Below, piece after piece: positions 1 through 64,000 of a DNA stretch of 64,000 nt. The notes beneath the pieces are model-generated. The model did not search any database. It was not told the origin of the DNA and saw nothing but the letters and a program-made list of their open reading frames with translations. The DNA comes from Psammoneis japonica (taxonomy: Eukaryota): positions 124,001 to 188,000 of the forward strand of contig QPGO01000091.1 of NCBI GenBank assembly GCA_008632985.1, in the 5' to 3' direction. Each line of letters begins with the position of its first letter. Positions within the stretch are counted from its first letter, which is position 1. Position numbers and translations under genes: made by a program.

Positions 1-1330
1 ACAGCAGAGACGACCAAAGCCTTTGATCCCACAATTGATTGAAAAATCTACACGATGGCGAGAGTTTGTCGTTCTGTACGGCGTCGCAGTCCAATTTCTT
101 TACGTCTGTAGCTTTCGGATTCATCCAGACCGTTAAAATCGGCACTGCCCGTAACATTGTCAACATAACCATGACTAGTGGGAGTGCAGCCGCACTGAGC
201 ATTTTGCGATCCACACCCAAAGCAAAACTGGCCTTCGCAGCGACACTTCAGTTTGAGGCCAACGGACCAAAGTTGCACTCCGTTTCTGCATCTTCGACAT
301 TGTTTTATGTTGAGCTGAGCCAATGACTCCTCATCTCTGCAGTTTTGAACTGGAAGGAGGATGTTTCTCCCTCCCAGCTTTTCTGCTCCCTCTGCTAGAT
401 TGAACCAAACCTTGCCCTTTGCTGGCCTTGTTGTGCATGCTTGTCAATCCTCACACATTCTGTTCTCATGGTGTGGGCTGCAGCCACATTTGAGACATGC
501 AACTCATTGATGCTGCTTGAAGCAATCCAATGTTGGGGGTCCATTGTTCCAAAATGTGATGTTGTTGTAATCTGGAGTGGGGCAGTGATGACAATCAGGA
601 TGTTGCATTGCAAACAACAACTGGGAGCCCTTTTTTACCTTGACATGATCAGCTTTTTCAAGTGGTCTGCCTCACTTGTGATGATCTGCACATGACAAGT
701 GGTCAACAGGCAGCAAATCAAGTCAGCCTTGTCACTTGCCTTCACCAATTTCATGCTTGAATGCAGCATTGGAAGCATGCAATGCTGAACAAATGCTGAT
801 GTGCTGTCCCAAAAATGGGCAGTTGTGTGTTCATCATTGGCAAATTGCCCACTGTCACCAAGTCAGTGAACTCAGCAGTGCAACTCTCACAATTCTGGAA
901 CCTGTTGATGCCACTCAACACTCTGTCTTGTCTGTGCACCAATTCTTGGCTGTCATGGCAGCATCCACTCACACTTTGTCAGAGCCAAGAATGCACTGTA
1001 ATGTTCACACACCTGGAGTGGGCATTGCAAACAGTGCTGCAGCATTGTCTCAATCAATCAACTTCTTTTCAGCAAGTGCCATGTTGGTCCCATGGTTGCT
1101 TGCACAATCGCTGTGTCCTTTGTGCACATTTTCACATTCATGGACATGAACAAATGCTCTGGGAGGAGAGAGCTGTGTGATCCATTGCACGTGCCGTTGG
1201 AAAATGAAATGTTTGATCATGTGAATGGAACATGCAGGCTAACACATGTGAACATTTGTAAAAACTTTACATTTCATTGGCATCTGCTAGAGAGCTCCTT
1301 TGCACTTGTGTTTTGCCCACCTCTTTTTTC
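1..1330 (-). pseudogene. Decayed RBR (RING-IBR-RING) E3 ubiquitin ligase gene, copy 1; 3' end near or beyond the window edge
   Basis: Minus-strand fragments give a RING2-like CRRCRNG..LKCRCEGQFCFGCG (48-323) plus IBR-like and RING1-like Cys/His patterns upstream, broken by frameshifts. Nucleotide homology to 3680-4330 (e.g. 243-352 vs 3686-3793). Confidence 0.75.
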
Positions 1331-1870
1331 GTCATCTGGCTTTTGAAGATGCGCGCGGGTCTGATTCTTGAGCCCTGATTTTATTTTCTGTCTGTGATTC
1401 TTGGTTTCCAGTTTGGTCATGACAGATTGTCAAACAGCCAGAGCTGCTTTGTGCAGTCTTTGTGCAGCCACATTGTGCATGGGTCGCTGTTGAACACCCG
1501 GCTCATGCAGCCCAGCAGATCTTTCTGAGACTTGCTTCTCTCCGCTCTTTCTTGCTGGCTTGCATGCACATCATTGCTCTGTCACCAGTTTGCAAGAACT
1601 GGGTCCTTTGTGCTTGTCAATGCTGCTGTTGTTGCTGCAGCATGCTCATGACTGCAAGCAGCTCTTGTGTGCCTCATTGTCAAAGTGCTTTTTTAGCTGG
1701 AGCAGAGTGGAATTTTTTTCAGCCTCTTTCCTCTGGGCAGCCAAAACACTTCCAAGCACCCAATCCCAGTGCAGGGGAATTGAATTGCCATTGTTCAGCA
1801 CAAAAGAACCGGCAAGGACAATCATGAGAACATCCAAAGCGAATGTCTCAGTCACAAATTGTTGATGTCT
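330..1870. other. CpG- and TpA-depleted hypermutated tract A
   Basis: CG and TA dinucleotides are rare and CA/TG abundant, against normal composition at 1-300 and after about 1880. Boundaries approximate. Confidence 0.85.
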
Positions 1871-2091
1871 GCGTTCATCGTGTCCTTCGGTTTGCCCTTC
1901 TGAACGGACGTGCGCGCAAAATTTCAAAATTTCGAATTGAATTAGCAATATTGTGTACGTATATATAATATTCAATCGTGCGATGTCGCAAAAATGTGAC
2001 CCAACCGACGATGGGGGCAAAAATTGCAAAATAACTTCGTCACAAGCTTGTTTGTTCTCAGTTCTGTTCTACTAGTCTACTTTTCGCAACC

Positions 2092-3506
2092 ATGATGGAA
2101 GATGTCAATTCTTCGGATTCGGTGGTGAATCGGTCTCTCTGCACCCGTCGCAACGCACTCGTCGCCGGAGTTATTGTAGTGACTTTATGCGTAATCATCA
2201 TTCCCATTGCAGTCTTGGTTCCGGGTGGTTCTTCGAATGGCAACAAAGCCTTGCCACCCACCGATAATAGCGTTCTCAAGGTGGAGCTCATCAATTCGTA
2301 CGATCGTTCGGATTTTCACTTGCTCGATAAGAACCAACTTGATGTCAAGGGTTCTCCACAGAACAGGGCCTTTGAATGGCTTCGCCGGTTTCCCAAATAC
2401 AATTCGTTGACGCACGCAAAAAAGTTGCAAAAGTTTGCTTTGGCTACCTTTTATTACTCGACGAATGGCATTAAAACGGCCTACAGCAAGGACGGACCGG
2501 CCTGGAAAAATTCTCGTGATTGGCTCTCTTATGATGTAGGAGAATGCGATTGGCACGGATTGTCGTGCAATGACGAGGATGAAATCACCGAGATTTCTCT
2601 CAACGACAATGACTTGACGGGACGATTTCCACCCGAAATGATCTGGTTGACGGAGTTGGAGTACATCGATGTCACCACCAATAAGTTGTATTTGGAGGGA
2701 CCCGATGCACTAGATGTGCTGGGTGTTTTTAAAAAATTGCATACCCTTCAAGCCGATGACAATTTCATTGTTACCGATGGTGGTTTGCCCGAGAGTTTGG
2801 GTAATTTGATCGAGCTCAAAAAGTTAGTTTTATCTTACAATCTATTGTCGGGACCGCTCAACAATGGGGTTTTGGAAAATTTGAGCAAACTGACGCATTT
2901 GGAAGTCGAATCAAACTTCTTGACGGGAGAGTTTCCGGCAGTGGTGGGAGAGTGGCAGGATTTGAGTGAGTAATCTTCTTGAAATTCTCCTGTTGTTTGG
3001 ATGCCACACAAAAGAGCTAACACATTTCAACTGTTGTACTCCCTCCCTCCCTCCCCTTAGTTTATCTCTACATGAGACGAAACGCCCTCACGATGGATTT
3101 GAATTGGTTAAAATCGGGCAAGATGAAGAACCTCTTTGCGCTTTGGTTGGATTCCAACAACATTCAAGGAGAAATTCCCTCTGAAATCGGACAATTGACA
3201 GAATTGGCGTCACTTTCGCTTACCGATGCGGGTTTGGGTGGAACTTTGCCATCCGAGGTTGGAAATTTGACGGGTTTGCGTCGTTTTTGGATTTACTCCA
3301 ATGGAATTGGTGGGACCATCCCCAAGGAAATTGGAAATTTGAAGCGATTGGAGAATTTTGAAACCCACGACAATTCCTTTCAGGGAGAAATGCCGGAAGC
3401 GATTTGTCAAGTTGTCAAGAGTATTGATTATGATAAAAAGTCACTCACGGTGGATTGCAAAGAGGTGACATGTTCCACGGACACGTGTTGTACCGAGTGT
3501 TGGTAA
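2092..3506 (+). CDS. Membrane-anchored leucine-rich-repeat (L domain-like) protein; exons 2092-2965 and 3061-3506
   Basis: N-terminal TM helix (ALVAGVIVVTLCVIIIPIAVLV), FALATFYYST..W...WLS..ECDWHGLSC cap, plant-type LRRs (LxLxxNxLxGxIPxEIGxL). GTGAGT...TAG intron 2966-3060 joins the two ORFs in frame. Confidence 0.93.
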
Positions 3507-3679
3507 ACTGCCATAGTAGTGCGTAGTGTTGTTTTAAGGATGTGTAATGGTTGTAAAGGATCTTGTTTTCGGAAACTGATGATGAAGAAAGCACGTAGTT
3601 CTGCCTCCATTCTTTCGTTCCTTTTCTCGACGCAGTTACAACGCCCTACCTGCAGCCGATCGCTGGGCAGGGCGCCTCC

Positions 3680-4760
3680 GCAACGACACTTCAGTTTGAC
3701 GCAACCCGACTGAAGTTGCACTCCATTTCCGCATCTTCGACATTGCTTTATATTGGAGCTGAAAGCCAGTGACTCTTCTGTGGTTTTGAACTGGAACAAC
3801 AATGTTTCTCCCACCCCTGGCTTCAATCTACTCCCTCTGCTAGATTGAGGCAAACCTTTTGCTTTGCTGACTTTGTTGTGCAGGTTTGCCATTCCTCACA
3901 TGTTCCATTCTCGTGGTGGGGACTGCAGCCACATTTGAGACATGCAACTTGTTGACACTTGAAGCAATCTAACATTGGGGTCAATCCTTCCAAAACACAA
4001 TGTTGTTGCAATCCAGAGTGGGGCAGTGATGATGTTCTGGATGTTGCAGTGCAAAAGACAACTGGGAGCAGTTTTCCAGCTTGACCTGATCGATCTTTTC
4101 TGGCACCTCATTGAGAAAACTTGTGTCAATCTGCACATGACAAGTGGTCAATGGGCAGCAAATTGTGTCAGCCTTGTCTTTGCCAACCTGTGCTTGAACA
4201 AAGGGTTGGAAGCAAGAAATGCAGTGCAAGTGCCCACAGGCTGGAAGAGTCAATGCACAACCAGAGTTGGCTTTGCCATGACAAATTGGGCAGTCAATGG
4301 GGTTGTCATTGAACAGTGTCTTGCGTGTCTTGCTGATGCCCATCTGACCTTGTGGGTCATGGCAGAGGCCTGCACAGAAGGTGAACACATCATCATCATC
4401 TGAGAACTTGCACTCACATTCATCTGCCATTTCATCCTTTTCTTTGTTGATCCACTTGTCTTCCTCTAGATCAGCAACACAACCATTGTGACTGACGCAG
4501 GCACTGTCACAGAGAATGAAGTCATCAAACAACATGACAGGACAAATGAAGTGCAACCTGGGTGGACATTTGTTCAGAAGTTGAGTGACTCAAGATCATC
4601 ATCCTTGGGCTTGCTTCCACAATCAGTTCAGAGAATTGAAAATGTGCACATTGGTTTTGGGATGTTGTCTCTTCTTGCACAATTGCTGACACAACTGGAT
4701 GACCTTGGGATCAAAAAAAGACCATTTTCACATGATGGAAAAGGAAAAATGAAGGGAACT
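3680..4760 (-). pseudogene. Decayed RBR E3 ubiquitin ligase gene, copy 2 (3'-truncated)
   Basis: RING1 DCPICH...CGHLHCISC...CPLTTC, IBR HCPTLDC...DCFKCQQVACLKC..PHH..TCEEW, RING2 start KQCRRCGNG..GCVKLKCRC, spread over several frames. 5' limit uncertain. Confidence 0.85.
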
Positions 4761-4914
4761 CAGGTCCAATGTGGACAGTGGAGTCAGCATTTTTTTTGCC
4801 CATCTGATTGCAGCAGAGCAGGAAGAAGAGCTGAGCTCATGGTTGCTCTTCTCAGCACATCTGTCCCAAGAAAGAAAATCCTCACACACAAACTGTGGGA
4901 AGACAGTGCTTCTT

Positions 4915-6320
4915 CATTGCACAACTCTTCCTCAACAGGGCACAGCTTGTCAGCAGATTTTGTTTCCCTGGTGTGTTGTGGGGGGACCAAAGTTGAGCTT
5001 GTTCCATCTCCTCTAAAACAAGTGCATGAGAAAAGTGAAGACCACCATTGTCATCATCCACAACACTTCTTGTCATGCCATCATCTGAAGGGGATGCAGA
5101 GTGAGATGATGCCAAAAGCACAGGTCAAACTCCTCCTCCAGTGGAAGCTGTTCCAAAAAGCCAATGCCATTTTGCCTCATTTCTTGCAATGTCAAGAATC
5201 ACTGTCACCATCAAAACAACATGATGCTCATCATGCTTGCCAAGGGGTTTAGGAGGAGCAGACAGAGCAGAGATTGAGTTGTCACATTGAGCAGACATGC
5301 TGGGGGTGTGAATCCATTGGGGAGTGAATCAACAAAGCAGCAGTTGAGAGATCCTGAGATGTCCAAAGAGCATGGTGCAACTGTGTTGCTTGAAGAGCTG
5401 ATGGGAGAGAGAGGTGTGTTGTTGAGGCCAAAAACTGAAAGAAAGACAAGCACTGGGACACACCTTTGAAAACATTGGCAGAGAGCCCACTGACTTTTGT
5501 TGTCACAGACATGATGCAACCACAACACAGTGGACTGTGACAAGGGTGTGCCATTGTCTTGTGCAAACAATGCACTGGTGGCCCAAGAAAGAAAAACCTT
5601 GCACAAGCCAAGGGGAAGATGATGCTTCTTCATCATGATGACCAACTCTTCCTTGCAACAGGGCACAGCTTGTCACACAGTGGATTTTGTTTTCCTGATG
5701 TGCAGGGGCTCAAAGGTTGAGCCTTTTCCATCTCCTTTGAGCCAAGTGCATCATCAAAGAAAAAGCTGAGACCACCATTGTTGTCATCAACTGTGCTTCT
5801 CTGCTGCTGTCATCCAAAGGAGGGGGGTGATGAGTGAGATGATGCTGAAAGCAAGCAGGTCAAACTCCTCTCCTCCAGTGGAAGCACTTTGTGGACAAAG
5901 CCGTCGCCAGGTGTCTGCTGTCCCACAGAGCCTCTTGCAAATGTTGAGAATCCCTGTTGCCATCAAAACACCAACCACCCCATTCATTCATCATGTGCAA
6001 CATGATGCCCATGCTTGCCAAGGGATTCAGGAGGGGCAGAAAAAAAAGAGGGGGGCACTGAGATTGAACCACACCGTTGTAAATGGACACACGTGCATGA
6101 CTCCATTGGGGAATGAATCAACAGAGTGGTTGAGAGATCCTGATGGACTCAAACAGCACAGTGCATCAGCACTGCTCAAAGAGCTGATGGGAGAGGTGGG
6201 TGCATTGCTGAGACAAAAAACTGGAACAAAGACAAACACTGGGACACATGTGAGCGGAGGGCACATTGACCACTGTTGTCAGACATGCAACCACAATGCA
6301 GTGGATTGTGATCTGTTGTC
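4915..6320. repeat. Diverged tandem duplication (about 4915-5545 and 5640-6320)
   Basis: Colinear shared blocks such as caactcttcc..caacagggcacagcttgtca, gaccaccattgt, catgatgc.catgcttgccaaggg, tccattgggg..tgaatcaaca, gagctgatgggagag and cactgggacaca. Confidence 0.85.
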
Positions 6321-7192
6321 ATTGACAACAGCTTCTCAGACATGCCAACTTTGTGACCAAAAGGAGCCATTGTTTGAACATTCCTTTGGAAGGAGTTGAC
6401 ACAGCAAAAAACCAAGTTGGTTGCCAAACAATTGTGGCGGCTGTGGCAAACCTGGCCCCACACATTAAAAAGTTGCTGCAGTTGTTCATGGACATTCTCA
6501 ACAAACACATGGTGATGTGCCACACACAAATGGCATCATGATGTCTCCATCTCAGGGCTGCCACACATGCTTTTTCCTGACTGTCCTGGAAGTGCCTTTC
6601 TCTTGAGCAGCAGGACATCCATCCATCAAATCATTGTTCCCAGGCACTCTTGTCTCAACATTGTGCAACTGTTGATGGGTGGTTGGACCTGTGACTGAGC
6701 ATCCTCATCCCAGCTCAGCCATCACAAGAGCAAGAAAAGAGCCCCCACATGAGCAAAACAAGAGCCCCTCTGGGATGCCATTGGGGAGACTGATGAGATG
6801 GGCAGACTGTGCAACAATCAAGCATCAAAAGATGTGTGAGCTGGAGCAAGTGCATGATCTCCATCCTGTGTCAACACATGTCACAGCCACAGCAGCACCA
6901 AGCAAGCACAGGGCACTGGCAACAAGGAAAGCCACAACTTGTTCCTTTTTGGCATCATTTTTAAGAAAAATGGAAAAATCATAATTTTTGTGATGTCACA
7001 TGCCAGCGTCTGTGCAGAATGTGTGTGCAACTTTGCTGCATGCAACAGTGTGTGATGGCCATGCAGAGCCACATCAACCAGCTCACATTGTTCCCACCAC
7101 ACTTGCCCCCCCCCCCTCTTCTCCAATCAAATTTGCAAGTGTGAAGATGGCTCAGCACCGGAGGCTCCAAGGACTTCAGCTCTGCCGCTGGC

Positions 7193-7193
<1 letters not shown>

Positions 7194-7229
<36 letters not shown>
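7194..7229. repeat. (AC)18 microsatellite
   Basis: Perfect AC run read directly from the sequence. Confidence 0.97.
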
Positions 7230-7230
<1 letters not shown>

Positions 7231-7444
7231 AGCATTTTACCCATTTTTGCAGTTGACAGCATGTCAGACAGAGGCTCCAACCACCCTCCATGTTGGCTCT
7301 GTGCTGACAAGCACCAACCTTTTTTTTTAAGACATGAATGGCAGAGAGATGACAGGAAGACCCAGTGCCACAATTCTGGGGTCATCACAGATCTCTCACC
7401 CCATCCATCTGTCTGGTTTTTGCCATGTGGGGGCTGGTGCTGAA

Positions 7445-8850
7445 CATGCAAAAGATGTCATGCATGCATCACGTGCACTGGGATCACACAAAAAATTGTG
7501 TGTGTTGATGTTGTTTCTTGTTTGGGCACCAGCGCGCCCAAGTCTGAATTTTGCAATTTTCAGTGGGCTGTCCAAGCAAGCAACAACAAGCTGGAAACAA
7601 TGGCAAGAAGAAGAAGAAGAAAGAACAACAACAAGGTTCACCACAATGCCTCTTTGGGAACCAGCTGCTGGTGCAAAGTGCAAAAACAGCTTGAAGACTG
7701 CCAAGTGAGAGAGCTGGGAAATCCAACGCTTGGGACTTCTTGCAAAAAAAGTTTTGCATGTGCTCAATTTGATCATCAGCAGCAGCACCAGCAGCAGCAA
7801 GACAGTGAGTTGAGTTGTTGTTTTGTTCTTTTTAAGTTTGTTGTGCTGGCTGGGCACAACTCAAGCTTCTTTCTTGTTCTTGAACTCCATTGTTCAACTG
7901 TGTGCACATGGCTTCAACTGTCAAGGCTTGCTCTGTTTGTGAGTGTGCAGAAGATGTCATGCACACACCTCGTGCACTGGGGTCATGCAGAAATTGTTTG
8001 CACGTGTCGCTGTTGTCAGTTTCTTGTTTGGGCACCACCAGCACACCCACCCAAGCATGGCTCCTGACTCTTTTGCACTTTCCAGTGGACTGTCCAAGCA
8101 AGCATCAAGCCAGAAATGTGCAAAAATGGCTTGAAGACTGCCAAACAAGAGCTGGGAAATTTAAAACTTTTCTCACTTGCATCACAAATGTGTCAAACAA
8201 CACATTTTTAGATGTGGGCACAATTGCAAACATTTTGCACGATTTTGTTTTGGAACGTGCATTCTCGGAAAGCTCTGGAGAACCATTTTTGCAATTTAGA
8301 AAGTTCAATGTTGACTTTTAACACCGGCTTTTTTACATGCTGCCCATCCATTCACAGAGAGGAGCCAAATCTTGACCTTTGACAAACAAAATTTGTGATG
8401 AGTTGCTGTCACAAGGGAGATGCAAATGCCACACCCTTTGAGCAAATCTCCACACCGGTGGAAATTTGCTTGCAACAAGCAAATGCATGTGGCATGTTTT
8501 AAATGGATTGCATGTGATGTGGCATTTTCATGCTGTGTTCATCATGTCATTGTGCAAATTGCTGACACATCGCAATTCCTCAAGCAGTCCAGAGCAAATC
8601 TCCACCCATGGAGATTTCTTGCTCCGTGGTGGTTGAAGGGTTGGCAAGACTTTTTGCAACAAGCAAAGTTTTGCATGTGCTCAATTTGATCATTGTCATC
8701 TGCAGTGAGTGGAGATGTTGTTGTGCTTGTTTTTGAGTGCACTGTGCTGGTCAAACAGCAACTCAAGGTTTGTTCTCATTCTTGAACTCTGTTGTTCAAT
8801 TTTGCGTGTGGTTTCAACTGTCAAAGCTCACCCTGTTTGCACTTGCTCAT
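7445..8850. repeat. Non-coding internal repeats (about 7445-7580 vs 7945-8105; 7740-7935 vs 8650-8840), probably a decayed non-autonomous element
   Basis: Shared blocks agatgtcatgca..cgtgcactggg.tca, tttcttgtttgggcacca, ctgtccaagcaagca, gttttgcatgtgctcaatttgatcat and ttcaactgtcaa. Confidence 0.7.
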
Positions 8851-10620
8851 TCTTTTCAAAGAGGCAACAGTTGCCCACATGCTGAGAACAATGACAGCTG
8901 CAGCCATGATTTTTGTTGGGGGAAGTTTTGTGAAAGATTGCACACTCATTGTCAAGATCAAACATGTGATGAGGGGCACAAGCACAACCTTTCTGAAGCC
9001 ATCCAGGATCCCATTGAAAGTGCCTGTGACAAAATTGACAATGAAGGTGATGACTGTGTTTTCCAACAAATCATTTTTTCCAATGAAGATTCGCTCTTTT
9101 CACCTGCTCTTTTCACCTGCAAAACTGTCAAGGAGAGAGCAGCAGGTGCTGTTGACAAGCCACAAGGGGCACGGGGAGACAACTTTGCAGCCTGGCATTC
9201 AATTTGTGACAATGCAAAATTCTGAGTTCATCAGGCAACAAGGCAGACAAACAAGTGCACACACACACACACCATCCAGTTGAGTGCTCTGCAACAATGA
9301 TGTGGTCTGTGTGGTGGTTGGCTTCTGGTGACACCTTTGCCAAAGCAGAGCCAAAACTGGAAAAACTCATGAATGAACATGATTTCTGCAAATGCACTCT
9401 TGTGTCTGTTGGCGCTGCTTTGATGTTGAAACATCTTGGCACTGTCAAAGCTTGACTGTGAAGTGAATGTTTTTGCTGCAAGATTGAAAGCACAGGTTCC
9501 CAAAGTGGATAAAAAATTGCACTTTTTGTGTGGCAGACCCAGAGCAATGGGTGAAAGCATTTGCCATTTTGCTGCTCTGCTCGGACACATCACAAAATTG
9601 CCAAATGACAAGAACAAAGGCAATGGCAAAAGAGTTGCTGATTGCTTGCCAGCACTCAAGCTAGAAGAGGGTGGCAGCTGTGGCAATGCAGTGACAAGTG
9701 ACTGCAGCAAACCACACAGCAAAAATGTTTGTCAGAGTGGTGATCAAGAAAGTGCCACGGTGACCCAACCACTTCTCTTTTGGCAGAGTCCTCCTCCTGC
9801 AATGTCAAAATGAAAATGTGCTTGATGACTTCTCCAATGATGACATGGTGCAACACAAGTTGCCGTTTTGCTTTTGAGGATGAGAGCTGTCTGGATCATC
9901 CTTTCAGGTGGACTCAAGTCTTTCTCAAAGTGCAATGCTCAGGAGACCCAAAGACATCCCTTTCAAAAATTCAGTCCAAGATTGACTTGCTCAAACAAGC
10001 CCATGTTCATGGTGTTTGCATTCTGAAAGCATTTGACAGAGTTGGCAGGGATGACATTGTTGTCAGGGGATGGAGCTGTTTGGCAAGTGGGGTGGAAGAT
10101 GTGGGATTTCTTGATGCCAATGACATTGTGGAGTGCACATTGGCCCTGATCCGAGTTGCAAAACACCCAAATGAGAAGGCAAGGATGCTGCATTGTGACT
10201 TGACTTGGAACATCATTTGGGACTTGAAAACGAAAAATGTCACTCTGTTGACTTTGGAAGTGCTCAGAAAATCAGTGACAGCATTGTTCATAAGCTGGGA
10301 ATGGTGGGATTTGTGGCTTCTGAACTGAACGAAAAAGCCTCGATCAACTCTTGTACGACAGATGCTTGCTCGGTTGGCAGTGCATTGCGAAACTTTTGTT
10401 GACACAAGTCAAACGTTGTGGCTGTGGTGGAAGGCCTCCTCACGAGCCCACTGGATCGACTCTCTCTTGATGACGCAGAGCAGATGTTTCTATGCGGGGA
10501 ATCTCCTAACTCATCAAAAAGTGATGTCTCCAAGTGGCTCCACCCATTTTTGCAGAGGAATCTCAATGTTATTTCTTCCATTCCAAAAGTGTGGGCATGT
10601 TTTGTGGCTTTGAATAAAAC
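8850..10620 (+). pseudogene. Decayed gene with C-terminal protein kinase domain
   Basis: Across frameshifts: VFLKV..KIDLLKQAH, EDVG, LHCDL..NII (catalytic loop), VDFGSAQ, GFVASE (APE-like), TDA(C/Y)SVG and P.DRLSL. 5' limit uncertain. Confidence 0.7.
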
Positions 10621-10778
10621 GCTTTTTACTCTAGCTAGCAATTGTGTACAGCTGGGTCATGCTGTCCACAAATGCTTTTGGTTGTTGAGGTGAAGCGTGC
10701 CAACCATGTGCCGAGTAATGAATAACCATCAAAACAAGAAAAAAAACTACTTTCAATGGGATTTACTCGATTTTTGCA

Positions 10779-11898
10779 TCAGCATAGTCGGTCTTTTAGG
10801 TACATCGTTAGCTCTGGGAAAACAAATAGTGCCGAAGTAAAACAGGAAGGTTTTTCGTGAGGCTGATAATGCCATGGAGCAGTTTAATAAGCATGAGTGC
10901 TCACTTACCAATGCCATCTTCAAAGGCCTCGGCCTTTAAATTGGAAGATAGGTCGGGCTCACTGTATTCTAGTTGTGATTTGATCAAGGTACTCTGGACA
11001 ACGCCTTGCTTTTCCAACTCTTTATGTACTCTAGATAGTCAAAGATCCTTGCAAACAATACATTGTCGGCTGCTACATGCGTTCCTTGACGAACCAGCTT
11101 GGCTCGTTCCAGTTGCTGTAAATCGCTCAAGTACAAGTCCTTGTCGTGATCCAGAAACAAAAAGTCAATGCCAGCCGTGAAACCAGTCCCAACATGCTTT
11201 TTGACTGCCTCTTGTAGCGTATGAATCAAACCCCTCTTCTCCTCTAGTAAGATCACCGTAATGTATTTCTCTAAATTTGCCAATTGAAACATTCTGGATG
11301 CAATATTGTTGTCGTCAATCTCAACCGTGTAAAGATGAAATGAATGCTCGATATCTTTGCACGAGAGATTAGCCAGGACTTTTAGAGCTTGACGAACCAG
11401 AAGGATTGAAGCATAGCCACAATACGTTCCGATTTCTACACAAATAAAGGGTCTTGAACTGTTTGCACTAACAGACTGGAGAGACTTGGTCAGAAATTGA
11501 ATTAAAATTTCACCCTTTTTGGGACCGACATGCATCATCCAGTGACGTTGGAGGCAAAACTCATTAATGGCGTCAAGGACCGTGTCGGCGGCATCCTGTA
11601 GATGATTCTTGTTGTCACCAAGCGAATTCTCCACGTGAGCGAGTAACGATTTCTCTGTATTGGGGTGAAACACCAAAACTCCACAAGTCGGGTCGCGTTG
11701 ATGAATCATCCGCGTCGTGCTTGATGTTGTTGCCTCGTGATGCTGCTGCGGACGAGGAGTGCTTTTGGAGTCAGGGACTCTGTCGCTCATCTCAGACGTT
11801 TTCTGCACCGGTAACGAGTCATCATGATGCTCAGCATCACTGTTGTCATCAGAATCATCAAAACACGAAAAGGGGTCGTCCTCTTCTATCGCCGCCAT
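10779..11898 (-). CDS. Catechol O-methyltransferase-like SAM-dependent methyltransferase; apparent 1-nt frameshift near 11020 and a 3' intron (about 10814-10908)
   Basis: WMMHVGPKKG, VEIGTYCGYAS, FLFLDHDKDLYLSDL, VAADNV. An alternative frame continues ELEKQGVVQSTL..LEY..EDGI, then GTAAGT..CAG and ELTMY. Confidence 0.88.
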
Positions 11899-12173
11899 GC
11901 TTCATCAATGTGCTGAACGCAGTGAGAAACAAAGCAAATGCGGGTGATAGTGCGAGTTGCGCGCAATTTGTGAGCTGAGAATCTGACAATCTGATGACCT
12001 CAAGGGAAATCAGAAATCAGAGATTTGAGAGGCGAAGCTAAGTGGCGGTGCGAGACAACGTCAAAGAACGGATACTACTGCAGAGTTAGTTTGTATTACA
12101 CATTTTAGTGTAAGCATGAAAACAGTGCTTTCTATTACATTACATAACGAATACAAAGTGTGTGTTTGTTTCT

Positions 12174-12826
12174 TTACTCGTTTGTCTCGGTGCAAGCTTG
12201 ATTGCCCTTGCCAACTTGGAGTTGGGTGCCTTGATAACTCTCGCAACCTGGGTCGGCACAGCCTTGATGGATCCGGCAATCTGGGCAATAATTTCCAGCT
12301 TGGAAGGCAGCTTACTAATCGCCTCTACACCCTTGGCATCGTACACAACACCCTCCATGACACCACCTTCAATGGGATGTGACTCTTTCTTGTCGATATC
12401 CTTGACAACACCCTTATAGGCTTTGATGGTTGCCGAAATATCTTCTTCAATAAAAAACCACGTACTCGGTCCCTTCACCAGCGACGCCGCCTCGGCATAC
12501 TCGGTTCCCTCGAGAGCACGATTCATGAGAGTATTCTTGACAGTCATCATGGTGGAGCTTTCCGGAATGGCACGACGAATCAACTCCGTCTCGGCCACCG
12601 TCATGGACCCACCGGGAATGGTAAAAATCATTTCAGACGAATCGAGCAATTCCTTGACCCGTTGTACGGTTTTCTTTTTGCCCTCCAGTGTCGTGGCGAC
12701 TCCCGCTGCGCCACCCATGTACAGAGAAGACGATCTTGATGCTGTTTTTGGCACAAGAGGTGTGCCAGTAAAGGCAGCGGCAGAGCCGACCGCCGCCGTT
12801 AGGGTAACCAGCGAAGAGGTCTTCAT
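12174..12826 (-). CDS. rpl10: Plastid-targeted 50S ribosomal protein L10 (bacterial-type uL10); probable 1-nt indel near the C-terminus
   Basis: Signal peptide ending SAAA-F plus transit peptide. VKNTLMNRA, GGVMEG..YD, SKLPSK.E.IAQIAG.IKAVPT.VAR are typical of uL10. Confidence 0.92.
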
Positions 12827-13230
12827 GGTGTGATGTGTGAAAAAGTACCGGCGATGTCGATGCTTGTCAGCCAAGAACCCAACGGTGAGTGATGTGTCTG
12901 TAGAAACGTACGAGGCTTCTACGTGAGTCAGATGATGGGCAGGTGACGTACGCGCGTGAGGGGACGGCCAGACAGTGATATCATCCACAAAAATATTTTA
13001 TACGAAGGTCTACGTACGACTTCGATGTGGAATTTACCGGGTTACTTGGGTATATACCAATGCGTTCCGTAGAAACCGCTGTAGAAATCGGAATTCTTTG
13101 CCGCCAAAATGTCTGTCTGTTTGTCCTAGCCGTTGCGTTCCGAAATTTCCAAAGTCATTTTTGGCCCGTTTCTGTTTGTTGAAGCTGAAGACTGAAGACA
13201 CACAACCACAACGAAGGGCAGCAGGCGACA

Positions 13231-14546
13231 ATGATTTCGGTATTCGATCAATGCTCCGACAGCTGTGGCTGGATAGCAGCCATTATATCAACCTTTGCCT
13301 TTGGTTCGTTTGGTGTCCCTATTAAAACGAGCGTAAAGGTCGAAGTTGATCCGCTTGTGATGCAATCCTACAAAGTCTTTGTCTGTTTCATAACAAGCTT
13401 TCTCGTTATTTTCTTGGGTAAGTGCGTATGTGCAATGCATTGACGTGTTGTTACACATTACGACGAGTGAAAGTGACTCATGGATGATTCACACTATGTT
13501 TTATTGCAGGTGAAGAAGTCCGGTGGACGCCATGGGGAATTGTATCGGGCATGTTTTGGGTACCCGGCGCAGCCTGTGGGATTTACGGTATTCGAAACGC
13601 GGGTCTCGCCATTGCCGTCGGAACATGGTCGTCCATTATTGTCATTTCGAGTTTCTTTTGGGGATTCATCATTTTTCACGAACCCGTCCGTGACTTTTAT
13701 GCAACCGTTTGTGCGTTTGCACTGCTGATTTGTGGTTTGATTGGAATGAGTCAATATGCAAAACCAACAGCACCACCAGCAACAATAAAAGAAATCACGG
13801 ACGATCACGAACAAGTAAAACTAATCAAAGAGGATGAACCCGACGAGGCGGCAATCGCGGCAGCGTCCTTTCGTAAACGCGGAACAAAAGACGAACGCTC
13901 TCTGGATCAGCCAGAGTCGCCACCTCCAGCGCCCAAGGCAAAGATTGTACCCATGGAAATTAGCGAGCCCGCCATTGTCAAGAAAGCAACAATTCCGCCC
14001 AAGGATCGCGTCATTTTTTGTGGTGGCCGCATTGCATTGACTCGTCGACAACTGGGAATCATGGGTGCCGTGATTAATGGAGCGTGGGGAGGAACCTGTC
14101 TGATTCCCATGCACTTTGCGAGTCAACAAGGTTTTGGTGGAGCAGGATATTTGATTAGTTTTGCTTCAGGATCACTCTTTGTGTTGGGATGGATTTGGCT
14201 TGCGATCTATTGTTTTTACTTTTATCAATCCGGAGGGAATTACCAAGAAGCGTACGAGAGTCTTCCCGGATTTCACCTAAAGGAATTGTGGAAACCCGGT
14301 ATTCTTGCGGGATCACTGTTTAGTCTGGGCAACTTTGCCAGTATCATGGCAGTGTCCTTTCTTGGACAAGGTGTGGGCTACAGCTTTTGTCAATGCTCCA
14401 TTTTAGTGAGTGGCTTGTGGGGTATCTTTTACTACAAGGAGATATCGGGAGCAGATCGCATTGCCAAATGGTTTGTATCTGCCATTGTGACTGTAGTGGG
14501 CATTGTTTGGCTAAGTTACGAGCATCAAGGTGGCATGGCACATTAG
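13231..14546 (+). CDS. TMEM144-like drug/metabolite transporter (DMT) superfamily protein; intron 13418-13509
   Basis: FGSFGVPIK, PWGIVSGMFWV, GLAIAVGTW, GQGVGYSFCQ.SILVSGLWGIFYYKEI; about 10 hydrophobic segments; GTAAGT..CAG intron restores frame. Confidence 0.88.
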
Positions 14547-15028
14547 GTTTCATGTTTTGTGTCGCGCTTTCCCGTGAATATCAAATATCTCCGTGTACAA
14601 TGCCAGAATGTCATCTCGCTCGGTTTTGGACGAATCCAGAAGCACGCCCGATCATTTCCGGACGCTGCAAAGCTAATAGCACCGCCCTCAACATAAGTTT
14701 ATTAAATCTCAGTGTGAATTCGAGTACGGATCCGGTTAGTATCCACCTGAACCTGGTGAATCCGCCACAGAAGTTGCCCCGAGCTAATAATATCATTCAT
14801 GTCATTGTGATCTATTAAAATGGGTACTTTCTCCAGTATCGCTCCAACAAGCTATCAATCAATATCGTGATCTCTAATGTGCTTTTACAGTGTATAATGT
14901 TTTTCTCACAATGGTGTTGTGCTATTTCGTGGGTAAATTATATGTGAATCAGTCTTGTGAGTGTGTGTCTCGTGTGTGATTTTTTTTCGTCGCCTACGTG
15001 TGTGTGGCGGCTCTCTGTCCTAAAAAAA

Positions 15029-16234
15029 CTATGGCATCATTCTCTTGTCACCTCGTCCGGCATGACTGGATGCAATTTTGGCATACTCTTCTCCCATACA
15101 CGTCAAAATATCGGACCACAAGTCTTCTGGATTGTCATCTTTGGAAATGGGCGCTCCGGCATAACGTAACAAAAAGTCCGACGACACGGCCGCCGTATAC
15201 CACACCCCCTTTTGAATTTCCTTGGTGAGCTGTCCGGGCACCCACGCGGCGTGTCCCTTGACAAAGAGCGCTCCGTCGGGGGAAAAACTGTTGCGGCGCA
15301 CCTCGTGCATGAGTTCTTCCGAGCCACCGACAAAGACGCCCGGAGCCAGCTTGTGGGCACCCTCGACTTGGCCGTATCCGTGCAAGACGGAATACTCGTC
15401 CGTCTTGACGGGACCGCCGTAGGAAACGCGAGCCGAGTGAAAGGCAAGCTTGAGTGACAAGTCCACGTTGGATTCGGTTTCCGAAGCGATTTTTAACAAA
15501 TTGCCTTGCAAGGGTCTGTATAACATAATAGTACGTAGTGAAACAGAAGGGGTAATTGGTGAGAATACAACAACTTATCAAATACTTGTACGCTTGATAG
15601 AGACTTACCGATTGATAATTATTCCAGTCGCCCCGGTCGTTTCATGATGATCCACAACCAGCACAACCGTCTGATGAAAGACGCCACCCAGTTTTTCATT
15701 GGCAATCAAGACACATCCCGGTTCGACATGAGGAATGGGATGAGCCCATCGATGCTTATCGACCGTCACTTTGGGTTCAATCAAGAGCGGCAATTCCTCC
15801 TTGCTACAAAAGGGATCTTCTGGTTCGGGAACTCCAATGGTATCACCGACAAAGATGGAAGATGACGATGATTCCTTTTCTTTATTATTTTTGGAAGACG
15901 AAAATATAGAAGAAATCGCATCAGCAAACAAATCACCCAACTTGTCTTGATGAGCCAATTCCGAAGAAGAAGAATCGTGTTGATGTTGTTGTTCTTTTTG
16001 TTTTTGATCTTTTTGTTTTTGTTCGGCTTGTTCCAATGCCACGAGCCGAGCACGAAAGACCCTCCAGTCATCGCCCATCATGTCTTCGAGATTCTTTTCA
16101 ACACGAGCCCTGTCACTGTTTTTCGACATGTAGAGTGACGTGGAAGAAGAAGAAGAACATTGCTGTGGAGCAAAGGCAGCCGTCGTGGCACTGCTGCCGA
16201 GCAAGAGGAGGGTTGTTTTCCAACAATGATGCAT
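15029..16234 (-). CDS. UPF0301/AlgH/YqgE (DUF179) family protein, plastid-targeted; intron 15516-15608
   Basis: AAFAP presequence; [65 protein letters not shown]. Confidence 0.9.
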
Positions 16235-17036
16235 GTTTTCGGTTTTACGTAGGATGTGGTACTGTTTCTACAGGATGAGATCTTGCAGAACTTTCTCGCT
16301 AAAAATTCGAATTCGCAATGCAATGAACTTGGAGTTGAGTCTGGCTTTTGAGGAGACGCTGCAAAATACACTTTCAAGTGTACTTTAGGAGATAGATATG
16401 CTTGAGATGCTTCTATCGTTTCAAGAGATGCACTTGTTCTGTGGCACCGTCGTCGAGAATGCTTTTGTGTGCCCTATTTCGCAGAACAACGAGAAACAAA
16501 GTGACATGAATTCGCTACGCAAAACATATACGAGAAAAGTACCTATGTAATTATCTCGTATGTTCCTACGGGAGTTCGAAATTAGAGTTCCGTTCGCGCA
16601 AGTCTGGCCCGCGCTTTTTCTGCATTCTGATTGGCTCGTCAAAGACACGGCCATTCTTCAGAGCATCAGATTGCCAAAACCAATCGGCATTTTCTTTGCG
16701 AGAAAAACAATGAATTGAGATTGAAAATTATCGACGAAATGATGTATTCGACATCGATCGTGCCTTTTGACATTTTGTGGTGGAAACAAAGTTTGATTTG
16801 ATGCTCTTGATTGACGGAACGGAGCGATTCTCATTGTCAATATCCAACCACCTGCTGGGCGTCAAGAAAAGAGTTGAAGAAAAACGGGCGCGACAGAAGG
16901 AATTCGCATACTGCGAACTATAATTTTAATAAGATATTTGGATTTTAATAATAAAGATTAATTGTTCGCGAAACCGTCTGGCCGGCGACTAACATGCGCT
17001 TGCGTCAGCTCGCAACGTTGGCATTTTCTCAACACC

Positions 17037-18284
17037 ATGACGGTCGTTGCCGCGTTTGCCGCTACTAGAAACGCACTACCTCGAGCAGTCATTCGATCTT
17101 CTCCTCATCCACCATGTACGTTTCTTTCATACAAACGAGAAACTCGATTATTTCAACAGCAGCAGCAGTCGCCTTTGGAATTGTTTCAAAATGAGACTTC
17201 ATCGATTCAAGAAGAAACAGAGTATGTTGCTGATTTGATATCGGAAGAGGCGCCCATAGACGGATTTCTAGAAACAAACAAAACAGAGCAAAATAGCTCG
17301 GAAAAAACCAGTAGTACTGTTTCTGATTTATGGGACATGCCTGCCGAATCGATTGCGTGGCTCAATGCGGTTGCCATTGTCTGGGGAACGCAGCACGCAG
17401 TCATCAAGCTTGTAGTGCAAGACAGTGACGCTTCCGCCTTTTCTCTGGCACGATTTGCCTTGGCGGCACTCTTGGCGAGTCCGCATACACCGGGATTGTT
17501 TCGAACACAACAACAAGATTCTACAATATCCGACACGACGGCAACAGCATGGCGGTGGGGTGCCGAAATGGGCATGTGGATGTTTTTGGGATATGCCTTT
17601 CAAGCGGTCGGTTTGGCCTTTACGACGGCACAACGATCTGGATTCTTGCTCTATCTCAATGTCAAGTTTGTTCCCTTTTTGGGACGTCTTTTCTTTGGAA
17701 AGGAAATTAGTATACCCACATGGCTCTCGGCCGCCACGGCATTGGTGGGGACGGGACTCTTACTTGTCGGTAATGGTAGTGATGCGTCATCCCTGGAGGG
17801 TGGTTTGAATGTTGGGGATGCCTGGTCTGTCGCAGCGGCAGCCGCATCTGCCATGTTTATATTGCGGCTCGAGTCCGCGTCCAAGGCGGTTCCGGCGAGT
17901 GCACAATTAAATGCCGCGTGTCTGTGGGTTGTGACTGGATTGGCCTTGGTGTGGTCCATCACTCAGAATGGATTGGATGGTACGCTTGACAATGTGGTGG
18001 ATACAATCACAACCCATCCCTGGGCTCTAGTGTACTTGGGCGGTGTTACCACGGCACTGGCGAATTATATGCAAACCAAGGCCCAAAAGGGCGTTTCGGC
18101 GGAACGAGCCTCTGTGATTTATGCCATGGATCCAGTCTACGGTGCTGTCTTTTCCAATCTCTTGTTGGGAGAAGAACTCCAGGGTTGGGGTATTGTCGGC
18201 GCGGGACTCATTACAGTAGCGGCGGCTACCAATGCCTTTTTGGATTTTGGGACGACAACAAAAGAAAGCGAAAAGGTACAGTAG
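17037..18284 (+). CDS. EamA/DMT family transporter, likely organelle-targeted
   Basis: Single ORF with two EamA repeats (WGTQH.VIK, ARF.LAA, GAEMG.W.FLGY.FQ.VGL..T.A.RSGFL, Q..AQ..VSAERA.VIYAMDPVYGA.FS). Confidence 0.92.
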   Translation: MTVVAAFAATRNALPRAVIRSSPHPPCTFLSYKRETRLFQQQQQSPLELFQNETSSIQEETEYVADLISEEAPIDGFLETNKTEQNSSEKTSSTVSDLWDMPAESIAWLNAVAIVWGTQHAVIKLVVQDSDASAFSLARFALAALLASPHTPGLFRTQQQDSTISDTTATAWRWGAEMGMWMFLGYAFQAVGLAFTTAQRSGFLLYLNVKFVPFLGRLFFGKEISIPTWLSAATALVGTGLLLVGNGSDASSLEGGLNVGDAWSVAAAAASAMFILRLESASKAVPASAQLNAACLWVVTGLALVWSITQNGLDGTLDNVVDTITTHPWALVYLGGVTTALANYMQTKAQKGVSAERASVIYAMDPVYGAVFSNLLLGEELQGWGIVGAGLITVAAATNAFLDFGTTTKESEKVQ

Positions 18285-18319
18285 ACTAGTAGATGGTTGT
18301 ATCGACTCTGTGAAGGACT

Positions 18320-19020
18320 TTGCGCAGCGACTTGTTGCGTGAGAGGGTGTCTTTTGGGAGAAGAATCCAGCTTGGGGTGTTGTGGGTGCAGGACTTGTTG
18401 TTTCGGAAGCCGCTACAAGGCCTTTTTCAATGTCGGTAGAAGCGAAAAGGGATATGCTAGAGGATCGTCTCTGGTATGCATCATGCACATCGAGTTGGGT
18501 GAATAGGTGGTGGAAGCTCTATCTCTTGCTGCGGGCGGAACGCCAGGGTTTGGGTATTGTGCTTGGGTGCAAGACTCATGACAATTGCAGCCACTACCAA
18601 TGCCTTTTTTGGATTTTGGTTCGACAACGACAAACGACGAAAAGATAGACTAGAGGATCGGCATAGGACGACTCTGAAGCACCAAGCTGATCGAGTTGAT
18701 TGGGATGTGAGATCTACTCGTATCCGTTTGGCGACCACGTTGCACCGTTTTCGCCGTTTGCATATGGCGTTCTTCGCACGCTTTTACGGACCGTACCAAA
18801 ACCGAAAAAGAGCACTAGTAGACTACGATCGTCTCTGATGGACCACGCCCACGAGTTGAGTGAGAAGGTGAGAGCTTTATGTATCTCTACTTTTTGTTGG
18901 CGGAAGAACTCCAGGGTTGGGTTGTTGTGCGTACATGAGTTTTGGTATAATCGCGGCCGCTACTACCAATGCCCTTTCTTGGATTTTGGCTTTACAACAA
19001 AGATAGCGAAAAGGGCCTTT
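18320..19020 (+). repeat. Three degenerate copies of the last about 130-160 nt of the EamA gene
   Basis: Copies near 18350-18450, 18520-18675 and 18890-19015 echo 18155-18310 (gaagaactccagggttggg, ctaccaatgcc.ttt..ggattttgg, agcgaaaagg). Confidence 0.8.
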
Positions 19021-19066
19021 TTTACACTAGAGAGTGAGGGTCGTCTGCTAGAGTAGCTAGAGCTAC

Positions 19067-19080
19067 TAGAGGGCCCTCTA
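19067..19080. promoter_or_regulatory. GGGCCC-centred palindrome TAGAGGGCCCTCTA in a CTAG/TAC-rich intergenic patch
   Basis: Perfect 14-bp palindrome; related to TAGGGCCCTA at 34018, 56637 and 58601. Function not established. Confidence 0.3.
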
Positions 19081-19110
19081 CTCTCTACTCTAGAGAGTAG
19101 AGAGGGAGTT

Positions 19111-19361
19111 TCATCGTGGAACCCCACAAATACGCGGGGACCCATAACCCGGAAATGTGTAGAGTTGTACGTGCATGTATGGGGACTCTTTACATAGGTT
19201 TTGTACCAGAGCTATCTCGCGAACTAGGCGTTTTTTCGAAATTTTGTCGTAGAAACTGTACCAGTTTTGCGTGTGTAGGCTACATGTTTCAGTGCCACAT
19301 ACAAAAATGAGAGTAGACCTCTACAGGAGGGTCCCCGCGTGTTTGCGGGGTTCCACGATGA
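19111..19361. mobile_element. MITE family 1 (251 bp, 33-bp TIR, AGTT TSD)
   Basis: TIRs 19111-19143 (tcatcgtggaaccccacaaatacgcggggaccc) and 19329-19361 with 2 mismatches; AGTT at 19107-19110 and 19362-19365. Confidence 0.9.
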
Positions 19362-19753
19362 AGTTGCAGGGAGAGCAGAGGAAGCATCATGCTCTGTCCG
19401 TCGTTGGCCACTGTGTTCCAACCCTGCGACGGTTCTCGTACTTCTTCACGTGCAGTTGGTGAGTCCACTGAAATCTACGATGCCCAAAATGTGGTGCGCA
19501 CACACGCAACACGAGCCGCCGCAGACCGCAGAGCGAGCGGATTGTTGTTGTCATTTCTTGTGTTGCATCAAAACTCCAGCGCGACGCAACAACACCATGG
19601 GTTCTCTCTCTTTGGCTGTCGATTGGCGAAGGCAAGACTTGATTCAACAGTGACTTGAGATGTCAGCTCTCTTGTGCTTGCACTTTTGAGTTGCGTCTTG
19701 CTTGTTTCGGCTTTGTTGACAGCGTGCTGCAGATGTGCTGTCGAATCATCACA

Positions 19754-22285
19754 ATGACCACTTCAACCCCAACGAACGTCTCAGCACCATCCTTGGCTGC
19801 TTCCATGGAAGAAGAAAGAGAGGGAAATGTGGCTGCCGCTCTTGTGACTCCCACCTCCAAGCATTCCGATGCGAGTCATCATCAGTTTGAGGAGAACTGC
19901 AGCTTGGACTCAACGCCGGAGTCATCTCCTGCCGAATCCACTCTGTTCATGAATCTGTTTTCTTTTCTTGGAATTCGTTTTGAATCTGCCGATGCTGCGG
20001 AGCTCTCGATTCTGTTTTCAGAGCTCGGGGGTTGAGGACGCGTTCCAGGTCCAGGTGGGACCTCGCACTGCTGAACTGTGACATCGACAGTTTTTTGAAT
20101 CGCGTCGCATGTCGCGCACATGCATTTCTACGTGATTTTGGCAAAATTTTGCATCATTTTATAGCACAATTGTCAGGCAATCCACTCAACAACTTTTAAC
20201 ATTTTTTCCTTCTATGCCATTCTCGAGTGTCTTAAGAATGGCGCAGGGCAGGCGCATTGTCCAAAACTTTGAGTGCGAACAGAGACACATGTGCTGCAAA
20301 CTTGGCCGTTCATTTCATGTTGAAGACAAATGTGTCCATTGGCCAAAGTACGAACTGCAGAGCTCACACGCAGAATTCTACGGGGCAAATGTCACAAAAA
20401 GTCCCACCTGGGACTGGAACCCATCTGAGATGGTGGATGATCTTGGACTTTTGGAAGAGAAAGATTTCGAGCGTCTCTCATCGATTTCTCCCGTTTCCAT
20501 GCGAAAGCTCCTTCACGTGATTGACTTCATTCGAAACGGTGGGTCAATTGATGGACTCAGCTGCTGTCGGGATCTGGTCAAGTTTGTCAAGGCTGAAAAA
20601 GCACAATCGGCTCGTGTGTCGGACGACAAGAACGGCAAATCGACAAAGGAGCTTGACTCTGTCGTTGCTCTCAACATTGGAGGCAACAAATTTGCCGCTT
20701 CTCATGACACGCTTTCAAGATTTCCAGGGTCGTTTTTGGAGAGTCTAGCTTCTGGACGGCACCTCAACCTGGCCTGCAAAGACAAGGAAGGTGCCTGCTT
20801 TGTTTGTCATGATGGCACGCACTTTCAGCACATCCTCAACTTTCTCCGTGTCGGAACTGCAGCGACTCTCCTGAAAGAAGCCGTGGCCCGAGAGGCTCTT
20901 GTCATTGAAGCTGATTTCCATGGTCTTGATGAGCTTGTCCGAGCAATCACCTTCCCCAAGATTGATGTCGACGATTTCCTCGACAAGGAGACTGTCAAGA
21001 TTCGCAAGGAGGAGGATGTACTTTGTGAGGCCTTTGCAGCTGGATCAGCTGCCAGTTTTGATCGCCACAGGGGTCTCATTCCTCTTTTTTGTCCAGATGA
21101 TGGTCCTCCATCCCTGCCGTTGACCTGTCAACCAGAAAGCCATTCGCGTGAGAAACATTGTTTGCTCATGAAAAATCTGTGCAATGACGAAGCAACGAAC
21201 CTTGCACCAGCAACGGTTGGAGCCATTGGCAAGTTTGAAACCAACTTCAACCGTGAGCATCCAAACATGCTCCACAGGCTGTCGGAGGTCCTTCGTGAGG
21301 AGCCTGTCGTGATTGCTGGTGGAGCAGTGCTTCGTTGTCTCACCTCCAGCACTGGCATTCGCACGGCCAATTGGCGGGGCGAAAAAAGCGACATTGACAT
21401 GTTCCCACACTGCAGCAATGTGGAAGAGGCCAATCGAATTGCGCGACGCGTGCGCATTGACAGTGGACAACGAAAGGTGGGTGATTGTACGAAGTTGTGG
21501 AGTTGTCACCATCCATGACTGGGTGAGAGGCAGGAAAACGCAGACGCTTCAAATCATTCTTTGGCTGCATCAGTCTCCTGCCGAGGTCCTTCTGGGTTTC
21601 GATTGCGACTGTTGCTGCTGCTCACATGACGGAACATCCGCATGGGTGACCCCAAGATGGCTCCATGACATTCAACACGGCGTCAACATCTTGAACCCGC
21701 TCCATGCGTGGCCAAACAAGCCTTCCCATGAGCTGCGCTTGGCCAAGTGTGCTTGTCGTGGTTTTGCTGTTGCTGTTCCAGGACCGGATCAGACGCGCAT
21801 CGACTGCGACCGAATCCACCGCATGGATCTTTGTAAACTCAAGGGCTTGGCCAGGCTGTTGAAAGTGTCGTTTGAAATTGAGCGCTCACGCAGTCGTTCA
21901 TCCAATGGCATTCACAGCATTGATTCTCTAAAAGATGAGCAAGACAGTTGTGCGGAAATCACCGAGCATGCGATCAATGGAAGAACCGGAGGCCATGACG
22001 AGCTCGGCGATGCTGCAGTGATTGTCCCTTCTAATTGTCATGACGATGTCGGTGATGTCTCGGCTTTCTTGTGGTGGAATGATTTAATTTCCTTCCCTCT
22101 TGCTAGAGAATGCCGTGATCAAGTCTGGGAAGAAATTGAGAACACAGAAAACCCTCCGAACGGGGTGCCAGGTCGTCTCTCGGACTCTTGGAACCTCGAG
22201 AAGAAGTCTTGTGAGCATTTGAACGCCATCATGGACAAGTTCGACCTGGACAATTTGCACTGCATGCAGGGGTACAAGAATGATG
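19754..22285 (+). pseudogene. BTB/POZ (KCTD-type) plus putative nucleotidyltransferase-fold gene, copy 1; MITE-interrupted and frameshifted
   Basis: VALNIGGNKF...TLSRFPGSFL...DG.HF..ILNFLR...EADF.GL (BTB), then IAGGAV..SDIDMF, QIIL.L..SPAEVLLGFDCDCC. Highly similar to 25115-27383. Insertion at 20037-20425 and frameshift near 21450. Confidence 0.88.
20037..20425. mobile_element. MITE family 2, copy a (389 bp, about 24-bp TIR GAC...GTC-type, TGAG TSD)
   Basis: TIRs gacgcgttccaggtccaggtggga / tcccacctgggactggaacccatc; TGAG at 20033-20036 and 20426-20429; absent from the paralogous gene at about 25490-25510. Confidence 0.9.
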
Positions 22286-22781
22286 AGCAACGAAAACTTT
22301 GTCATGAGAAGGTTTGGTTGTCATCATGGGTGCGACTCTCTTCATCGAGGTCCAAGGCTTGCATCTCCAGCCGAATGGCTTTCCTCCGACACTGCAATTT
22401 CAACGTTGAAAAATGCACACTGTACCTGGTAGTGCCATTACTTTGTTTTCCAAAATCTTCTTCTTAATGCGTGCCATTGTCACACCAAGAGAATGTCTGA
22501 GCCTGTGATCGTCATATCTCGTTTGCCGTCGAAGAAGCTGCTTGCCGGTTTGTGCGCCGCGCGCACAGTCTTGCAAACTCTGCAAGCAGTGCACAAGTCC
22601 CGCAAGTGTCCCGAAGCAGGCGCGCACGGCCGCCGCGGCGGTGTGCGTTTGCGCGGGTGATGGAAAGCGGTGAAAGGTACGTGAGCCCAAAATACTGTAG
22701 CCAAGATATGGAGAATAGTAACAGTGGAGCATATCAGCCAGCTGCATCAATTGATACAACAGATACTCTGCTTGAGACGCA

Positions 22782-23318
22782 ATGAACTTGCCACGGGTCG
22801 GTTTTATGATTTGTATAGCAAGGCTTTGTAGGCGCTCACATGGTTTTTCTGCCCCGTCGATGCAATCAAAGAGAGTGGATCTCTCGCTGGTTCTTTCTCG
22901 GGGTACCGATGCTTTTGCGACTGCTTCTGCGCACAACAATCCAGTGTGGGTGCCTCCCGATAATTGTGGACTTGTTCAAAGAGGAAAGCATTCGTTAGTC
23001 TGCATGGCAGCTGCTCCAAAGCGAGGAAGCATTGTCGATACCTATCAGACGGTCAGTGTCAATTGCAAAAAGTGCCAGACGAGGCTTTTTCGATACAAGA
23101 AGAAAAATGGAACAAAGTCCAATCTAGTCAAGTGTTACATGGAACGAATCAGCGAGGATTCTGTCGGTCTATTGGAGAAGTATGAAGAAAGCGATGACAA
23201 GAATGCCTTTGAATGGAAGTGCCCAAACTGCGAAACCAAATTTGCCAGATCAGCTGTGATTCGTGGCCTACCTGCCCTCAAGTTGGTTGGAGGCAAAATA
23301 CGAATGACGAAGAAATAG
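22782..23318 (+). CDS. Hypothetical protein with two CxxC pairs (zinc-ribbon-like), probable organellar presequence
   Basis: VNCKKCQTRLFRYKKKNGTKSNLVKCY.ERI...CPNCETKFAR...IRGLPALKLVGGK; normal codon composition; start uncertain. Confidence 0.75.
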   Translation: MNLPRVGFMICIARLCRRSHGFSAPSMQSKRVDLSLVLSRGTDAFATASAHNNPVWVPPDNCGLVQRGKHSLVCMAAAPKRGSIVDTYQTVSVNCKKCQTRLFRYKKKNGTKSNLVKCYMERISEDSVGLLEKYEESDDKNAFEWKCPNCETKFARSAVIRGLPALKLVGGKIRMTKK

Positions 23319-23433
23319 AGATAGGAGATAGTCCATTCTCTTGACAAAACGATGTTTGGTACCGCTTTGCTTTTGTCGGAAGAAGGGCGAATCCGTAGCT
23401 ACAACAACGCCAGAGATTCAGATGTTCCATGTC

Positions 23434-23781
23434 TTAAGCGAAAAATGAGTTTAGTTTGCTTTGAATACGTGAACATATGCTGTCAAGTGCACCAACAGCC
23501 ACCACCGTCCCGTCAGCAAATATGGCAATGGAACACTTACTTACGGGGTGTACAGGAGCTCCTATGGCAAGAGCATCTCCGTCGAATGCCAAGGAGACGC
23601 CGAGGAGCGAGGAGCATGCTACTAGCGTCTCCCTGCCTCTAGGGCCATACGTCACTGCGCCGCGTTGAATCCAGACATCCGCGGCGGCATTATACTGATA
23701 CACTTGAACGTTACCAGCTCCTTCTACCCCGGCATCATTTTGATATGCTTCAACCGCATTGATGCATAGACCCGTCCCCAT
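23434..23781 (-). pseudogene. Fragment of an FG-GAP/integrin-alpha-like beta-propeller repeat gene
   Basis: AYQND...AGNVQVYQY....WIQRG, GVSLAFDGDALAIGAP, DGTVVAVGA resemble such repeats, but the piece is short and incomplete. Confidence 0.55.
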
Positions 23782-25114
23782 TTTTTGACAAACCTCCCAA
23801 ACCGATCGTCCTCAACATCGTGTCGCTGACTCGCGATAGTATGAACCATTCGAAGACAACCGCTCGGATTGAAGAGGGTGGTATGCTTATTTCAGAGGTG
23901 CTCATCGGTGAAAATCCACTTCTTCCCTGTGATGAACGTGCCGAGGCTCGCTGCTGTACATCGCAGCTTCATTCTTGGACTAGGGTACACTAGAGCTTTA
24001 GCATTCTTTCCTTAGGCTTTCCTACTTTTGAATTCATCATCTTGAATAAAGGCGCGGGCAAATCGAATGAGACATGACAAAAGGCATGTTACATGTTATT
24101 TTTTGCATAATATGGAGTGGGCGACGAATCGAGATCGTCACAGCCAGGCGGCAGAATGTTTTGGAAAGTCCACCGAAATGAGCTACGACAAGCATTGTTA
24201 CAATTGGATTGTCAGACGCGAGTACTTCCTAGTTTGTTTGTGAGCACAACAGCTCTTGCTCCCGTAACCTCTGTCGGTTTCATGATTTGATTTCACAGGT
24301 TCTCGAACGCACTAAAAAAGCTTCAGGCGCACAGACCAACCACCATTTGTGTGCCTCAAACATTGCCAATCATGAACATTGAATCCTGCTTGCTTGACAC
24401 AGAATGTCATCTCAAGACACTGCTGTTGATGAACTCAAAGTTGTTGCCAGTAGGGCCTAAACGGAGCCTCGACGGGGACGATGGAGCAGTTCGTTCGGCA
24501 TTGTTGCACGAATCGCGTGCGACATTCCCTGCACAGTTTCTACGTACGAGGGAATCCGTTTGTACAGTACGAAAAGCGTGGAAGAGCAAAACTGCGCTCC
24601 ATCACTTGCTTGTCTCTGCGCTTCCTTCAGCGGCATGCCACAGTCTAGAGAGAGAGGAGCAGTGTTGTGTGTTGTTGCTGTCTGCTGCTGCTGCTGCTGC
24701 TGAAACCAACCCATCATCATCGAAACAAATCAAGCCACATCTTCCAAAGATCCTGACAGAAATTGAAGACAAACGGCAAGAATTCAAACAACAACTCCTC
24801 ACTGCTGTCTAAATGGCAGATGAGTCTCCGCTCAGAGACCGTTGCAGGAGCCGAAAGACGTGCAAGTCGGCACAATCGGGCTGCTGTTGTTGTTCTTGTG
24901 AGCCTTGTGGCTCGAAAGCAAACTACATCACGCGCGAACGCGCGGAACTAAAGCACACAAAACTGTGCGCGGTGAACCAAACAGCGCGCGACATTTCGCG
25001 CGCACCCAAATCCTGTTCAAATCCTGTCAGATCCAAACTTTCAAAAGCGAGCCTTGTTGCAAATGCCATTTGAGCAGTTTGATTGAATGTGTTCTGACGC
25101 GTGATTTGCTCACC

Positions 25115-27383
25115 ATGAAAACTTGCGCCTGCAGCACCTCTGGCTCAACGCGCAGCATTCCCATTGCGACAGAACTTCAAAAGCAAGATGACAACGCCAA
25201 CGCGATCGTGCGTGGATTTTTCCATTTCCTCCGATGTTTCTTTCTCTGTGAAAGACGAAGATGAGAGCAACACTCCCGCGGTTGTCACCCCGATCTCAAA
25301 GGGTTCAGACGCATCAGGCTTCCCTTGAGATCGCAATGGCGACTGCTGCAACAACGAGAATTTTGGAGCACCGATGGCGAAAACTCCAAATGCAAAGGAA
25401 GCCACAGCTCACTTTGACAGTCTCCTCTCTTTTCTTGGAATTCCATCTGGCTCTGCTGACGCCACAGCGGCATCTGCTCTGCTCAAAGAGCTTGGTGCTG
25501 CTGCAATCGGAGACCTCGAGTTTCTAGAGGAAAAGGATTTCCACAGCTGCATCCATCGATTTCTCGATTTGCCCAGTGCAAACTCCTTCACACAGCATTG
25601 TTCCTTCAAAATGGGGGCTCATTGGACAATGTGACCTCCTTTGAGGATCTGCGTGATGCTGTGAAATCTGGAAAGGCATGCGAACGAGATTGTCCTCGCA
25701 CAAGTCTGAAGAGAACCCTCACCCGAAAAAGGAGCTTGGCCCTGTTGTCACCCCAAACGTTGGAGGCAACAAATTTGCCGCTTCTCGTGGCACGCTTTCA
25801 AGATTTCCAGGGTCGTCTTTGGAGAGTCTAGTTTCTGGACGGCACCTCAACCCGGCCTGCAAAGACAAGGAAGGTGCCTGCTTCATTTGTTGCGACGGTG
25901 CGCACTTTCAGCACATCCTCAACTTTCTCCGCATCGGAGCTGCGGCGACTCTTCCAAAAGGAGCCACGGCCAGAGAGGCCCTTGTCATTGAAGCTGATTT
26001 CTATGGTCTTGACGAGCTTGTCCGAGCAATCACCTTCCCCAAGATTGATGTCGACGATTTCCTCGATGAGGAGACTGTCAAGATTCGCAAGGAGGAGGAT
26101 GCACTTCGTGAGGCCTTTGCAGCTGGATCAGCTGCCAGTTTTGATCGCCACAGGGGACTCATTCCTCTCTTTTGTCCAGATGACGGGCCTCCTTTGCTTC
26201 TGTCGACTTTTCAACCTGAATCCCATTCAAGTGAAAACCATCACTTGCTTGTGAAAAACCTGCACAAAAACGAAGCAACGGACAGCACACCAGTCACGGT
26301 GGGAGAGCTCAGCAAGTTTGAGACCAACTTCAATCGAGAGCATCCAAACATGCTCCACAGGCTATCGGGAGTCCTTCGTGAGGAGCCTGTCGTGATTGCT
26401 GGTGGGGCGGTGCTTCGTTGTCTCACCTCCAGTGCTGGCATTCGCACGGCAAATTGCTGGGGCGAGAAAAGCGACATTGATGTGTTCCTACACTGCAGCA
26501 ACGTGGATGAAGCCAACAGGATCGCGAGGCGTATCTGGCGCGCATTGACAGTGGACGACGAAAGGTGGGTGATTGTACGAAGTCGTGGAGTCATCACCAT
26601 CCATGACTCCGTGGATAGCATGAAAACGCAGACGCTTCAAATCGTTCTTCGGTTGCATCAGTCTCCCGCCGAGATCCTTCTGGGTTTCGATTGCGACTGC
26701 TGCTGCTGCCTTTTTACGACGGGATATCCGTTTGGGTGACCCCAAGATGGCTTCATGCTGTTCAACATGGCGTCAACATCTTGAACCCGCTCCATGCGTG
26801 GCCAAACAAACCATCTCACGAACTACGCTTGGCAAAGTACGCTTGTCGTGGTTTCGCTGTTGCCATTCCAGGACTGGATCAGACGCGCATCGACTACGAC
26901 CGAATTCGCCGCACAGATCTTTGCAATCTCAAGGGTTTGGCGAGGCTGTTGAAAGTGTCGTTTGAAATTGAGCGCTCGCGCAATCATTCATCCGATGGCG
27001 TTCGCAACATTGATACTCTAAGAAGTGACCAAGATAGTTGTACCGAAATTTCAGAGCATGTGATCCATGGGAGAACTGGAGATTACGATGAATTTGACGA
27101 CATTGCAGTGATTATCCCTTCTGATTATCACGATGATGTCGGTGAAGTCCTAGCTGGCATGTGGTGGTGGCATTGGGATACTCCTTTCCCACTGGCCATT
27201 GACTGCCGAGATCAAGTCTGGGAAGAAATTGAAAACAACGAAAGCCCTCCCAACGGGGTACCAGGACGACTCTCGGACGCCTGGAACCTTGAGAAGAAGT
27301 CTCGTGAGTACTTGAACGCCACCATTGACAAGCTTGATCTCGACAACTTGTACTACATGCAGGCGTACAAGACCAAAGACTGA
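25115..27383 (+). pseudogene. BTB/POZ plus putative nucleotidyltransferase-fold gene, copy 2 (frameshifted; 5' part hypermutated, 3' part nearly intact)
   Basis: ORF pieces 25374-25634, 25678-26739 and 26691-27383 are colinear with copy 1. BTB motif reads GACFICCDGAHFQHILNFLR against KCTD consensus G.YFIDRDG..FRYILNFLR. Confidence 0.88.
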
Positions 27384-27551
27384 TGAGGGCGGGCCTCATT
27401 TATTTAGTACTTGAAATAGGGGAGAGTGTATTGGGAGACATATGTTGCATCAAGAACCAACATTTGCATTATAGCGCTACTGTAGCGTGAAGTTCAAATC
27501 ATGGACCCATCCTCAAATTACCATGCATGTCTTAGGTAATGAACTGTTCTT

Positions 27552-29309
27552 TTACAACAACACAGCTAGCTTTAGTATTCGTTCCTTAAGCTTGTCTTTG
27601 TCGAACGCGTCGTCTTGAGGCAGGGAACGTACGAATCGAATCAGACACGACAAGAGACCCGTCTGTTTCGCCAAGACGCGTTGATTGCATACGGGTGTAG
27701 AAAGACTCATCAAGGTCTTGACAGCCAACCGGCGGACTTGGTCAATGTTGTCCATGTTGTTGTTTTGGGAAGCTACTGAAATCAATGCTTCCAACACTCG
27801 GGGAGTGCGAACCAAGATTGTCAATAGCTCTCGTCCTTGTGCTAGCTTCCAAAAGGTTTGCACCACCCGCAACTTTGTTTCTCGTGTTGAAAATTTGCTG
27901 GATGCCACGTGACTCAATGCCACGAGTATTTCGTTACTGCAGATTCGCTCTTGTAGTAGAAATTCTTGTTCGTTCTCTACATATTCCAAAACAGTGCGGA
28001 CAGCAACAGCAACAACCTCTTGATTGTTGCAATACATCATGGCCGCCAGGCTCTCGAGCGCGTGAAGGATGTATTGCGAAGAAAACCCATTGTTGCACAT
28101 GAAGCAAAAGATGTTTGCAATCAACAGTGTCGCTTCCAAGCATGTAGTATTTGCGTTTACATCGCTTTGTTTGTCCAGCACAAGTTCCTCGAGAGACTCG
28201 AGTAGCTCGTCAACCTTGTCGGGCGGCACGTGTTGCATGAGCGGTTTGACACTGACGCGAGTCAATGCAAGCAATCCGTCAATTGCGTATTGTCGTACGG
28301 ACAAGATGCACACAATATCCACAAGAGCTTTCAACAACAGTGTTGTGTGACAAACAACACCACAATTCCTTGCCATTTCAGCGAGACACGTCGTGGCGTC
28401 CATTGCAATGTCGGCACGACTATTCTCCGTGGCAAGAGTGTGCAATGTATTTACAAGTTGTGTGCACCCGACCAGTCGTCTCGCCATTTCGGTTGAATAG
28501 CATAGGCATTCCACAAACAAGAGCAAGTCTCGAGTTGAATGCGCATTGGCAAATAGGTTGTTCCAATCGATTTCATCTTGTTTGCCACGGAGGAGCTGTT
28601 GAGCCACGGCATGATACAAGTCGTTCTTGTCAAAATTGGACCTTGTTTTTGTAATAACACTAGCGGCAGCGTATATCGCTATAGCTGTACTACTTCTGCC
28701 CGAACAAGCCAAAGGCTCCAGTATTTGCAGTACCATGATCGTCACTTGTTTTTGTTCTTGTCGTCCTTGTCGACCAACCAGTAGTAGCACAAGACACTTG
28801 AGCAGGCTAGACGTTTTGGCAAACTCTTGTCGGTATGCGTCGTGTCTTGCCAAGAGCCAAGCAATTTGTAAACAATGCCTTTGGGTAGAATAGGATCGTT
28901 GACTTTTCAGTACTAGACTCAACATCTGCAACACCTCCTTGTACTCGTCAAATTCCATGTATTGTTGTTGATAATTGGCAGTCTCGTACAATTGCACAAG
29001 ACAATGACAAGCTAGACCAATGACTTGTTCATTTCCTGTCGTAGTATTTATGCAATACCCCAAATGTATCAAGAGCACATTTTGAATGGATTGTGCTGTT
29101 GAAATTCTTACTATACCGCCCGGACGTTGTAGTTGCGTCAATAGAATCTCGAGCAAACCAATTCGTTTTTTGTTGTCGTTGCAAATGGACAAGTCTTGAA
29201 GAATCGTTTCGAGTGTACTATGATGGTCTTGAACAATAGCAGTTGACGATTGATGTCTTGATATTTTTCGTTTCTTTGTGCATGGCACATTGTTGTCACT
29301 CATCATCAT
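27552..29309 (-). CDS. Armadillo/ARM-type alpha-solenoid protein
   Basis: Long uninterrupted Leu/Ala-rich helical ORF with NLS-like KKRK near the start and a C-terminal N.RVLAKQ.GLLSCLIRF repeat-like end. Confidence 0.75.
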   Translation of the reverse strand: MMMSDNNVPCTKKRKISRHQSSTAIVQDHHSTLETILQDLSICNDNKKRIGLLEILLTQLQRPGGIVRISTAQSIQNVLLIHLGYCINTTTGNEQVIGLACHCLVQLYETANYQQQYMEFDEYKEVLQMLSLVLKSQRSYSTQRHCLQIAWLLARHDAYRQEFAKTSSLLKCLVLLLVGRQGRQEQKQVTIMVLQILEPLACSGRSSTAIAIYAAASVITKTRSNFDKNDLYHAVAQQLLRGKQDEIDWNNLFANAHSTRDLLLFVECLCYSTEMARRLVGCTQLVNTLHTLATENSRADIAMDATTCLAEMARNCGVVCHTTLLLKALVDIVCILSVRQYAIDGLLALTRVSVKPLMQHVPPDKVDELLESLEELVLDKQSDVNANTTCLEATLLIANIFCFMCNNGFSSQYILHALESLAAMMYCNNQEVVAVAVRTVLEYVENEQEFLLQERICSNEILVALSHVASSKFSTRETKLRVVQTFWKLAQGRELLTILVRTPRVLEALISVASQNNNMDNIDQVRRLAVKTLMSLSTPVCNQRVLAKQTGLLSCLIRFVRSLPQDDAFDKDKLKERILKLAVLL

Positions 29310-29562
29310 GGTGAGTTTTGGTGGGAGTTTCACACATTTTTTGAGTAGCTTGGCGATGAAAATGTGAGCTTGTGTCGCCAACCGTTGGAAAAGCGTTATT
29401 TGGATAAATATACTATAAGAGTCTGAATAAATAATTTAAAATCCATCCGTTAGAACGATTTGAGTCGATTGAATCAAAGATCGGTCATTGCTCGCGCGAC
29501 ACACGACAACACGCGACGTGCGACGCAACACAGCAGAAACAAAACACAACAAACGCAACACC

Positions 29563-31058
29563 ATGAGCTACAAACAAAACGCCGCCGCCAACCGCGACGC
29601 CCTCTTTGGAGGAGCCAGTGGTAAGAAAAAGAACTCTTCTAAAAAGAGTAATTACAAGCAAGACGCGTCAGCGAATCGCGATGCTTTGTTTAGCGGTGCA
29701 TCATCAGGAGGAGGTCGCGCTGCTGCATCATCAACAACTCGCCCCAGCACGAGTAGTCAATCAACAGCCGAAAAACCAAAAACAACATCATCCGGTTCTT
29801 CTGGTTACATGTACGGTGTCAAGACGACGTATGGTCAATCGAAAAAGCCGACACGCCCAGCAAGAAACTCATGCAACGCGGTGTCTTTTCCAAACCCGAC
29901 CCGGTCGCCGCCAGCATGTATTACAAGCGTGCTGCCGAAGCCTATATGCAGTGCGGGGAAGTACGTTTGGAAAGAATTCATCGCATTGCCTCGGCGGATT
30001 GTCAAGCACGACAGGGAGCGTATGCGACCGCGGCGGCGGACTATGTGCGTGCGGCTGAGCTTGTGGAGGAATCGAATGAAATGAGTTTGGAAGAACAACG
30101 AAACGAAGCGTCTCGATTGTATTTGCAAGCAGCAGAGAATTTTACGCAAATGAATGAACCCGCCAAGGCTGGTAAATACAGAATCAAGGCAGCCATGGCG
30201 TGGACATATGGTGATGATTCGGGTGTGTTGGATAAGCGCACCATGGTGGCACTCGAAGAAGCCATTGAAGGTTATTGTCCCGATTTGCTCAATCGACACG
30301 CACGATACCGACAAACGGGAACGAGTGCCTTTGTCAATCCCGAACACCCCGAACCCACACCGGAAGATTTGCAAATGGCCAAGCATCATTTAGTCACGTC
30401 TTCGTATGCGCACGAGCCCGTCATGGAGTTGGTCTACGTCTTTATCGAGAACCGCGAATACCCCTCAGCCTTGTACGCAGCAGGAGCCGCGTCTGCCATT
30501 TTGGAAAAGGATGGCATTTCCACCCTGACGTTGGGACGCACGTTTGTGGTGGAAACCATTTTGCTACTCGCCATGGGCGATCCCGTCGGTGCCGAACAGC
30601 TCTTTTTGAACACGCACGTCCAACAAACATCCTATTTGAGTTCAAGAGAATGCCGATTGGCCGAAGACTTGTTTCGTGCCGTGCTACAGCGAGATGGAGA
30701 TGCGCTCGAGGAGACCCGATCCCCGCACGGACCCAACCGTGCCGCACTGGCTAATTTGCATCCCAAGGCACGAGAGCTCGTGATGCAACTCCGCATTAGT
30801 GGTGTAGCGAAAAAGACGAGTAGCACGAAAAAGAAGACGGCGCCGGTTGCACCGATTCCACAACAAGAAGAAGAGGATGATGAGTTTGTTTCGTCCAATC
30901 CGGAAACCGAGGCACCACCGCCATCGGCAGCACAACAAACCGACATTGATGAGTTGCATGCGGAAATGGACGATTTACTCAATGACATGGGACTCGGATC
31001 CGATACGGAAAGTGAAGGGGAAGAAGATTCCGATGACGATGAATTGGATTTGCGTTAG
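29563..31058 (+). CDS. Gamma-SNAP-like (soluble NSF attachment) TPR protein; frame break near 29850
   Basis: GVFSKPDPVAASMYYKRAAEAY, YLQAAE, ILLLAMGDPVGA, YLSSREC.LAEDL, acidic tail ending ELDLR. The N-terminal repeat (A.ANRDALF.GA x2) is in another frame. Confidence 0.8.
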
Positions 31059-31354
31059 ATACATTAAAATGTACTGTAGTTGTTTGGTCGTTGTTGTTTT
31101 TCACGCACACAAGTACTTGTATGGTGTTTTGCAGTGGCGAAAGATCCATTTGACATACTACAGGGTACAAAAGCGTGCTGCAACAGACAGCAGCTGCCTA
31201 TTCTACTTTACCCGGGAAACGAAGTCGAAGATTCGGATGACGTGAATTGGTTTCGCGTTGTATGACTCTAGCTAGTGTAGTACTACTCATACTGTGGCTA
31301 GTGTGATCTTACATCTAATTGTGTAAAACACGTGTTGCTAGATTTTCAATTTTG

Positions 31355-32410
31355 CTATTCGTCATCCTGTTCTGCTTGCGGCAAAAAGAGATTTTGCTTG
31401 CCACATCCACAACTATCTTCAATTTCTTGTTCCTCTTGGGTCATGCGCATCATGGCGGCTCGTGCTGACAATTCTCGTCTCGACAAATGTTGCTCTTGTC
31501 GACTAGTAGTAGTGCCACCAAGGCGATACGCGCCGCCCTCGTACAATATGTCACTGTCTTCGCCATGACTGCTACCAGTAGACAATCCCGCTCCACCGGT
31601 CCAATCCATTTCATTGCATTCTCGTTCAATCTGTCTCATTAATTGAAAAAAGTTGTTGTCATGCTCGGAATGGACATTGTGACTTAGTTCGTGAAATAGC
31701 ACTTTGCGTATGCTGAGAATTTTGCGAAAACCTTGCAAATCATCGGTACGAAGTCTCAGCAATATCTTTTGTCCCTTGTTTTGATTGAGACCCATGACAC
31801 AAACAGCCGACTCGCCTACTTTACCATCGGGTGCCAGCTCTGCTAGACATGGCACGTTCCATTGGTGCTTGGCCAGGCACGCCAAAATGCCAGGGTCCTT
31901 GGCGAGGCTTTCCAGAATTGCGTGTGCCTTTTCGCGATTCGGAAATTGCGGGAGGGTTTCAATTTTGCCAAATCCATATTGTGGAATACTAGTGTGGCTA
32001 GAACGTGTTGCTTTCTTCATGGCTTGTCTTCCCAACCGCTGTCGTCTCTTGATATCGGCTTGTCCTTGTTTCGTCAAGTCGTCCTTGATTCGAGGTGCAT
32101 TCTGGAATTCGTCTTGCATGGCCTTGACTTGGCTTGGGGAAACACCACTTGCCAAGAGACGATAATGTTTCTTTCTGCTTTGTTGCAGTTGTAATACGTC
32201 AAACAAGTCATCTTGGTCGTTCAAAACTTTTCCCTTGAACATGAGCTTGATGTGTCGACACGTCAAATCATTGCTGTCGATGGACGACGACACGAGCCGT
32301 TCTTTCACTGTTTCGACTGTCGTTCCTGGAACCAGCGGTTCTTCAATCTTAACACCACGAAAGGTAACACTGATGGTAGGTGGAGCTTCTTGTTGTACTG
32401 TGGGCGCCAT
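31355..32410 (-). CDS. Ubiquitin-like plus WLM (Wss1-like) metalloprotease
   Basis: N-terminal Ubl (IKLMFKGKVL), GLNQNKGQKILLRLRTDD, zinc motif HELSHNVHSEHD..F. Confidence 0.92.
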   Translation of the reverse strand: MAPTVQQEAPPTISVTFRGVKIEEPLVPGTTVETVKERLVSSSIDSNDLTCRHIKLMFKGKVLNDQDDLFDVLQLQQSRKKHYRLLASGVSPSQVKAMQDEFQNAPRIKDDLTKQGQADIKRRQRLGRQAMKKATRSSHTSIPQYGFGKIETLPQFPNREKAHAILESLAKDPGILACLAKHQWNVPCLAELAPDGKVGESAVCVMGLNQNKGQKILLRLRTDDLQGFRKILSIRKVLFHELSHNVHSEHDNNFFQLMRQIERECNEMDWTGGAGLSTGSSHGEDSDILYEGGAYRLGGTTTSRQEQHLSRRELSARAAMMRMTQEEQEIEDSCGCGKQNLFLPQAEQDDE

Positions 32411-33031
32411 GGTTTAGCCTCGTAGGGGAATGGAGAAATAAAATAATAATGCCATGGTCATGCGTTGCGTTTGGTCGTCGGGAAGAGCAGTGCCGAAGGC
32501 GGAAACCAAAGTTCTTTCATGTTCGTGGGAGTTCCTCGTAGAAATGTTACTGTGGCTACATGACGTTCGTCCATGGTTCCGTTGCGAGTTGCGACAGGAG
32601 AACTATCGTCTGTCTGTCTTCCCTCATGCTCCGAAGGAGTTTGAGAGTTCGCTGGTTTACCGTACAGTTTCTCGCCCCTGTTTAAAGTAGACTGAGCTTC
32701 CTATTGTAAAAGTACCCTTTATTATGCTACGTCTAAACCAAAGCTCACCAAAACTTGTCCTTGATGATTGGACCGGAGCTGCTTGCAGCTGAGAAAAAAG
32801 GAAGATTTTGAGTCCGCATTGGTGCCCAACTCTCAATTCACTCGTGTCCAGTACAATCCTTTTTCGACACCAATCAAGTTCATTACTCCCATGGAATGCA
32901 ACAAATCCAAGCCAAGCGCAACCAACTCATCCATGATACTTGTCCGTAGATAACTGCCCCACGCTTCCTCGTGTCGTCGAAAATCTGCAAGCACCCTGAA
33001 ATGACGAAGGTTCAACGACAAATGCATCCTT

Positions 33032-33796
33032 TCATGTTGCTCCATCCTCTTCTGCGATACCAAAAGCTGCTAGGACATCCGGCCACTCATTGAGTGCCAG
33101 ATCCCATGACTGCAAACAAGCCAATGTCAAACGATTAATGTCAACGTTTTTGTTGCTGTTGACTGAAACATCTTTTTTGCTACAAAATTGCTTGATTCGA
33201 GTTTCTGTCGGAGGGCTTGCATGACTTCCAAAATGCACAAGACAACCATGCACTAGCATCGGTTTCCCTTTACGAACAAGAGAAGCCAAGTGGCCTTCCA
33301 GCATAAAACTCAAGAGACAGTCGTCTCGATCGTCAATGAGATGCGTCATTCTCATGTGTCGCGCAACAGCGCCCTTTCCAACCTTTCCAAGCGCCACACG
33401 AGGACCCCTCTTGTCCTGGGGATTCAACGGAACAAGCTGGATTTTACCATTTGCTCCACCTGCTCGATTCGTACAAAATAGTACGTTGCGAGGGTGCATT
33501 CCGGTTCGTTCCAAAAAGCTACCGCCACCGTCAATACTTCTGTTCAAGAACAACACAGTAGCAAGCTGCATTTTTTGACCGCATTTCGAGAGAATAAACG
33601 TGTTTTCTACGCCAAACAAATTCACGAGACGTTGACAGGCCATGGCACATTCCAACGAAGGAGTAAGGTGCTCGTTGGAAGCAATATAAGAGGCTAAATC
33701 GCCTGAATCCGTGTCGTTCTTGCTAATGACATTTCCCACGTCAATCGCTAACCTGGAGACGCCCGGTTGGAAAGCAACTTGTGGTATTGAAGTCAT
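33032..33796 (-). CDS. Hypothetical protein with HAD-like motifs
   Basis: LAIDVGNVI (motif I-like), FILSKCG, THLIDDR (motif IV-like); normal composition; start uncertain. Confidence 0.6.
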   Translation of the reverse strand: MTSIPQVAFQPGVSRLAIDVGNVISKNDTDSGDLASYIASNEHLTPSLECAMACQRLVNLFGVENTFILSKCGQKMQLATVLFLNRSIDGGGSFLERTGMHPRNVLFCTNRAGGANGKIQLVPLNPQDKRGPRVALGKVGKGAVARHMRMTHLIDDRDDCLLSFMLEGHLASLVRKGKPMLVHGCLVHFGSHASPPTETRIKQFCSKKDVSVNSNKNVDINRLTLACLQSWDLALNEWPDVLAAFGIAEEDGAT

Positions 33797-34015
33797 GCTG
33801 ATGGTAATGGATATCGAGACGAAAAAATAATGATGGATGATTTTCATTGCAAGGCGCAAAAACAGCGAACCTCGCAGAAGCACGACTCGGAGCAAGCACG
33901 ACTGACAGACTGTCACGACTGAAGAAATGAAAATCCCGAATGCGCCCGTCTGAAAATCAGCACGTCACCGTTCAAGTCAAATGCCAGTGGGTGGCTCATG
34001 TTCGTTGACCTCTTG

Positions 34016-34029
34016 AGTAGGGCCCTACT
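34016..34029. promoter_or_regulatory. Palindrome AGTAGGGCCCTACT
   Basis: Perfect 14-bp palindrome about 220 bp upstream of the ATG at 33796; recurrent motif, function unproven. Confidence 0.3.
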
Positions 34030-34212
34030 AGATAGAGCTAGAGAGACTTCAGCTTTCACCTACAATGACTGGCGACCAGAATGAAAATCGCAGTCTCGGT
34101 GTGCCGTGCGTCCGTCGTCGTTTCTTCTTCACAACTTTTCGAAAAATATCCCTCTGCTTAGGAAGAGCGGGTTCTGGGTATAATCATGGCGTAAGTGCGC
34201 TTGACATTTGTT

Positions 34213-35343
34213 TCAAGACAAGTCAATAGTTTCAGTTTCGGGTAGCTGCGTTATGTTTGGACAGAATCGGTACGAGTGACCCTTGACACCGCAATGAAAG
34301 CATTTCTGTCGAAACCTGCCAGTCGGCGGAACCGAGGATGCAGGAGGCGCAAGCTCTAGACCCGGAACAATGGCACGACAAGAACGAGCCGAAGTAAAAG
34401 ACGCGCCCTGTGGGTTTTCGTCGTGCTCTATGCTCTTTTCCTCGTTATCCACGCCCTTCCCAATGTTGTTTTCCTTTGCGTTCAACGCTTGTTTTCCATC
34501 GTCTACATAACAGTCTCCATGGCTTTGACTCGCAGCTCGGGCTCGTCGTCCTGAAAGATGATATAATACTTCGTGCCCTTGATCTAGCACATAGTTTCCG
34601 TACAAGTCGTGAGCGGCCATGCCATTTTCAAGAATATCGTCAAGTTGCGTCTGACCAATCAACTCTTCCAAATGATCTCCAGTAGAAATGTTACGATTCA
34701 ATACAAAGTCATGATAATAATCCGTCCTGGCAACATGAGTCCTTCCAAACCAAAAGACTAGAGGAATCAATGGAAAGTCGATTTCTGGAACAGACCGTGA
34801 TTCAATCTCCAAGCCATATCGTTTCCTTACTTTGTCCGGATAATTCATCGTTGCCGTGGCCATAAAGTGAACTGCTTTCAACCATGACGAATTCTGACGC
34901 ATGACTGATAATACAGAACGGAGCGGTACGCGTCGTACGAAGAAATTGTCGTGTTGACAAATCATGACAAAAGGAGTCTGAACTAGCGTATTTACCGCAT
35001 ACTGAATGGCTCTTGCACTTCCGTGACGCTCTTGTAGCACCAATTGTTCCACAGAACCTTGCACAACTGATGAGCCATCAAAGGGTTTTTCGCTTATTTT
35101 CTCTTGAAGTAATTTTAAGTGCTGACGGTACTTTTCCGCGGACTCAAAAAATACTTTTCCTCGCTTCAGACCCTCATCTTGGCCCAGTGCAACTTCGTCG
35201 CAGCCGTCGGCGACAATGACGATACGACACTCCCTCAACCCATCCACACGGTCAAAGCTACGAAACAATGCTTCCAAGAGTGCGGTAGAGGGATGGGAGG
35301 GAATGGGTGAAGTTTGAACAATCACCGTAACAAGCTGATCCAT
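34213..35343 (-). CDS. GT-A-fold glycosyltransferase-like protein with C-terminal CCHC zinc knuckle
   Basis: VTVIVQTSPIPSHPST, IVIVADG, VQTPFVMICQHD, YHLSGR, and CFHCGVKGHSYRFC. Confidence 0.75.
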   Translation of the reverse strand: MDQLVTVIVQTSPIPSHPSTALLEALFRSFDRVDGLRECRIVIVADGCDEVALGQDEGLKRGKVFFESAEKYRQHLKLLQEKISEKPFDGSSVVQGSVEQLVLQERHGSARAIQYAVNTLVQTPFVMICQHDNFFVRRVPLRSVLSVMRQNSSWLKAVHFMATATMNYPDKVRKRYGLEIESRSVPEIDFPLIPLVFWFGRTHVARTDYYHDFVLNRNISTGDHLEELIGQTQLDDILENGMAAHDLYGNYVLDQGHEVLYHLSGRRARAASQSHGDCYVDDGKQALNAKENNIGKGVDNEEKSIEHDENPQGASFTSARSCRAIVPGLELAPPASSVPPTGRFRQKCFHCGVKGHSYRFCPNITQLPETETIDLS

Positions 35344-35546
35344 GCTGCTGTTGGAGGCAAAAGAAAAAAAGAGCGAGAAAGCACCTGGTGTGCCTGGTGG
35401 CGCTGCAAAAAAAAAGAACCCCGGGCTTTGCCTATCTTTTCTTAACCTCGTTTTAGGAGTAGAAGAGGGAGCTCAGAAGATAGAAAGCAAAAGACCTAAT
35501 CTGTGCTGCGCTATGCTTGGCCGGCATGGTCGCTTCGACCTCGGCC

Positions 35547-36178
35547 CAGCAAGCAAGAAAGTCGTTCCAATCAAAAATAATGCTCCATGCTTTTTGACCC
35601 TCGCGCGCAAAAATTAAAAAACAAACTAAACCGCACAAAGAATCCATGGCTTGGACTCCAACTCCCGACCATGGCGGTCATTCTAAGAGAGAAATCGATG
35701 CGAAGAGATGGCCGTGACGAATCGAAACAGCTCGTTGTTGAAAATCATCAATAAAAGAACAACACCCGGGATTCCAACGTGGTCCCCCACCGTAGTACTA
35801 ACCGGGCCAGAAGATGCTTAACTTCGCTGAGCAGACGGGAAGCGGTGCTGTCATCTTTGTATCAGCAAGCAAGAAAGTCGTTCCAATCAAAAATAATGCT
35901 CCATGCTTTTTGACCCTCGCGCGCAAAAATTAAAAAACAAACTAAACCGCACAAAGAATCCATGGCTTGGACTCCAACTCCCGACCATGGCGGTCATTCT
36001 AAGAGAGAAATCGATGCGAAGAGATGGCCGTGACGAATCGAAACAGCTCGTTGTTGAAAATCATCAATAAAAGAACAACACCCGGGATTCCAACGTGGTC
36101 CCCCACCGTAGTACTAACCGGGCCAGATGATGCTTAACTTCGCTGAGCAGACGGGAAGCGGTGCTGTCTTCTTTGTAT
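35547..36178. repeat. Near-perfect tandem duplication, 316-bp unit (35547-35862, 35863-36178), carrying 5S rRNA sequence
   Basis: Units start cagcaagcaagaaagtcg; I see only two differences, both inside the 5S sequence. Confidence 0.93.
35754..35862 (-). pseudogene. 5'-truncated 5S rRNA copy
   Basis: Matches the 36070-36188 copy but lacks its first about 10 nt (5' strand of helix I). Confidence 0.85.
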
Positions 36179-36188
36179 GATTGTTCCT
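36070..36188 (-). rRNA. 5S ribosomal RNA (119 nt)
   Basis: Minus strand AGGAACAATCATAC...CCCGTCTGCTC..CGAAGTTAAGC...GGTTAGTACTACGGTGGGGGACCAC..GGAATCCCGGGTGTTGTTCTT followed by a T run; fits the eukaryotic 5S consensus. Confidence 0.95.
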
Positions 36189-37960
36189 ATCCGGAATTAG
36201 CATTTTTAGGTATTTAAACGCTGCTCTTTAGTAGCTAGCTGCCTGCGTTGAAATCTCACGCGGCGCTGCTTGCTTTGAGGCCCAACGCCGTGCTTCCACG
36301 TGCAACAAAAAAACCTCTTTTTTATCAAAATGCATTTCCAACCGACCAATGCCATGCCAATGCGAAGTTCCCAATGACATAGGGTCACAAGTAGAGAGTT
36401 GCATCAGTCACAGAGCTGTCACCAAAATTCGTCCCTCGCACTTTCCTGTGTGACAAACAAGGTGCTCGGCAAAAAATTGGCTCCATCTTCCAACACAGCA
36501 CCCGATGCTGGGAACAGTGCATGCCCACTGCACTCTCACAAGACATCTGTTCAAAGAGTGTGAGACCAACAATGCTCACATCTTGTGCATTTTGTGGCTT
36601 TGGAAGGGGTCAAAGTCTGGCCAACTCTGCCAAAAATGTTGAACCGAGTGAGTGGGTGTCATGATGCGGGGCTCAAGACACGTGACTCGTCGCTGCACAA
36701 TGAAGAAGCAAGGTTCTTGACCCGTTCTGGACACCATGATCAGATGACAACATCATTGCAAACCAATTTTATGGCAATCTTCTGCTTTCCAGTTTGTCTT
36801 TGTCCCCTCGTGCTGGCAAGCGCATTTGACCTCTTTCGCGCTGCTGCAAGTGGGCGAAGCAATCCACAGGTGCTCATTTACAAGCCCACACTTTTCCATT
36901 TTCAGACATGACATTTGTGTGTCTTTGCGATCAATCTAGAGCATGTGCAAGCCAGGGAGGAGCTCTGTTCACTGTCGTTTGTCATTCCATGGAACAACAG
37001 CATCAGAACATTTTGCCAACATTGTTTGACGCCTTTTTCTTAAACCGTGCACCAACTTCATTCTTCATTTTCACTCTCATCTGCCCAACTCTCTCCCACT
37101 CAAGAACATGTGGCTGAATGCATGACAGTTGCTTTGTCAAAGTCTTCAAAAACATTCATCTGGTCAGCACCATTGATCAAAAAATGGGGTTGACAATGTT
37201 GTGACGGCACTGGATTTGTCGATGTGCTCACATGCCAGAAAAGACAACAAGAGCTGGATGCGGCAGCAACAAAGTTGAGTGAGACAACAAGTGGTGAGCC
37301 TTGGACACATTGACAACACCATTTTGATTTTCAATTTACTTGCCTTTTTACAAACTCAGACTTCAACACAGCGGGCGCCAAAAATCCGGCAAATGGCAAG
37401 TTGATGTGTCGTCTGCATGCAGCACGGAGTCACGAACGGGTGCAACGGTGTGTTTGCACAAAAACTGACTCTTTGCCATTCTCTGATTGTCCCTTTGCAA
37501 CCCCAAACAAAAGGCAGTGTCACAAGTCTGCTGCAGTGATGGGGCTCAAAACAACAATTGTTCAGACACTTTGTCTGCCACATCAATGTCGTCATTGGCT
37601 CTGGTGTTTTTTTGACAAGTTCTCCATGTTGTCACCACAGTGATGGTCTGTGCACTCATCCAGAGCATGCCTGCCATGCCAGTTTGGAGTTGTCCAAGGG
37701 GGTTGGGGCACATGGCAGTGTGATGCCATTGGCCCCAAGCAGGCAACAAAGAACACAGCACACAGGCCTCCTGCAAGCACAAAAGCATGGCAGGGCTTCT
37801 AAAAAAGACATCAACCATGGGCAAGAAAGGCAGATGCAAGAGGGCCAGAGGCGAGGTGAAATCCACTTGCAAAAGTGTTTCACTCAATGAAGTTGATGAT
37901 GAGACCTTGAGGGGCATGACGGCAATGGTCGAGACAAAAGAGTTTGCTGGCAGCTGTGAA

Positions 37961-38864
37961 GACACATTCCAGATGCAGGTGGGAATCCGCGTGACATTGT
38001 TGTGCCCACAAAATTCTGTGTGCAAGCTCCACAGTAAAATCATCAAGCAGTGAACACATCAATGATTGCACCAACCACCAACAGAAAATGAGGCAATTTT
38101 GCCAATGCACAAACTCATCCATGATGCATGTGCATCATTTTTTGCTCAGCCAGGTGCACTCCTTGGACATTGAAGAATGCACCTGGTGCGTTGTTGTTCC
38201 TAAAAATTTGTCAACTTTTTCCACACCCACGCGGTTTTGTGCGATTGCCGCATTCAAATAAAATTTTCAATTGCGAAGAATGCCAAAAACCAAATGACAA
38301 AACTCTCCATTCAAATGAACACAAATGGGTGTGAGCTGTTTTGACCATGACAGTTTTGTCCAATGGCATTGCAACAAGCCACAGGACAGACTTTGAACCT
38401 GCAGTTTGGACAACTGCAAAGAGATCTGTGCCTTGCACAAACCCGGAAAACACATCTGAATGGACTGGGGCAACAGGGTGCAAAAAAGTGACGGACAGAG
38501 ACATGTGCATGCTGGGGATGCATGCAGACACCATGGAAGAGTGACTTTTGGTGACAATTTCTGAAATCTTTGGCCCCATTCAAAGTCTTGCTTCATGCAT
38601 GGGTTTTGTCAGCAGGGCCATGCACCCTGCTTCATTGGTGTCTAAACTGACTGTCTCTGTGGGCTGAAATGTGTCAAGCCGAGTCACCCTGCGGGTGTGG
38701 AAAAAGTCAAACAAAACATCTGGGGTTTCACAAAACAGCAAGTCTGGAACATTTTTTTGGAAGATCACACACAGAAATGTGCATGTCAAACATGCAACAG
38801 ATGACAAAAAACAATTGTGTCACACGCCAGTGCTGCAAGCTCCCACCCAGGGCTGGAACATGTC
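37961..38864. mobile_element. MITE family 2, copy b (longer, more decayed)
   Basis: Ends gacacattccagatgcaggtggga / tcccacccagggctggaacatgtc are CpG-decayed versions of the family TIR; flanks TGAA/TGAG; first about 220 bp align to 40254-40470. Confidence 0.75.
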
Positions 38865-40253
38865 TGAGTGGCATTCATTCCGCCATTTGTCTTGGCAATG
38901 AGGATGCTCCCACCTCAGAGATCCACATGGGCAGTGAGGGCAATTGCACATCATGGGCTCTTCTCAAAGTTGGCAGTGTTGAGGCCATCTCATCTTCTTT
39001 GCAATGTGTGAAAGTTAAAACACAACATTTTGTTGGCAGAGCCAGGCTGTTTTGCTTTGTGTTGCTCCGCTCTCACCCATGTTCTGTTGTGGCTGGCAAG
39101 GAGTGCAGCCAAGCTCTTTTCCACTGTGCTGGACTCTGATTGTGATTGTGGCTTTGTGCATCATTTGTTCTGCATTCCGGGAGTGAGCATCCTTGCAAAA
39201 TGACTTGCAAATTTGTGATCCATGATGTGCTCAACATGGCTGAAATCTTGCAGACCAGTGGGATTGAAGCTGTTGTTTTGGCCATCCACATCATTTGGCC
39301 TGACAAAAATGCCTTCACAGCATGGAGTTGTCATGCAGCAAAAAAGTGTCACACCACAGTGTGTTGCATTGAGTTTCAAAATTGCACAGCATCACAAAAA
39401 ATCATGTCCTTTGGTGGCATCCCTGCCATGTGCCATGTGGTGGCACACATGAAGGGTTGCCCTGACTCCACAGCAGCGCAGGGCAGTGGATGCTTCTTGG
39501 CGCCAATGTTGCTGTCACATGATGCTTCAGTCAGTGGCAACCTGCCCACAGTGGGGATGGGGTGAATTGCATGGCCCTCCTCAAGTGCAATGAGGAAGCA
39601 GCAGCCTTGAACCCTCCTGTGAATGGGCTCTGCTTGGCACTCACAAGGCTCCATGCAATGTGGCAAAATGGAAGTCCCTCAACAACGTTCAGCAGGCTTG
39701 AGTGTTGTCATGGTGTGTTGGAGGAAAGGTGTGCCTGTTCAGATGTCAAAAAAAGAGAAGTTGCTTGGGTTTGTTTCTCATGAGCAAGCAAATTGAGGTT
39801 TGGTGAGCTTGCTGTCACACACCATGCAGCAGCTTGTCTGCAGCCACCAGCACTGGTTGAGTCTCTGAGCACAGAGCACTCGATGTCATGCTTGGAGCCA
39901 GTGTGGGCATCTGTGTTCTTTTGTTTTGTCACACACACATGCCAGCCTAGATCATTTGCTTGGATTTGTTTGGGGCAGTTCTTTAGAAGTGCTCTGTGCT
40001 GCAGGTGGAGTCCGGCTTCAACAAAAGCCAAAAGATGGCCCCACATGTCATGTGCACCCACTCTGCTTCTCTTTCTTTTGCCAGGACCTCACCCAATCGC
40101 ACGGTGGTGTCATTGCTTTTACAAACAGTGTTTTTTGAAATTTTGAAGTGTGTTGGGCGTTTGGAGACAACCCACAAGTCCCTTGAGTTTGAGTTTGCAG
40201 TTCGCAGTGAAGCGTGCAAAAAAAAAAAAGCTTCCAGCTTCCACCAGCCATCT

Positions 40254-40650
40254 GACGGGTTCCAGTCCCAGGTGGGACTCCGTGTGACATTGGGCCCGTA
40301 GAATTCTGAGTGCGAGCTCCGTGGCAAATTTACACTGCAATGAAAATGTGAATGATTGCCAACAGAAAAAGAGGCAATTTTGTGAACGCATCTCCTCCTT
40401 CACACTTGGAGCACATCATTGACAGTTTGCCTGGGTGTGTTCTTCAGACATTAAAGAATGTGCCCAGTGCATTTTCATTCTCACAAATGTTGAAAACAGA
40501 AAGCCTTTGGCTTCGCAAAACAGGGAGTGTGAAACAGTTTCGTAGAATGTCACACGTAGAAATGTGTGTGCGTGACATGCGACGCGATCCAAAAAACTGT
40601 TGATGTCACAGTTCAGCAGTGCGAGGTCCCACCCAGAGCTGGAACGCGTC
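40254..40650. mobile_element. MITE family 2, copy c (397 bp, ATCT TSD), inverted relative to copy a
   Basis: TIRs gacgggttccagtcccaggtggga / tcccacccagagctggaacgcgtc; ATCT at 40250-40253 and 40651-40654; both ends match 20037-20425 in reverse complement. Confidence 0.92.
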
Positions 40651-41481
40651 ATCTGTGCATGCTCTGCTCTGCTCTGGCTGCCGGTGCAACATGCCAACCG
40701 CGACAGACAACCGCTGCCAGCTCCCCCGCCATGGTCAATGCCGCCCTTCTTGTTCTTTCTCCTGTGGCTCTCTAGAGCCAGCTGGAGATCTTCCACTGAT
40801 GGATGCTGGAATGGTTTTGCTGGCGGATGCGCGAGCCTCATTCCCAAAAAACCAAGCTGGAGCGGCGCATGGCCAGGCAGAGGGCGGGAGAGGTGGGAGC
40901 GTTAAAAACTGTCTCTGCCAGAGCGGCTTTGCAACTTGACACAGGAGACATCAGCAACATTGGTGGAGGAGTTGGCTGTGGTTGTCATTTGAGAATGATT
41001 CAAAGTGGGTGATGCACGCCTCTGTCCATTGCGACCCAACAACATGCAAATGGCTGTGCAGTCTGTTGAAGCTTCTGACCAGCTTTGAAGGCGATTTATT
41101 TTGTCTGTCGATAGATCAACCATCTATATGTTTTGTAACAATGATGTTTTGGCATTTTTACTTTGCATTCACAGTGTGTTAGCAACACCATTCACTCTCT
41201 CGCAAACTCTTCGTGCTTCGTGTTATTCTCGTGTTGGAGCTCGCAGAGTTCGTGATGTTCGTACGCATGTATGAGAAACTGTCGCATGTAGAAACATATT
41301 GAATTTCAACCGTTGCTCCTTTGCTCGCGCAAGCACGTTCAATTTTAAATTTTCAAACGGCTGTGACCCAACGGTCAAAAAACGGGTCATTTGCCTCGTC
41401 GAACGACACGAGGTAGGTAGGCGACGAAGCGACGAAAGCATCAGAAAAAGGCGATCGCTAACGAGGAGTAGTTGACCAACC

Positions 41482-42558
41482 ATGGGAAAGAAAACCCGAC
41501 GCAACAGGGCTTCTGGCAAGGTAAAAAATATGGGGAAACGGCTTGCCGCTAGAGAATACGATGATGGGATTTTGAGTTTTATGTCAGAGCTGGTTGCCGT
41601 CTTGAAATCTTCTTCTGGAGGAGGAGAGCAGCTACTTAGAACAATGTCTGCTATTTGTTCGGCCGTTTTTGATTACGATGATGCACCTCGGGCTCTTCTT
41701 GATATTGGTGGTGTTGAGACTATTGTTTCCGCTATGCGTAAGAGCCCACGATCCGAAGGCTGTCAAATTTGTGGCTGTAAGGTCCTCGCCATTTGTTCTG
41801 TACTGGATACCGAGGAGTGCAACCGTGTTGTTTCTCAAAGCGGGGGGATTCCTATTGTAGCGGCAGCTTTGAAACGCCTTGTGCTGAACTATGATGGCGA
41901 GAGCATCCAAGACAGAACACGGGGTGTACTAGCCGCGCTCCTCACTTTAGAGAATTTGTCAGCGCAACACGTGAAATCAATCATGAAAGCAGGTGGGATC
42001 CAAGCTATTGTATCAGCCCTAAAGATCATTTGGCCGCATGAATACACCACGAAAGTAGCGGGGTATGCAATGCAGGCGTTGCTTCATATTATTTCGTCCG
42101 TTGACAAGAATACGCTCTCTTCCGCGATTTCGAAAATCATTGCGTGTGGTGGAATTCCTACCATTCTGGCGTGCATGACGGATTTTTCAAATGACAGCAG
42201 TATCCGGGAAGCTGGATGTGCCATTATGACAGGCTTGTCTAATTCATCCGTTGGAGGTGATCCGTCTGCAGCTCTCGCTGCCGGTGGGCACGAGGCCATT
42301 CGCATGGTCCTGGAGATGAATGAAGGAGAAAAGGATCCACTTATCCATCGTCTCTGTGTCGAAGTTGGAGGATACATCAAAGATATTGTTCCTCTGTGTC
42401 GATGTTGCGGCAGAGAATCTGAAAACATGATGGTCTGTAATCGCTGTGATATTGCTTGGTACTGCAATGATGAATGCATTGCGAGGGACTGGAAGAATCA
42501 CAAGGCGGCGTGTAACGCGGCGAGGTGGAAGACGCTCAGCAATGTCAAGCATACTTGA
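41482..42558 (+). CDS. ARM-repeat protein with C-terminal MYND zinc finger
   Basis: Repeated GG(V/I)..I..A(M/L) armadillo units and CRCC...CNRCDIAWYCNDECIARDWKNHKAAC. Confidence 0.92.
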   Translation: MGKKTRRNRASGKVKNMGKRLAAREYDDGILSFMSELVAVLKSSSGGGEQLLRTMSAICSAVFDYDDAPRALLDIGGVETIVSAMRKSPRSEGCQICGCKVLAICSVLDTEECNRVVSQSGGIPIVAAALKRLVLNYDGESIQDRTRGVLAALLTLENLSAQHVKSIMKAGGIQAIVSALKIIWPHEYTTKVAGYAMQALLHIISSVDKNTLSSAISKIIACGGIPTILACMTDFSNDSSIREAGCAIMTGLSNSSVGGDPSAALAAGGHEAIRMVLEMNEGEKDPLIHRLCVEVGGYIKDIVPLCRCCGRESENMMVCNRCDIAWYCNDECIARDWKNHKAACNAARWKTLSNVKHT

Positions 42559-43139
42559 GGATTGCGCTATGAGTCGTTTAAGCAAGAATTCAAGTTTTGC
42601 GTTGCCTGCTTCCGGCTGATGACACACCAAGAAGGCACACATCTGCAACATCGTTTTGGTTGGCTTGAAGCTACCATAGTACGAATCGCATGGCATTTCA
42701 TGTTCGGTTTCTTGCTTGGAGCGAGAAAATCGATACGACGGTAATCCCGGAAGGACCTGAAACAGCAAAGCAATATTGACCAGCTCTTGTTCGAAAGATG
42801 CGTTGGACTGTTTACTCTCTAGTTTGAAGTTGACTCTACAGTTGTTTTTCCATGTCTCTAGTAGGGAAGTGATCTGATCGCTCGTTATATATCGGTGCGG
42901 CAATGAAGCCAGCTAGTAGAATGCCGTGATGCCGCTTCGAACCGAATGACTTCTCTGAAGAAGTAGTCATACGGCGGCGACGTTTTGCGCAGACTTTTGT
43001 TTATAATCTTTATGAAGATTATGCTCGTGCCATTATTGAAGAATGCTTAAGACTGCAAATGGGCTCTTGACTTCTAGCGCTTACGTCATTTTTTGACAGG
43101 CTAACTCTAGCTGACACCGGTGCAGAGCGGAAACTAGAA

Positions 43140-45600
43140 CTGCTCGAGTAAACCCCAATCTTGTACTCTTTTGGGCAAGTTGGATTTGCCAGCGGCATGA
43201 TCTGTGCCCAAGCAAACAGCGCATGGTCGTGCTCGCTTTTTTGCACTGACATCGACGTCTTCTCCTGTTGTCACCTTCGTTTTGGGTTTTCTTCCCATTG
43301 CTTTCTTCGCCTGCTTGGAATGACTCTTTGCCATTTTGTGTGCCGCTGACTGCTTTGACTCTCTTTTGTTCTGTTGCTTGTGATCACACTGTCTAAAACT
43401 TTTCCTGAACTCTACATTCAGCCAAACCGAGATCTTCGAAGAGTTTTATAACGTGGTCAGTTGGGTTGGTTTTAGAAAGCCCAACAAGACCAGCAATGCC
43501 AATTTCCCAGCTTCTTGAGTGGTTCTGATTCAGCCACTTTCCCTGTGAGCACTTTGTGACCATGGACCACAGACACAACTTGGCAGGTGGTCCTCAATGC
43601 CTTGGACAGCTTGGGGGTGTGCTTTTCTTGTTGAATCTCAGCATCACTTCATTCGTCACATCATGGAGGAGTGTGCTTGCTTGTTGAGCTCTAGAGGACA
43701 ATCAAAGTGACTGCACTGCTTGGCCACCATCTCCTGTGGCAGCAACTCAATTGCATCTTTGCTCACTTTGTTGTTTCAGGCATGTCTGCATTCCAGTTTC
43801 AACCAAGCAAAGCTGCAGCAGTTTGAGTTGATGCAACCCAAGTGATCTCCAATGTGGCATGGGAAAACATTGAAATTTTTCTTTTTCACATCCTCAAAAT
43901 GCTGGTTGGTTGGTTTTTTTTGTTTTCACCCCATGACACCTTTTTCAATTCTTTCAAGCACTGCTTGATGCCATGCATGGCCATTGCAATGCAAGAATTT
44001 TCCAGATTGCCAACACCATGTCCAAACTTTTGTCCTGTTTCTTTGCTGTGCACATTGATTTTGCCAAGCTCTTCAATGCATGAGCACAGTGTGGAATTTT
44101 TTCAGATTCACCAATGGCTTCTGCCCCCATTGTTTCAATTTGTTTTTGCCACAATTGATTGTCTCCCTTTGAGCCACCATTGCTGGTGGTGAGGCACAAG
44201 TGCATGGCAAGAAAATCTCCCAAGCACACTCCTCCATTTTTTTGCCCCCAAGGAGCAAACAATTTCCAAATTCCTCTGGCATGTGCCAGTTGGCAATTGG
44301 CAGTGCATTCATGGAAATGCTCATGTGCTTGCGCCATTGTGCTTTGTTCCAACAAACAATGACAGATCTCTTTCTCCATTCCTTGGTGTTTCATGCATTG
44401 CATGGCAACATTTCATGCATGCCACGCAAGAAGCACCAATTGCCATGGGCAAATCCAAGATGCTGGAAATGGAAATCAAGCCATCAGTGCTTTGGATCCT
44501 CCCTGTCAAGTGATTCCTGCATGATCATGTGGTCCTGCATTCATCCATTTGTGCCAACACCCTGGCAATGCACCACTTGTCACCCTTGGAACCCTTTTGT
44601 TTGATTGTGTCACCATCCTCATCAAAGTCGAGACTTGACTGCATTGCCTTGATCTCTTGGCTGCTTCTGAATTTTCATTTTTGTGCTTTTTTTGCCATCA
44701 TTTTGTCCAGATTGGTGGAGACATGTTGAGCCTGGTGGATGACTGTGTTCACAAGAAATGCCTTTTTTCTGACACAGCAGTCATCTTTGCATGCTCAGTC
44801 ATGTGAAACTGATCTTTCTCCCCACATGCAGCAACAAGTGTCAGTGAAGCCGAGTCCATCCTCCTTGTTGAATTTGAGCAGCTTGACATTTGGGAACCGA
44901 GGTGCCTTTTGCTCTTGCAGCACTTGTGATGATTGAGTGCCCAAAACAGCAGAAGCCCCACAATGTGTGGGTTTTGATGCACCATGTGACATGTGACATG
45001 TGCTTGTGAAAATCAATTGGCAATGCATTGGACTTGACTTGAGGATCTTTGTTTTCCTTGTTGCTTTCCTCACTGCTGAGGACTTAAAATTCTTCAAACA
45101 TCAGGTTTGCAGCATTGTGAGAAAATGTGTTGAGCAACGGACATTCTGTGTTGGCACTGGGTGTGGTTGCCCAGTTCTGTAAAGTCAAATTTAAGCTGAA
45201 GCAGCTGACTCCACACCAAGGATCAAAAGCACCTGACCAATCACTGCACATGCTCTCAACGACCATCCTGAAGTCTGCAATTGCAAGCCAGGGGTTAACA
45301 CCACATGGAGCAAGAGCCTTTTGGAGCTGTTGCAACAAGCAAAACTTTTTTGTGCAATCCAGAGAAAATTTGGACATTTCCTGCAGCTTTTTCAGGTGTG
45401 CGACACCTGAAATGATTCATTTGTGCTTGGGCAGGGAGACATGACACACACTGGCAGTGATGAAATGAACAAGTCACATGGAAAATCTGAAAGTGCGTGC
45501 TGACATCAGCATCACTGTGTTTTGTGTTGACTCTTCTGGGCATTTTCAGCAATGAATGTGATTTGTCAAGAGGGTCATTTCAGCAAAAAAAGATGAATGA
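43140..45600 (-). mobile_element. Decayed coding element, possibly a DNA-transposon transposase
   Basis: Only weak hints: Lys-rich tail ending CAVC...H, and a GDH..C...C pattern, inside a hypermutated tract. Family not identified. Confidence 0.3.
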
Positions 45601-45899
45601 GAATGAGAGAGCTTGAGACAGGCAAAAAAAGGGGGGTTCCATCCTCAAGCATTTGCCATTGACCACCATTGATGGTGCCATTTTTGCCAGACAGTGCAAA
45701 ACTGAGCCATTCAAGCTGTTTTTCTTTTGTCGCATGACTCAAGGCAACATTGAGCCACTCAAGCTGTCATGCCAGCACTGGCATTTTGGAAATTTTAATC
45801 AAATTGTCAACACATGAAATTCACACAAGCCCCATTTAAAAATGTGCTCAAACACTTCAGCTCAACAAATGTCTAAAAACAACAGCCACTCAAATTTCC

Positions 45900-48800
45900 C
45901 ATTTTCTCCATAATTCTGAAGAAGTGTGGCATCAATGGGGAGGTGTGCCATGACAGCAACTGTGACAGTGCATCTCTGTTGTGTGAGTTGGGCACACCTC
46001 CATCACTGACATCATGCCAGAAATGTGATGGGAAACACTTGAAGCCAGAAAACAATCTGATTGATTGCTGATGCAGAGGTGAGACAGAAATGTGACAAGT
46101 GGGGGACCCTGCTTGTTGGTTGGCTTGATGCCTTGTTCTGTTCAACACATGGCAGCAAGCCACCTGGCATCTGACAAACGAGGAGCTGGAAAAAACTGGA
46201 GCATGCATTGACCTTGTCACAGAACTGTTGTCTGAATTGGACACGCTGGTCATGATAAAAATGCACTTGGCATTCAAACAGCCCACACCAAAGTTCTGCA
46301 AAAGCTGCCAACCTGACCCCCACCAGTGCATCCCAAGGTGCAACCAAAACCTGACAGGGAGCAGAAAGGGGCAGCTGAGGGAGGCACAAAAGCAGCCACA
46401 GCATTGGGAGAGCAGAAGGAGTGCAGAATGCAGTGTGAAGGGCATTTGTTGGAAGGGATGGGGGAGGATGGAGCAGGAAGAGAGGAGGTAAAGTGGAGAG
46501 CATGCATTGAGAAATGGCAAACCAGGTTGCAGCTGAGCATTGAATGGCCCATTGAGATGGAAAGGCAGAATGATTGGTGCTGCCAAAGTGATTGTTGGAG
46601 AGGTGATGCCAGCCAAAATTAGCCACAAGAAAGGAAGGAGCCCAGACAGAGAAAAGCCAGGGCATGGTGCAGGAAGGCAGAATGGGAGAAATTGGAATTG
46701 TGGAGGTCAGAAGGGGAGGACCAGGAGGCTTGGGCTGAGAGCAGGTGGAGGAGAGTGAGGTGCCAAAGAGGGAGCAATGGCAAAAAAGAAGCCAAGGCTG
46801 GGTGCCAAGGTGATCAAAAAGGCAAAGGGTGGGAGATGGATGTCGTCAATGTCAAGCAATGCAACAATTGACAACAAGGGATCTGTCAGTGGAGGTGGCA
46901 GAAGGGCCAAGGAACTTCAGTCTTGCACTTGTGTGGTGTGCCTGAGTCAAGAGAGAGGTGGAGAGAGGAGGCAGAACAGGAGGAGGGTGAGAAGGAGCTT
47001 GGGAAATGGCGGTGTTGACAGGAATGTGGTGATGTTGGGATGAGGGAGCCAAAAGGGAAGTGGGAGGTGGCATGGAAATGCCAACATCAGCAGGACAGAG
47101 GACAGAGCAAGCAGGAATGAGATTTGCAGGTTCAAGGTGAACGTCATTGGAGGAATGATGCAGCTTGGCAAGAGCTTGGATTTGTTTCCATGGTGGCAGG
47201 AGAAGGTGTGATCACCACAAGCATCAAGCATGTCATGGCCACAGGGGCAGGGTGCACCAGCAAGGGAGCAAAGAAGGATGGGAAGACACAGCTTGCATTG
47301 GGCAGCAATGACACAGCCATCAGAAGCAAGGCAAGAAGAGTTGGAGAGCATCAAGAAAGGGAGTGAAGAGGGAGACTCTGGTCAGCAGGGAAAGGAGAGA
47401 AAGCAAAGCAATTCAAGCATCAGAGGGAACATGAGCAAGAGTGGCAGAGACCACTTGCTGTTGATGACCATGACACAGGCAGCATGCAAGGCCAAGGAGA
47501 GCAACAGTTTTGACAAGGCTGGCAAGAGATGAGGCAGAGCGAGGAGGAAGAGCCAGGATTGAGAATGGAGGCAAAATTGCCGAAGATTGCATGGAGCTGA
47601 AGGGTTGAGCGCGGGTGGTTCCAGGGTGACAGAATGAGCCAGAAGCATCAAGGGAAGGAGATGGTGTCACCAGATGGCAACTGAGCCCTGCAGGCAGCAA
47701 AGTGGAAGGACTGAAGGAGGGCAACAAGGAAGGAAGGGGGATGGCAGCAGAGGACGGGTTGCAAAGGCCAAACCTGCCAAATGAAGCAGGAAGGAAGGTG
47801 GCAGCAAGGGAGTGGGGAGGGAGGGATGAGTCAGAGTGAAGGTGGTGAAGGAAGTGGTGAGCAGTCATGAGAAGGGAGGCTTGAAAGGAGGAGGTCCAAA
47901 GGCACGGGTCAGGAGGGTCATTGGTGGGGTCAAAGTCATGAAAGTTGGTGCCAAGGAGGTGGGCAGAGGAGGGGGTGAAGCAGTGCTTGAATGGTTGGGC
48001 TTGAGTTTGTTTGTCATGAAGGCAGGTGAGGAGCATGCCAACTTTGTCAGAAAGTTTGGGGGCAGTCTCAGAAAGAAAGGAGTTGGCAAAAGCCTGAGAG
48101 CCAAGAGGCTGACCAAGAAAGTGTGCGCCAGAAGTGAGCTTGGGATTGCAGGAAAGGTTGTTCAGAGGGTCAAGGTGGGAGAGGGCAGCCCAAAGGGGGT
48201 TAGCTTGAGAGGAAGGAAGAGCAGGGATGGAGCCAGCACCAGCAGTGGAAGCAAGGATCTTTGCAATTTGCAGGTTGAGCTCGATGCCGCAGGGAGTGCC
48301 AAGAGCGGAAAATGCTCAAGGAACCAAGGAAGAGCAGTGTGAGGAAGAAAACATGAGCATTGTCAATGTCAGAACCAATGGAGGTAGGAGAGTGGCCAGG
48401 GAGGCACTGGAGCAGTTGCTTGTTGAGGGGGTGGAGTGCAAGGGAGAGAACAAGACTGGTGAAGACATGGCCAGGAGGACAGCCTTGGGCAAAGTCTTCT
48501 TCTTGAACAAAGGAGCACCACAAGAAGTCAGGGCAACAAGAGCAGAAGGCATTGGGGCATTGGTGTGTGAGGTCAAAGAAAGGAAGGAGAGAGGGCAGAA
48601 GGCCTCAATGGAAGCAAGAAGATCCCTGCAAGCATCACAAGAAACTTTGTCAAACATGTTGACGAGGTCAAGGAGCAGGCAGGAGGGCCTTGGTGGGGCT
48701 GGCGGAGGAAAGGTGGCATTCAATGTGCAGAGTGAACAAGGTGGCTAAGACCACCTTTGACACTGATGCCAAATTGGCCATCAGGAAGATGGTGTTTGGT

Positions 48801-50100
48801 GAAGGCAGATGATGCAAAGAGGGTCATGATGAAAGATCCGGCAATGTGACAAAGGGCTGTGCCATCACTAATTGGGTGGAGCTTGTGGAGATCTGTTGGA
48901 TCCTTGTGAAGAGCAACAAAGCAGTTGGAGGCAAGCAAAGGATGAATGAATGGAGGAACAGAGCCATTGAGAAGAAGAAGAAGAGCGAGCTTCTGAAAGG
49001 AAAGGAGGTGGCTGGGGATGTTGCAACTCACCAGTGAAAGTTTTGGTGGAATGGAGGGCACAGAATTTGAGCAGCTCAGCAGAATTGGCAAAGACACCAG
49101 CAGCTGCAATGGGTTTGCACTCAGAGAGTGCAGAGAGGAGAGCTTCAGCAGAGAGTGCAATGGGCTCATCATGAGGCAAAGAGGTGGATTGGGTGGAAAG
49201 AGCAGCAGAAGTGCTGCATGGAAGGATGAAGACAAGAAGGGTGAAGCTTGAGCTTGGGAGGGAGGCACTCAAGAGTGGCAGTGGTGATGGGGAACACACA
49301 GAGGTGAGCTGGGAGCAGGCCGAATGAAAGTTGTCTTTGTTGGCACAGACCTGAGTGGAGTGGCAGTGAGTGGAGGCAGAGAAGTTGGGAGAAGAAGAGG
49401 CAGAGGAGGGGGGTGGGCAAAAGAGAGAAAGTCTCATCATGCAGTTGGCAAACACAGCCCCAACAGAAGAGAGCAAGGTGGAGAGCTGTTGCAGGGCCAA
49501 ATTTAGAGCACCAAGGAATGGGAGCAAGGAGAACAAGAGCTCAGGAGAGAGGAGCAGGAGTTTCCAAAAGGGTGTGGAGTCCCATTGCCATTGAGGAACA
49601 AGGTGAGCAGGGTCAAAGATGTGCTGAGAAGAAGCAAGGACCTGTTGAACCACATGTGATGGAGAGTGGAACAAAGTTCCTTGTGGAAAAAGGAAGAGAG
49701 CTTGCCCCAGGAGGAGGTGCAAATGGGAGGAGGCATGAGCTCAAGGGAGTGGAGCCATCATTGAAGGGAAGAATGCCAAGAACCAGTGCTGCAAAGGGCA
49801 GAGGAGATCATGCCAGTGGCAAAGAATGAAAAAGGCACTTGAGAAAGAGAATGATGGGGATGCTCCTGACAGAGATGACTGCACACAACAGCAGTGGGAA
49901 GAGTGGATGAATCTGAAGAACAAGGAGACCAGGAGCAAAAGGGGCAAGCCAGCGGGGAACAGGTGCCAAGGGGTTCCATGAGGCAACGAGGAGGTCACGG
50001 GGAGAGTCAAAGTCAGGAGTGGTGGTGAGGATGGCAGCGTCAGAGAGTGGCATCCAGTCAGAGATGTGAGCTGGGCAATGGGCAGCAACAGCCAACTGGA
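45900..50100 (-). mobile_element. Decayed non-LTR retrotransposon, CRE-like (RT, CCHC finger, restriction-like endonuclease)
   Basis: In order on the minus strand: ALHKD..KLHPISDG.AL (RPI), QFGISVKGG, LLLDLVNMFDKVS, FAQGCPPG, DIDN (YxDD), GRFGL, CPCG..LDA.GDH.FSC, PADV. Ends uncertain. Confidence 0.82.
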
Positions 50101-50315
50101 ATGACAAGAAACCAATTTTCAAGCAAGAATTTGGGCCTGGATTGAAATTTTTGCAGCCTCCTCCTCTGACTCATGTGAATCTCCTTGTTGGAATCCAACG
50201 ACACACTGATGGTGCTGGCTTTGGTGGTGGGCTGTTGTTTTTGGTTCAAGATTCCTTGATGGGCTGACCATTTGCCGTTGTTGGTGTTGATCCACTTCTT
50301 TCAATGGAGGTTGCA

Positions 50316-51716
50316 TGCCACCCATGTTTGCAATGTGCAATGATGCGCTGCTGCAGAGCCAAGATGCACTCCAGTGCAATGTTGCAAAGAGATGCAACCA
50401 GCAGAAATCTCTTGATGGGGAACCAAATGGATGGACAAGAATCTGCTTGAAGAGTCATTTGCTGCCTCAGATCAAAGCCACAAACAAATGCAAGGCAAGA
50501 AGTGTTGGAAGGATGGAGACAGAAGAAAAACTTCCACTGGAGGGATTGTCAGTTGGCTCAGAATGCTGAGGCATGGCTGACGCTAGAGGGAGGTTTGCAG
50601 TGGCCATTGTCAGGACAACAGACCACTGGGGAGGAATTTGTGTTGGGTGCAATGATGTTGCTGGTGTTGGAGCCAAAGTCACTGGTTTCATTGTTGGCTC
50701 TGAGCCAATGCCCATCTCTTCTAAATCCACCAGCACCTCACATTTTTCCCACCCAATCATCCATGTCACATGTCATCCAACAATCCTTTGTGCAGTTGAA
50801 TGATGATGCAAGAGCCAATCAACTTCCATCACAATTGAGACTTGCAGTCAGTCCTTGACATTTTGGGTCTCCCATTTGTCCTCATTTGCTGGACAAGGAG
50901 TCACCAAGCATGCTCCAGAGTCACAGTCACATGACAGCAAACCGTGTCACCAAAATGCTTGGCAATCCCAAGAAAACAGCCAGGAAGCCTTTTTGACTTT
51001 GGAAAAGACTCATTCAAGACGCAGTGCCAAACCGGTGCCCCAAAAGACAAATTGGAACATGCTGGTTTCAGGAGCATTGCCAAAGTGCAACTCCTCTGAA
51101 GTTTGCCACCCGTGTTTGCGACGTGCAATGATGCACTGCTGCAGAGCTGAGATGCACTCCAGTGCAACATTGCAAAGAGATGCAACCAGCAGAAAGCTCT
51201 TGATGGGAACCAAACAGACAGACAAGAATCTGCTTGAAGAATCATTTGCTGCCTCAGATCAAAGCCACAAACAAATGCAAGACAAGAGCTGTTAGAAGGA
51301 CAGAGACAGAAGAAAAACTTCCACTCAAGGAATTGTCAGTTGGCTCAGAATGCTGAGGCATGGCTGACGCTAGAGGGAGGTTCGCAGTGGCCATTGTCAG
51401 GACAACAGACCACTGGGGAGGAATTTGTGTTGGGTGCAATGATGTTGCTGGTGTTGGAGCCAAAGTCACTGGTTTCATTGATGGCTCTGAGCCAATGCCT
51501 GTCTCTTCTAAATCCACCAGCACCTCACATTTTTCCTGCCCAATCATCCATGTTGCATGTCGTCCAACAATCCTTTGTGCAGTTGAATGACAATGCAAGA
51601 GCCAATTGACTTCCATCACAATTGAGACTTGCAGTCAGTCCTTGACATTTTGAGTCTCCCATTCCTCATTTGCTGGACAAGGAGTCACCAAGCATGCTCC
51701 AGAGTCACAGCCACAT
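50316..51716. repeat. Direct repeat pair of about 615 bp (50316-50932 and 51104-51716)
   Basis: Colinear alignment; differences dominated by CA/TG/CG swaps. Confidence 0.93.
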
Positions 51717-51779
51717 TCTTTTTCTGCATCTTCTTCTTGACATTCTAGTCGCCACTTCTGGTTGAATGCATTGTTGCAT

Positions 51780-53000
51780 CTGGACAGCACACTGGACAAT
51801 GGTCCTCAGGAGCTGCATTCAAGTGCATGAGGAGCACAACAATGCCATGTTCCCCCACACAATTGGAGCCATCTGCATTGGGCCCGCCACAGCAATGAAC
51901 AAGGTGTAAATTGCCTCATGTCCCTCTCCTCAGGAAAGCACATTGTTCACAACAAACGACTGATTTGCCTGTTCCAGCAGATGCAATCCACTGGGTCAAT
52001 GAGCTTGGCCACATGCAGGACATGCACGCCACCCTCATGTTCTTCATGTGGAGACACCAACATGCTGAACATGACCACCCCCCAGCTCAGCAGATGGCAA
52101 CCATGACTTGGGCTGTGACCCCAGCAACAATGCTTCTGATGGCAAGCCTCTCTAAATGCAAACTCAGACTCTTCATGAGATGACTCAACCAGTGATGATT
52201 TTTGATCTGGACAACCTGTCATGGCTGCATCCTGTCCTGCAGGAGTGAGGCCTTTTGTTGACTGCATTGACCGCCGCACCCACATCATCACCACAGATGT
52301 GTGAACAACATGAGCAACAATTGGAGTGCATTGCCAGCTGCTGCAAGACCTCAGCAGATAAAGCACCAGGCACCACAGGAGTGGGAAATGCAGGAGTGGG
52401 GAGCCATGCAGAAAAAACAACAATGTGGACAGTCCAGGAGACTCAGAGTCAGACGTGGTGGCACCTGATCTCATCCCAGGGAAACATGATTTCATGCCAC
52501 CACCAGATGATGATTCAAGCAATGATGAGAGTGTGGGACCAGATGAGAGTTGATGTCAACTCAAGCAATGATGAGAGTGTGGGACCAGATGACTGCCAAA
52601 GGAATGATGACAAACCCAGTGACAGTGCTGACATGCCAGCCCCAAAAAGTGCAAAATGCAGCTCTGGTGACTCCAACTCTGACAATGCCAATGACAACAA
52701 GGATGTCATGGGTGACATGGGCTGCACATGTTGCAATTTGACCCTGGCTCAAAATCTTTAGGTGCAAAGAAGGAACATGAGACTGTGGCTGCAGGTGTGA
52801 CTCTGAGAGCTCAACTGGCAGTTGCGGCACCCCAGCATGCAACATTTCGAACACCCGGTGGGCACCCTGTTTCCAGCCAAACAGAAGTTGGCAAAGAAAT
52901 GGCTGAAAGCTTGCCAGGGTCAAGGCCAGTGCAATGGACAAGGAAATGAAACAACTGGATTTCCAGGATGTCACCCAGCTGGTGATTGCCAAAGACACAG
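51780..53000 (+). mobile_element. Decayed Ty1/Copia (diatom CoDi-like) pol fragment, post-integrase region to RT start
   Basis: IQVHEEHNNAM.P.TIGAIC.GP..NEQG..MSLSSG, LPVP.D.I..V..LG, acidic linker, then KK.LK...A..KEMKQL. Confidence 0.72.
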
Positions 53001-53391
53001 CACTGCCACAGACTCTCGGCAGTTTTTGTGTTGAGGTGCCACGCAGCATGGCAGGTGTTGCCAATGACAAGAGGAGGACACATCTTCTGCATTCTCCCCA
53101 CCTTTCTTCCACTGTCACACTTGGCTCACCCCTTTCTTCTTGAATCGAAATCTAGAGTGTCTCCTGTGTGTGGATGACTCTCTGCTCGCTGGGTGACTTC
53201 CTCTCAAACTGTCCCGCGTGCGTTGACAGACATGACATGATGATGAGAGGCAGCGCGTCGAGAGCGCATTTTTTTGCTTTGCCTCTCTTATTGTGAGCAT
53301 TTATTTCACAACTCACAACTTACTCGAGCATCTGCGCTGGGCCTATCATCCTTCTTACTCCTTACTCTTTGCTTGCAGGAATAGCCACGCA

Positions 53392-56127
53392 ATGACGAGA
53401 ACTCCAAAATTATTCTCGACTTCTTCATCGTTCGTCAAGAGATGTTACGGATTATTCATTCTGCTTCTCGGGGCAAGCTTGCATACCGTTGCCTCACAGA
53501 CATGCATCAATGACCCCGCCAGCCATCAGACATCGTTGGACCGAGAGCTATGGTCAAGTTCTGTCGAGAACGGAATGATAGGATCAGTAATACTTCAAGA
53601 CGTTGAATCGTCTGCCGCCTATGGATTAACGTCAATGTGGGTTTACCTGGATCGTAAGAATGACCGTGTTCGCCGGATTCTGACAGTCCACACGGTCAAC
53701 CAAAAACAGCAGGAGCCTCCACTAGAGATTGTCGTATCCAGTAGTCGAATTTACGCCTTCTTGCAGCAAGATAGGTCCACGCCGACTCTATCATCGGGTG
53801 TGATGCCAGAATATCAATGGGCTCACATTGGATTTTCGTGGGTCAGTGAACCACAAGAGCACGTGGAAGGCAACAATACCGCCCGTTCTGCTGCGACTAC
53901 AAAGTTGGCCTTATATGTCAACGGACAAGCTGTTTCAGTTGTGCACATGACAGGCGCTCTAGTATTTGGAGCCAACAGTCAGTGGGTTATAGGAGGCACT
54001 GATGAAGATCATCTTCGTTTTAGCCACTGGGGCATTTGGTTCCGTTCTCTACCATCGCCTCATGCTTTCTGGGAAGGATACGAAGGCGGTCTTAACCAAG
54101 CATCTTTTGCCGCCGGCGTAAGTGAGGAGAAGCTCTGGGCCCTGCATCCGAATCATTTGTACCTTGTTCATGCTCTTCCCTCAAGTGAAGACGATGACGA
54201 CGTCCAGTGGTCGTGGGAGATGGTGGATGCCATGAACAAAATACACGGCTTGGTTCAACGCCGCGACTTGTTTGTCCAAAGCTTCTTCAAGACACCCAAG
54301 AACTACGAAGCATACAGAGATGGGAGCTTCAAACGTCATGTTAGTAACGATATGCTACAACACAGTGACACGGTGGCACGCCATCGACGCCAGTACATTA
54401 AGCGAGCCATGCAACACGTGTGGTCAAACTATCAAGAGCATGCCTGGGGTCAAGACGAGATGTATCCCGTCAGTGGCAAGGGAAGCGACAATTGGGGTGG
54501 AATTGGTACCACCCTTGTGGATTCTCTCAGTACGCTATGGCTCCTCAATATGACTGAAGAGTTCAACGAAGCGAAAGAGTGGGTTGCCAACGAGTTGAGA
54601 TTTGACCACGTGGGACAGGTGTCAGTTTTCGAAACAACGATTCGTCATTTAGGAGGACTCTTGTCAGCCTACGATTTGACATTGGAGAATGTGTTTTTGG
54701 AAAAAGCCAAGGATCTGGGACAGCGTCTGCTACGCGCCTTCGAGTCTCCCAGCGGTATCCCCTTTGGGAGGACGGTTCTCAATGCAAAGCACGGGCATGG
54801 CTCTTCGAACACTAATTGGCACAGACAGTCTGCAGCCCTTGCTGAGTTGGGCACGCTACAAGTGGAGTTTCGATACCTCTCACGAGTCACTGGTAACCCA
54901 GAGTACGAAGAGAAAGCCATGAAAGTCTTTGAATTGATGGAGCCACTTCAACCAGCCGAAGGCCTGTTCCCAATCTTTGTCAACAACCTAGACGAGTTTC
55001 CAACATTACGCAAGAGTCAAGTATCCATGGGCGCCATGGGGGATAGCTTTTACGAGTATCTTTTGAAGGTGTGGCTGCAGGGAGGAAAACGCGAGAACAA
55101 ATATCGGGAAATGTACGATCGAGCGATGAATGGCTTTCACAACAACATTGTTCACGAGAGTTCTCCTAATCGCCTCACATACATTGCAGAAATGGATAAG
55201 AATGATGCTCTTGTACCTAAGATGGATCACTTGGCTTGTTTTATGGGCGGTGAGTGATCCATCCTGGATAGTATTGTAGTCTTCATTCCGCACACCTCTT
55301 CTTTGCCTTCTCACCCATCCACTTGTTTTTAATTTGTGCTTTTCAGGAAACCTGGCATTGGGTGCATACACTCATCCTGATGGGTTGGATTCCCCAAATG
55401 CTCAACGCGACCTTCGAGTTGGGAAAGGTACGTTGGATTATTGACAAGTAGAAACGCGCTCATTATTGACCGTCTCTCATTCTACTTTCTGTCATATTTT
55501 CGGCAGCCTTGGCGTACACCTGCTATCAAATGTATGCCCAGTCCAAGACTGGCATGGCCCCAGAACTCGTTAGATTTCATCCAGGTTCTGACTTTGTAGT
55601 CACAAACACGGATACTCACAATTTGCTACGACCCGAGACGGTCGAGACGTTCTTTATTCTACACTTTCTGACCAAGGATCCCATATATCGTGAGTGGGGA
55701 TGGGAGATCTTTCTCGCCTTGGAAGAATGCAGCCGTACCAAGATTGGTTACGCTTCCTTGCGGAACGTCAATGATCATGATCATGGACACGAAGATAAGA
55801 TGGAATCCTTCTTTTTGGCGGAAACTCTTAAGGTAGGCGGTATACGCACTTGTTGACTTCGCTCTACTCGCAAACTCTGCTGTGTTGAGCATTTCCTTCC
55901 TCTTCATAGCTGACACGGTAACTTTTGTACCGCTCTCTGTAGTACCTTTATCTTCTACAAGACCCAGATATGCAGTTGGACATTCTGAACAAGGTACGTT
56001 ACCTCCGACATCGGCGATTTGCAGGTTTTCAGGTTGCTAATTCAGCTCCTGTATTAATATCCTTCTTTTGTAGCATGTATTCAATACTGAAGCACATCCT
56101 TTGAGAATGTTTGATCGACTGGGGTAG
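53392..56127 (+). CDS. Class I alpha-1,2-mannosidase (GH47) with N-terminal LamG/ConA-like region; exons 53392-55249, 55347-55427, 55507-55832, 55943-55993, 56074-56127
   Basis: AWGQDE.YP, TLVDSLSTL, SVFETTIR.LGGLLSAY, LAELGTLQVEF, GDSFYEYLLK, MDHLACF, LLRPETVE, MESFFLAETLKYLYL, FNTEAHP; four GT-AG introns keep frame. Confidence 0.96.
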
Positions 56128-56636
56128 ATGCTGCACCTTCTGCCATAGATTTGAGCCGTCACCGTTAATGTGGTGTCTGCAGTTTTAGTTACTTGGAGTT
56201 GGTGACACGTCTAGATACTCGAAGCTGGAGAGGGCCCAAGAAAAAGCGGGGCTTTGTAGTTTAGAACACGTACAACCTATCGTTCCGGCTGGCTTGAAGC
56301 TACCGAAACAGATCGACACAAGTTCAAGCTTGGACGCACATAAATTCCTTCACCACTTGTAGCGTCAGATGTTGTAGTGTATTTTCTAGATAGTAGGGCT
56401 TACTTCTACCTAGTCATGCCAGATACATCCCGCTTTCTTCTCTACCGGTATGGAAGAAGTAAGGAATGACCCATTGCGAAGTGCGCTTGGAACGGCGGTC
56501 TTTGGCTTCAACAAAATGAACCAAAAGATAGACAGCAGCGAGGTAGCTTATCTTATGATCCCCTTCGCCTAGCTAGCTAGCTAGTGCGCTACTGCACGCG
56601 ACATGCGATGTATAGTACGGTACATACTGTATGGTG

Positions 56637-56646
56637 TAGGGCCCTA
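56637..56646. promoter_or_regulatory. Palindrome TAGGGCCCTA
   Basis: About 230 bp upstream of ATG 56872, next to (CTAG)n; recurrent motif, function unproven. Confidence 0.3.
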
Positions 56647-56871
56647 TGCCATGCAGGAACAACCCTCATCGTCAGTCGTCAACCGACAACCGAACAAGCC
56701 CGCGCTCACGTATCACGCAACGCACGCAACACGCAACACAGTCTGTTATTTGTTATGTGATGTGAAAAGTGAATGACCGTATCCAGTATATTACTTTCGT
56801 AACTCATTCTCTCCATCTATCAACCCACCTATACCTGTAGCGTGTTCCCATATTGAAGGAAAAGCGAGAGC

Positions 56872-58104
56872 ATGGAAGAAATGCAAGTGAGGCCTCATCA
56901 TCAGTCGCTTCCACGTCGTCGTTCGGTTCGAATTCTTCATCAGAGTTTACCAGCGCATCTCATTCGTCGTTTGGAACAAATAGCCTCAAACGATCCGACT
57001 CTTGAGAATGTGGATTATGATTCATTTGACGATGACGCTGCTGAAGCACTGGGCTTGGCCTTGAGGGAACGCATTTCCTCCGAAAAGCCAGTCATGATCG
57101 ACAGACTCATCTTTCATCACAACAACACCGTTTCCGTGCGCGGAGTGCGAGCGGTGGCTTCGTTTATACCGGGGAGCGTCGAAAAATTTCATTGTCATGC
57201 TGAGATTGGAGACGCGGGAGCTGTAGAGCTTGTCCGTGGGTTATCATCAGCCATGGAGGGAGGAGCATCGAACAACTTGAAGGAGCTAACTCTTTGCTTT
57301 TGTACCAGCATCGGCGACGAGGGGCTCATGAGCATGGCGAATGATCTTCTTGCGAACCCTTGCTGTGCTCTTCGTGCGTTCAATTTCAATTCAGATCGCA
57401 TTTCTTTCGAAGCATGGCAAGCGTTCGGTCGAGCCGTGCGTATCAACACATCGATTACAACACTGACGCTCGGCGACATTGATTCAAAGAGTGCGTGTAT
57501 GCTTTTTGGAGAATTGAAGCACAATAAAAGCATAGAAACGTTGTGTTTCGGTTACAACTACATTGATGATGCGGGAGCTACGGCTCTTGGAGAGTTGCTG
57601 AAAATGCAAAGCAAGAATGAGGCTAACGCAGAAATGCACAACTCCTCGCTCAAACGTGTTCATCTCCATTACAACAGGATCACGGACGACGGTGCCATAG
57701 CGATCGCCCGAGGTCTCGAGGACAATGACTCTTTGGAGCTTCTTGATCTAGTGGGAAACAAGATTTGTGAGAGAGGAAGTCAGGCTCTTTTAAAGGCAGT
57801 GAAAAAGAACTGTACCATCAAGCAACTTGAAGTGCAATCGCGTGGTCGCGATGCGAATACAGTCTCTTTGATCAGTCAAATTGACTTTTACTGTCAGTTG
57901 AATCGTGTTGGACGGAAACACATTGGTGACTTGTCCATTCCATCGTCCTTGTGGCCCGTCATTTTAGCCAAGAAAAGCATCAATGATGAGCCTGGTTTGT
58001 TGTTTTGGATGTTGCGAGAGAAACCAGATATTTTTACGCGGCAAGACGCAGTCGTATCGCCACGAAAGAAACAATGTCGAAAGCGACGACGTGCGGAGCT
58101 CTAA
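56872..58104 (+). CDS. RNI-like/NLRC3-like leucine-rich-repeat protein
   Basis: NDPTL N-cap, repeats such as L.L.YN.I.DDGA.A(L/I)A..L..N.SL, C-terminal LNRVGR...SLWP.IL..LREKP. Confidence 0.92.
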   Translation: MEEMQVRPHHQSLPRRRSVRILHQSLPAHLIRRLEQIASNDPTLENVDYDSFDDDAAEALGLALRERISSEKPVMIDRLIFHHNNTVSVRGVRAVASFIPGSVEKFHCHAEIGDAGAVELVRGLSSAMEGGASNNLKELTLCFCTSIGDEGLMSMANDLLANPCCALRAFNFNSDRISFEAWQAFGRAVRINTSITTLTLGDIDSKSACMLFGELKHNKSIETLCFGYNYIDDAGATALGELLKMQSKNEANAEMHNSSLKRVHLHYNRITDDGAIAIARGLEDNDSLELLDLVGNKICERGSQALLKAVKKNCTIKQLEVQSRGRDANTVSLISQIDFYCQLNRVGRKHIGDLSIPSSLWPVILAKKSINDEPGLLFWMLREKPDIFTRQDAVVSPRKKQCRKRRRAEL

Positions 58105-58600
58105 GTCCAATCTGAGGGACATTTTTCATTGAATCGATGCGTTTGCGCCACCCCGGCGGCAGCGCATCAGACGCCTGCCGAAATGGACGATTTACTCTGG
58201 CTTGGGTCCTATTCGAAAAAAAAATGGAGCAAGAGAATCGGCGGACGAATTGGATTTGCATTATTTGACGAACGAGATTTATTTTTTCATCATATTTTAT
58301 TTTTCATTACTAATCATCATTTTTTCAGACTCCGATCCATTGGCTACCGACAATTCTTAGACGGCTCACTTTTTCCAAAGCGGGGACTCCTTGCGCGCTA
58401 GTACAGTAGCTGGCTGGGTTAAGTGGCCAAAACATTCTTGCAGAGGCATGCATTCGGAAAGAGGTGCACTATCTCAATTTCTCATTACTCTTTTTCGGGT
58501 TGGACTTCAGGCGTGCCTGCAGCTAGGATCAAGTTCGATGATTCCATGTCCATTCCGGCAGGCCACTTGCTGCCATCAAAGGAGACTGATTTCTTTCTCG

Positions 58601-58610
58601 TAGGGCCCTA
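58601..58610. promoter_or_regulatory. Palindrome TAGGGCCCTA
   Basis: About 310 bp upstream of ATG 58919; recurrent motif, function unproven. Confidence 0.3.
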
Positions 58611-58918
58611 GTAGTAAACACAAGAGCACTGAGCTTGCTACTAATTGTAGTAGAGCAATGGATGCAGGACTGCCTTTAGCTACTTCTATGGTATGGTGCG
58701 CTCTATCCACCAGTAGAGTGGACGTGCAGTCGAATCAATCATTCGCAGGTTCAAAGATCGCGAGACTGCTTCAGTACAAATTCTACGTCGCACAGTACAC
58801 AAGATTTGTTTAGAGACGTCCCAGAAACCGGCTTGGGACGACGATGGAGTTCACTTTCCGCGGCTTGCTGTCCAACAAAGAGCAATCACGCTGAAACCAT
58901 CCTTTCTCTTCTTCCACC

Positions 58919-59284
58919 ATGTCGAAATTTGTGACTCTCACCCCCACCTTTACCATTGTCAACGCCGAAGAAGTCGAAAAGGTCATGAAGACTCTCTTTG
59001 ACAAGACGTCGGCAGAAGAACCCGGCTGCCTCTACTACTCGTGGGTCCAAAAGGGCGATACGCTCAAATGTCGCGAAGCGTACAAGAGCGGGGCCGCTCT
59101 CAACACTCACATCCAGAACGCTTTGCCCATTCTTGGTCCCGCCCTTGATGCGGGGTATCTAAAGATGGAGAGTGCCGAAGTTACGGGACCCAAGGAAGAG
59201 TTGGAGATTGCCAAAGAGACATGTGATGGTCTAGGTGCAGAATACTTTGCTCTCTCGGATCATGGGTGCTATGTCAGTGTCTAA
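58919..59284 (+). CDS. Small dimeric alpha-beta barrel (ABM-like) protein
   Basis: EEPGCLYY, CREAY...A...H..N, EVTGP.EEL; good start context (accATG). Confidence 0.75.
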   Translation: MSKFVTLTPTFTIVNAEEVEKVMKTLFDKTSAEEPGCLYYSWVQKGDTLKCREAYKSGAALNTHIQNALPILGPALDAGYLKMESAEVTGPKEELEIAKETCDGLGAEYFALSDHGCYVSV

Positions 59285-59865
59285 GAATAAAAGGGGTGTC
59301 GACTGAGCGAAGTGAGCTCTGTGTCCCGTAGATGGAAATAGATTAGGGAAAAGCAACTGTGTGTTACCGCACAGCGCAGATTTCAGCCTTGCCTTATTTA
59401 GAAGCTCTCAAAAGTGCTGTATCCCTCTTGCATTTTAAGTCATAGTTTTTCGTAAATTGTTGTATGAATGTAGATGCTAGTAGAATGTCCAACATTGAAA
59501 CAAACTGGACAAAACGATGTATTTGTTGTTCGTTTTTTCGCCTCATTCTTTACTTATTTTAGGGTAATAGCCTAATGAAGTTGCCAGTAAAACACTAAAA
59601 GTATAACAGAACTCTCCGGCAGCTGTTGCAGCTCCATACGACTACCATACTTGATTCCGAGATACTCCTGTTCTCCGATCCGAAAGCAAACGGGGTACCG
59701 CGCCGCACGACTCAGTGAACCCACCAACCAAGACTGAATTCACCAATCAAATTGCTCCGCGTGCCTTTTCAGTCACGTTTGATCTATCACGCAAGACTGA
59801 ACAGATCGCGGTATCTAGCCACCTCATTCTTCATTCTTCGCAAGCTGTCGGAACCTTTACCCACT

Positions 59866-62137
59866 ATGCTTTCGCCTCGTGCAATCAACCTCTTGCTGTT
59901 GATTATCACGTCCACTAGTGAAGTCCACTCCCTGACGTCCAACAACGCCGCCACCGCCATGGCGTCTTCCTCCTCTGACAGCAACAAAAGCGCTACTACG
60001 ACCGATGATACTTTGCGCCAAATCTTTCCCGACACCAAGTCGGTCAAGATTTTTCCCGATGATTTTTTGGACGATCCACACAACGTCGTCGATGCCGATT
60101 TGATTGATCGATATCGCGGACACTTTTCCGATCGCCGAGTGGCCATTTTGATTCGACCGGGTGTCTACGAAAATGTAAATTTGCCCGTTGGTTACTGGAC
60201 GCAAGTATTGGGTAAGTGGCGCGAGCAAATGTGATCGTGATCGCCACATGTCGCGGTAAAAATTGATCATGCCGATGAATAGTCGAAGTTGTTTTTGTGT
60301 TTCTGGTCGCTTGATCTCATCTATTGCTTTTACTTTATCGCTCATAGGACTAGGAGCGACACCAGAGCAGGTTTCCTTTGTGGGTCAATTGGGTGTGTAT
60401 GCCTTGCCGTCCAATACCGATAATCCTGGTGTGGGCAGTCTCGATACCTTTTGGCGAGCGGCGGAAAATTTTGTGTCAGACACGAACTTTGTAAAGTCAC
60501 CCAATGGTACATGGGCGGTACCAGTCATTGACGACTCTCTTGATGTAGACGACAAGGTGCAGGCTAGTTTGGCTCCGGCCGATGGTGTCTTTCCAAAACT
60601 CTACGACATGCCCAATGCTAGTGAAGTCGGTTTGGACGACGACAAAACCTTTGAACCATCCAAAGGCATGCTCTGGGCTGTGTCTCAGGCAGCTCCTCTG
60701 CGGCGTGTGCATGTGAAAAACAATTTGCATCTGTCCTTGGGTGATAACTACGCCAGTGGTGGGTTCCTCGGCAACGTCCAAGTTGACAACAACTTGTTGT
60801 TTGGCACCCAACAACAATTTTGTGTTCGTGGTAGTAGCATTGGCAGTCAAGCCATTGGCGGGGCCTGGTCAATAGTTTTTCATGGTTGCAAGTCCCAGGA
60901 GGGCAAAGCAAGCAAAGACCCAGTCCCGTGGGTAGGCACCAAGCCACAAGTTGTATGGGAAGCACAGACGCCACAACGTGTCGAGAAACCATTTATTTTT
61001 TTGGATGACGATGGCCGCTTGTTTTTGGGCGTACCCCAACTCCAAACTAACGCCCAGGGCGTTGATCACCAACCCGTGTTGCAAAAGTACGAAATTACAC
61101 CGTCGGGCATGGCCGCTCGTGTCGTATCCCCCGAGGACGAATTTGCTGATATTCAAGCCGCGGCTGACAAGGGCATACACCTCATCTTGAGTCCAGGGAC
61201 TTATGAATGGAAAGAGACATTGCATATTCGAAACTCCAACCAAGTCGTGTTGGGGTTGGGTATGGCAACCATTCAAGCACCCGGAACTGGAGCACCATGC
61301 ATCAAGGTGCATCCTCAAGCAGTGGGAGTACGACTGTCCGGTCTTTCTTTGGAAGCTAGTGTCATTTCCAAATTCATTTACGATGGTTCAACCTTGTTAC
61401 AATGGGGCGATCCCGAGCAAATTGGTGCAGGGGACTCCGCCCAACCTGGTGTGATTCACGATCTTTATTGCTTTGTTGGTGGACGAAGTCTTGACCGGAC
61501 CGTCAAGGTACAGACAATGGTCAAGATTTACTCCAGTCATGTCATCGGTGACAATTTGTGGTTGTGGCGTGCAGATCACGTCAAGTTGATGCCCAAGGAA
61601 GCACCAAATCGACCGGAACTGAGCGAATATCACATTACGACTTATGGCGAATGCATGTGTGATACCGGTTTGGAAGTGTATGGTGATCATGTTGTCTTTT
61701 ACGGTCTCGCCGTTGAACATACATACAAGGACATGGTATCGTGGTATGGAAAGCAGGGACGCGTTTACTTTTACCAGAGTGAGATGCCCTACGATGTTTC
61801 TGGTGACGTTTATCAGAATGTGGCGGGGTATCGGGTTCATGTCGGAGCCGATTATCATGTTGCCAAGGGTGTTGGCGTCTACAGCTACTTTCGCGACTAT
61901 GGCGATGTAGAAGTTGACTCTGCTGTTGTCAATCACAGCGTGATGGGAAGTGTATTTGAAAAGGTGTTTACGGTCTGGCTGAATGGTTATTCCGGAATTC
62001 GTTCCGTTATCAATGGACTGGGTGGGCCGACGGGGCAACCTGGAATTCCAATTGAGTATTCAGAGTACAAAGGCGAACATTTGTTGTCGCCACACTTTTG
62101 GAAAGGTATTCCCAAGAAACTTTTTTCCAAGCCCTAA
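59866..62137 (+). CDS. Bacterial-type GH55 exo-beta-1,3-glucanase (laminarinase-like) with signal peptide; exons 59866-60211, 60348-62137
   Basis: PGVY..VGYWTQVLGLG.TP, TFWRAAEN, WAVSQAAPLRRVH, YASGGF, VVLGLGMAT, WLWRADH, GLAVEH, FYQSEMPYD match actinobacterial GH55 motifs. Confidence 0.85.
60212..60347 (-). mobile_element. Ty3/Gypsy pol (RT thumb/connection) fragment forming the whole GH55 intron
   Basis: Minus strand reads without stops PMSDKVKAIDEIKRPETQKQLRLFIGMINFYRDMWRSRSHLLAPLT, a characteristic Gypsy pol segment; similarity ends at the splice sites. Confidence 0.9.
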
Positions 62138-63069
62138 ACTTGCACCGGGAACCCAGCATGCCAAAGCTAGCAAAAGCCTTTGCGTACCATCGCTTTTGAT
62201 CCGGCTTACGTTGTTGCCCGTGCGTAGCTCTCTCTTTGCAACGAACGATCGCTCGCGCAAGCGATCCACCGTCAAACGTAGCTAACAAAAATACGGTAGA
62301 GTAGCTGAGGTACCGTAGTGGTTACAATTCGGATATTTGTCCAAGCTATAGTTGTAACAGCAGGCCCAATGGGGTACCCTCTCCACTCTCTGCCCCGCAA
62401 CACCAGCACTGAATGTGTCGAGCTGTGCAACTCCAGCGCTTGTATGAAATGGAACTTTGCTTGAATTTTGAGATGCAACCTCCAGGGATTGCAATGAACG
62501 ACATTGTTCAAGTCACACATTCTTAGTCCCTGCAGGCACCATAACCAGACAAGTCAAGACAGACTTTCTTTCAGCTATGCTGCATTCATTTAACCTTCTT
62601 CTCCTCGTGGATTGAAGAACCTCGTCCCTTTCCCACCCACTCCCCTTTCTCTGCTATGCTGCTGCACACTCAGCACACAGGAGGGTGTGTGAATAACAGG
62701 ATGATCTCTCTCCCCCACTGCAAGAGACTGCAGCTGTGTCTGTAAACTCACGTGAAGCCATGACCATGTCGTTTCTTCCCACGTCCATCATCGAACAGTG
62801 GTGTGCGCGGTCAACCACTACTTTTTTGGCGCGCATTTTCAAATTCGGCGCATTCGGCTGGCGCGGCCGGGCCGCCTGGTCAGGCTTTTCATCAGTCATG
62901 CGTGCAGAACACAGAACATGCCATTTTTTTTTTAGATTCATATTTTCGCCTCACAAATTCCTCTTTCAAAGGACGGCCATTCGACCCGAAAGGAAAGGCG
63001 CATGGGGCTGGGCCAAAGTAAACTCTCTCCGCCATCAAAAGGGTCCAGTGCGCAAAGCTCATCCAAAAT

Positions 63070-63987
63070 ATGGCGGACGCTGCTGCTACTCTGGAAGAAG
63101 GAATGCGTCTTCTTCCCGCATCGTCGCCTCCTGGCAATGGCGGCCATCACCGAACAATGACGTCGTACTCCTCTTACCAGCATCATCATGATCATCATCA
63201 TATTGCGCATAGCAACAGTACCGACCATCTTCATGAGCTTTTGCATCATTTGCATGATTATCATCTCACAAGCTCTCGTCGATTTCAACTCTTGCTTTAC
63301 ATGGGCTTGACGTTGCTGTATTTTGCCATTGTCAGCAGTTTGCTTGCGGCTAACAATTTGTGTCAAGACGATATTGAAGCACGGTATTTTTTACCCTTTC
63401 ATTATACGGAATTTTGGAGTTCCTTTGCCTTTATTCTAATCGGGGATGATCATGACATCTTGACGTTTGATACACCCATGGGGCTGGGTGTGCTCTACTT
63501 GTTGAGCTTTAACGTGGTCACGTCGCTCATGGCCGCCTTGCTCTTTTCGTTGCACCCCGCAACGTATGAAGTACCTTCACACTTGATTGAGTATTCTTCC
63601 CAAATCACAATTACATTGGTTGATTTTGTCTTTATTTGGCAAGGCAATGGTCGTCGGGGTGGCAGCAATAGCAGCCTTTGGCAGCGAGCAGCTGCAGTAG
63701 CACCAGAAACTACTAATGATGCGGGCGTCATGCCATCATCATCCTTTGTGTCTCGTAATGCTGGACAAGTGCTGTTTGTGACTCTGCTTCTTATGATGGA
63801 CATTTTCAAGTTTCTCTTTTATGTGGAACTCATTCCCTGTCGCATTGGTGCCGAACGATCGTCCCACTACTTTGAGTTTGTAGGAGAAATGCTCAACAGT
63901 TTGTGGGCCTTTTTCTACGCCAAGCAGCTCTTTGTGAAACTAAGCAAAGATCAAATCAACGATTTGCGGCACGTTCAAGAGTGCTAA
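63070..63987 (+). CDS. Multi-pass membrane protein with His-rich N-terminus, function unknown
   Basis: About 6 hydrophobic segments; repeated H..E(F/Y) motifs (FHYTEFW, SHLIEY, SHYFEF); HHHDHHH tract. Confidence 0.75.
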   Translation: MADAAATLEEGMRLLPASSPPGNGGHHRTMTSYSSYQHHHDHHHIAHSNSTDHLHELLHHLHDYHLTSSRRFQLLLYMGLTLLYFAIVSSLLAANNLCQDDIEARYFLPFHYTEFWSSFAFILIGDDHDILTFDTPMGLGVLYLLSFNVVTSLMAALLFSLHPATYEVPSHLIEYSSQITITLVDFVFIWQGNGRRGGSNSSLWQRAAAVAPETTNDAGVMPSSSFVSRNAGQVLFVTLLLMMDIFKFLFYVELIPCRIGAERSSHYFEFVGEMLNSLWAFFYAKQLFVKLSKDQINDLRHVQEC

Positions 63988-64000
63988 AGACGAAAGAGAA

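Follow-up and report, generated by a model that had tools for sequence, protein, structure and literature searches.

To date, a single preprint describes TpA-specific hypermutation, in the alga Bigelowiella natans (Mettrop et al., bioRxiv 10.64898/2026.01.13.699255). According to the preprint, A:T to G:C transitions are confined to TpA, which is converted to TpG or CpA, and they fall in bounded regions of foreign or integrated viral DNA. Over the long term, this DNA has become depleted in TpA and enriched in CpA and TpG, and this includes coding sequences of the reverse-transcriptase and DDE types. The mutation rate was measured directly and is elevated in some lineages, and the mutation-accumulation lines yielded 231 de novo mutations. 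The preprint proposes an ADAT2-like adenine deaminase. Its main text does not include an analysis of the flanking bases.

We analyzed a window of 64,000 nucleotides, which contains four bounded tracts that are depleted in both TA and CG. Taken together, most of the TAs that remain in these tracts are YTAR (Y for pyrimidine, R for purine), and none are RTAY:

250-1750, no strand: TA- and CG-depleted tract; 11 TA remain, 4 YTAR, 0 RTAY
3830-10300, no strand: TA- and CG-depleted tract; 21 TA remain, 15 YTAR, 0 RTAY
36500-40500, no strand: TA- and CG-depleted tract; 18 TA remain, 9 YTAR, 0 RTAY
43500-53160, no strand: TA- and CG-depleted tract, with 45780-53160 inside it; 28 TA remain, 21 YTAR, 0 RTAY

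These tracts total 21,634 bases, and we compared them with 35,006 bases of ordinary sequence, which contain 1389 TA. The ratios of observed to expected counts (O/E) in the tracts are 0.05 for TA, 0.14 for CG, 1.75 for TG, and 1.86 for CA, versus 0.58, 1.0, 1.19, and 1.20 in ordinary sequence. The other dinucleotides, including AA and AT, are near normal: for AA+TT, the tracts and ordinary sequence have 166.1 and 164.9 per kb, respectively. TG is about as common as CA in each of 14 sub-tracts, so both strands have been hit. Two other tracts lie over a duplicated gene and have lost TA only:

19500-22250, plus strand: BTB_2-domain paralogue, copy 1, TA-only depleted with CG kept; 16 TA remain, 7 YTAR, 3 RTAY
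24750-26500, plus strand: second BTB_2 paralogue, TA-only depleted; 8 TA remain, 4 YTAR, 0 RTAY

As in B. natans, the change is from A:T to G:C at TpA, with TG and CA enriched and other dinucleotides spared. Unlike in B. natans, the depletion is far deeper (the preprint's NCLDV region has a Rho of 0.45 for TA), CpG is lost too in most tracts, and a duplicated gene of host type has been hit. Also, the host here is diatom-like: the best named relatives of its GH47 protein are from diatoms (Odontella, Thalassiosira, and Nitzschia, at 51-56% identity). The Atlas cluster carries a Haptophyta label for two members. As to foreign origin, the tract borders are sharp, and none of 155 ORFs from the tracts (28 of at least 150 amino acids and 127 of 75-149 amino acids) matched a Pfam family at the family cut-off. 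There were a few chance-level matches (E = 0.001-0.01). The tracts therefore cannot be called transposons from this window.

Repeat-induced point mutation (RIP), which is known from Neurospora and other ascomycetes, is also similar in that its dense transitions are limited to tracts or to duplicated sequence and favor a particular dinucleotide. However, RIP changes C to T mostly at CpA, which makes TpA, while here TpA is destroyed and CpA and TpG are made. Nor do our data tie the tracts to repeat length or a sexual cycle. A 316-bp tandem duplicate (99.4% identity) in the window is untouched.

A reading of the sequence alone had proposed that the TAs that survive in 45780-53160 and 3830-10300 are mostly YTAR (about 17 of 22 and about 14 of 20, respectively) and never RTAY. 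We confirmed this flank bias. In 45780-53160, 17 of 23 TAs are YTAR (6 CTAA, 5 TTAG, 4 CTAG, and 2 TTAA) and there are no RTAY or YTAY; the remainder had been described as ATAA and GTAA, and besides three ATAA and two GTAA, we found one GTAG. In 3830-10300, 15 of 21 are YTAR, none are RTAY, and the rest are the expected types (three ATAA, one GTAA, and two TTAC). YTAR had been estimated to be about a quarter of TAs by chance, and the composition of the two stretches does give 0.238 and 0.25. The excess over these expectations is significant in both (binomial p = 5.6e-7 and 1.0e-5). Two of the 23 TAs in 45780-53160 are second copies (50584/51371 and 50722/51509) within a direct repeat, which leaves 21 independent sites, 15 of them YTAR:

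50316-51716, plus strand: 617-bp direct repeat, with copies at 50316-50932 and 51104-51716; 93% identical, with 34 transitions, 4 transversions, and 10 TG/CA doublets

Pooling the four tracts gives just 78 TAs, a few of them common to repeat copies: 49 YTAR, 17 RTAR, 12 YTAY, and no RTAY. RTAY is also zero in each of the four tracts taken singly. In ordinary sequence, 238 of the 1389 TAs (17%) are YTAR and 435 (31%) are RTAY, so that a comparison of all NTAN contexts, as the sequence-only reading had suggested, shows both differences clearly (Fisher p = 6e-18 for YTAR and 6e-13 for RTAY). We considered three nulls besides this one: the flanks of TG and CA within the tracts (23% YR and 24% RY), the composition of the tracts (19.3 of 78 expected to be YTAR), and ordinary sequence outside of ORFs of at least 120 amino acids (433 TA, of which 23.6% are YTAR and 22.2% are RTAY). 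Across the four nulls, the expected proportion of YTAR is 17-25%, and p is about 1e-12 to 1e-18. With automatic, threshold-based segmentation, there were 45 TAs, of which 31 were YTAR, 9 RTAR, 3 YTAY, and 2 RTAY. The surviving CGs have only a mild flank bias.

The window has no intact element copy to stand in for the ancestral state of these tracts, so the survival ratios that follow all rest on proxies. Relative to ordinary sequence, survival is 0.53 for TTAA, 0.32 for CTAA/TTAG, 0.24 for CTAG, 0.15 for GTAA/TTAC, 0.10 for ATAA/TTAT, and 0.014 for CTAC/GTAG. For ATAC/GTAT, ATAG/CTAT, ATAT, and GTAC, survival is 0 of 574 expected-class sites. By half-site, survival is 0.23 for TAA, 0.12 for TAG, 0.035 for TAC, and 0.023 for TAT.

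A multiplicative survival model with both flanks fits better than a single loss rate (likelihood ratio test: 120.6 with 3 df). The loss exponents are 0.2-0.5 for TAA, 0.9-1.0 for TAG, 1.9-2.2 for TAC, and 2.6-2.7 for TAT. The order of loss is TAT ≥ TAC > TAG > TAA, so a 3' pyrimidine is favored or, seen from the opposite strand, a 5' purine. This is the dependence on flanks that the sequence-only reading had expected. The additive flank model does not account for everything, as its residual deviance is 27.9 on 12 df (p = 0.006). Adding the second flanking base improves the fit (likelihood ratio test: 66.4 with 3 df), with A at +2 being protective: A is at +2 in 84 of 127 TAR half-sites in the tracts, versus 385 of 1192 in ordinary sequence (p = 2e-13). 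In other words, TARA, or TYTA on the opposite strand, is spared in the tracts. Hexamers with a spared half-site on both strands (TYTARA) are not depleted at all: there are 18 of them in the 21.6 kb of tracts and 23 in the 35.0 kb of ordinary sequence, which is a ratio of 1.27 (CI 0.68-2.35) versus 0.091 for all TAs. TAs without a TARA/TYTA half-site are down to 0.019 of their normal density. The second base on each side carries as much weight as the first, and the sites that escape are better described as TYTARA than as YTAR. Two examples are:

43690-43695, no strand: undepleted hexamer TCTAGA
8160-8165, no strand: undepleted hexamer TTTAAA

The most AT-rich contexts, such as TTTAAA, are the best spared, and we infer that a simple DNA-breathing model does not hold.

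We are fairly confident that these patterns reflect the context-dependent kinetics of a TpA-specific A:T to G:C hypermutation, as in B. natans. A mutational process restricted to tracts would convert TpA to TpG or CpA by A:T to G:C transitions, and CpG would likewise be lost to TpG or CpA in most tracts. The process would act on DNA, and on both strands about equally. The rate at each TA would be set by the two bases on either side: it would be fastest with pyrimidines after the A (TAT or TAC, and T at +2), slower at TAG and TAA, and about zero if TARA is present on both strands (TYTARA). With rates set by context, the surviving TAs would mainly be the slowest substrates instead of random leftovers. 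The agent is presumably an enzyme that reads a short single-strand context, and our tentative choice of the most likely class is an adenine deaminase. A stacking argument may account for the rule, as a purine between pyrimidines should be easier to flip out than one in a run of purines. More speculatively, the two-base flank rule might reflect what a natural, chromatin-targeted DNA adenine deaminase accepts as substrate; such an enzyme would defend the genome of diatom-like algae, and also that of the chlorarachniophyte B. natans should the rule turn out to be shared.

The BTB_2 paralogues give a view of the direction of change. The 3' part of the second paralogue (to 27372) retains TA and can serve as an unmutated reference for copy 1. 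At 26 TAs of copy 2, copy 1 has TG (9), CA (8), TA (4), or something else (5). At the only 7 sites with TA in both L001 and L002, which are distant outgroups (about 55% DNA identity), copy 1 has TG at 2 and CA at 5. In addition, repeat copies differ from each other by 50 TG/CA doublets, which points to independent hits since they were duplicated. The TA-only tract over copy 1 (19500-22250) is in a less advanced state, and the TA-only tracts together are both less complete and less skewed (11 of 24 YTAR and 3 RTAY), as the kinetics predicts. On the other hand, GTAC, which ought to be the most sensitive class, survives at three places in 19500-22250, and at two homologous positions both paralogues keep it, which counts against our preferred explanation.

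The survivors alone cannot tell us which strand is governed by each flank. If the favored flank acts on its own strand, then YTAY should become YTGY and RTAR should become RCAR, and the data lean weakly in this direction, short of significance. The product-direction test (YTGY+RCAR vs. RTGR+YCAY) gave ratios of 1.32 vs. 1.19 (p = 0.056), with p = 0.106 in the TA-only tracts. However, two clean changes between the BTB paralogues are YTAY to YCAY, against the prediction, and RTGY+RCAY does not show the expected rise in the TA-only tracts (34.0 vs. 33.6 per kb). Sorting the TG/CA doublets in the BTB pair by their flanks (5 YY, 5 RY, 2 RR, and 2 YR) fails to separate a directional rule from a non-directional one. 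Trinucleotide product counts were too noisy and were set aside.

The strand symmetry also allows the same rule to arise from chemistry on T instead of A: the thymine of TpA could be modified (for instance, by hydroxylation to a base like 5hmU) and then mispair with G, and the flank rule would read as T being hit after purines. T to C on one strand is A to G on the other, TG and CA are about equal, and sequence cannot separate T from A as the target. In some protists, the modification of thymine may favor TpA. Nevertheless, we consider this explanation unlikely: a search of the literature did not turn up an enzyme that converts T:A to C:G in DNA, while adenine deamination leads to A:T to G:C directly and has precedents.

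It is less likely still that the survivors are new TAs, made from TG or CA by mutation (ordinary or biased by context) once the old ones had been erased. TG and CA are very abundant, TTA or TAA is present in 64 of the 78 survivors, and one copy of repeat C has a private TA where its sister has TG (GTTAGA/GTTGGA). But the flanks of TG and CA are even, which predicts about 19 RTAY instead of none, and 12 CTAG survivors and the preference for A at +2 would be left unexplained. Furthermore, GCTAGA and TCTAAA are kept in both copies of the 617-bp direct repeat and are common to diverged repeat copies (76% and 93% identity). Even if new TAs were made, context-dependent removal would still be required to hold RTAY at zero. 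Among context-biased sources, TCA could become TTA by a cytosine deaminase that prefers TC, and CAG could become TAG at CHG methylation; we rejected a TC- or CHG-directed origin because TC (O/E = 0.98) and TGA are not depleted.

We also doubt very much that the survivors are protected or selected sites, such as functional motifs, element termini, protein-bound sites, or TAs beside methylated CpG. Several CTAGA(G/T) survivors are near tract edges (3841, 36937, 43692, and 53153). Also, TACA, TATG, and TACG make up 18 of the 29 TAY half-sites that survive, versus 39% in ordinary sequence (p = 0.011), and these could be descendants of TACG, which accounts for 4 of the 16 survivors in 19500-22250. 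However, the bias involves 66 of the 78 sites, spread over four unrelated tracts that have no detectable coding capacity by the Pfam cut-off, and it follows a graded rule at two positions rather than a single motif.

Least credible are an error-prone polymerase of the Pol eta type, which favors WA and hits TA readily on either strand (PMC7884765), since AA is untouched here, and ADAR editing of an RNA that is then reverse-transcribed, since ADAR prefers U before the edited A but has its hot spot at UAG (PMC10661471 Table 1), and TAG is spared about 3-5 times better than TAC or TAT. As described for somatic hypermutation, Pol eta does share mutations of A:T at TA on both strands with our tracts, but WA includes AA, and here we see only transitions, at near-complete saturation. 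Editing of just one strand of a retroelement RNA also fits poorly with the equality of TG and CA in every tract and with hits to a duplicated gene of host type. In fungal sexual-stage A-to-I mRNA editing, P(TA) is higher than for the other dinucleotides by a factor of 21.8 to 233, and a strong bias is described for the -1 site only (PMC13431901). Both ADAR and fungal editing resemble the tracts in having U or T ahead of the edited A, but they act on RNA (for ADAR, double-stranded), while the tract rule also gives strong weight to +1 and +2.

Among the enzymes that deaminate tRNA, TadA and ADAT2-ADAT3 convert A to I (read as G), as do the adenine base editors derived from TadA. The natural target is A34, which follows U33, and the listed context is 5'ACG (PMC10661471 Table 1). 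A context of the U33-A34-C35 type would mean T or U at -1 and C at +1 of the target A. The tracts agree in that T at -1 is absolute and that TAC is highly sensitive, but TAT suffers no less than TAC, and TACG is not conspicuously sensitive in 19500-22250. The contexts that fare best here include TAGA, although it corresponds to the anticodon region of tRNA-Ser(AGA), which ADAT deaminates naturally. The anticodon context of TadA/ADAT fits the tract rule only partly. BjADAT2/3, a tRNA deaminase from amphioxus, is reported to deaminate DNA as well, with a context in E. coli DNA of 5'GAA and a preference for hairpin loops (PMC10354150). It shares natural eukaryotic A-to-I activity on DNA with the agent that we propose, but in the tracts -1 is always T, TAA is the most spared half-site, and GA and AA are not depleted.

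The sequence-only reading had suggested that the context preference could be a fingerprint for the responsible enzyme. It does set aside the WA of Pol eta, the UAG of ADAR, and the GAA of BjADAT2 (so far the only natural ADAT2 known to act on DNA) as straightforward explanations, as the tracts match none of these documented preferences; the match to TadA/ADAT is partial, and the fingerprint does not name an enzyme. If an adenine deaminase is responsible, then it would be a natural A-to-G editor of DNA, and its specificity could be used to choose candidate enzymes. A quantitative context rule makes the search for the enzyme testable, using deaminases on oligonucleotides that vary at +1 and +2, and it can be checked against the published de novo mutations of B. 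natans. Genomes can also be screened for the loss of TA except at TYTARA, to map how widespread this signature is. A small replicate comes from other DNA: at the TA- and CG-poor end (1-600) of the metagenome locus L002, 8 of 10 TAs are YTAR and none are RTAY.

The window is eukaryotic and gene-dense, and its ORFs encode GH47, WLM, SNAP, BTB_2, zf-MYND and LRR domains. The closest named relatives of the GH47 protein are from diatoms (51–56% identity). Four tracts, totaling 21.6 kb, are depleted in both TA and CG, and two more are depleted in TA only:

250-1750: TA+CG-depleted tract
3830-10300: TA+CG-depleted tract
36500-40500: TA+CG-depleted tract
43500-53160: TA+CG-depleted tract
19500-22250: TA-only depleted tract, over a BTB_2-domain gene (copy 1)
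24750-26500: TA-only depleted tract, over its paralogue (copy 2)

Observed/expected ratios in the four TA+CG tracts are 0.05 for TA, 0.14 for CG, 1.75 for TG, and 1.86 for CA; in the ordinary parts of the window, they are 0.58, 1.0, 1.19, and 1.20. In the TA-only tracts, the ratios are 0.09 for TA and 0.82 for CG. On the shoulder at 40500-41000, CG has recovered to normal counts (16 and 8 per 250 bases) but TA remains low (2 and 2), which suggests that TA loss reaches further out than CG loss on this side of the tract.

Several comparisons are evidence that the tracts reflect mutation of DNA already in place. The two BTB copies are 84% identical and differ by 181 transitions vs. 68 transversions. 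At the 26 TA of copy 2, copy 1 has TG at 9 and CA at 8 (17/26). We also compared them to two distant relatives from metagenome contigs (L001 and L002; ~55% DNA identity), whose TA content is normal across the gene. At the seven aligned sites that are TA in both relatives, copy 1 has TG or CA in all seven, while copy 2 has CA at 4, TA at 2, and TT at 1. The repeat copies have 50 TG/CA doublets between them, each of which is one ancestral dinucleotide that was struck independently on opposite strands. Also, TG and CA are about equally frequent in each of 14 sub-tracts, including where the strand is very rich in purines, so both strands were struck about equally. The + strand of 46000-50000 is strongly purine-rich (A 0.32, G 0.36, C 0.16, T 0.16), and we found no match to any Pfam family there in any frame. 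Because TG and CA are balanced within this stretch (197/202 and 184/185), the purine skew is not a by-product of strand-biased loss of TA or CG.

We classified each surviving TA by its two flanking bases (Y, pyrimidine; R, purine). In 45780-53160, the 23 TA comprise 17 YTAR, 6 RTAR, and no YTAY or RTAY; in 3830-10300, the 21 TA comprise 15 YTAR, 4 RTAR, 2 YTAY, and no RTAY. These agree to within one with the by-eye counts of the sequence-only reading, which had reported that survivors in both stretches are mostly YTAR. Across the four TA+CG tracts (78 TA), there are 49 YTAR, 17 RTAR, 12 YTAY, and 0 RTAY, and RTAY is absent from every tract taken singly. Given tract composition, 19.3 YTAR would be expected (p = 1.3e-12). 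As a null for unbiased back-mutation, we used the flanks of TG and CA inside the tracts, of which 23% are YR and 24% are RY (p = 6.7e-14 for the YTAR excess and 3.9e-10 for the lack of RTAY). Among 1,389 TA in ordinary sequence, 17% are YTAR and 31% are RTAY (Fisher p = 6e-18 and 6e-13); outside long ORFs (433 TA), these are 23.6% and 22.2%. The YTAR excess stands against all four nulls. Automatic segmentation of the tracts gave 31/45 YTAR, and dropping three survivor sites that are second repeat copies made no material difference. As a control, the flanks of surviving CG were only mildly biased (+1 frequencies 0.21–0.28). The bias is thus real and supports the earlier proposal that mutability depends on the flanks; we consider context-dependent mutability its probable cause.

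The rule extends to the second base. We scored each TA as two half-sites by reading the bases 3' of its A on either strand. Among survivor half-sites, the frequencies are 0.51 for A at +1, 0.31 for G at +1, and 0.62 for A at +2; for ordinary TA, they are 0.20, 0.23, and 0.27. TARA (TA, then A or G, then A) makes up 84/127 of the TAR half-sites in tracts vs. 385/1192 in ordinary sequence (p = 2e-13); within the tracts, A follows A or G with a background probability of 0.26–0.32. TA with TARA on both sides (TYTARA) is undepleted.

TA counts by number of TARA half-sites, in tracts (21.6 kb) and ordinary DNA (35.0 kb), with density ratio
Two (TYTARA): tracts 18; ordinary 23; ratio 1.27 (CI 0.68–2.35)
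One: tracts 48; ordinary 339; ratio 0.23
None: tracts 12; ordinary 1027; ratio 0.019
All TA pooled: ratio 0.091

In a Poisson model with multiplicative flank effects, the loss exponents are 0.18–0.49 for TAA, 0.90–0.99 for TAG, 1.92–2.23 for TAC, and 2.56–2.67 for TAT. This model improves on a single rate with an LRT of 120.6 or 76.9, depending on the choice of offset. With the +1 base only, the residual deviance is 27.9 on 12 df (p = 0.006), so the +1 base is not the whole story. Adding the +2 base gives an LRT of 66.4 on 3 df, with added loss relative to A of 1.0 for C, 1.0 for G, and 1.8 for T.

GTAC counts against a simple rule: three of them remain in 19500-22250, and two homologous sites have kept it in both paralogues. 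TACG accounts for 4/16 survivors in 19500-22250. In the older tracts, 18/29 of the surviving TAY half-sites are TACG or, counting its decay products, TACA or TATG, vs. 39% in ordinary sequence (p = 0.011). As a lead rather than a result, a CpG immediately 3' of TA may protect it, possibly via methylation. CTAGA(G/T) is a frequent survivor near tract edges (at 3841, 36937, 43692, and 53153). Just upstream of a TA-only tract, within a TA-rich 250-base stretch (22 TA), CTAGAG occurs five times in 19027-19095 at spacings of 9, 21, and 24 bases.

Survival of a TA requires that neither base pair change; the two flanks therefore enter symmetrically, and the counts are blind to whether a 3' pyrimidine acts on the A or a 5' purine acts on the T of the same strand. 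We therefore compared products (YTGY+RCAR vs. RTGR+YCAY), with ordinary sequence standing in for the ancestor. The ratio in ordinary sequence is 1.19, compared with 1.32 for the TA+CG tracts (p = 0.056) and 1.42 for the TA-only tracts (p = 0.106), where one class departs from the prediction. With that proxy for the ancestor, the ratios are suggestive only; they are compatible with the A before a pyrimidine being the base that changed at ~80% of mixed sites.

Among known enzymes, the TadA/ADAT2 context 5'ACG (PMC10661471, Table 1) predicts that TAC is sensitive, as we found, but TAT is at least equally sensitive here. A single natural ADAT2 is known to deaminate adenine in DNA; it prefers 5'GAA and hairpin loops (PMC10354150). 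Fungal mRNA editing has a strong preference for TA, with a strong bias stated for the -1 base only (PMC13431901). The WA hot spots of Pol eta (PMC7884765) include AA, yet AA+TT occurs at 166.1 per kb in tracts vs. 164.9 in ordinary sequence. The ADAR hot spot is 5'UAG (PMC10661471, Table 1), whereas TAG is spared 3–5x better than TAC or TAT. As described in the cited parts of these sources, none of the documented preferences of Pol eta, ADAR, TadA/ADAT2, DNA-active ADAT2, or fungal editing fully matches the flank rule. A DNA adenine deaminase is a possible agent, a view that we hold tentatively.

The nearest published counterpart is a TpA-restricted hypermutation that affects integrated viral and other foreign DNA of Bigelowiella natans (bioRxiv 10.64898/2026.01.13.699255). 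In two regions studied there, 231 de novo mutations were recorded; 230 were A-to-G or T-to-C changes, every one of them at TpA. Reverse transcriptase and DDE domains were enriched among its TpA-poor coding sequences. The main text of that preprint contains no analysis of flanks or context, and our literature search found nothing further that describes TpA hypermutation in diatoms or the flank rule. The rule thus characterizes a kind of hypermutation that has been reported before, without an explained mechanism, and that is seen here in a new lineage.

TA and CG seem to be erased in the same way elsewhere, in DNA from another source. The L002 contig carries a BTB relative (45% identical; DNA ~55% identical in the shared gene) with normal TA over the gene, and its end (1-600) is depleted, with observed/expected ratios of 0.21 for TA, 0.15 for CG, 1.97 for TG, and 1.77 for CA. 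Of the 10 TA in this end stretch, 8 are YTAR and none are RTAY (p = 4e-4).

Two other duplications lie at tract edges. The region upstream of a BTB paralogue has a third copy, partial and inverted (20034-20437 vs. 40240-40653 on the opposite strand; matches of 101 and 80 bases with 91% and 85% identity), which lies at the margin of the depleted tract 36500-40900. A 316-bp tandem duplication at 35547-36178 (99.4% identity, with two transversions) directly adjoins the depleted tract that begins near 36250-36500. All 9 TA and 20 CG are kept in both copies, so short or young duplicates evidently escape erasure.

Follow-up and report, generated by a model that had tools for sequence, protein, structure and literature searches.

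An intron of a GH55-like gene in Psammoneis japonica very probably derived from an antisense Ty3/gypsy-type pol fragment

The origin of new spliceosomal introns is still debated, and most gained introns cannot be traced to any source sequence, according to the part of PMC4202315 that we draw on. In the window analysed here, a 64-kb stretch of Psammoneis japonica DNA, a diatom-like beta-glucanase gene carries an intron that reads on its opposite strand as retroelement pol. How did such a piece come to lie in this gene, and is it removed as an intron?

The gene lies on the plus strand, from the ATG at 59866 to 62137, with the stop codon at 62135-62137. Exon 1 (59866..60211) begins with the ATG and ends on the first base of codon Gly116, as judged from the ORF frame and the ATG read directly, the alignment of the spliced product and the start at 59840 of a contig from sequencing run X2. 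Exon 2 (60348..62137, stop codon included) was delimited by orthologue alignment and matches to PDB chains. Between them lies a phase 1 GT..AG intron of 136 nt (60212..60347, 42.6% GC), which was read directly and is skipped by the X2 contig, with a 2-nt ambiguity in its placement. Exon 1 ends in CAA GTA TTG G (60211) and exon 2 starts with GA CTA GGA (60348), splitting the Gly codon. The preliminary description had put this intron in a QVLG/LG motif (G^GTAAGT...CATAG^GA, where ^ marks a junction), and its removal does restore YWTQVLGLG; once spliced, the 711-aa product shows no gaps across PVGYWTQVL^GLG against 32 of 33 orthologues, the 33rd (P0015) beginning at the junction. The PDB chains 4pew, 4tz1, 4tyv and 4pex, which we take to be Streptomyces GH55 exo-beta-1,3-glucanase, match residues 108-567 at E 2e-50 to 1.3e-49, and one database match to the host protein is named exo-beta-1,3-glucanase by its source. 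By this similarity to characterised GH55 enzymes we suggest the gene to be GH55 exo-beta-1,3-glucanase-like.

Read on the minus strand from 60348 to 60211 the intron is open for 46 codons, and homology searches together with per-position identity assign these codons to Ty3/gypsy-type pol, between RVT_1 and RT_RNaseH_2, as the preliminary description had proposed for a Gypsy origin. A search of 5.8 billion proteins gave a match at E 5.6e-10 to a 1089-aa protein that carries RVT_1/RT_RNaseH_2/RT_RNaseH/Integrase_H2C2, the two being 61% identical over 49 aa, and 951 relatives were found at E<=1e-3 among 1.84 billion representatives (best 5.4e-20). Judged by such scores, the pol similarity of the intron antisense lies far beyond chance. 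All six long relatives have RVT_1 and RT_RNaseH_2, and in 5/6 Integrase_H2C2 follows downstream; the derived fragment is thus similar to pol ordered RT - RNase H - integrase, which is the Ty3/gypsy (Metaviridae-type) order. On one relative, P0002, the intron match falls between the end of RVT_1 (residue 449) and the start of RT_RNaseH_2 (512). The Pfam searches of the 46-aa and 175-aa antisense translations returned 0 families because the piece sits between Pfam domains, and a word-index search for near-length relatives of a 61-aa probe found none.

The borders of the pol similarity could be placed by per-position identity across 153 relatives. At the 12 codons upstream of the piece, where the family is strongly conserved (Y-L-G-Y..T..G-I-K), identity is 0.00-0.11; it reaches 0.87 at Pro13 (60348-60346), is 0.59 at Thr58 (60213-60211) and drops to 0.03-0.10 beyond. 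With identity near zero outside the 46 codons and high inside, the fragment equals the intron to within about 1 nt, and the overlap of about 1 nt with the exon at each junction, already pointed out in the preliminary description, is what the identity borders at 60348 and 60211 give for an intron of 60212-60347. We also considered whether pol extends into exon 2, where Gly-Val-Ala-Pro-Ser resembles the Gly-Ile-x-Pro of the family. This was rejected as the ungapped per-position identity there is 0.00-0.11, and it is also ruled out by other genomic copies, which diverge from the window exactly at 60348/60349.

The splice signals can be traced to pol codons. The 5' splice site GTAAGT (60212..60217), where the X2 joint starts, is the antisense of the Leu-Thr codons CTT AC(C). 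It had been claimed that the donor comes from the codons of an LLAPLT motif and the acceptor from Pro-Met codons, and both hold: reverse-complementing GGTAAGTGG at 60211-60219 yields CCA CTT ACC (Pro-Leu-Thr), and CATAGG at 60343-60348 likewise yields CCT ATG. Towards the 3' end (60316..60347) we identified by eye two candidate branch points, CTCAT (60316-60320) and TTTAC (60329-60333), a pyrimidine-rich tract and the acceptor AG (60346-60347). The consensus of the branch point is yUnAy. The tract runs up to 60342 and is the antisense of purine-rich Asp/Lys/Glu codons. With GT/AG ends, a consensus-like donor, frame-restoring removal, candidate branch points and the pyrimidine tract, the intron has the features of the U2 type. 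A 10-nt inverted repeat (9/10) spans the 3' junction (60338-60347 / 60350-60359); such a repeat occurs in 0.4% of random pairings per junction.

In agreement with the preliminary description, no LTR, TIR or TSD was detected, as no terminal repeat, direct or inverted, exceeded 2 nt. The insert accordingly shows neither the TIR or LTR termini with target-site duplication of an introner, having only the 2-nt GG ambiguity, nor the LTRs, TSD and further gag/pol of a whole Ty3/gypsy element: tblastn of the full-length pol P0002 against the window matched 60348-60202 only, with no gag/pol beyond the 46 codons. Since LTRs, element termini and TSD are all lacking, integrase-mediated transposition is excluded. 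The sole flanking repeat is the 2-nt GG at both junctions; it is about what chance would give, hence it does not establish the short direct repeats that characterise break-repair introns in Daphnia. The intron was further said to have kept its CG and TA, unlike other transposable-element remnants in the window. The first part stands, with 10 CG (o/e 1.66) and 7 TA (o/e 0.67) against o/e values of 0.0-0.15 for CG and TA in kilobase blocks elsewhere in the window, but the description of these depleted blocks as element remnants found no support, as their ORFs of at least 150 aa gave no Pfam match and P0002 gave no tblastn match.

Other copies of the element were found in X1, a DNA run from the same sample. 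Four short X1 contigs match parts of the intron at 91-95% identity and continue as pol past both ends, with 6/66 differences over 60215-60280, 3/59 over 60255-60313, 4/45 over 60287-60331 and 4/56 over 60293-60348. An exact 39-nt piece (60284-60322) has an X1 depth of 130 versus about 58 in the flanks. Translated by hand, the loose ends keep the pol frame, with ..GFWLTREGTK before Pro-Met and Leu followed by SELMSSKKK after Ala-Pro, and they agree with P0002-P0004, not with the GH55 exons. These matches suggest that the source family of the intron is present in the same genome, the exact source copy probably not being among the X1 pieces. The nearest donor-side piece differs at 60213-60214 and therefore lacks the GT donor. 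Within the 64-kb window, blastn and tblastn with the intron and its peptide revealed no second intron copy, only short chance matches (E 0.02 or worse).

An identifiable donor elsewhere, in copies extending as pol, and an insert free of transposon ends are what a gain by break repair would leave. We suggest that an internal pol piece of 134-138 nt was inserted antisense into a previously uninterrupted Gly codon, a fragment of retroelement DNA or cDNA having been captured at a double-strand break and sealed by end joining with 1-2 nt of G/GG microhomology. The Pro-Leu-Thr codons (CCA CTT ACC) would then have become GTAAGT, the Pro-Met codons (CCT ATG) CATAG^G, and the purine-rich Asp/Lys/Glu codons the pyrimidine tract and the branch-point-like sites. 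With the full set of signals supplied by antisense pol the whole insert could be removed precisely, and it is because these codons provided every splicing signal that the allele would have survived in the most conserved N-terminal motif. As a whole, the statement that a recent U2-type intron gain took place from an antisense Ty3/gypsy pol piece through break-repair capture seems to us somewhat better than an even proposition. Capture at a double-strand break is likely the route, and the anatomy would fit equally well with reverse splicing of an intron from an antisense transcript.

In that case an antisense transcript of the retroelement would have been spliced at a cryptic GT..AG, the 136-nt intron reverse-spliced into GH55 mRNA at G^G, the product reverse-transcribed and then recombined into the gene; reverse transcriptase would be plentiful from the retroelement itself. 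Intron transposition by reverse splicing was reportedly observed in a later yeast reporter study. Such transposition predicts a GT...AG unit without extra bases, as seen here, and fragment ends that coincide with splice sites without any need for selection. The element-derived stretch does end at the splice sites within about 1 nt on both sides, there is no filler, deletion or duplication beyond GG, the exon sequence is perfectly restored, and the signal set is complete, as would be expected of sequence spliced before. On the other hand, selection alone also accounts for exact borders within an invariant motif, and a retroelement donor has no special status under reverse splicing but is expected for captured extrachromosomal DNA. 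Reverse splicing further needs as donor an antisense retroelement transcript with a cryptic intron, and none was observed; the sole other donor-side copy lacks GT, and the 64-kb window holds no second intron copy. We regard intron transposition as unlikely, though as the most probable of the rival explanations.

Run X2, obtained from the same sample, bears on whether the insert is spliced at all. One X2 contig of 2342 nt, at a depth of 223, skips exactly 60212-60347 at GT..AG. This joined, intron-less contig, presumably mRNA, covers 59840..~62317 on the plus strand; its start and the stretch to 60900 were matched, and its end was computed assuming colinearity. It thus extends from about 26 nt ahead of the ATG to about 180 nt past the stop codon. 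No X2 sequence covers 59700-59822 (the upstream spacer) or 60233-60314 (most of the intron), the depth being 0 in both, and because these stretches are missing the contig looks like mRNA. X1 covers all 30 bins and has no intron-less joint. It should be noted that X1 may be the source sample of the window itself, in which case its evidence for the insert is not independent. As none of the three runs is recorded as RNA, X2 itself being listed as 'DNA?', the evidence for splicing is the shape and limits of this one contig, from which we infer that X2 is RNA. The preliminary description had named the lack of any spliced transcript as a refutation; a joined form without exactly 60212-60347 is present in X2 and is mRNA-like, the kind of run not being on record.

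The same labelling allows the joined contig to be read as DNA of an intron-less allele or strain variant, with the insert polymorphic and its splicing unproven. Because diatoms are diploid, a young insertion may be present in the heterozygous state. Against this, X2 has zero depth in two stretches that X1 does cover, the contig stops close to the gene at either end, X2 amounts to 30 million letters versus 141 million for X1, and X1 lacks the intron-less joint; a DNA library of the sample should also include the intron-bearing form. We consider this reading quite improbable. Even less credible is a young pseudogene in which a disrupting insertion is never removed, for although the retained insert leads to a stop after 7 codons and the joined form is known from a contig and not from junction counts in raw RNA reads, that form exists in X2, the 711-codon frame is otherwise intact with the conserved family columns kept, and GTAAGT, pyrimidine tract and AG are all there.

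The site itself appears to have been uninterrupted before the gain. In 74 of the 75 homologous metagenome loci that reach it the coding sequence is continuous, and 25 of these 74 lie on contigs that extend at least 1.5 kb beyond the gene; in L002, for instance, the gene is a single 719-codon ORF with one minus-strand ORF on either side. In the remaining locus, the distant homologue L077, what looks like an intron ends 6 nt further downstream; it lies in another codon and is unrelated in sequence. The intron absence that the preliminary description had asked to see in GH55 homologues was thereby confirmed, none having an intron at the same position. The proximity of the L077 intron suggests that the Gly-Leu-Gly motif may be a preferred site, whatever the mechanism. 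It also shows that introns do occur in the motif, as would suit an old intron whose interior was later replaced or filled by a retroelement insertion, but we give this hardly any credence as the pol homology reaches into both splice sites and leaves no non-element intron sequence, LTRs and TSD are lacking, the site is otherwise uninterrupted, and the L077 intron is at a different codon and unrelated.

With the joined form, the empty homologous sites and the pol match all found, the gain of an intron from a retroelement piece withstands each of the objections raised in advance, and we hold it to be very probable that 60212-60347 is an intron and that a retroelement fragment gave rise to it. The gain seems recent on the scale of the lineage, as indirectly supported by the X1 copies of 91-95% identity, the open codons and the intact conserved residues. 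The nearest orthologues of the host protein are only 55-69% identical, hence phylogeny does not bracket the time of the gain.

Comparable cases exist for each part of this proposal. Break-repair intron gain has been described, including one intron of mitochondrial origin, in the parts of PMC3443670 and PMC4202315 used here, and as in our gene a once-continuous exon holds a short foreign piece without transposon ends that is spliced out at GT..AG borders. In those same parts the donor is identifiable in few cases and is then mtDNA or rDNA (PMC4202315, PMC3443670), whereas here it is an internal antisense piece of retroelement pol; many of the Daphnia introns also have longer direct repeats than the 2 nt found here. 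Retroelement cDNA fragments are joined into breaks with little or no homology in yeast (Ty1) and in mouse zygotes after Cas9 cuts (passages of PMC11372161 and PMC4516963), and in yeast the inserts comprise cDNA of retrotransposons as well as short mtDNA fragments (22-492 bp), joined by end joining with microhomology (PMC11372161, same passage). The likeness is that retroelement fragments are joined into chromosomal breaks by end joining, but the yeast and mouse captures are experimental repair products with no intron role, while the piece described here interrupts a conserved motif in the coding sequence of a natural gene, where splicing allows it to persist. Introners and introner-like elements share with our case that transposable-element sequence becomes an intron upon insertion, and about 12% of the introner families that have been classified are LTR retrotransposons, of which whole elements as well as solo LTRs serve as introns (PMC12130899, in the portion considered). 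Introners are however multi-copy and have their own transposition machinery, termini, LTRs or TIRs and TSDs, all of which are lacking in our insert, a 136-nt stretch from inside a coding sequence; the 64-kb window contains no further intron copy, and the X1 copies continue as pol genes and not as introns. A search of the open-access literature found no report of an intron that consists of an antisense fragment from within pol.

Cases in which a newly gained intron can be traced to its source are rare; in this one the sequence itself reveals the donor family, the exact borders, the product after joining and homologues that lack the intron. The case links retroelement activity to intron birth without transposition, and indicates that the antisense of ordinary purine-rich coding sequence can furnish a full set of splice signals. 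The locus is also one where break-repair capture and reverse splicing predict different, testable things. If reverse splicing were true, this would be the first intron transposition in the wild with both donor and recipient identified, and antisense retroelement transcripts would provide diatoms with a lasting stock of introns ready for use. Diatoms reportedly have many lineage-specific introns of unknown origin, and pol or other coding fragments in diatom introns genome-wide could show how common this route is.

The GH55-like gene, read directly from its ORF, runs on the plus strand from an ATG at 59866 to a stop at 62135-62137, and its frame is interrupted at 60212-60347 by 136 nt (GTAAGT...CATAG) in phase 1, within a Gly codon. 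Reading through these nucleotides leads to a stop after seven codons. Joining 59866-60211 to 60348-62137 by script yields a protein of 711 aa, with PVGYWTQVL|GLGATPEQV over the junction. The best named matches of this protein are from Cylindrotheca and Nitzschia at 53-57% identity, a transcript match reaches 69%, and exon 2 matched the PDB chains 4pew, 4tz1, 4tyv and 4pex (E 2e-50 to 1.3e-49), chains of a Streptomyces GH55 exo-beta-1,3-glucanase. Judged by the names of these GH55 matches, the window looks like raphid pennate diatom DNA of nuclear origin. The preliminary description placed the intron inside a conserved motif, and with the intron removed the junction is indeed gap-free against 32 of 33 orthologues; the 33rd, P0015, starts at M-GLG. 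This 589-aa homologue, from an assembled contig of 3409 nt, begins M-GLGETPEDV, exactly at the junction residue, and a related protein, P0018, has a Met at the same place inside the motif. Possibly the gene call of P0015 is truncated, or its start may reflect an interruption immediately before it.

Inspection of the 3' part of the intron by eye shows a pyrimidine-rich tract, the AG at 60346-60347 and, on the plus strand, two branch-point-like candidates, CTCAT (60316-60320) and TTTAC (60329-60333). Three sequencing runs were found, all from one sample and study and none recorded as RNA, and two of them were aligned to 59700-60900: X1 (141 million letters), a DNA run and possibly the source of the window, and X2 (30 million letters, kind 'DNA?'). 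X2 gave a single contig of 2342 nt at depth 223, with pieces at 59840-60210 and 60347-60900, and its joint omits 136 nt with GT..AG ends and a 2-nt ambiguity. If the remainder is colinear, the contig would end at ~62317, as computed from the record coordinates, and would thus begin ~26 nt ahead of the ATG and run ~180 nt past the stop. Depth in X2 is zero at 59700-59822 and 60233-60314; X1 covers 30/30 bins of 59700-60900, with no intron-less joint. As the X2 contig is confined to one transcription unit, and the run leaves the spacer and the greater part of the intron uncovered as a transcript assembly would, we infer that X2 is very probably RNA-derived; this is the weakest link in the chain of evidence for splicing. 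Across the 3' splice junction there is also a 10-nt inverted repeat (60338-60347 / 60350-60359), complementary at 9/10 positions with a 2-nt loop; its arms fall in the end that derives from pol and in the conserved sequence of exon 2. Repeats this good arise in 0.4% of random pairings per junction, and this one could be chance or a trace of the way in which the end was joined.

The minus strand of 60348-60211 consists of 46 open codons. A Pfam search of this antisense piece gave no family, because it falls between RVT_1 and RT_RNaseH_2. For similarity searches we used a 61-aa probe, made of the 46 codons with 12 antisense codons of exon 2 and three of exon 1. Among 15 candidates from a word-index search (proteins of 108-2000 aa) three proteins matched, the best being P0002 (1089 aa; domains RVT_1, RT_RNaseH_2, RT_RNaseH and Integrase_H2C2) at E 5.6e-10 and 61% identity over 49 aa; the matched residues, 456-504, lie between its RVT_1 (end 449) and RT_RNaseH_2 (start 512). 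The exhaustive search of representatives reproduced the postulated Gypsy pol match, with 951 proteins at E<=1e-3, 27 at E<=1e-10 and a best E of 5.4e-20. All six long relatives scanned carry RVT_1 and RT_RNaseH_2, and five of the six have Integrase_H2C2 downstream, which is the Ty3/gypsy domain order.

The borders of the fragment were examined by placing 153 relatives gap-free on the probe and counting identity per position. At the 12 positions upstream of the fragment identity is 0.00-0.11, where the family itself is strongly conserved (Y, L, G, Y, .., T, .., G, I, K). It rises abruptly to 0.87 at the Pro codon (60348-60346), stays family-like as far as Thr (0.59, 60213-60211), and is 0.03-0.10 at the three positions beyond, where the family keeps a conserved Leu. 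What derives from the retroelement is thus the intron itself, with no more than ~1 nt beyond either end, just as had been proposed. Read antisense, the donor corresponds to CCA CTT ACC and the acceptor to CCT ATG, so the suggested origin of the splice sites from Pro-Leu-Thr and Pro-Met codons follows from the sequence directly. No LTR, TIR or TSD was found at the intron, in agreement with the preliminary description, and the sole flanking repeat is GG.

Both long X1 contigs end inside the intron, at 60313 and 60293, and a 39-nt exact unitig at 60284-60322 has a depth of 130 against ~58-60 in the flanks. Four short X1 contigs resemble the intron, at 60215-60280 (6/66 differences), 60255-60313 (3/59), 60287-60331 (4/45) and 60293-60348 (4/56), and their loose ends diverge from the window at 60215 and 60348. 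For these ends, manual translation in the frame of pol gives ..GFWLTREGTK ahead of Pro-Met and Leu-SELMSSKKK following Ala-Pro, which align with LGYHISQDGIRP / LGYWITKNGNKP and PMTKLMSTK of the pol proteins P0002 and P0003. As the loose ends continue as pol, the same DNA sample contains several longer pol copies of this family, 91-95% identical to the intron. At the donor side a single copy was seen; with Ser (TCA) instead of Thr it has no GT, and it was rejected as the intron's donor and is a relative only.

Scanning metagenomes with an alignment of 25 GH55 sequences yielded 80 loci, 75 of which matched a 75-aa junction-centred probe, and 74 of these 75 cross the junction straight in one frame. 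It should be noted that many loci of ~2.2-2.5 kb may be transcripts and are uninformative on intron absence. In 25 of the 74 the contig extends at least 1.5 kb past the gene; five loci (L013, L030, L043, L073 and L076) have 43-250 nt of extra DNA, which could be introns, between matched pieces elsewhere in the gene; and in L002, among the closest at 55% identity, the gene is one 719-codon ORF between two minus-strand ORFs. Such loci are therefore genomic and not transcript contigs. The one exception among the 75, L077 (37% identity), starts with 78 nt (within 1-81) unlike the coding sequence of its nearest relative L071; this stretch contains an ACG repeat, ends in ctatag| in phase 1 at the second Gly of G-L-G and, judged from its sequence, is an intron of unrelated sequence 6 nt downstream of the position studied here. 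The G-L-G motif is thus interrupted twice, at different positions, and an intron at the identical position was found in none of the 75 loci reaching the junction, as expected for a gain absent from distant orthologues. Since the nearest orthologues are only 55-69% identical the phylogeny is unable to date this gain, and its recency is argued from the 91-95% identity to the other copies along with the 46 intact, family-like codons.

With 10 CG (o/e 1.66) and 7 TA (o/e 0.67) the intron has kept both dinucleotides, as claimed earlier. As to the accompanying contrast with other TE remnants, the searches gave no support for the CG- and TA-poor blocks of the window being such remnants. These kilobase blocks nearly devoid of CG and TA (o/e 0.0-0.15; 4001-10000, 37001-40000, ~43500-53000 and partly 1-2000) have TG and CA o/e of 1.6-1.9, their ORFs of at least 150 aa gave no Pfam family, P0002 found no match there, and 45000-51000 held no tandem repeats. 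Within one such block, at 46001-50000, purines make up 66-71% of the plus strand (GC skew ~0.39, AT skew ~0.33), and the absence of TAA and TAG leaves long frames open on both strands. Three local duplicates, 20641-22279 vs 25724-27372 (84% identical), 50316-50932 vs 51104-51716 (93%) and 231-796 vs 3674-4233 (76%), differ mostly by transitions (transitions:transversions 181:68, 34:4 and 81:40), and TG vs CA at the same site is among the commonest dinucleotide differences (12, 5+5 and 10+8 cases). Independent changes of an ancestral CG or TA in the two copies would produce such differences, which hints at a process converting both into TG/CA. Both members of the first pair are genes with a BTB_2 domain; their TA o/e is 0.03-0.14 and their CG is normal. 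At 35547-36178 a 316-nt unit is duplicated in tandem, with 99.4% identity.

As to the route of insertion, we somewhat favour break repair by end joining in which a piece of retroelement DNA or cDNA was captured; this fits the anatomy and predicts a retroelement donor. That the fragment ends so exactly at the splice sites would then reflect selection, since an insert into an invariant motif would survive only if it could be removed perfectly. Insertion of retrotransposon cDNA and of 22-492-bp mtDNA pieces with microhomology is described experimentally in yeast (PMC11372161), and break repair is the favoured model in the accounts of neo-introns in Daphnia, where a few have an mtDNA or rDNA donor (PMC4202315, PMC3443670). 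Had a cryptic intron of an antisense element transcript been inserted by reverse splicing, the exact borders would follow directly; this route also fits the anatomy, but it is regarded as very rare in one such account (PMC3443670), and we consider it unlikely. What probability remains is shared among an unspliced insertion, an intron-less DNA-level allele in X2 and an old intron. Integrase-mediated insertion is ruled out by the lack of element ends.

Introners are reported to include LTR-retrotransposon families, as whole elements or solo LTRs in multiple copies with ends and TSDs (PMC12130899); the intron here has none of these features. In the open-access literature we found no description of an intron that consists of nothing but an internal piece of pol in antisense. 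The intron of retroelement origin is real and well delimited, and it is probably young: the other copies, at 91-95% identity, and the intact codons support the recent gain put forward in the preliminary description. In its working it resembles a break-repair neo-intron, with a donor of a new kind.
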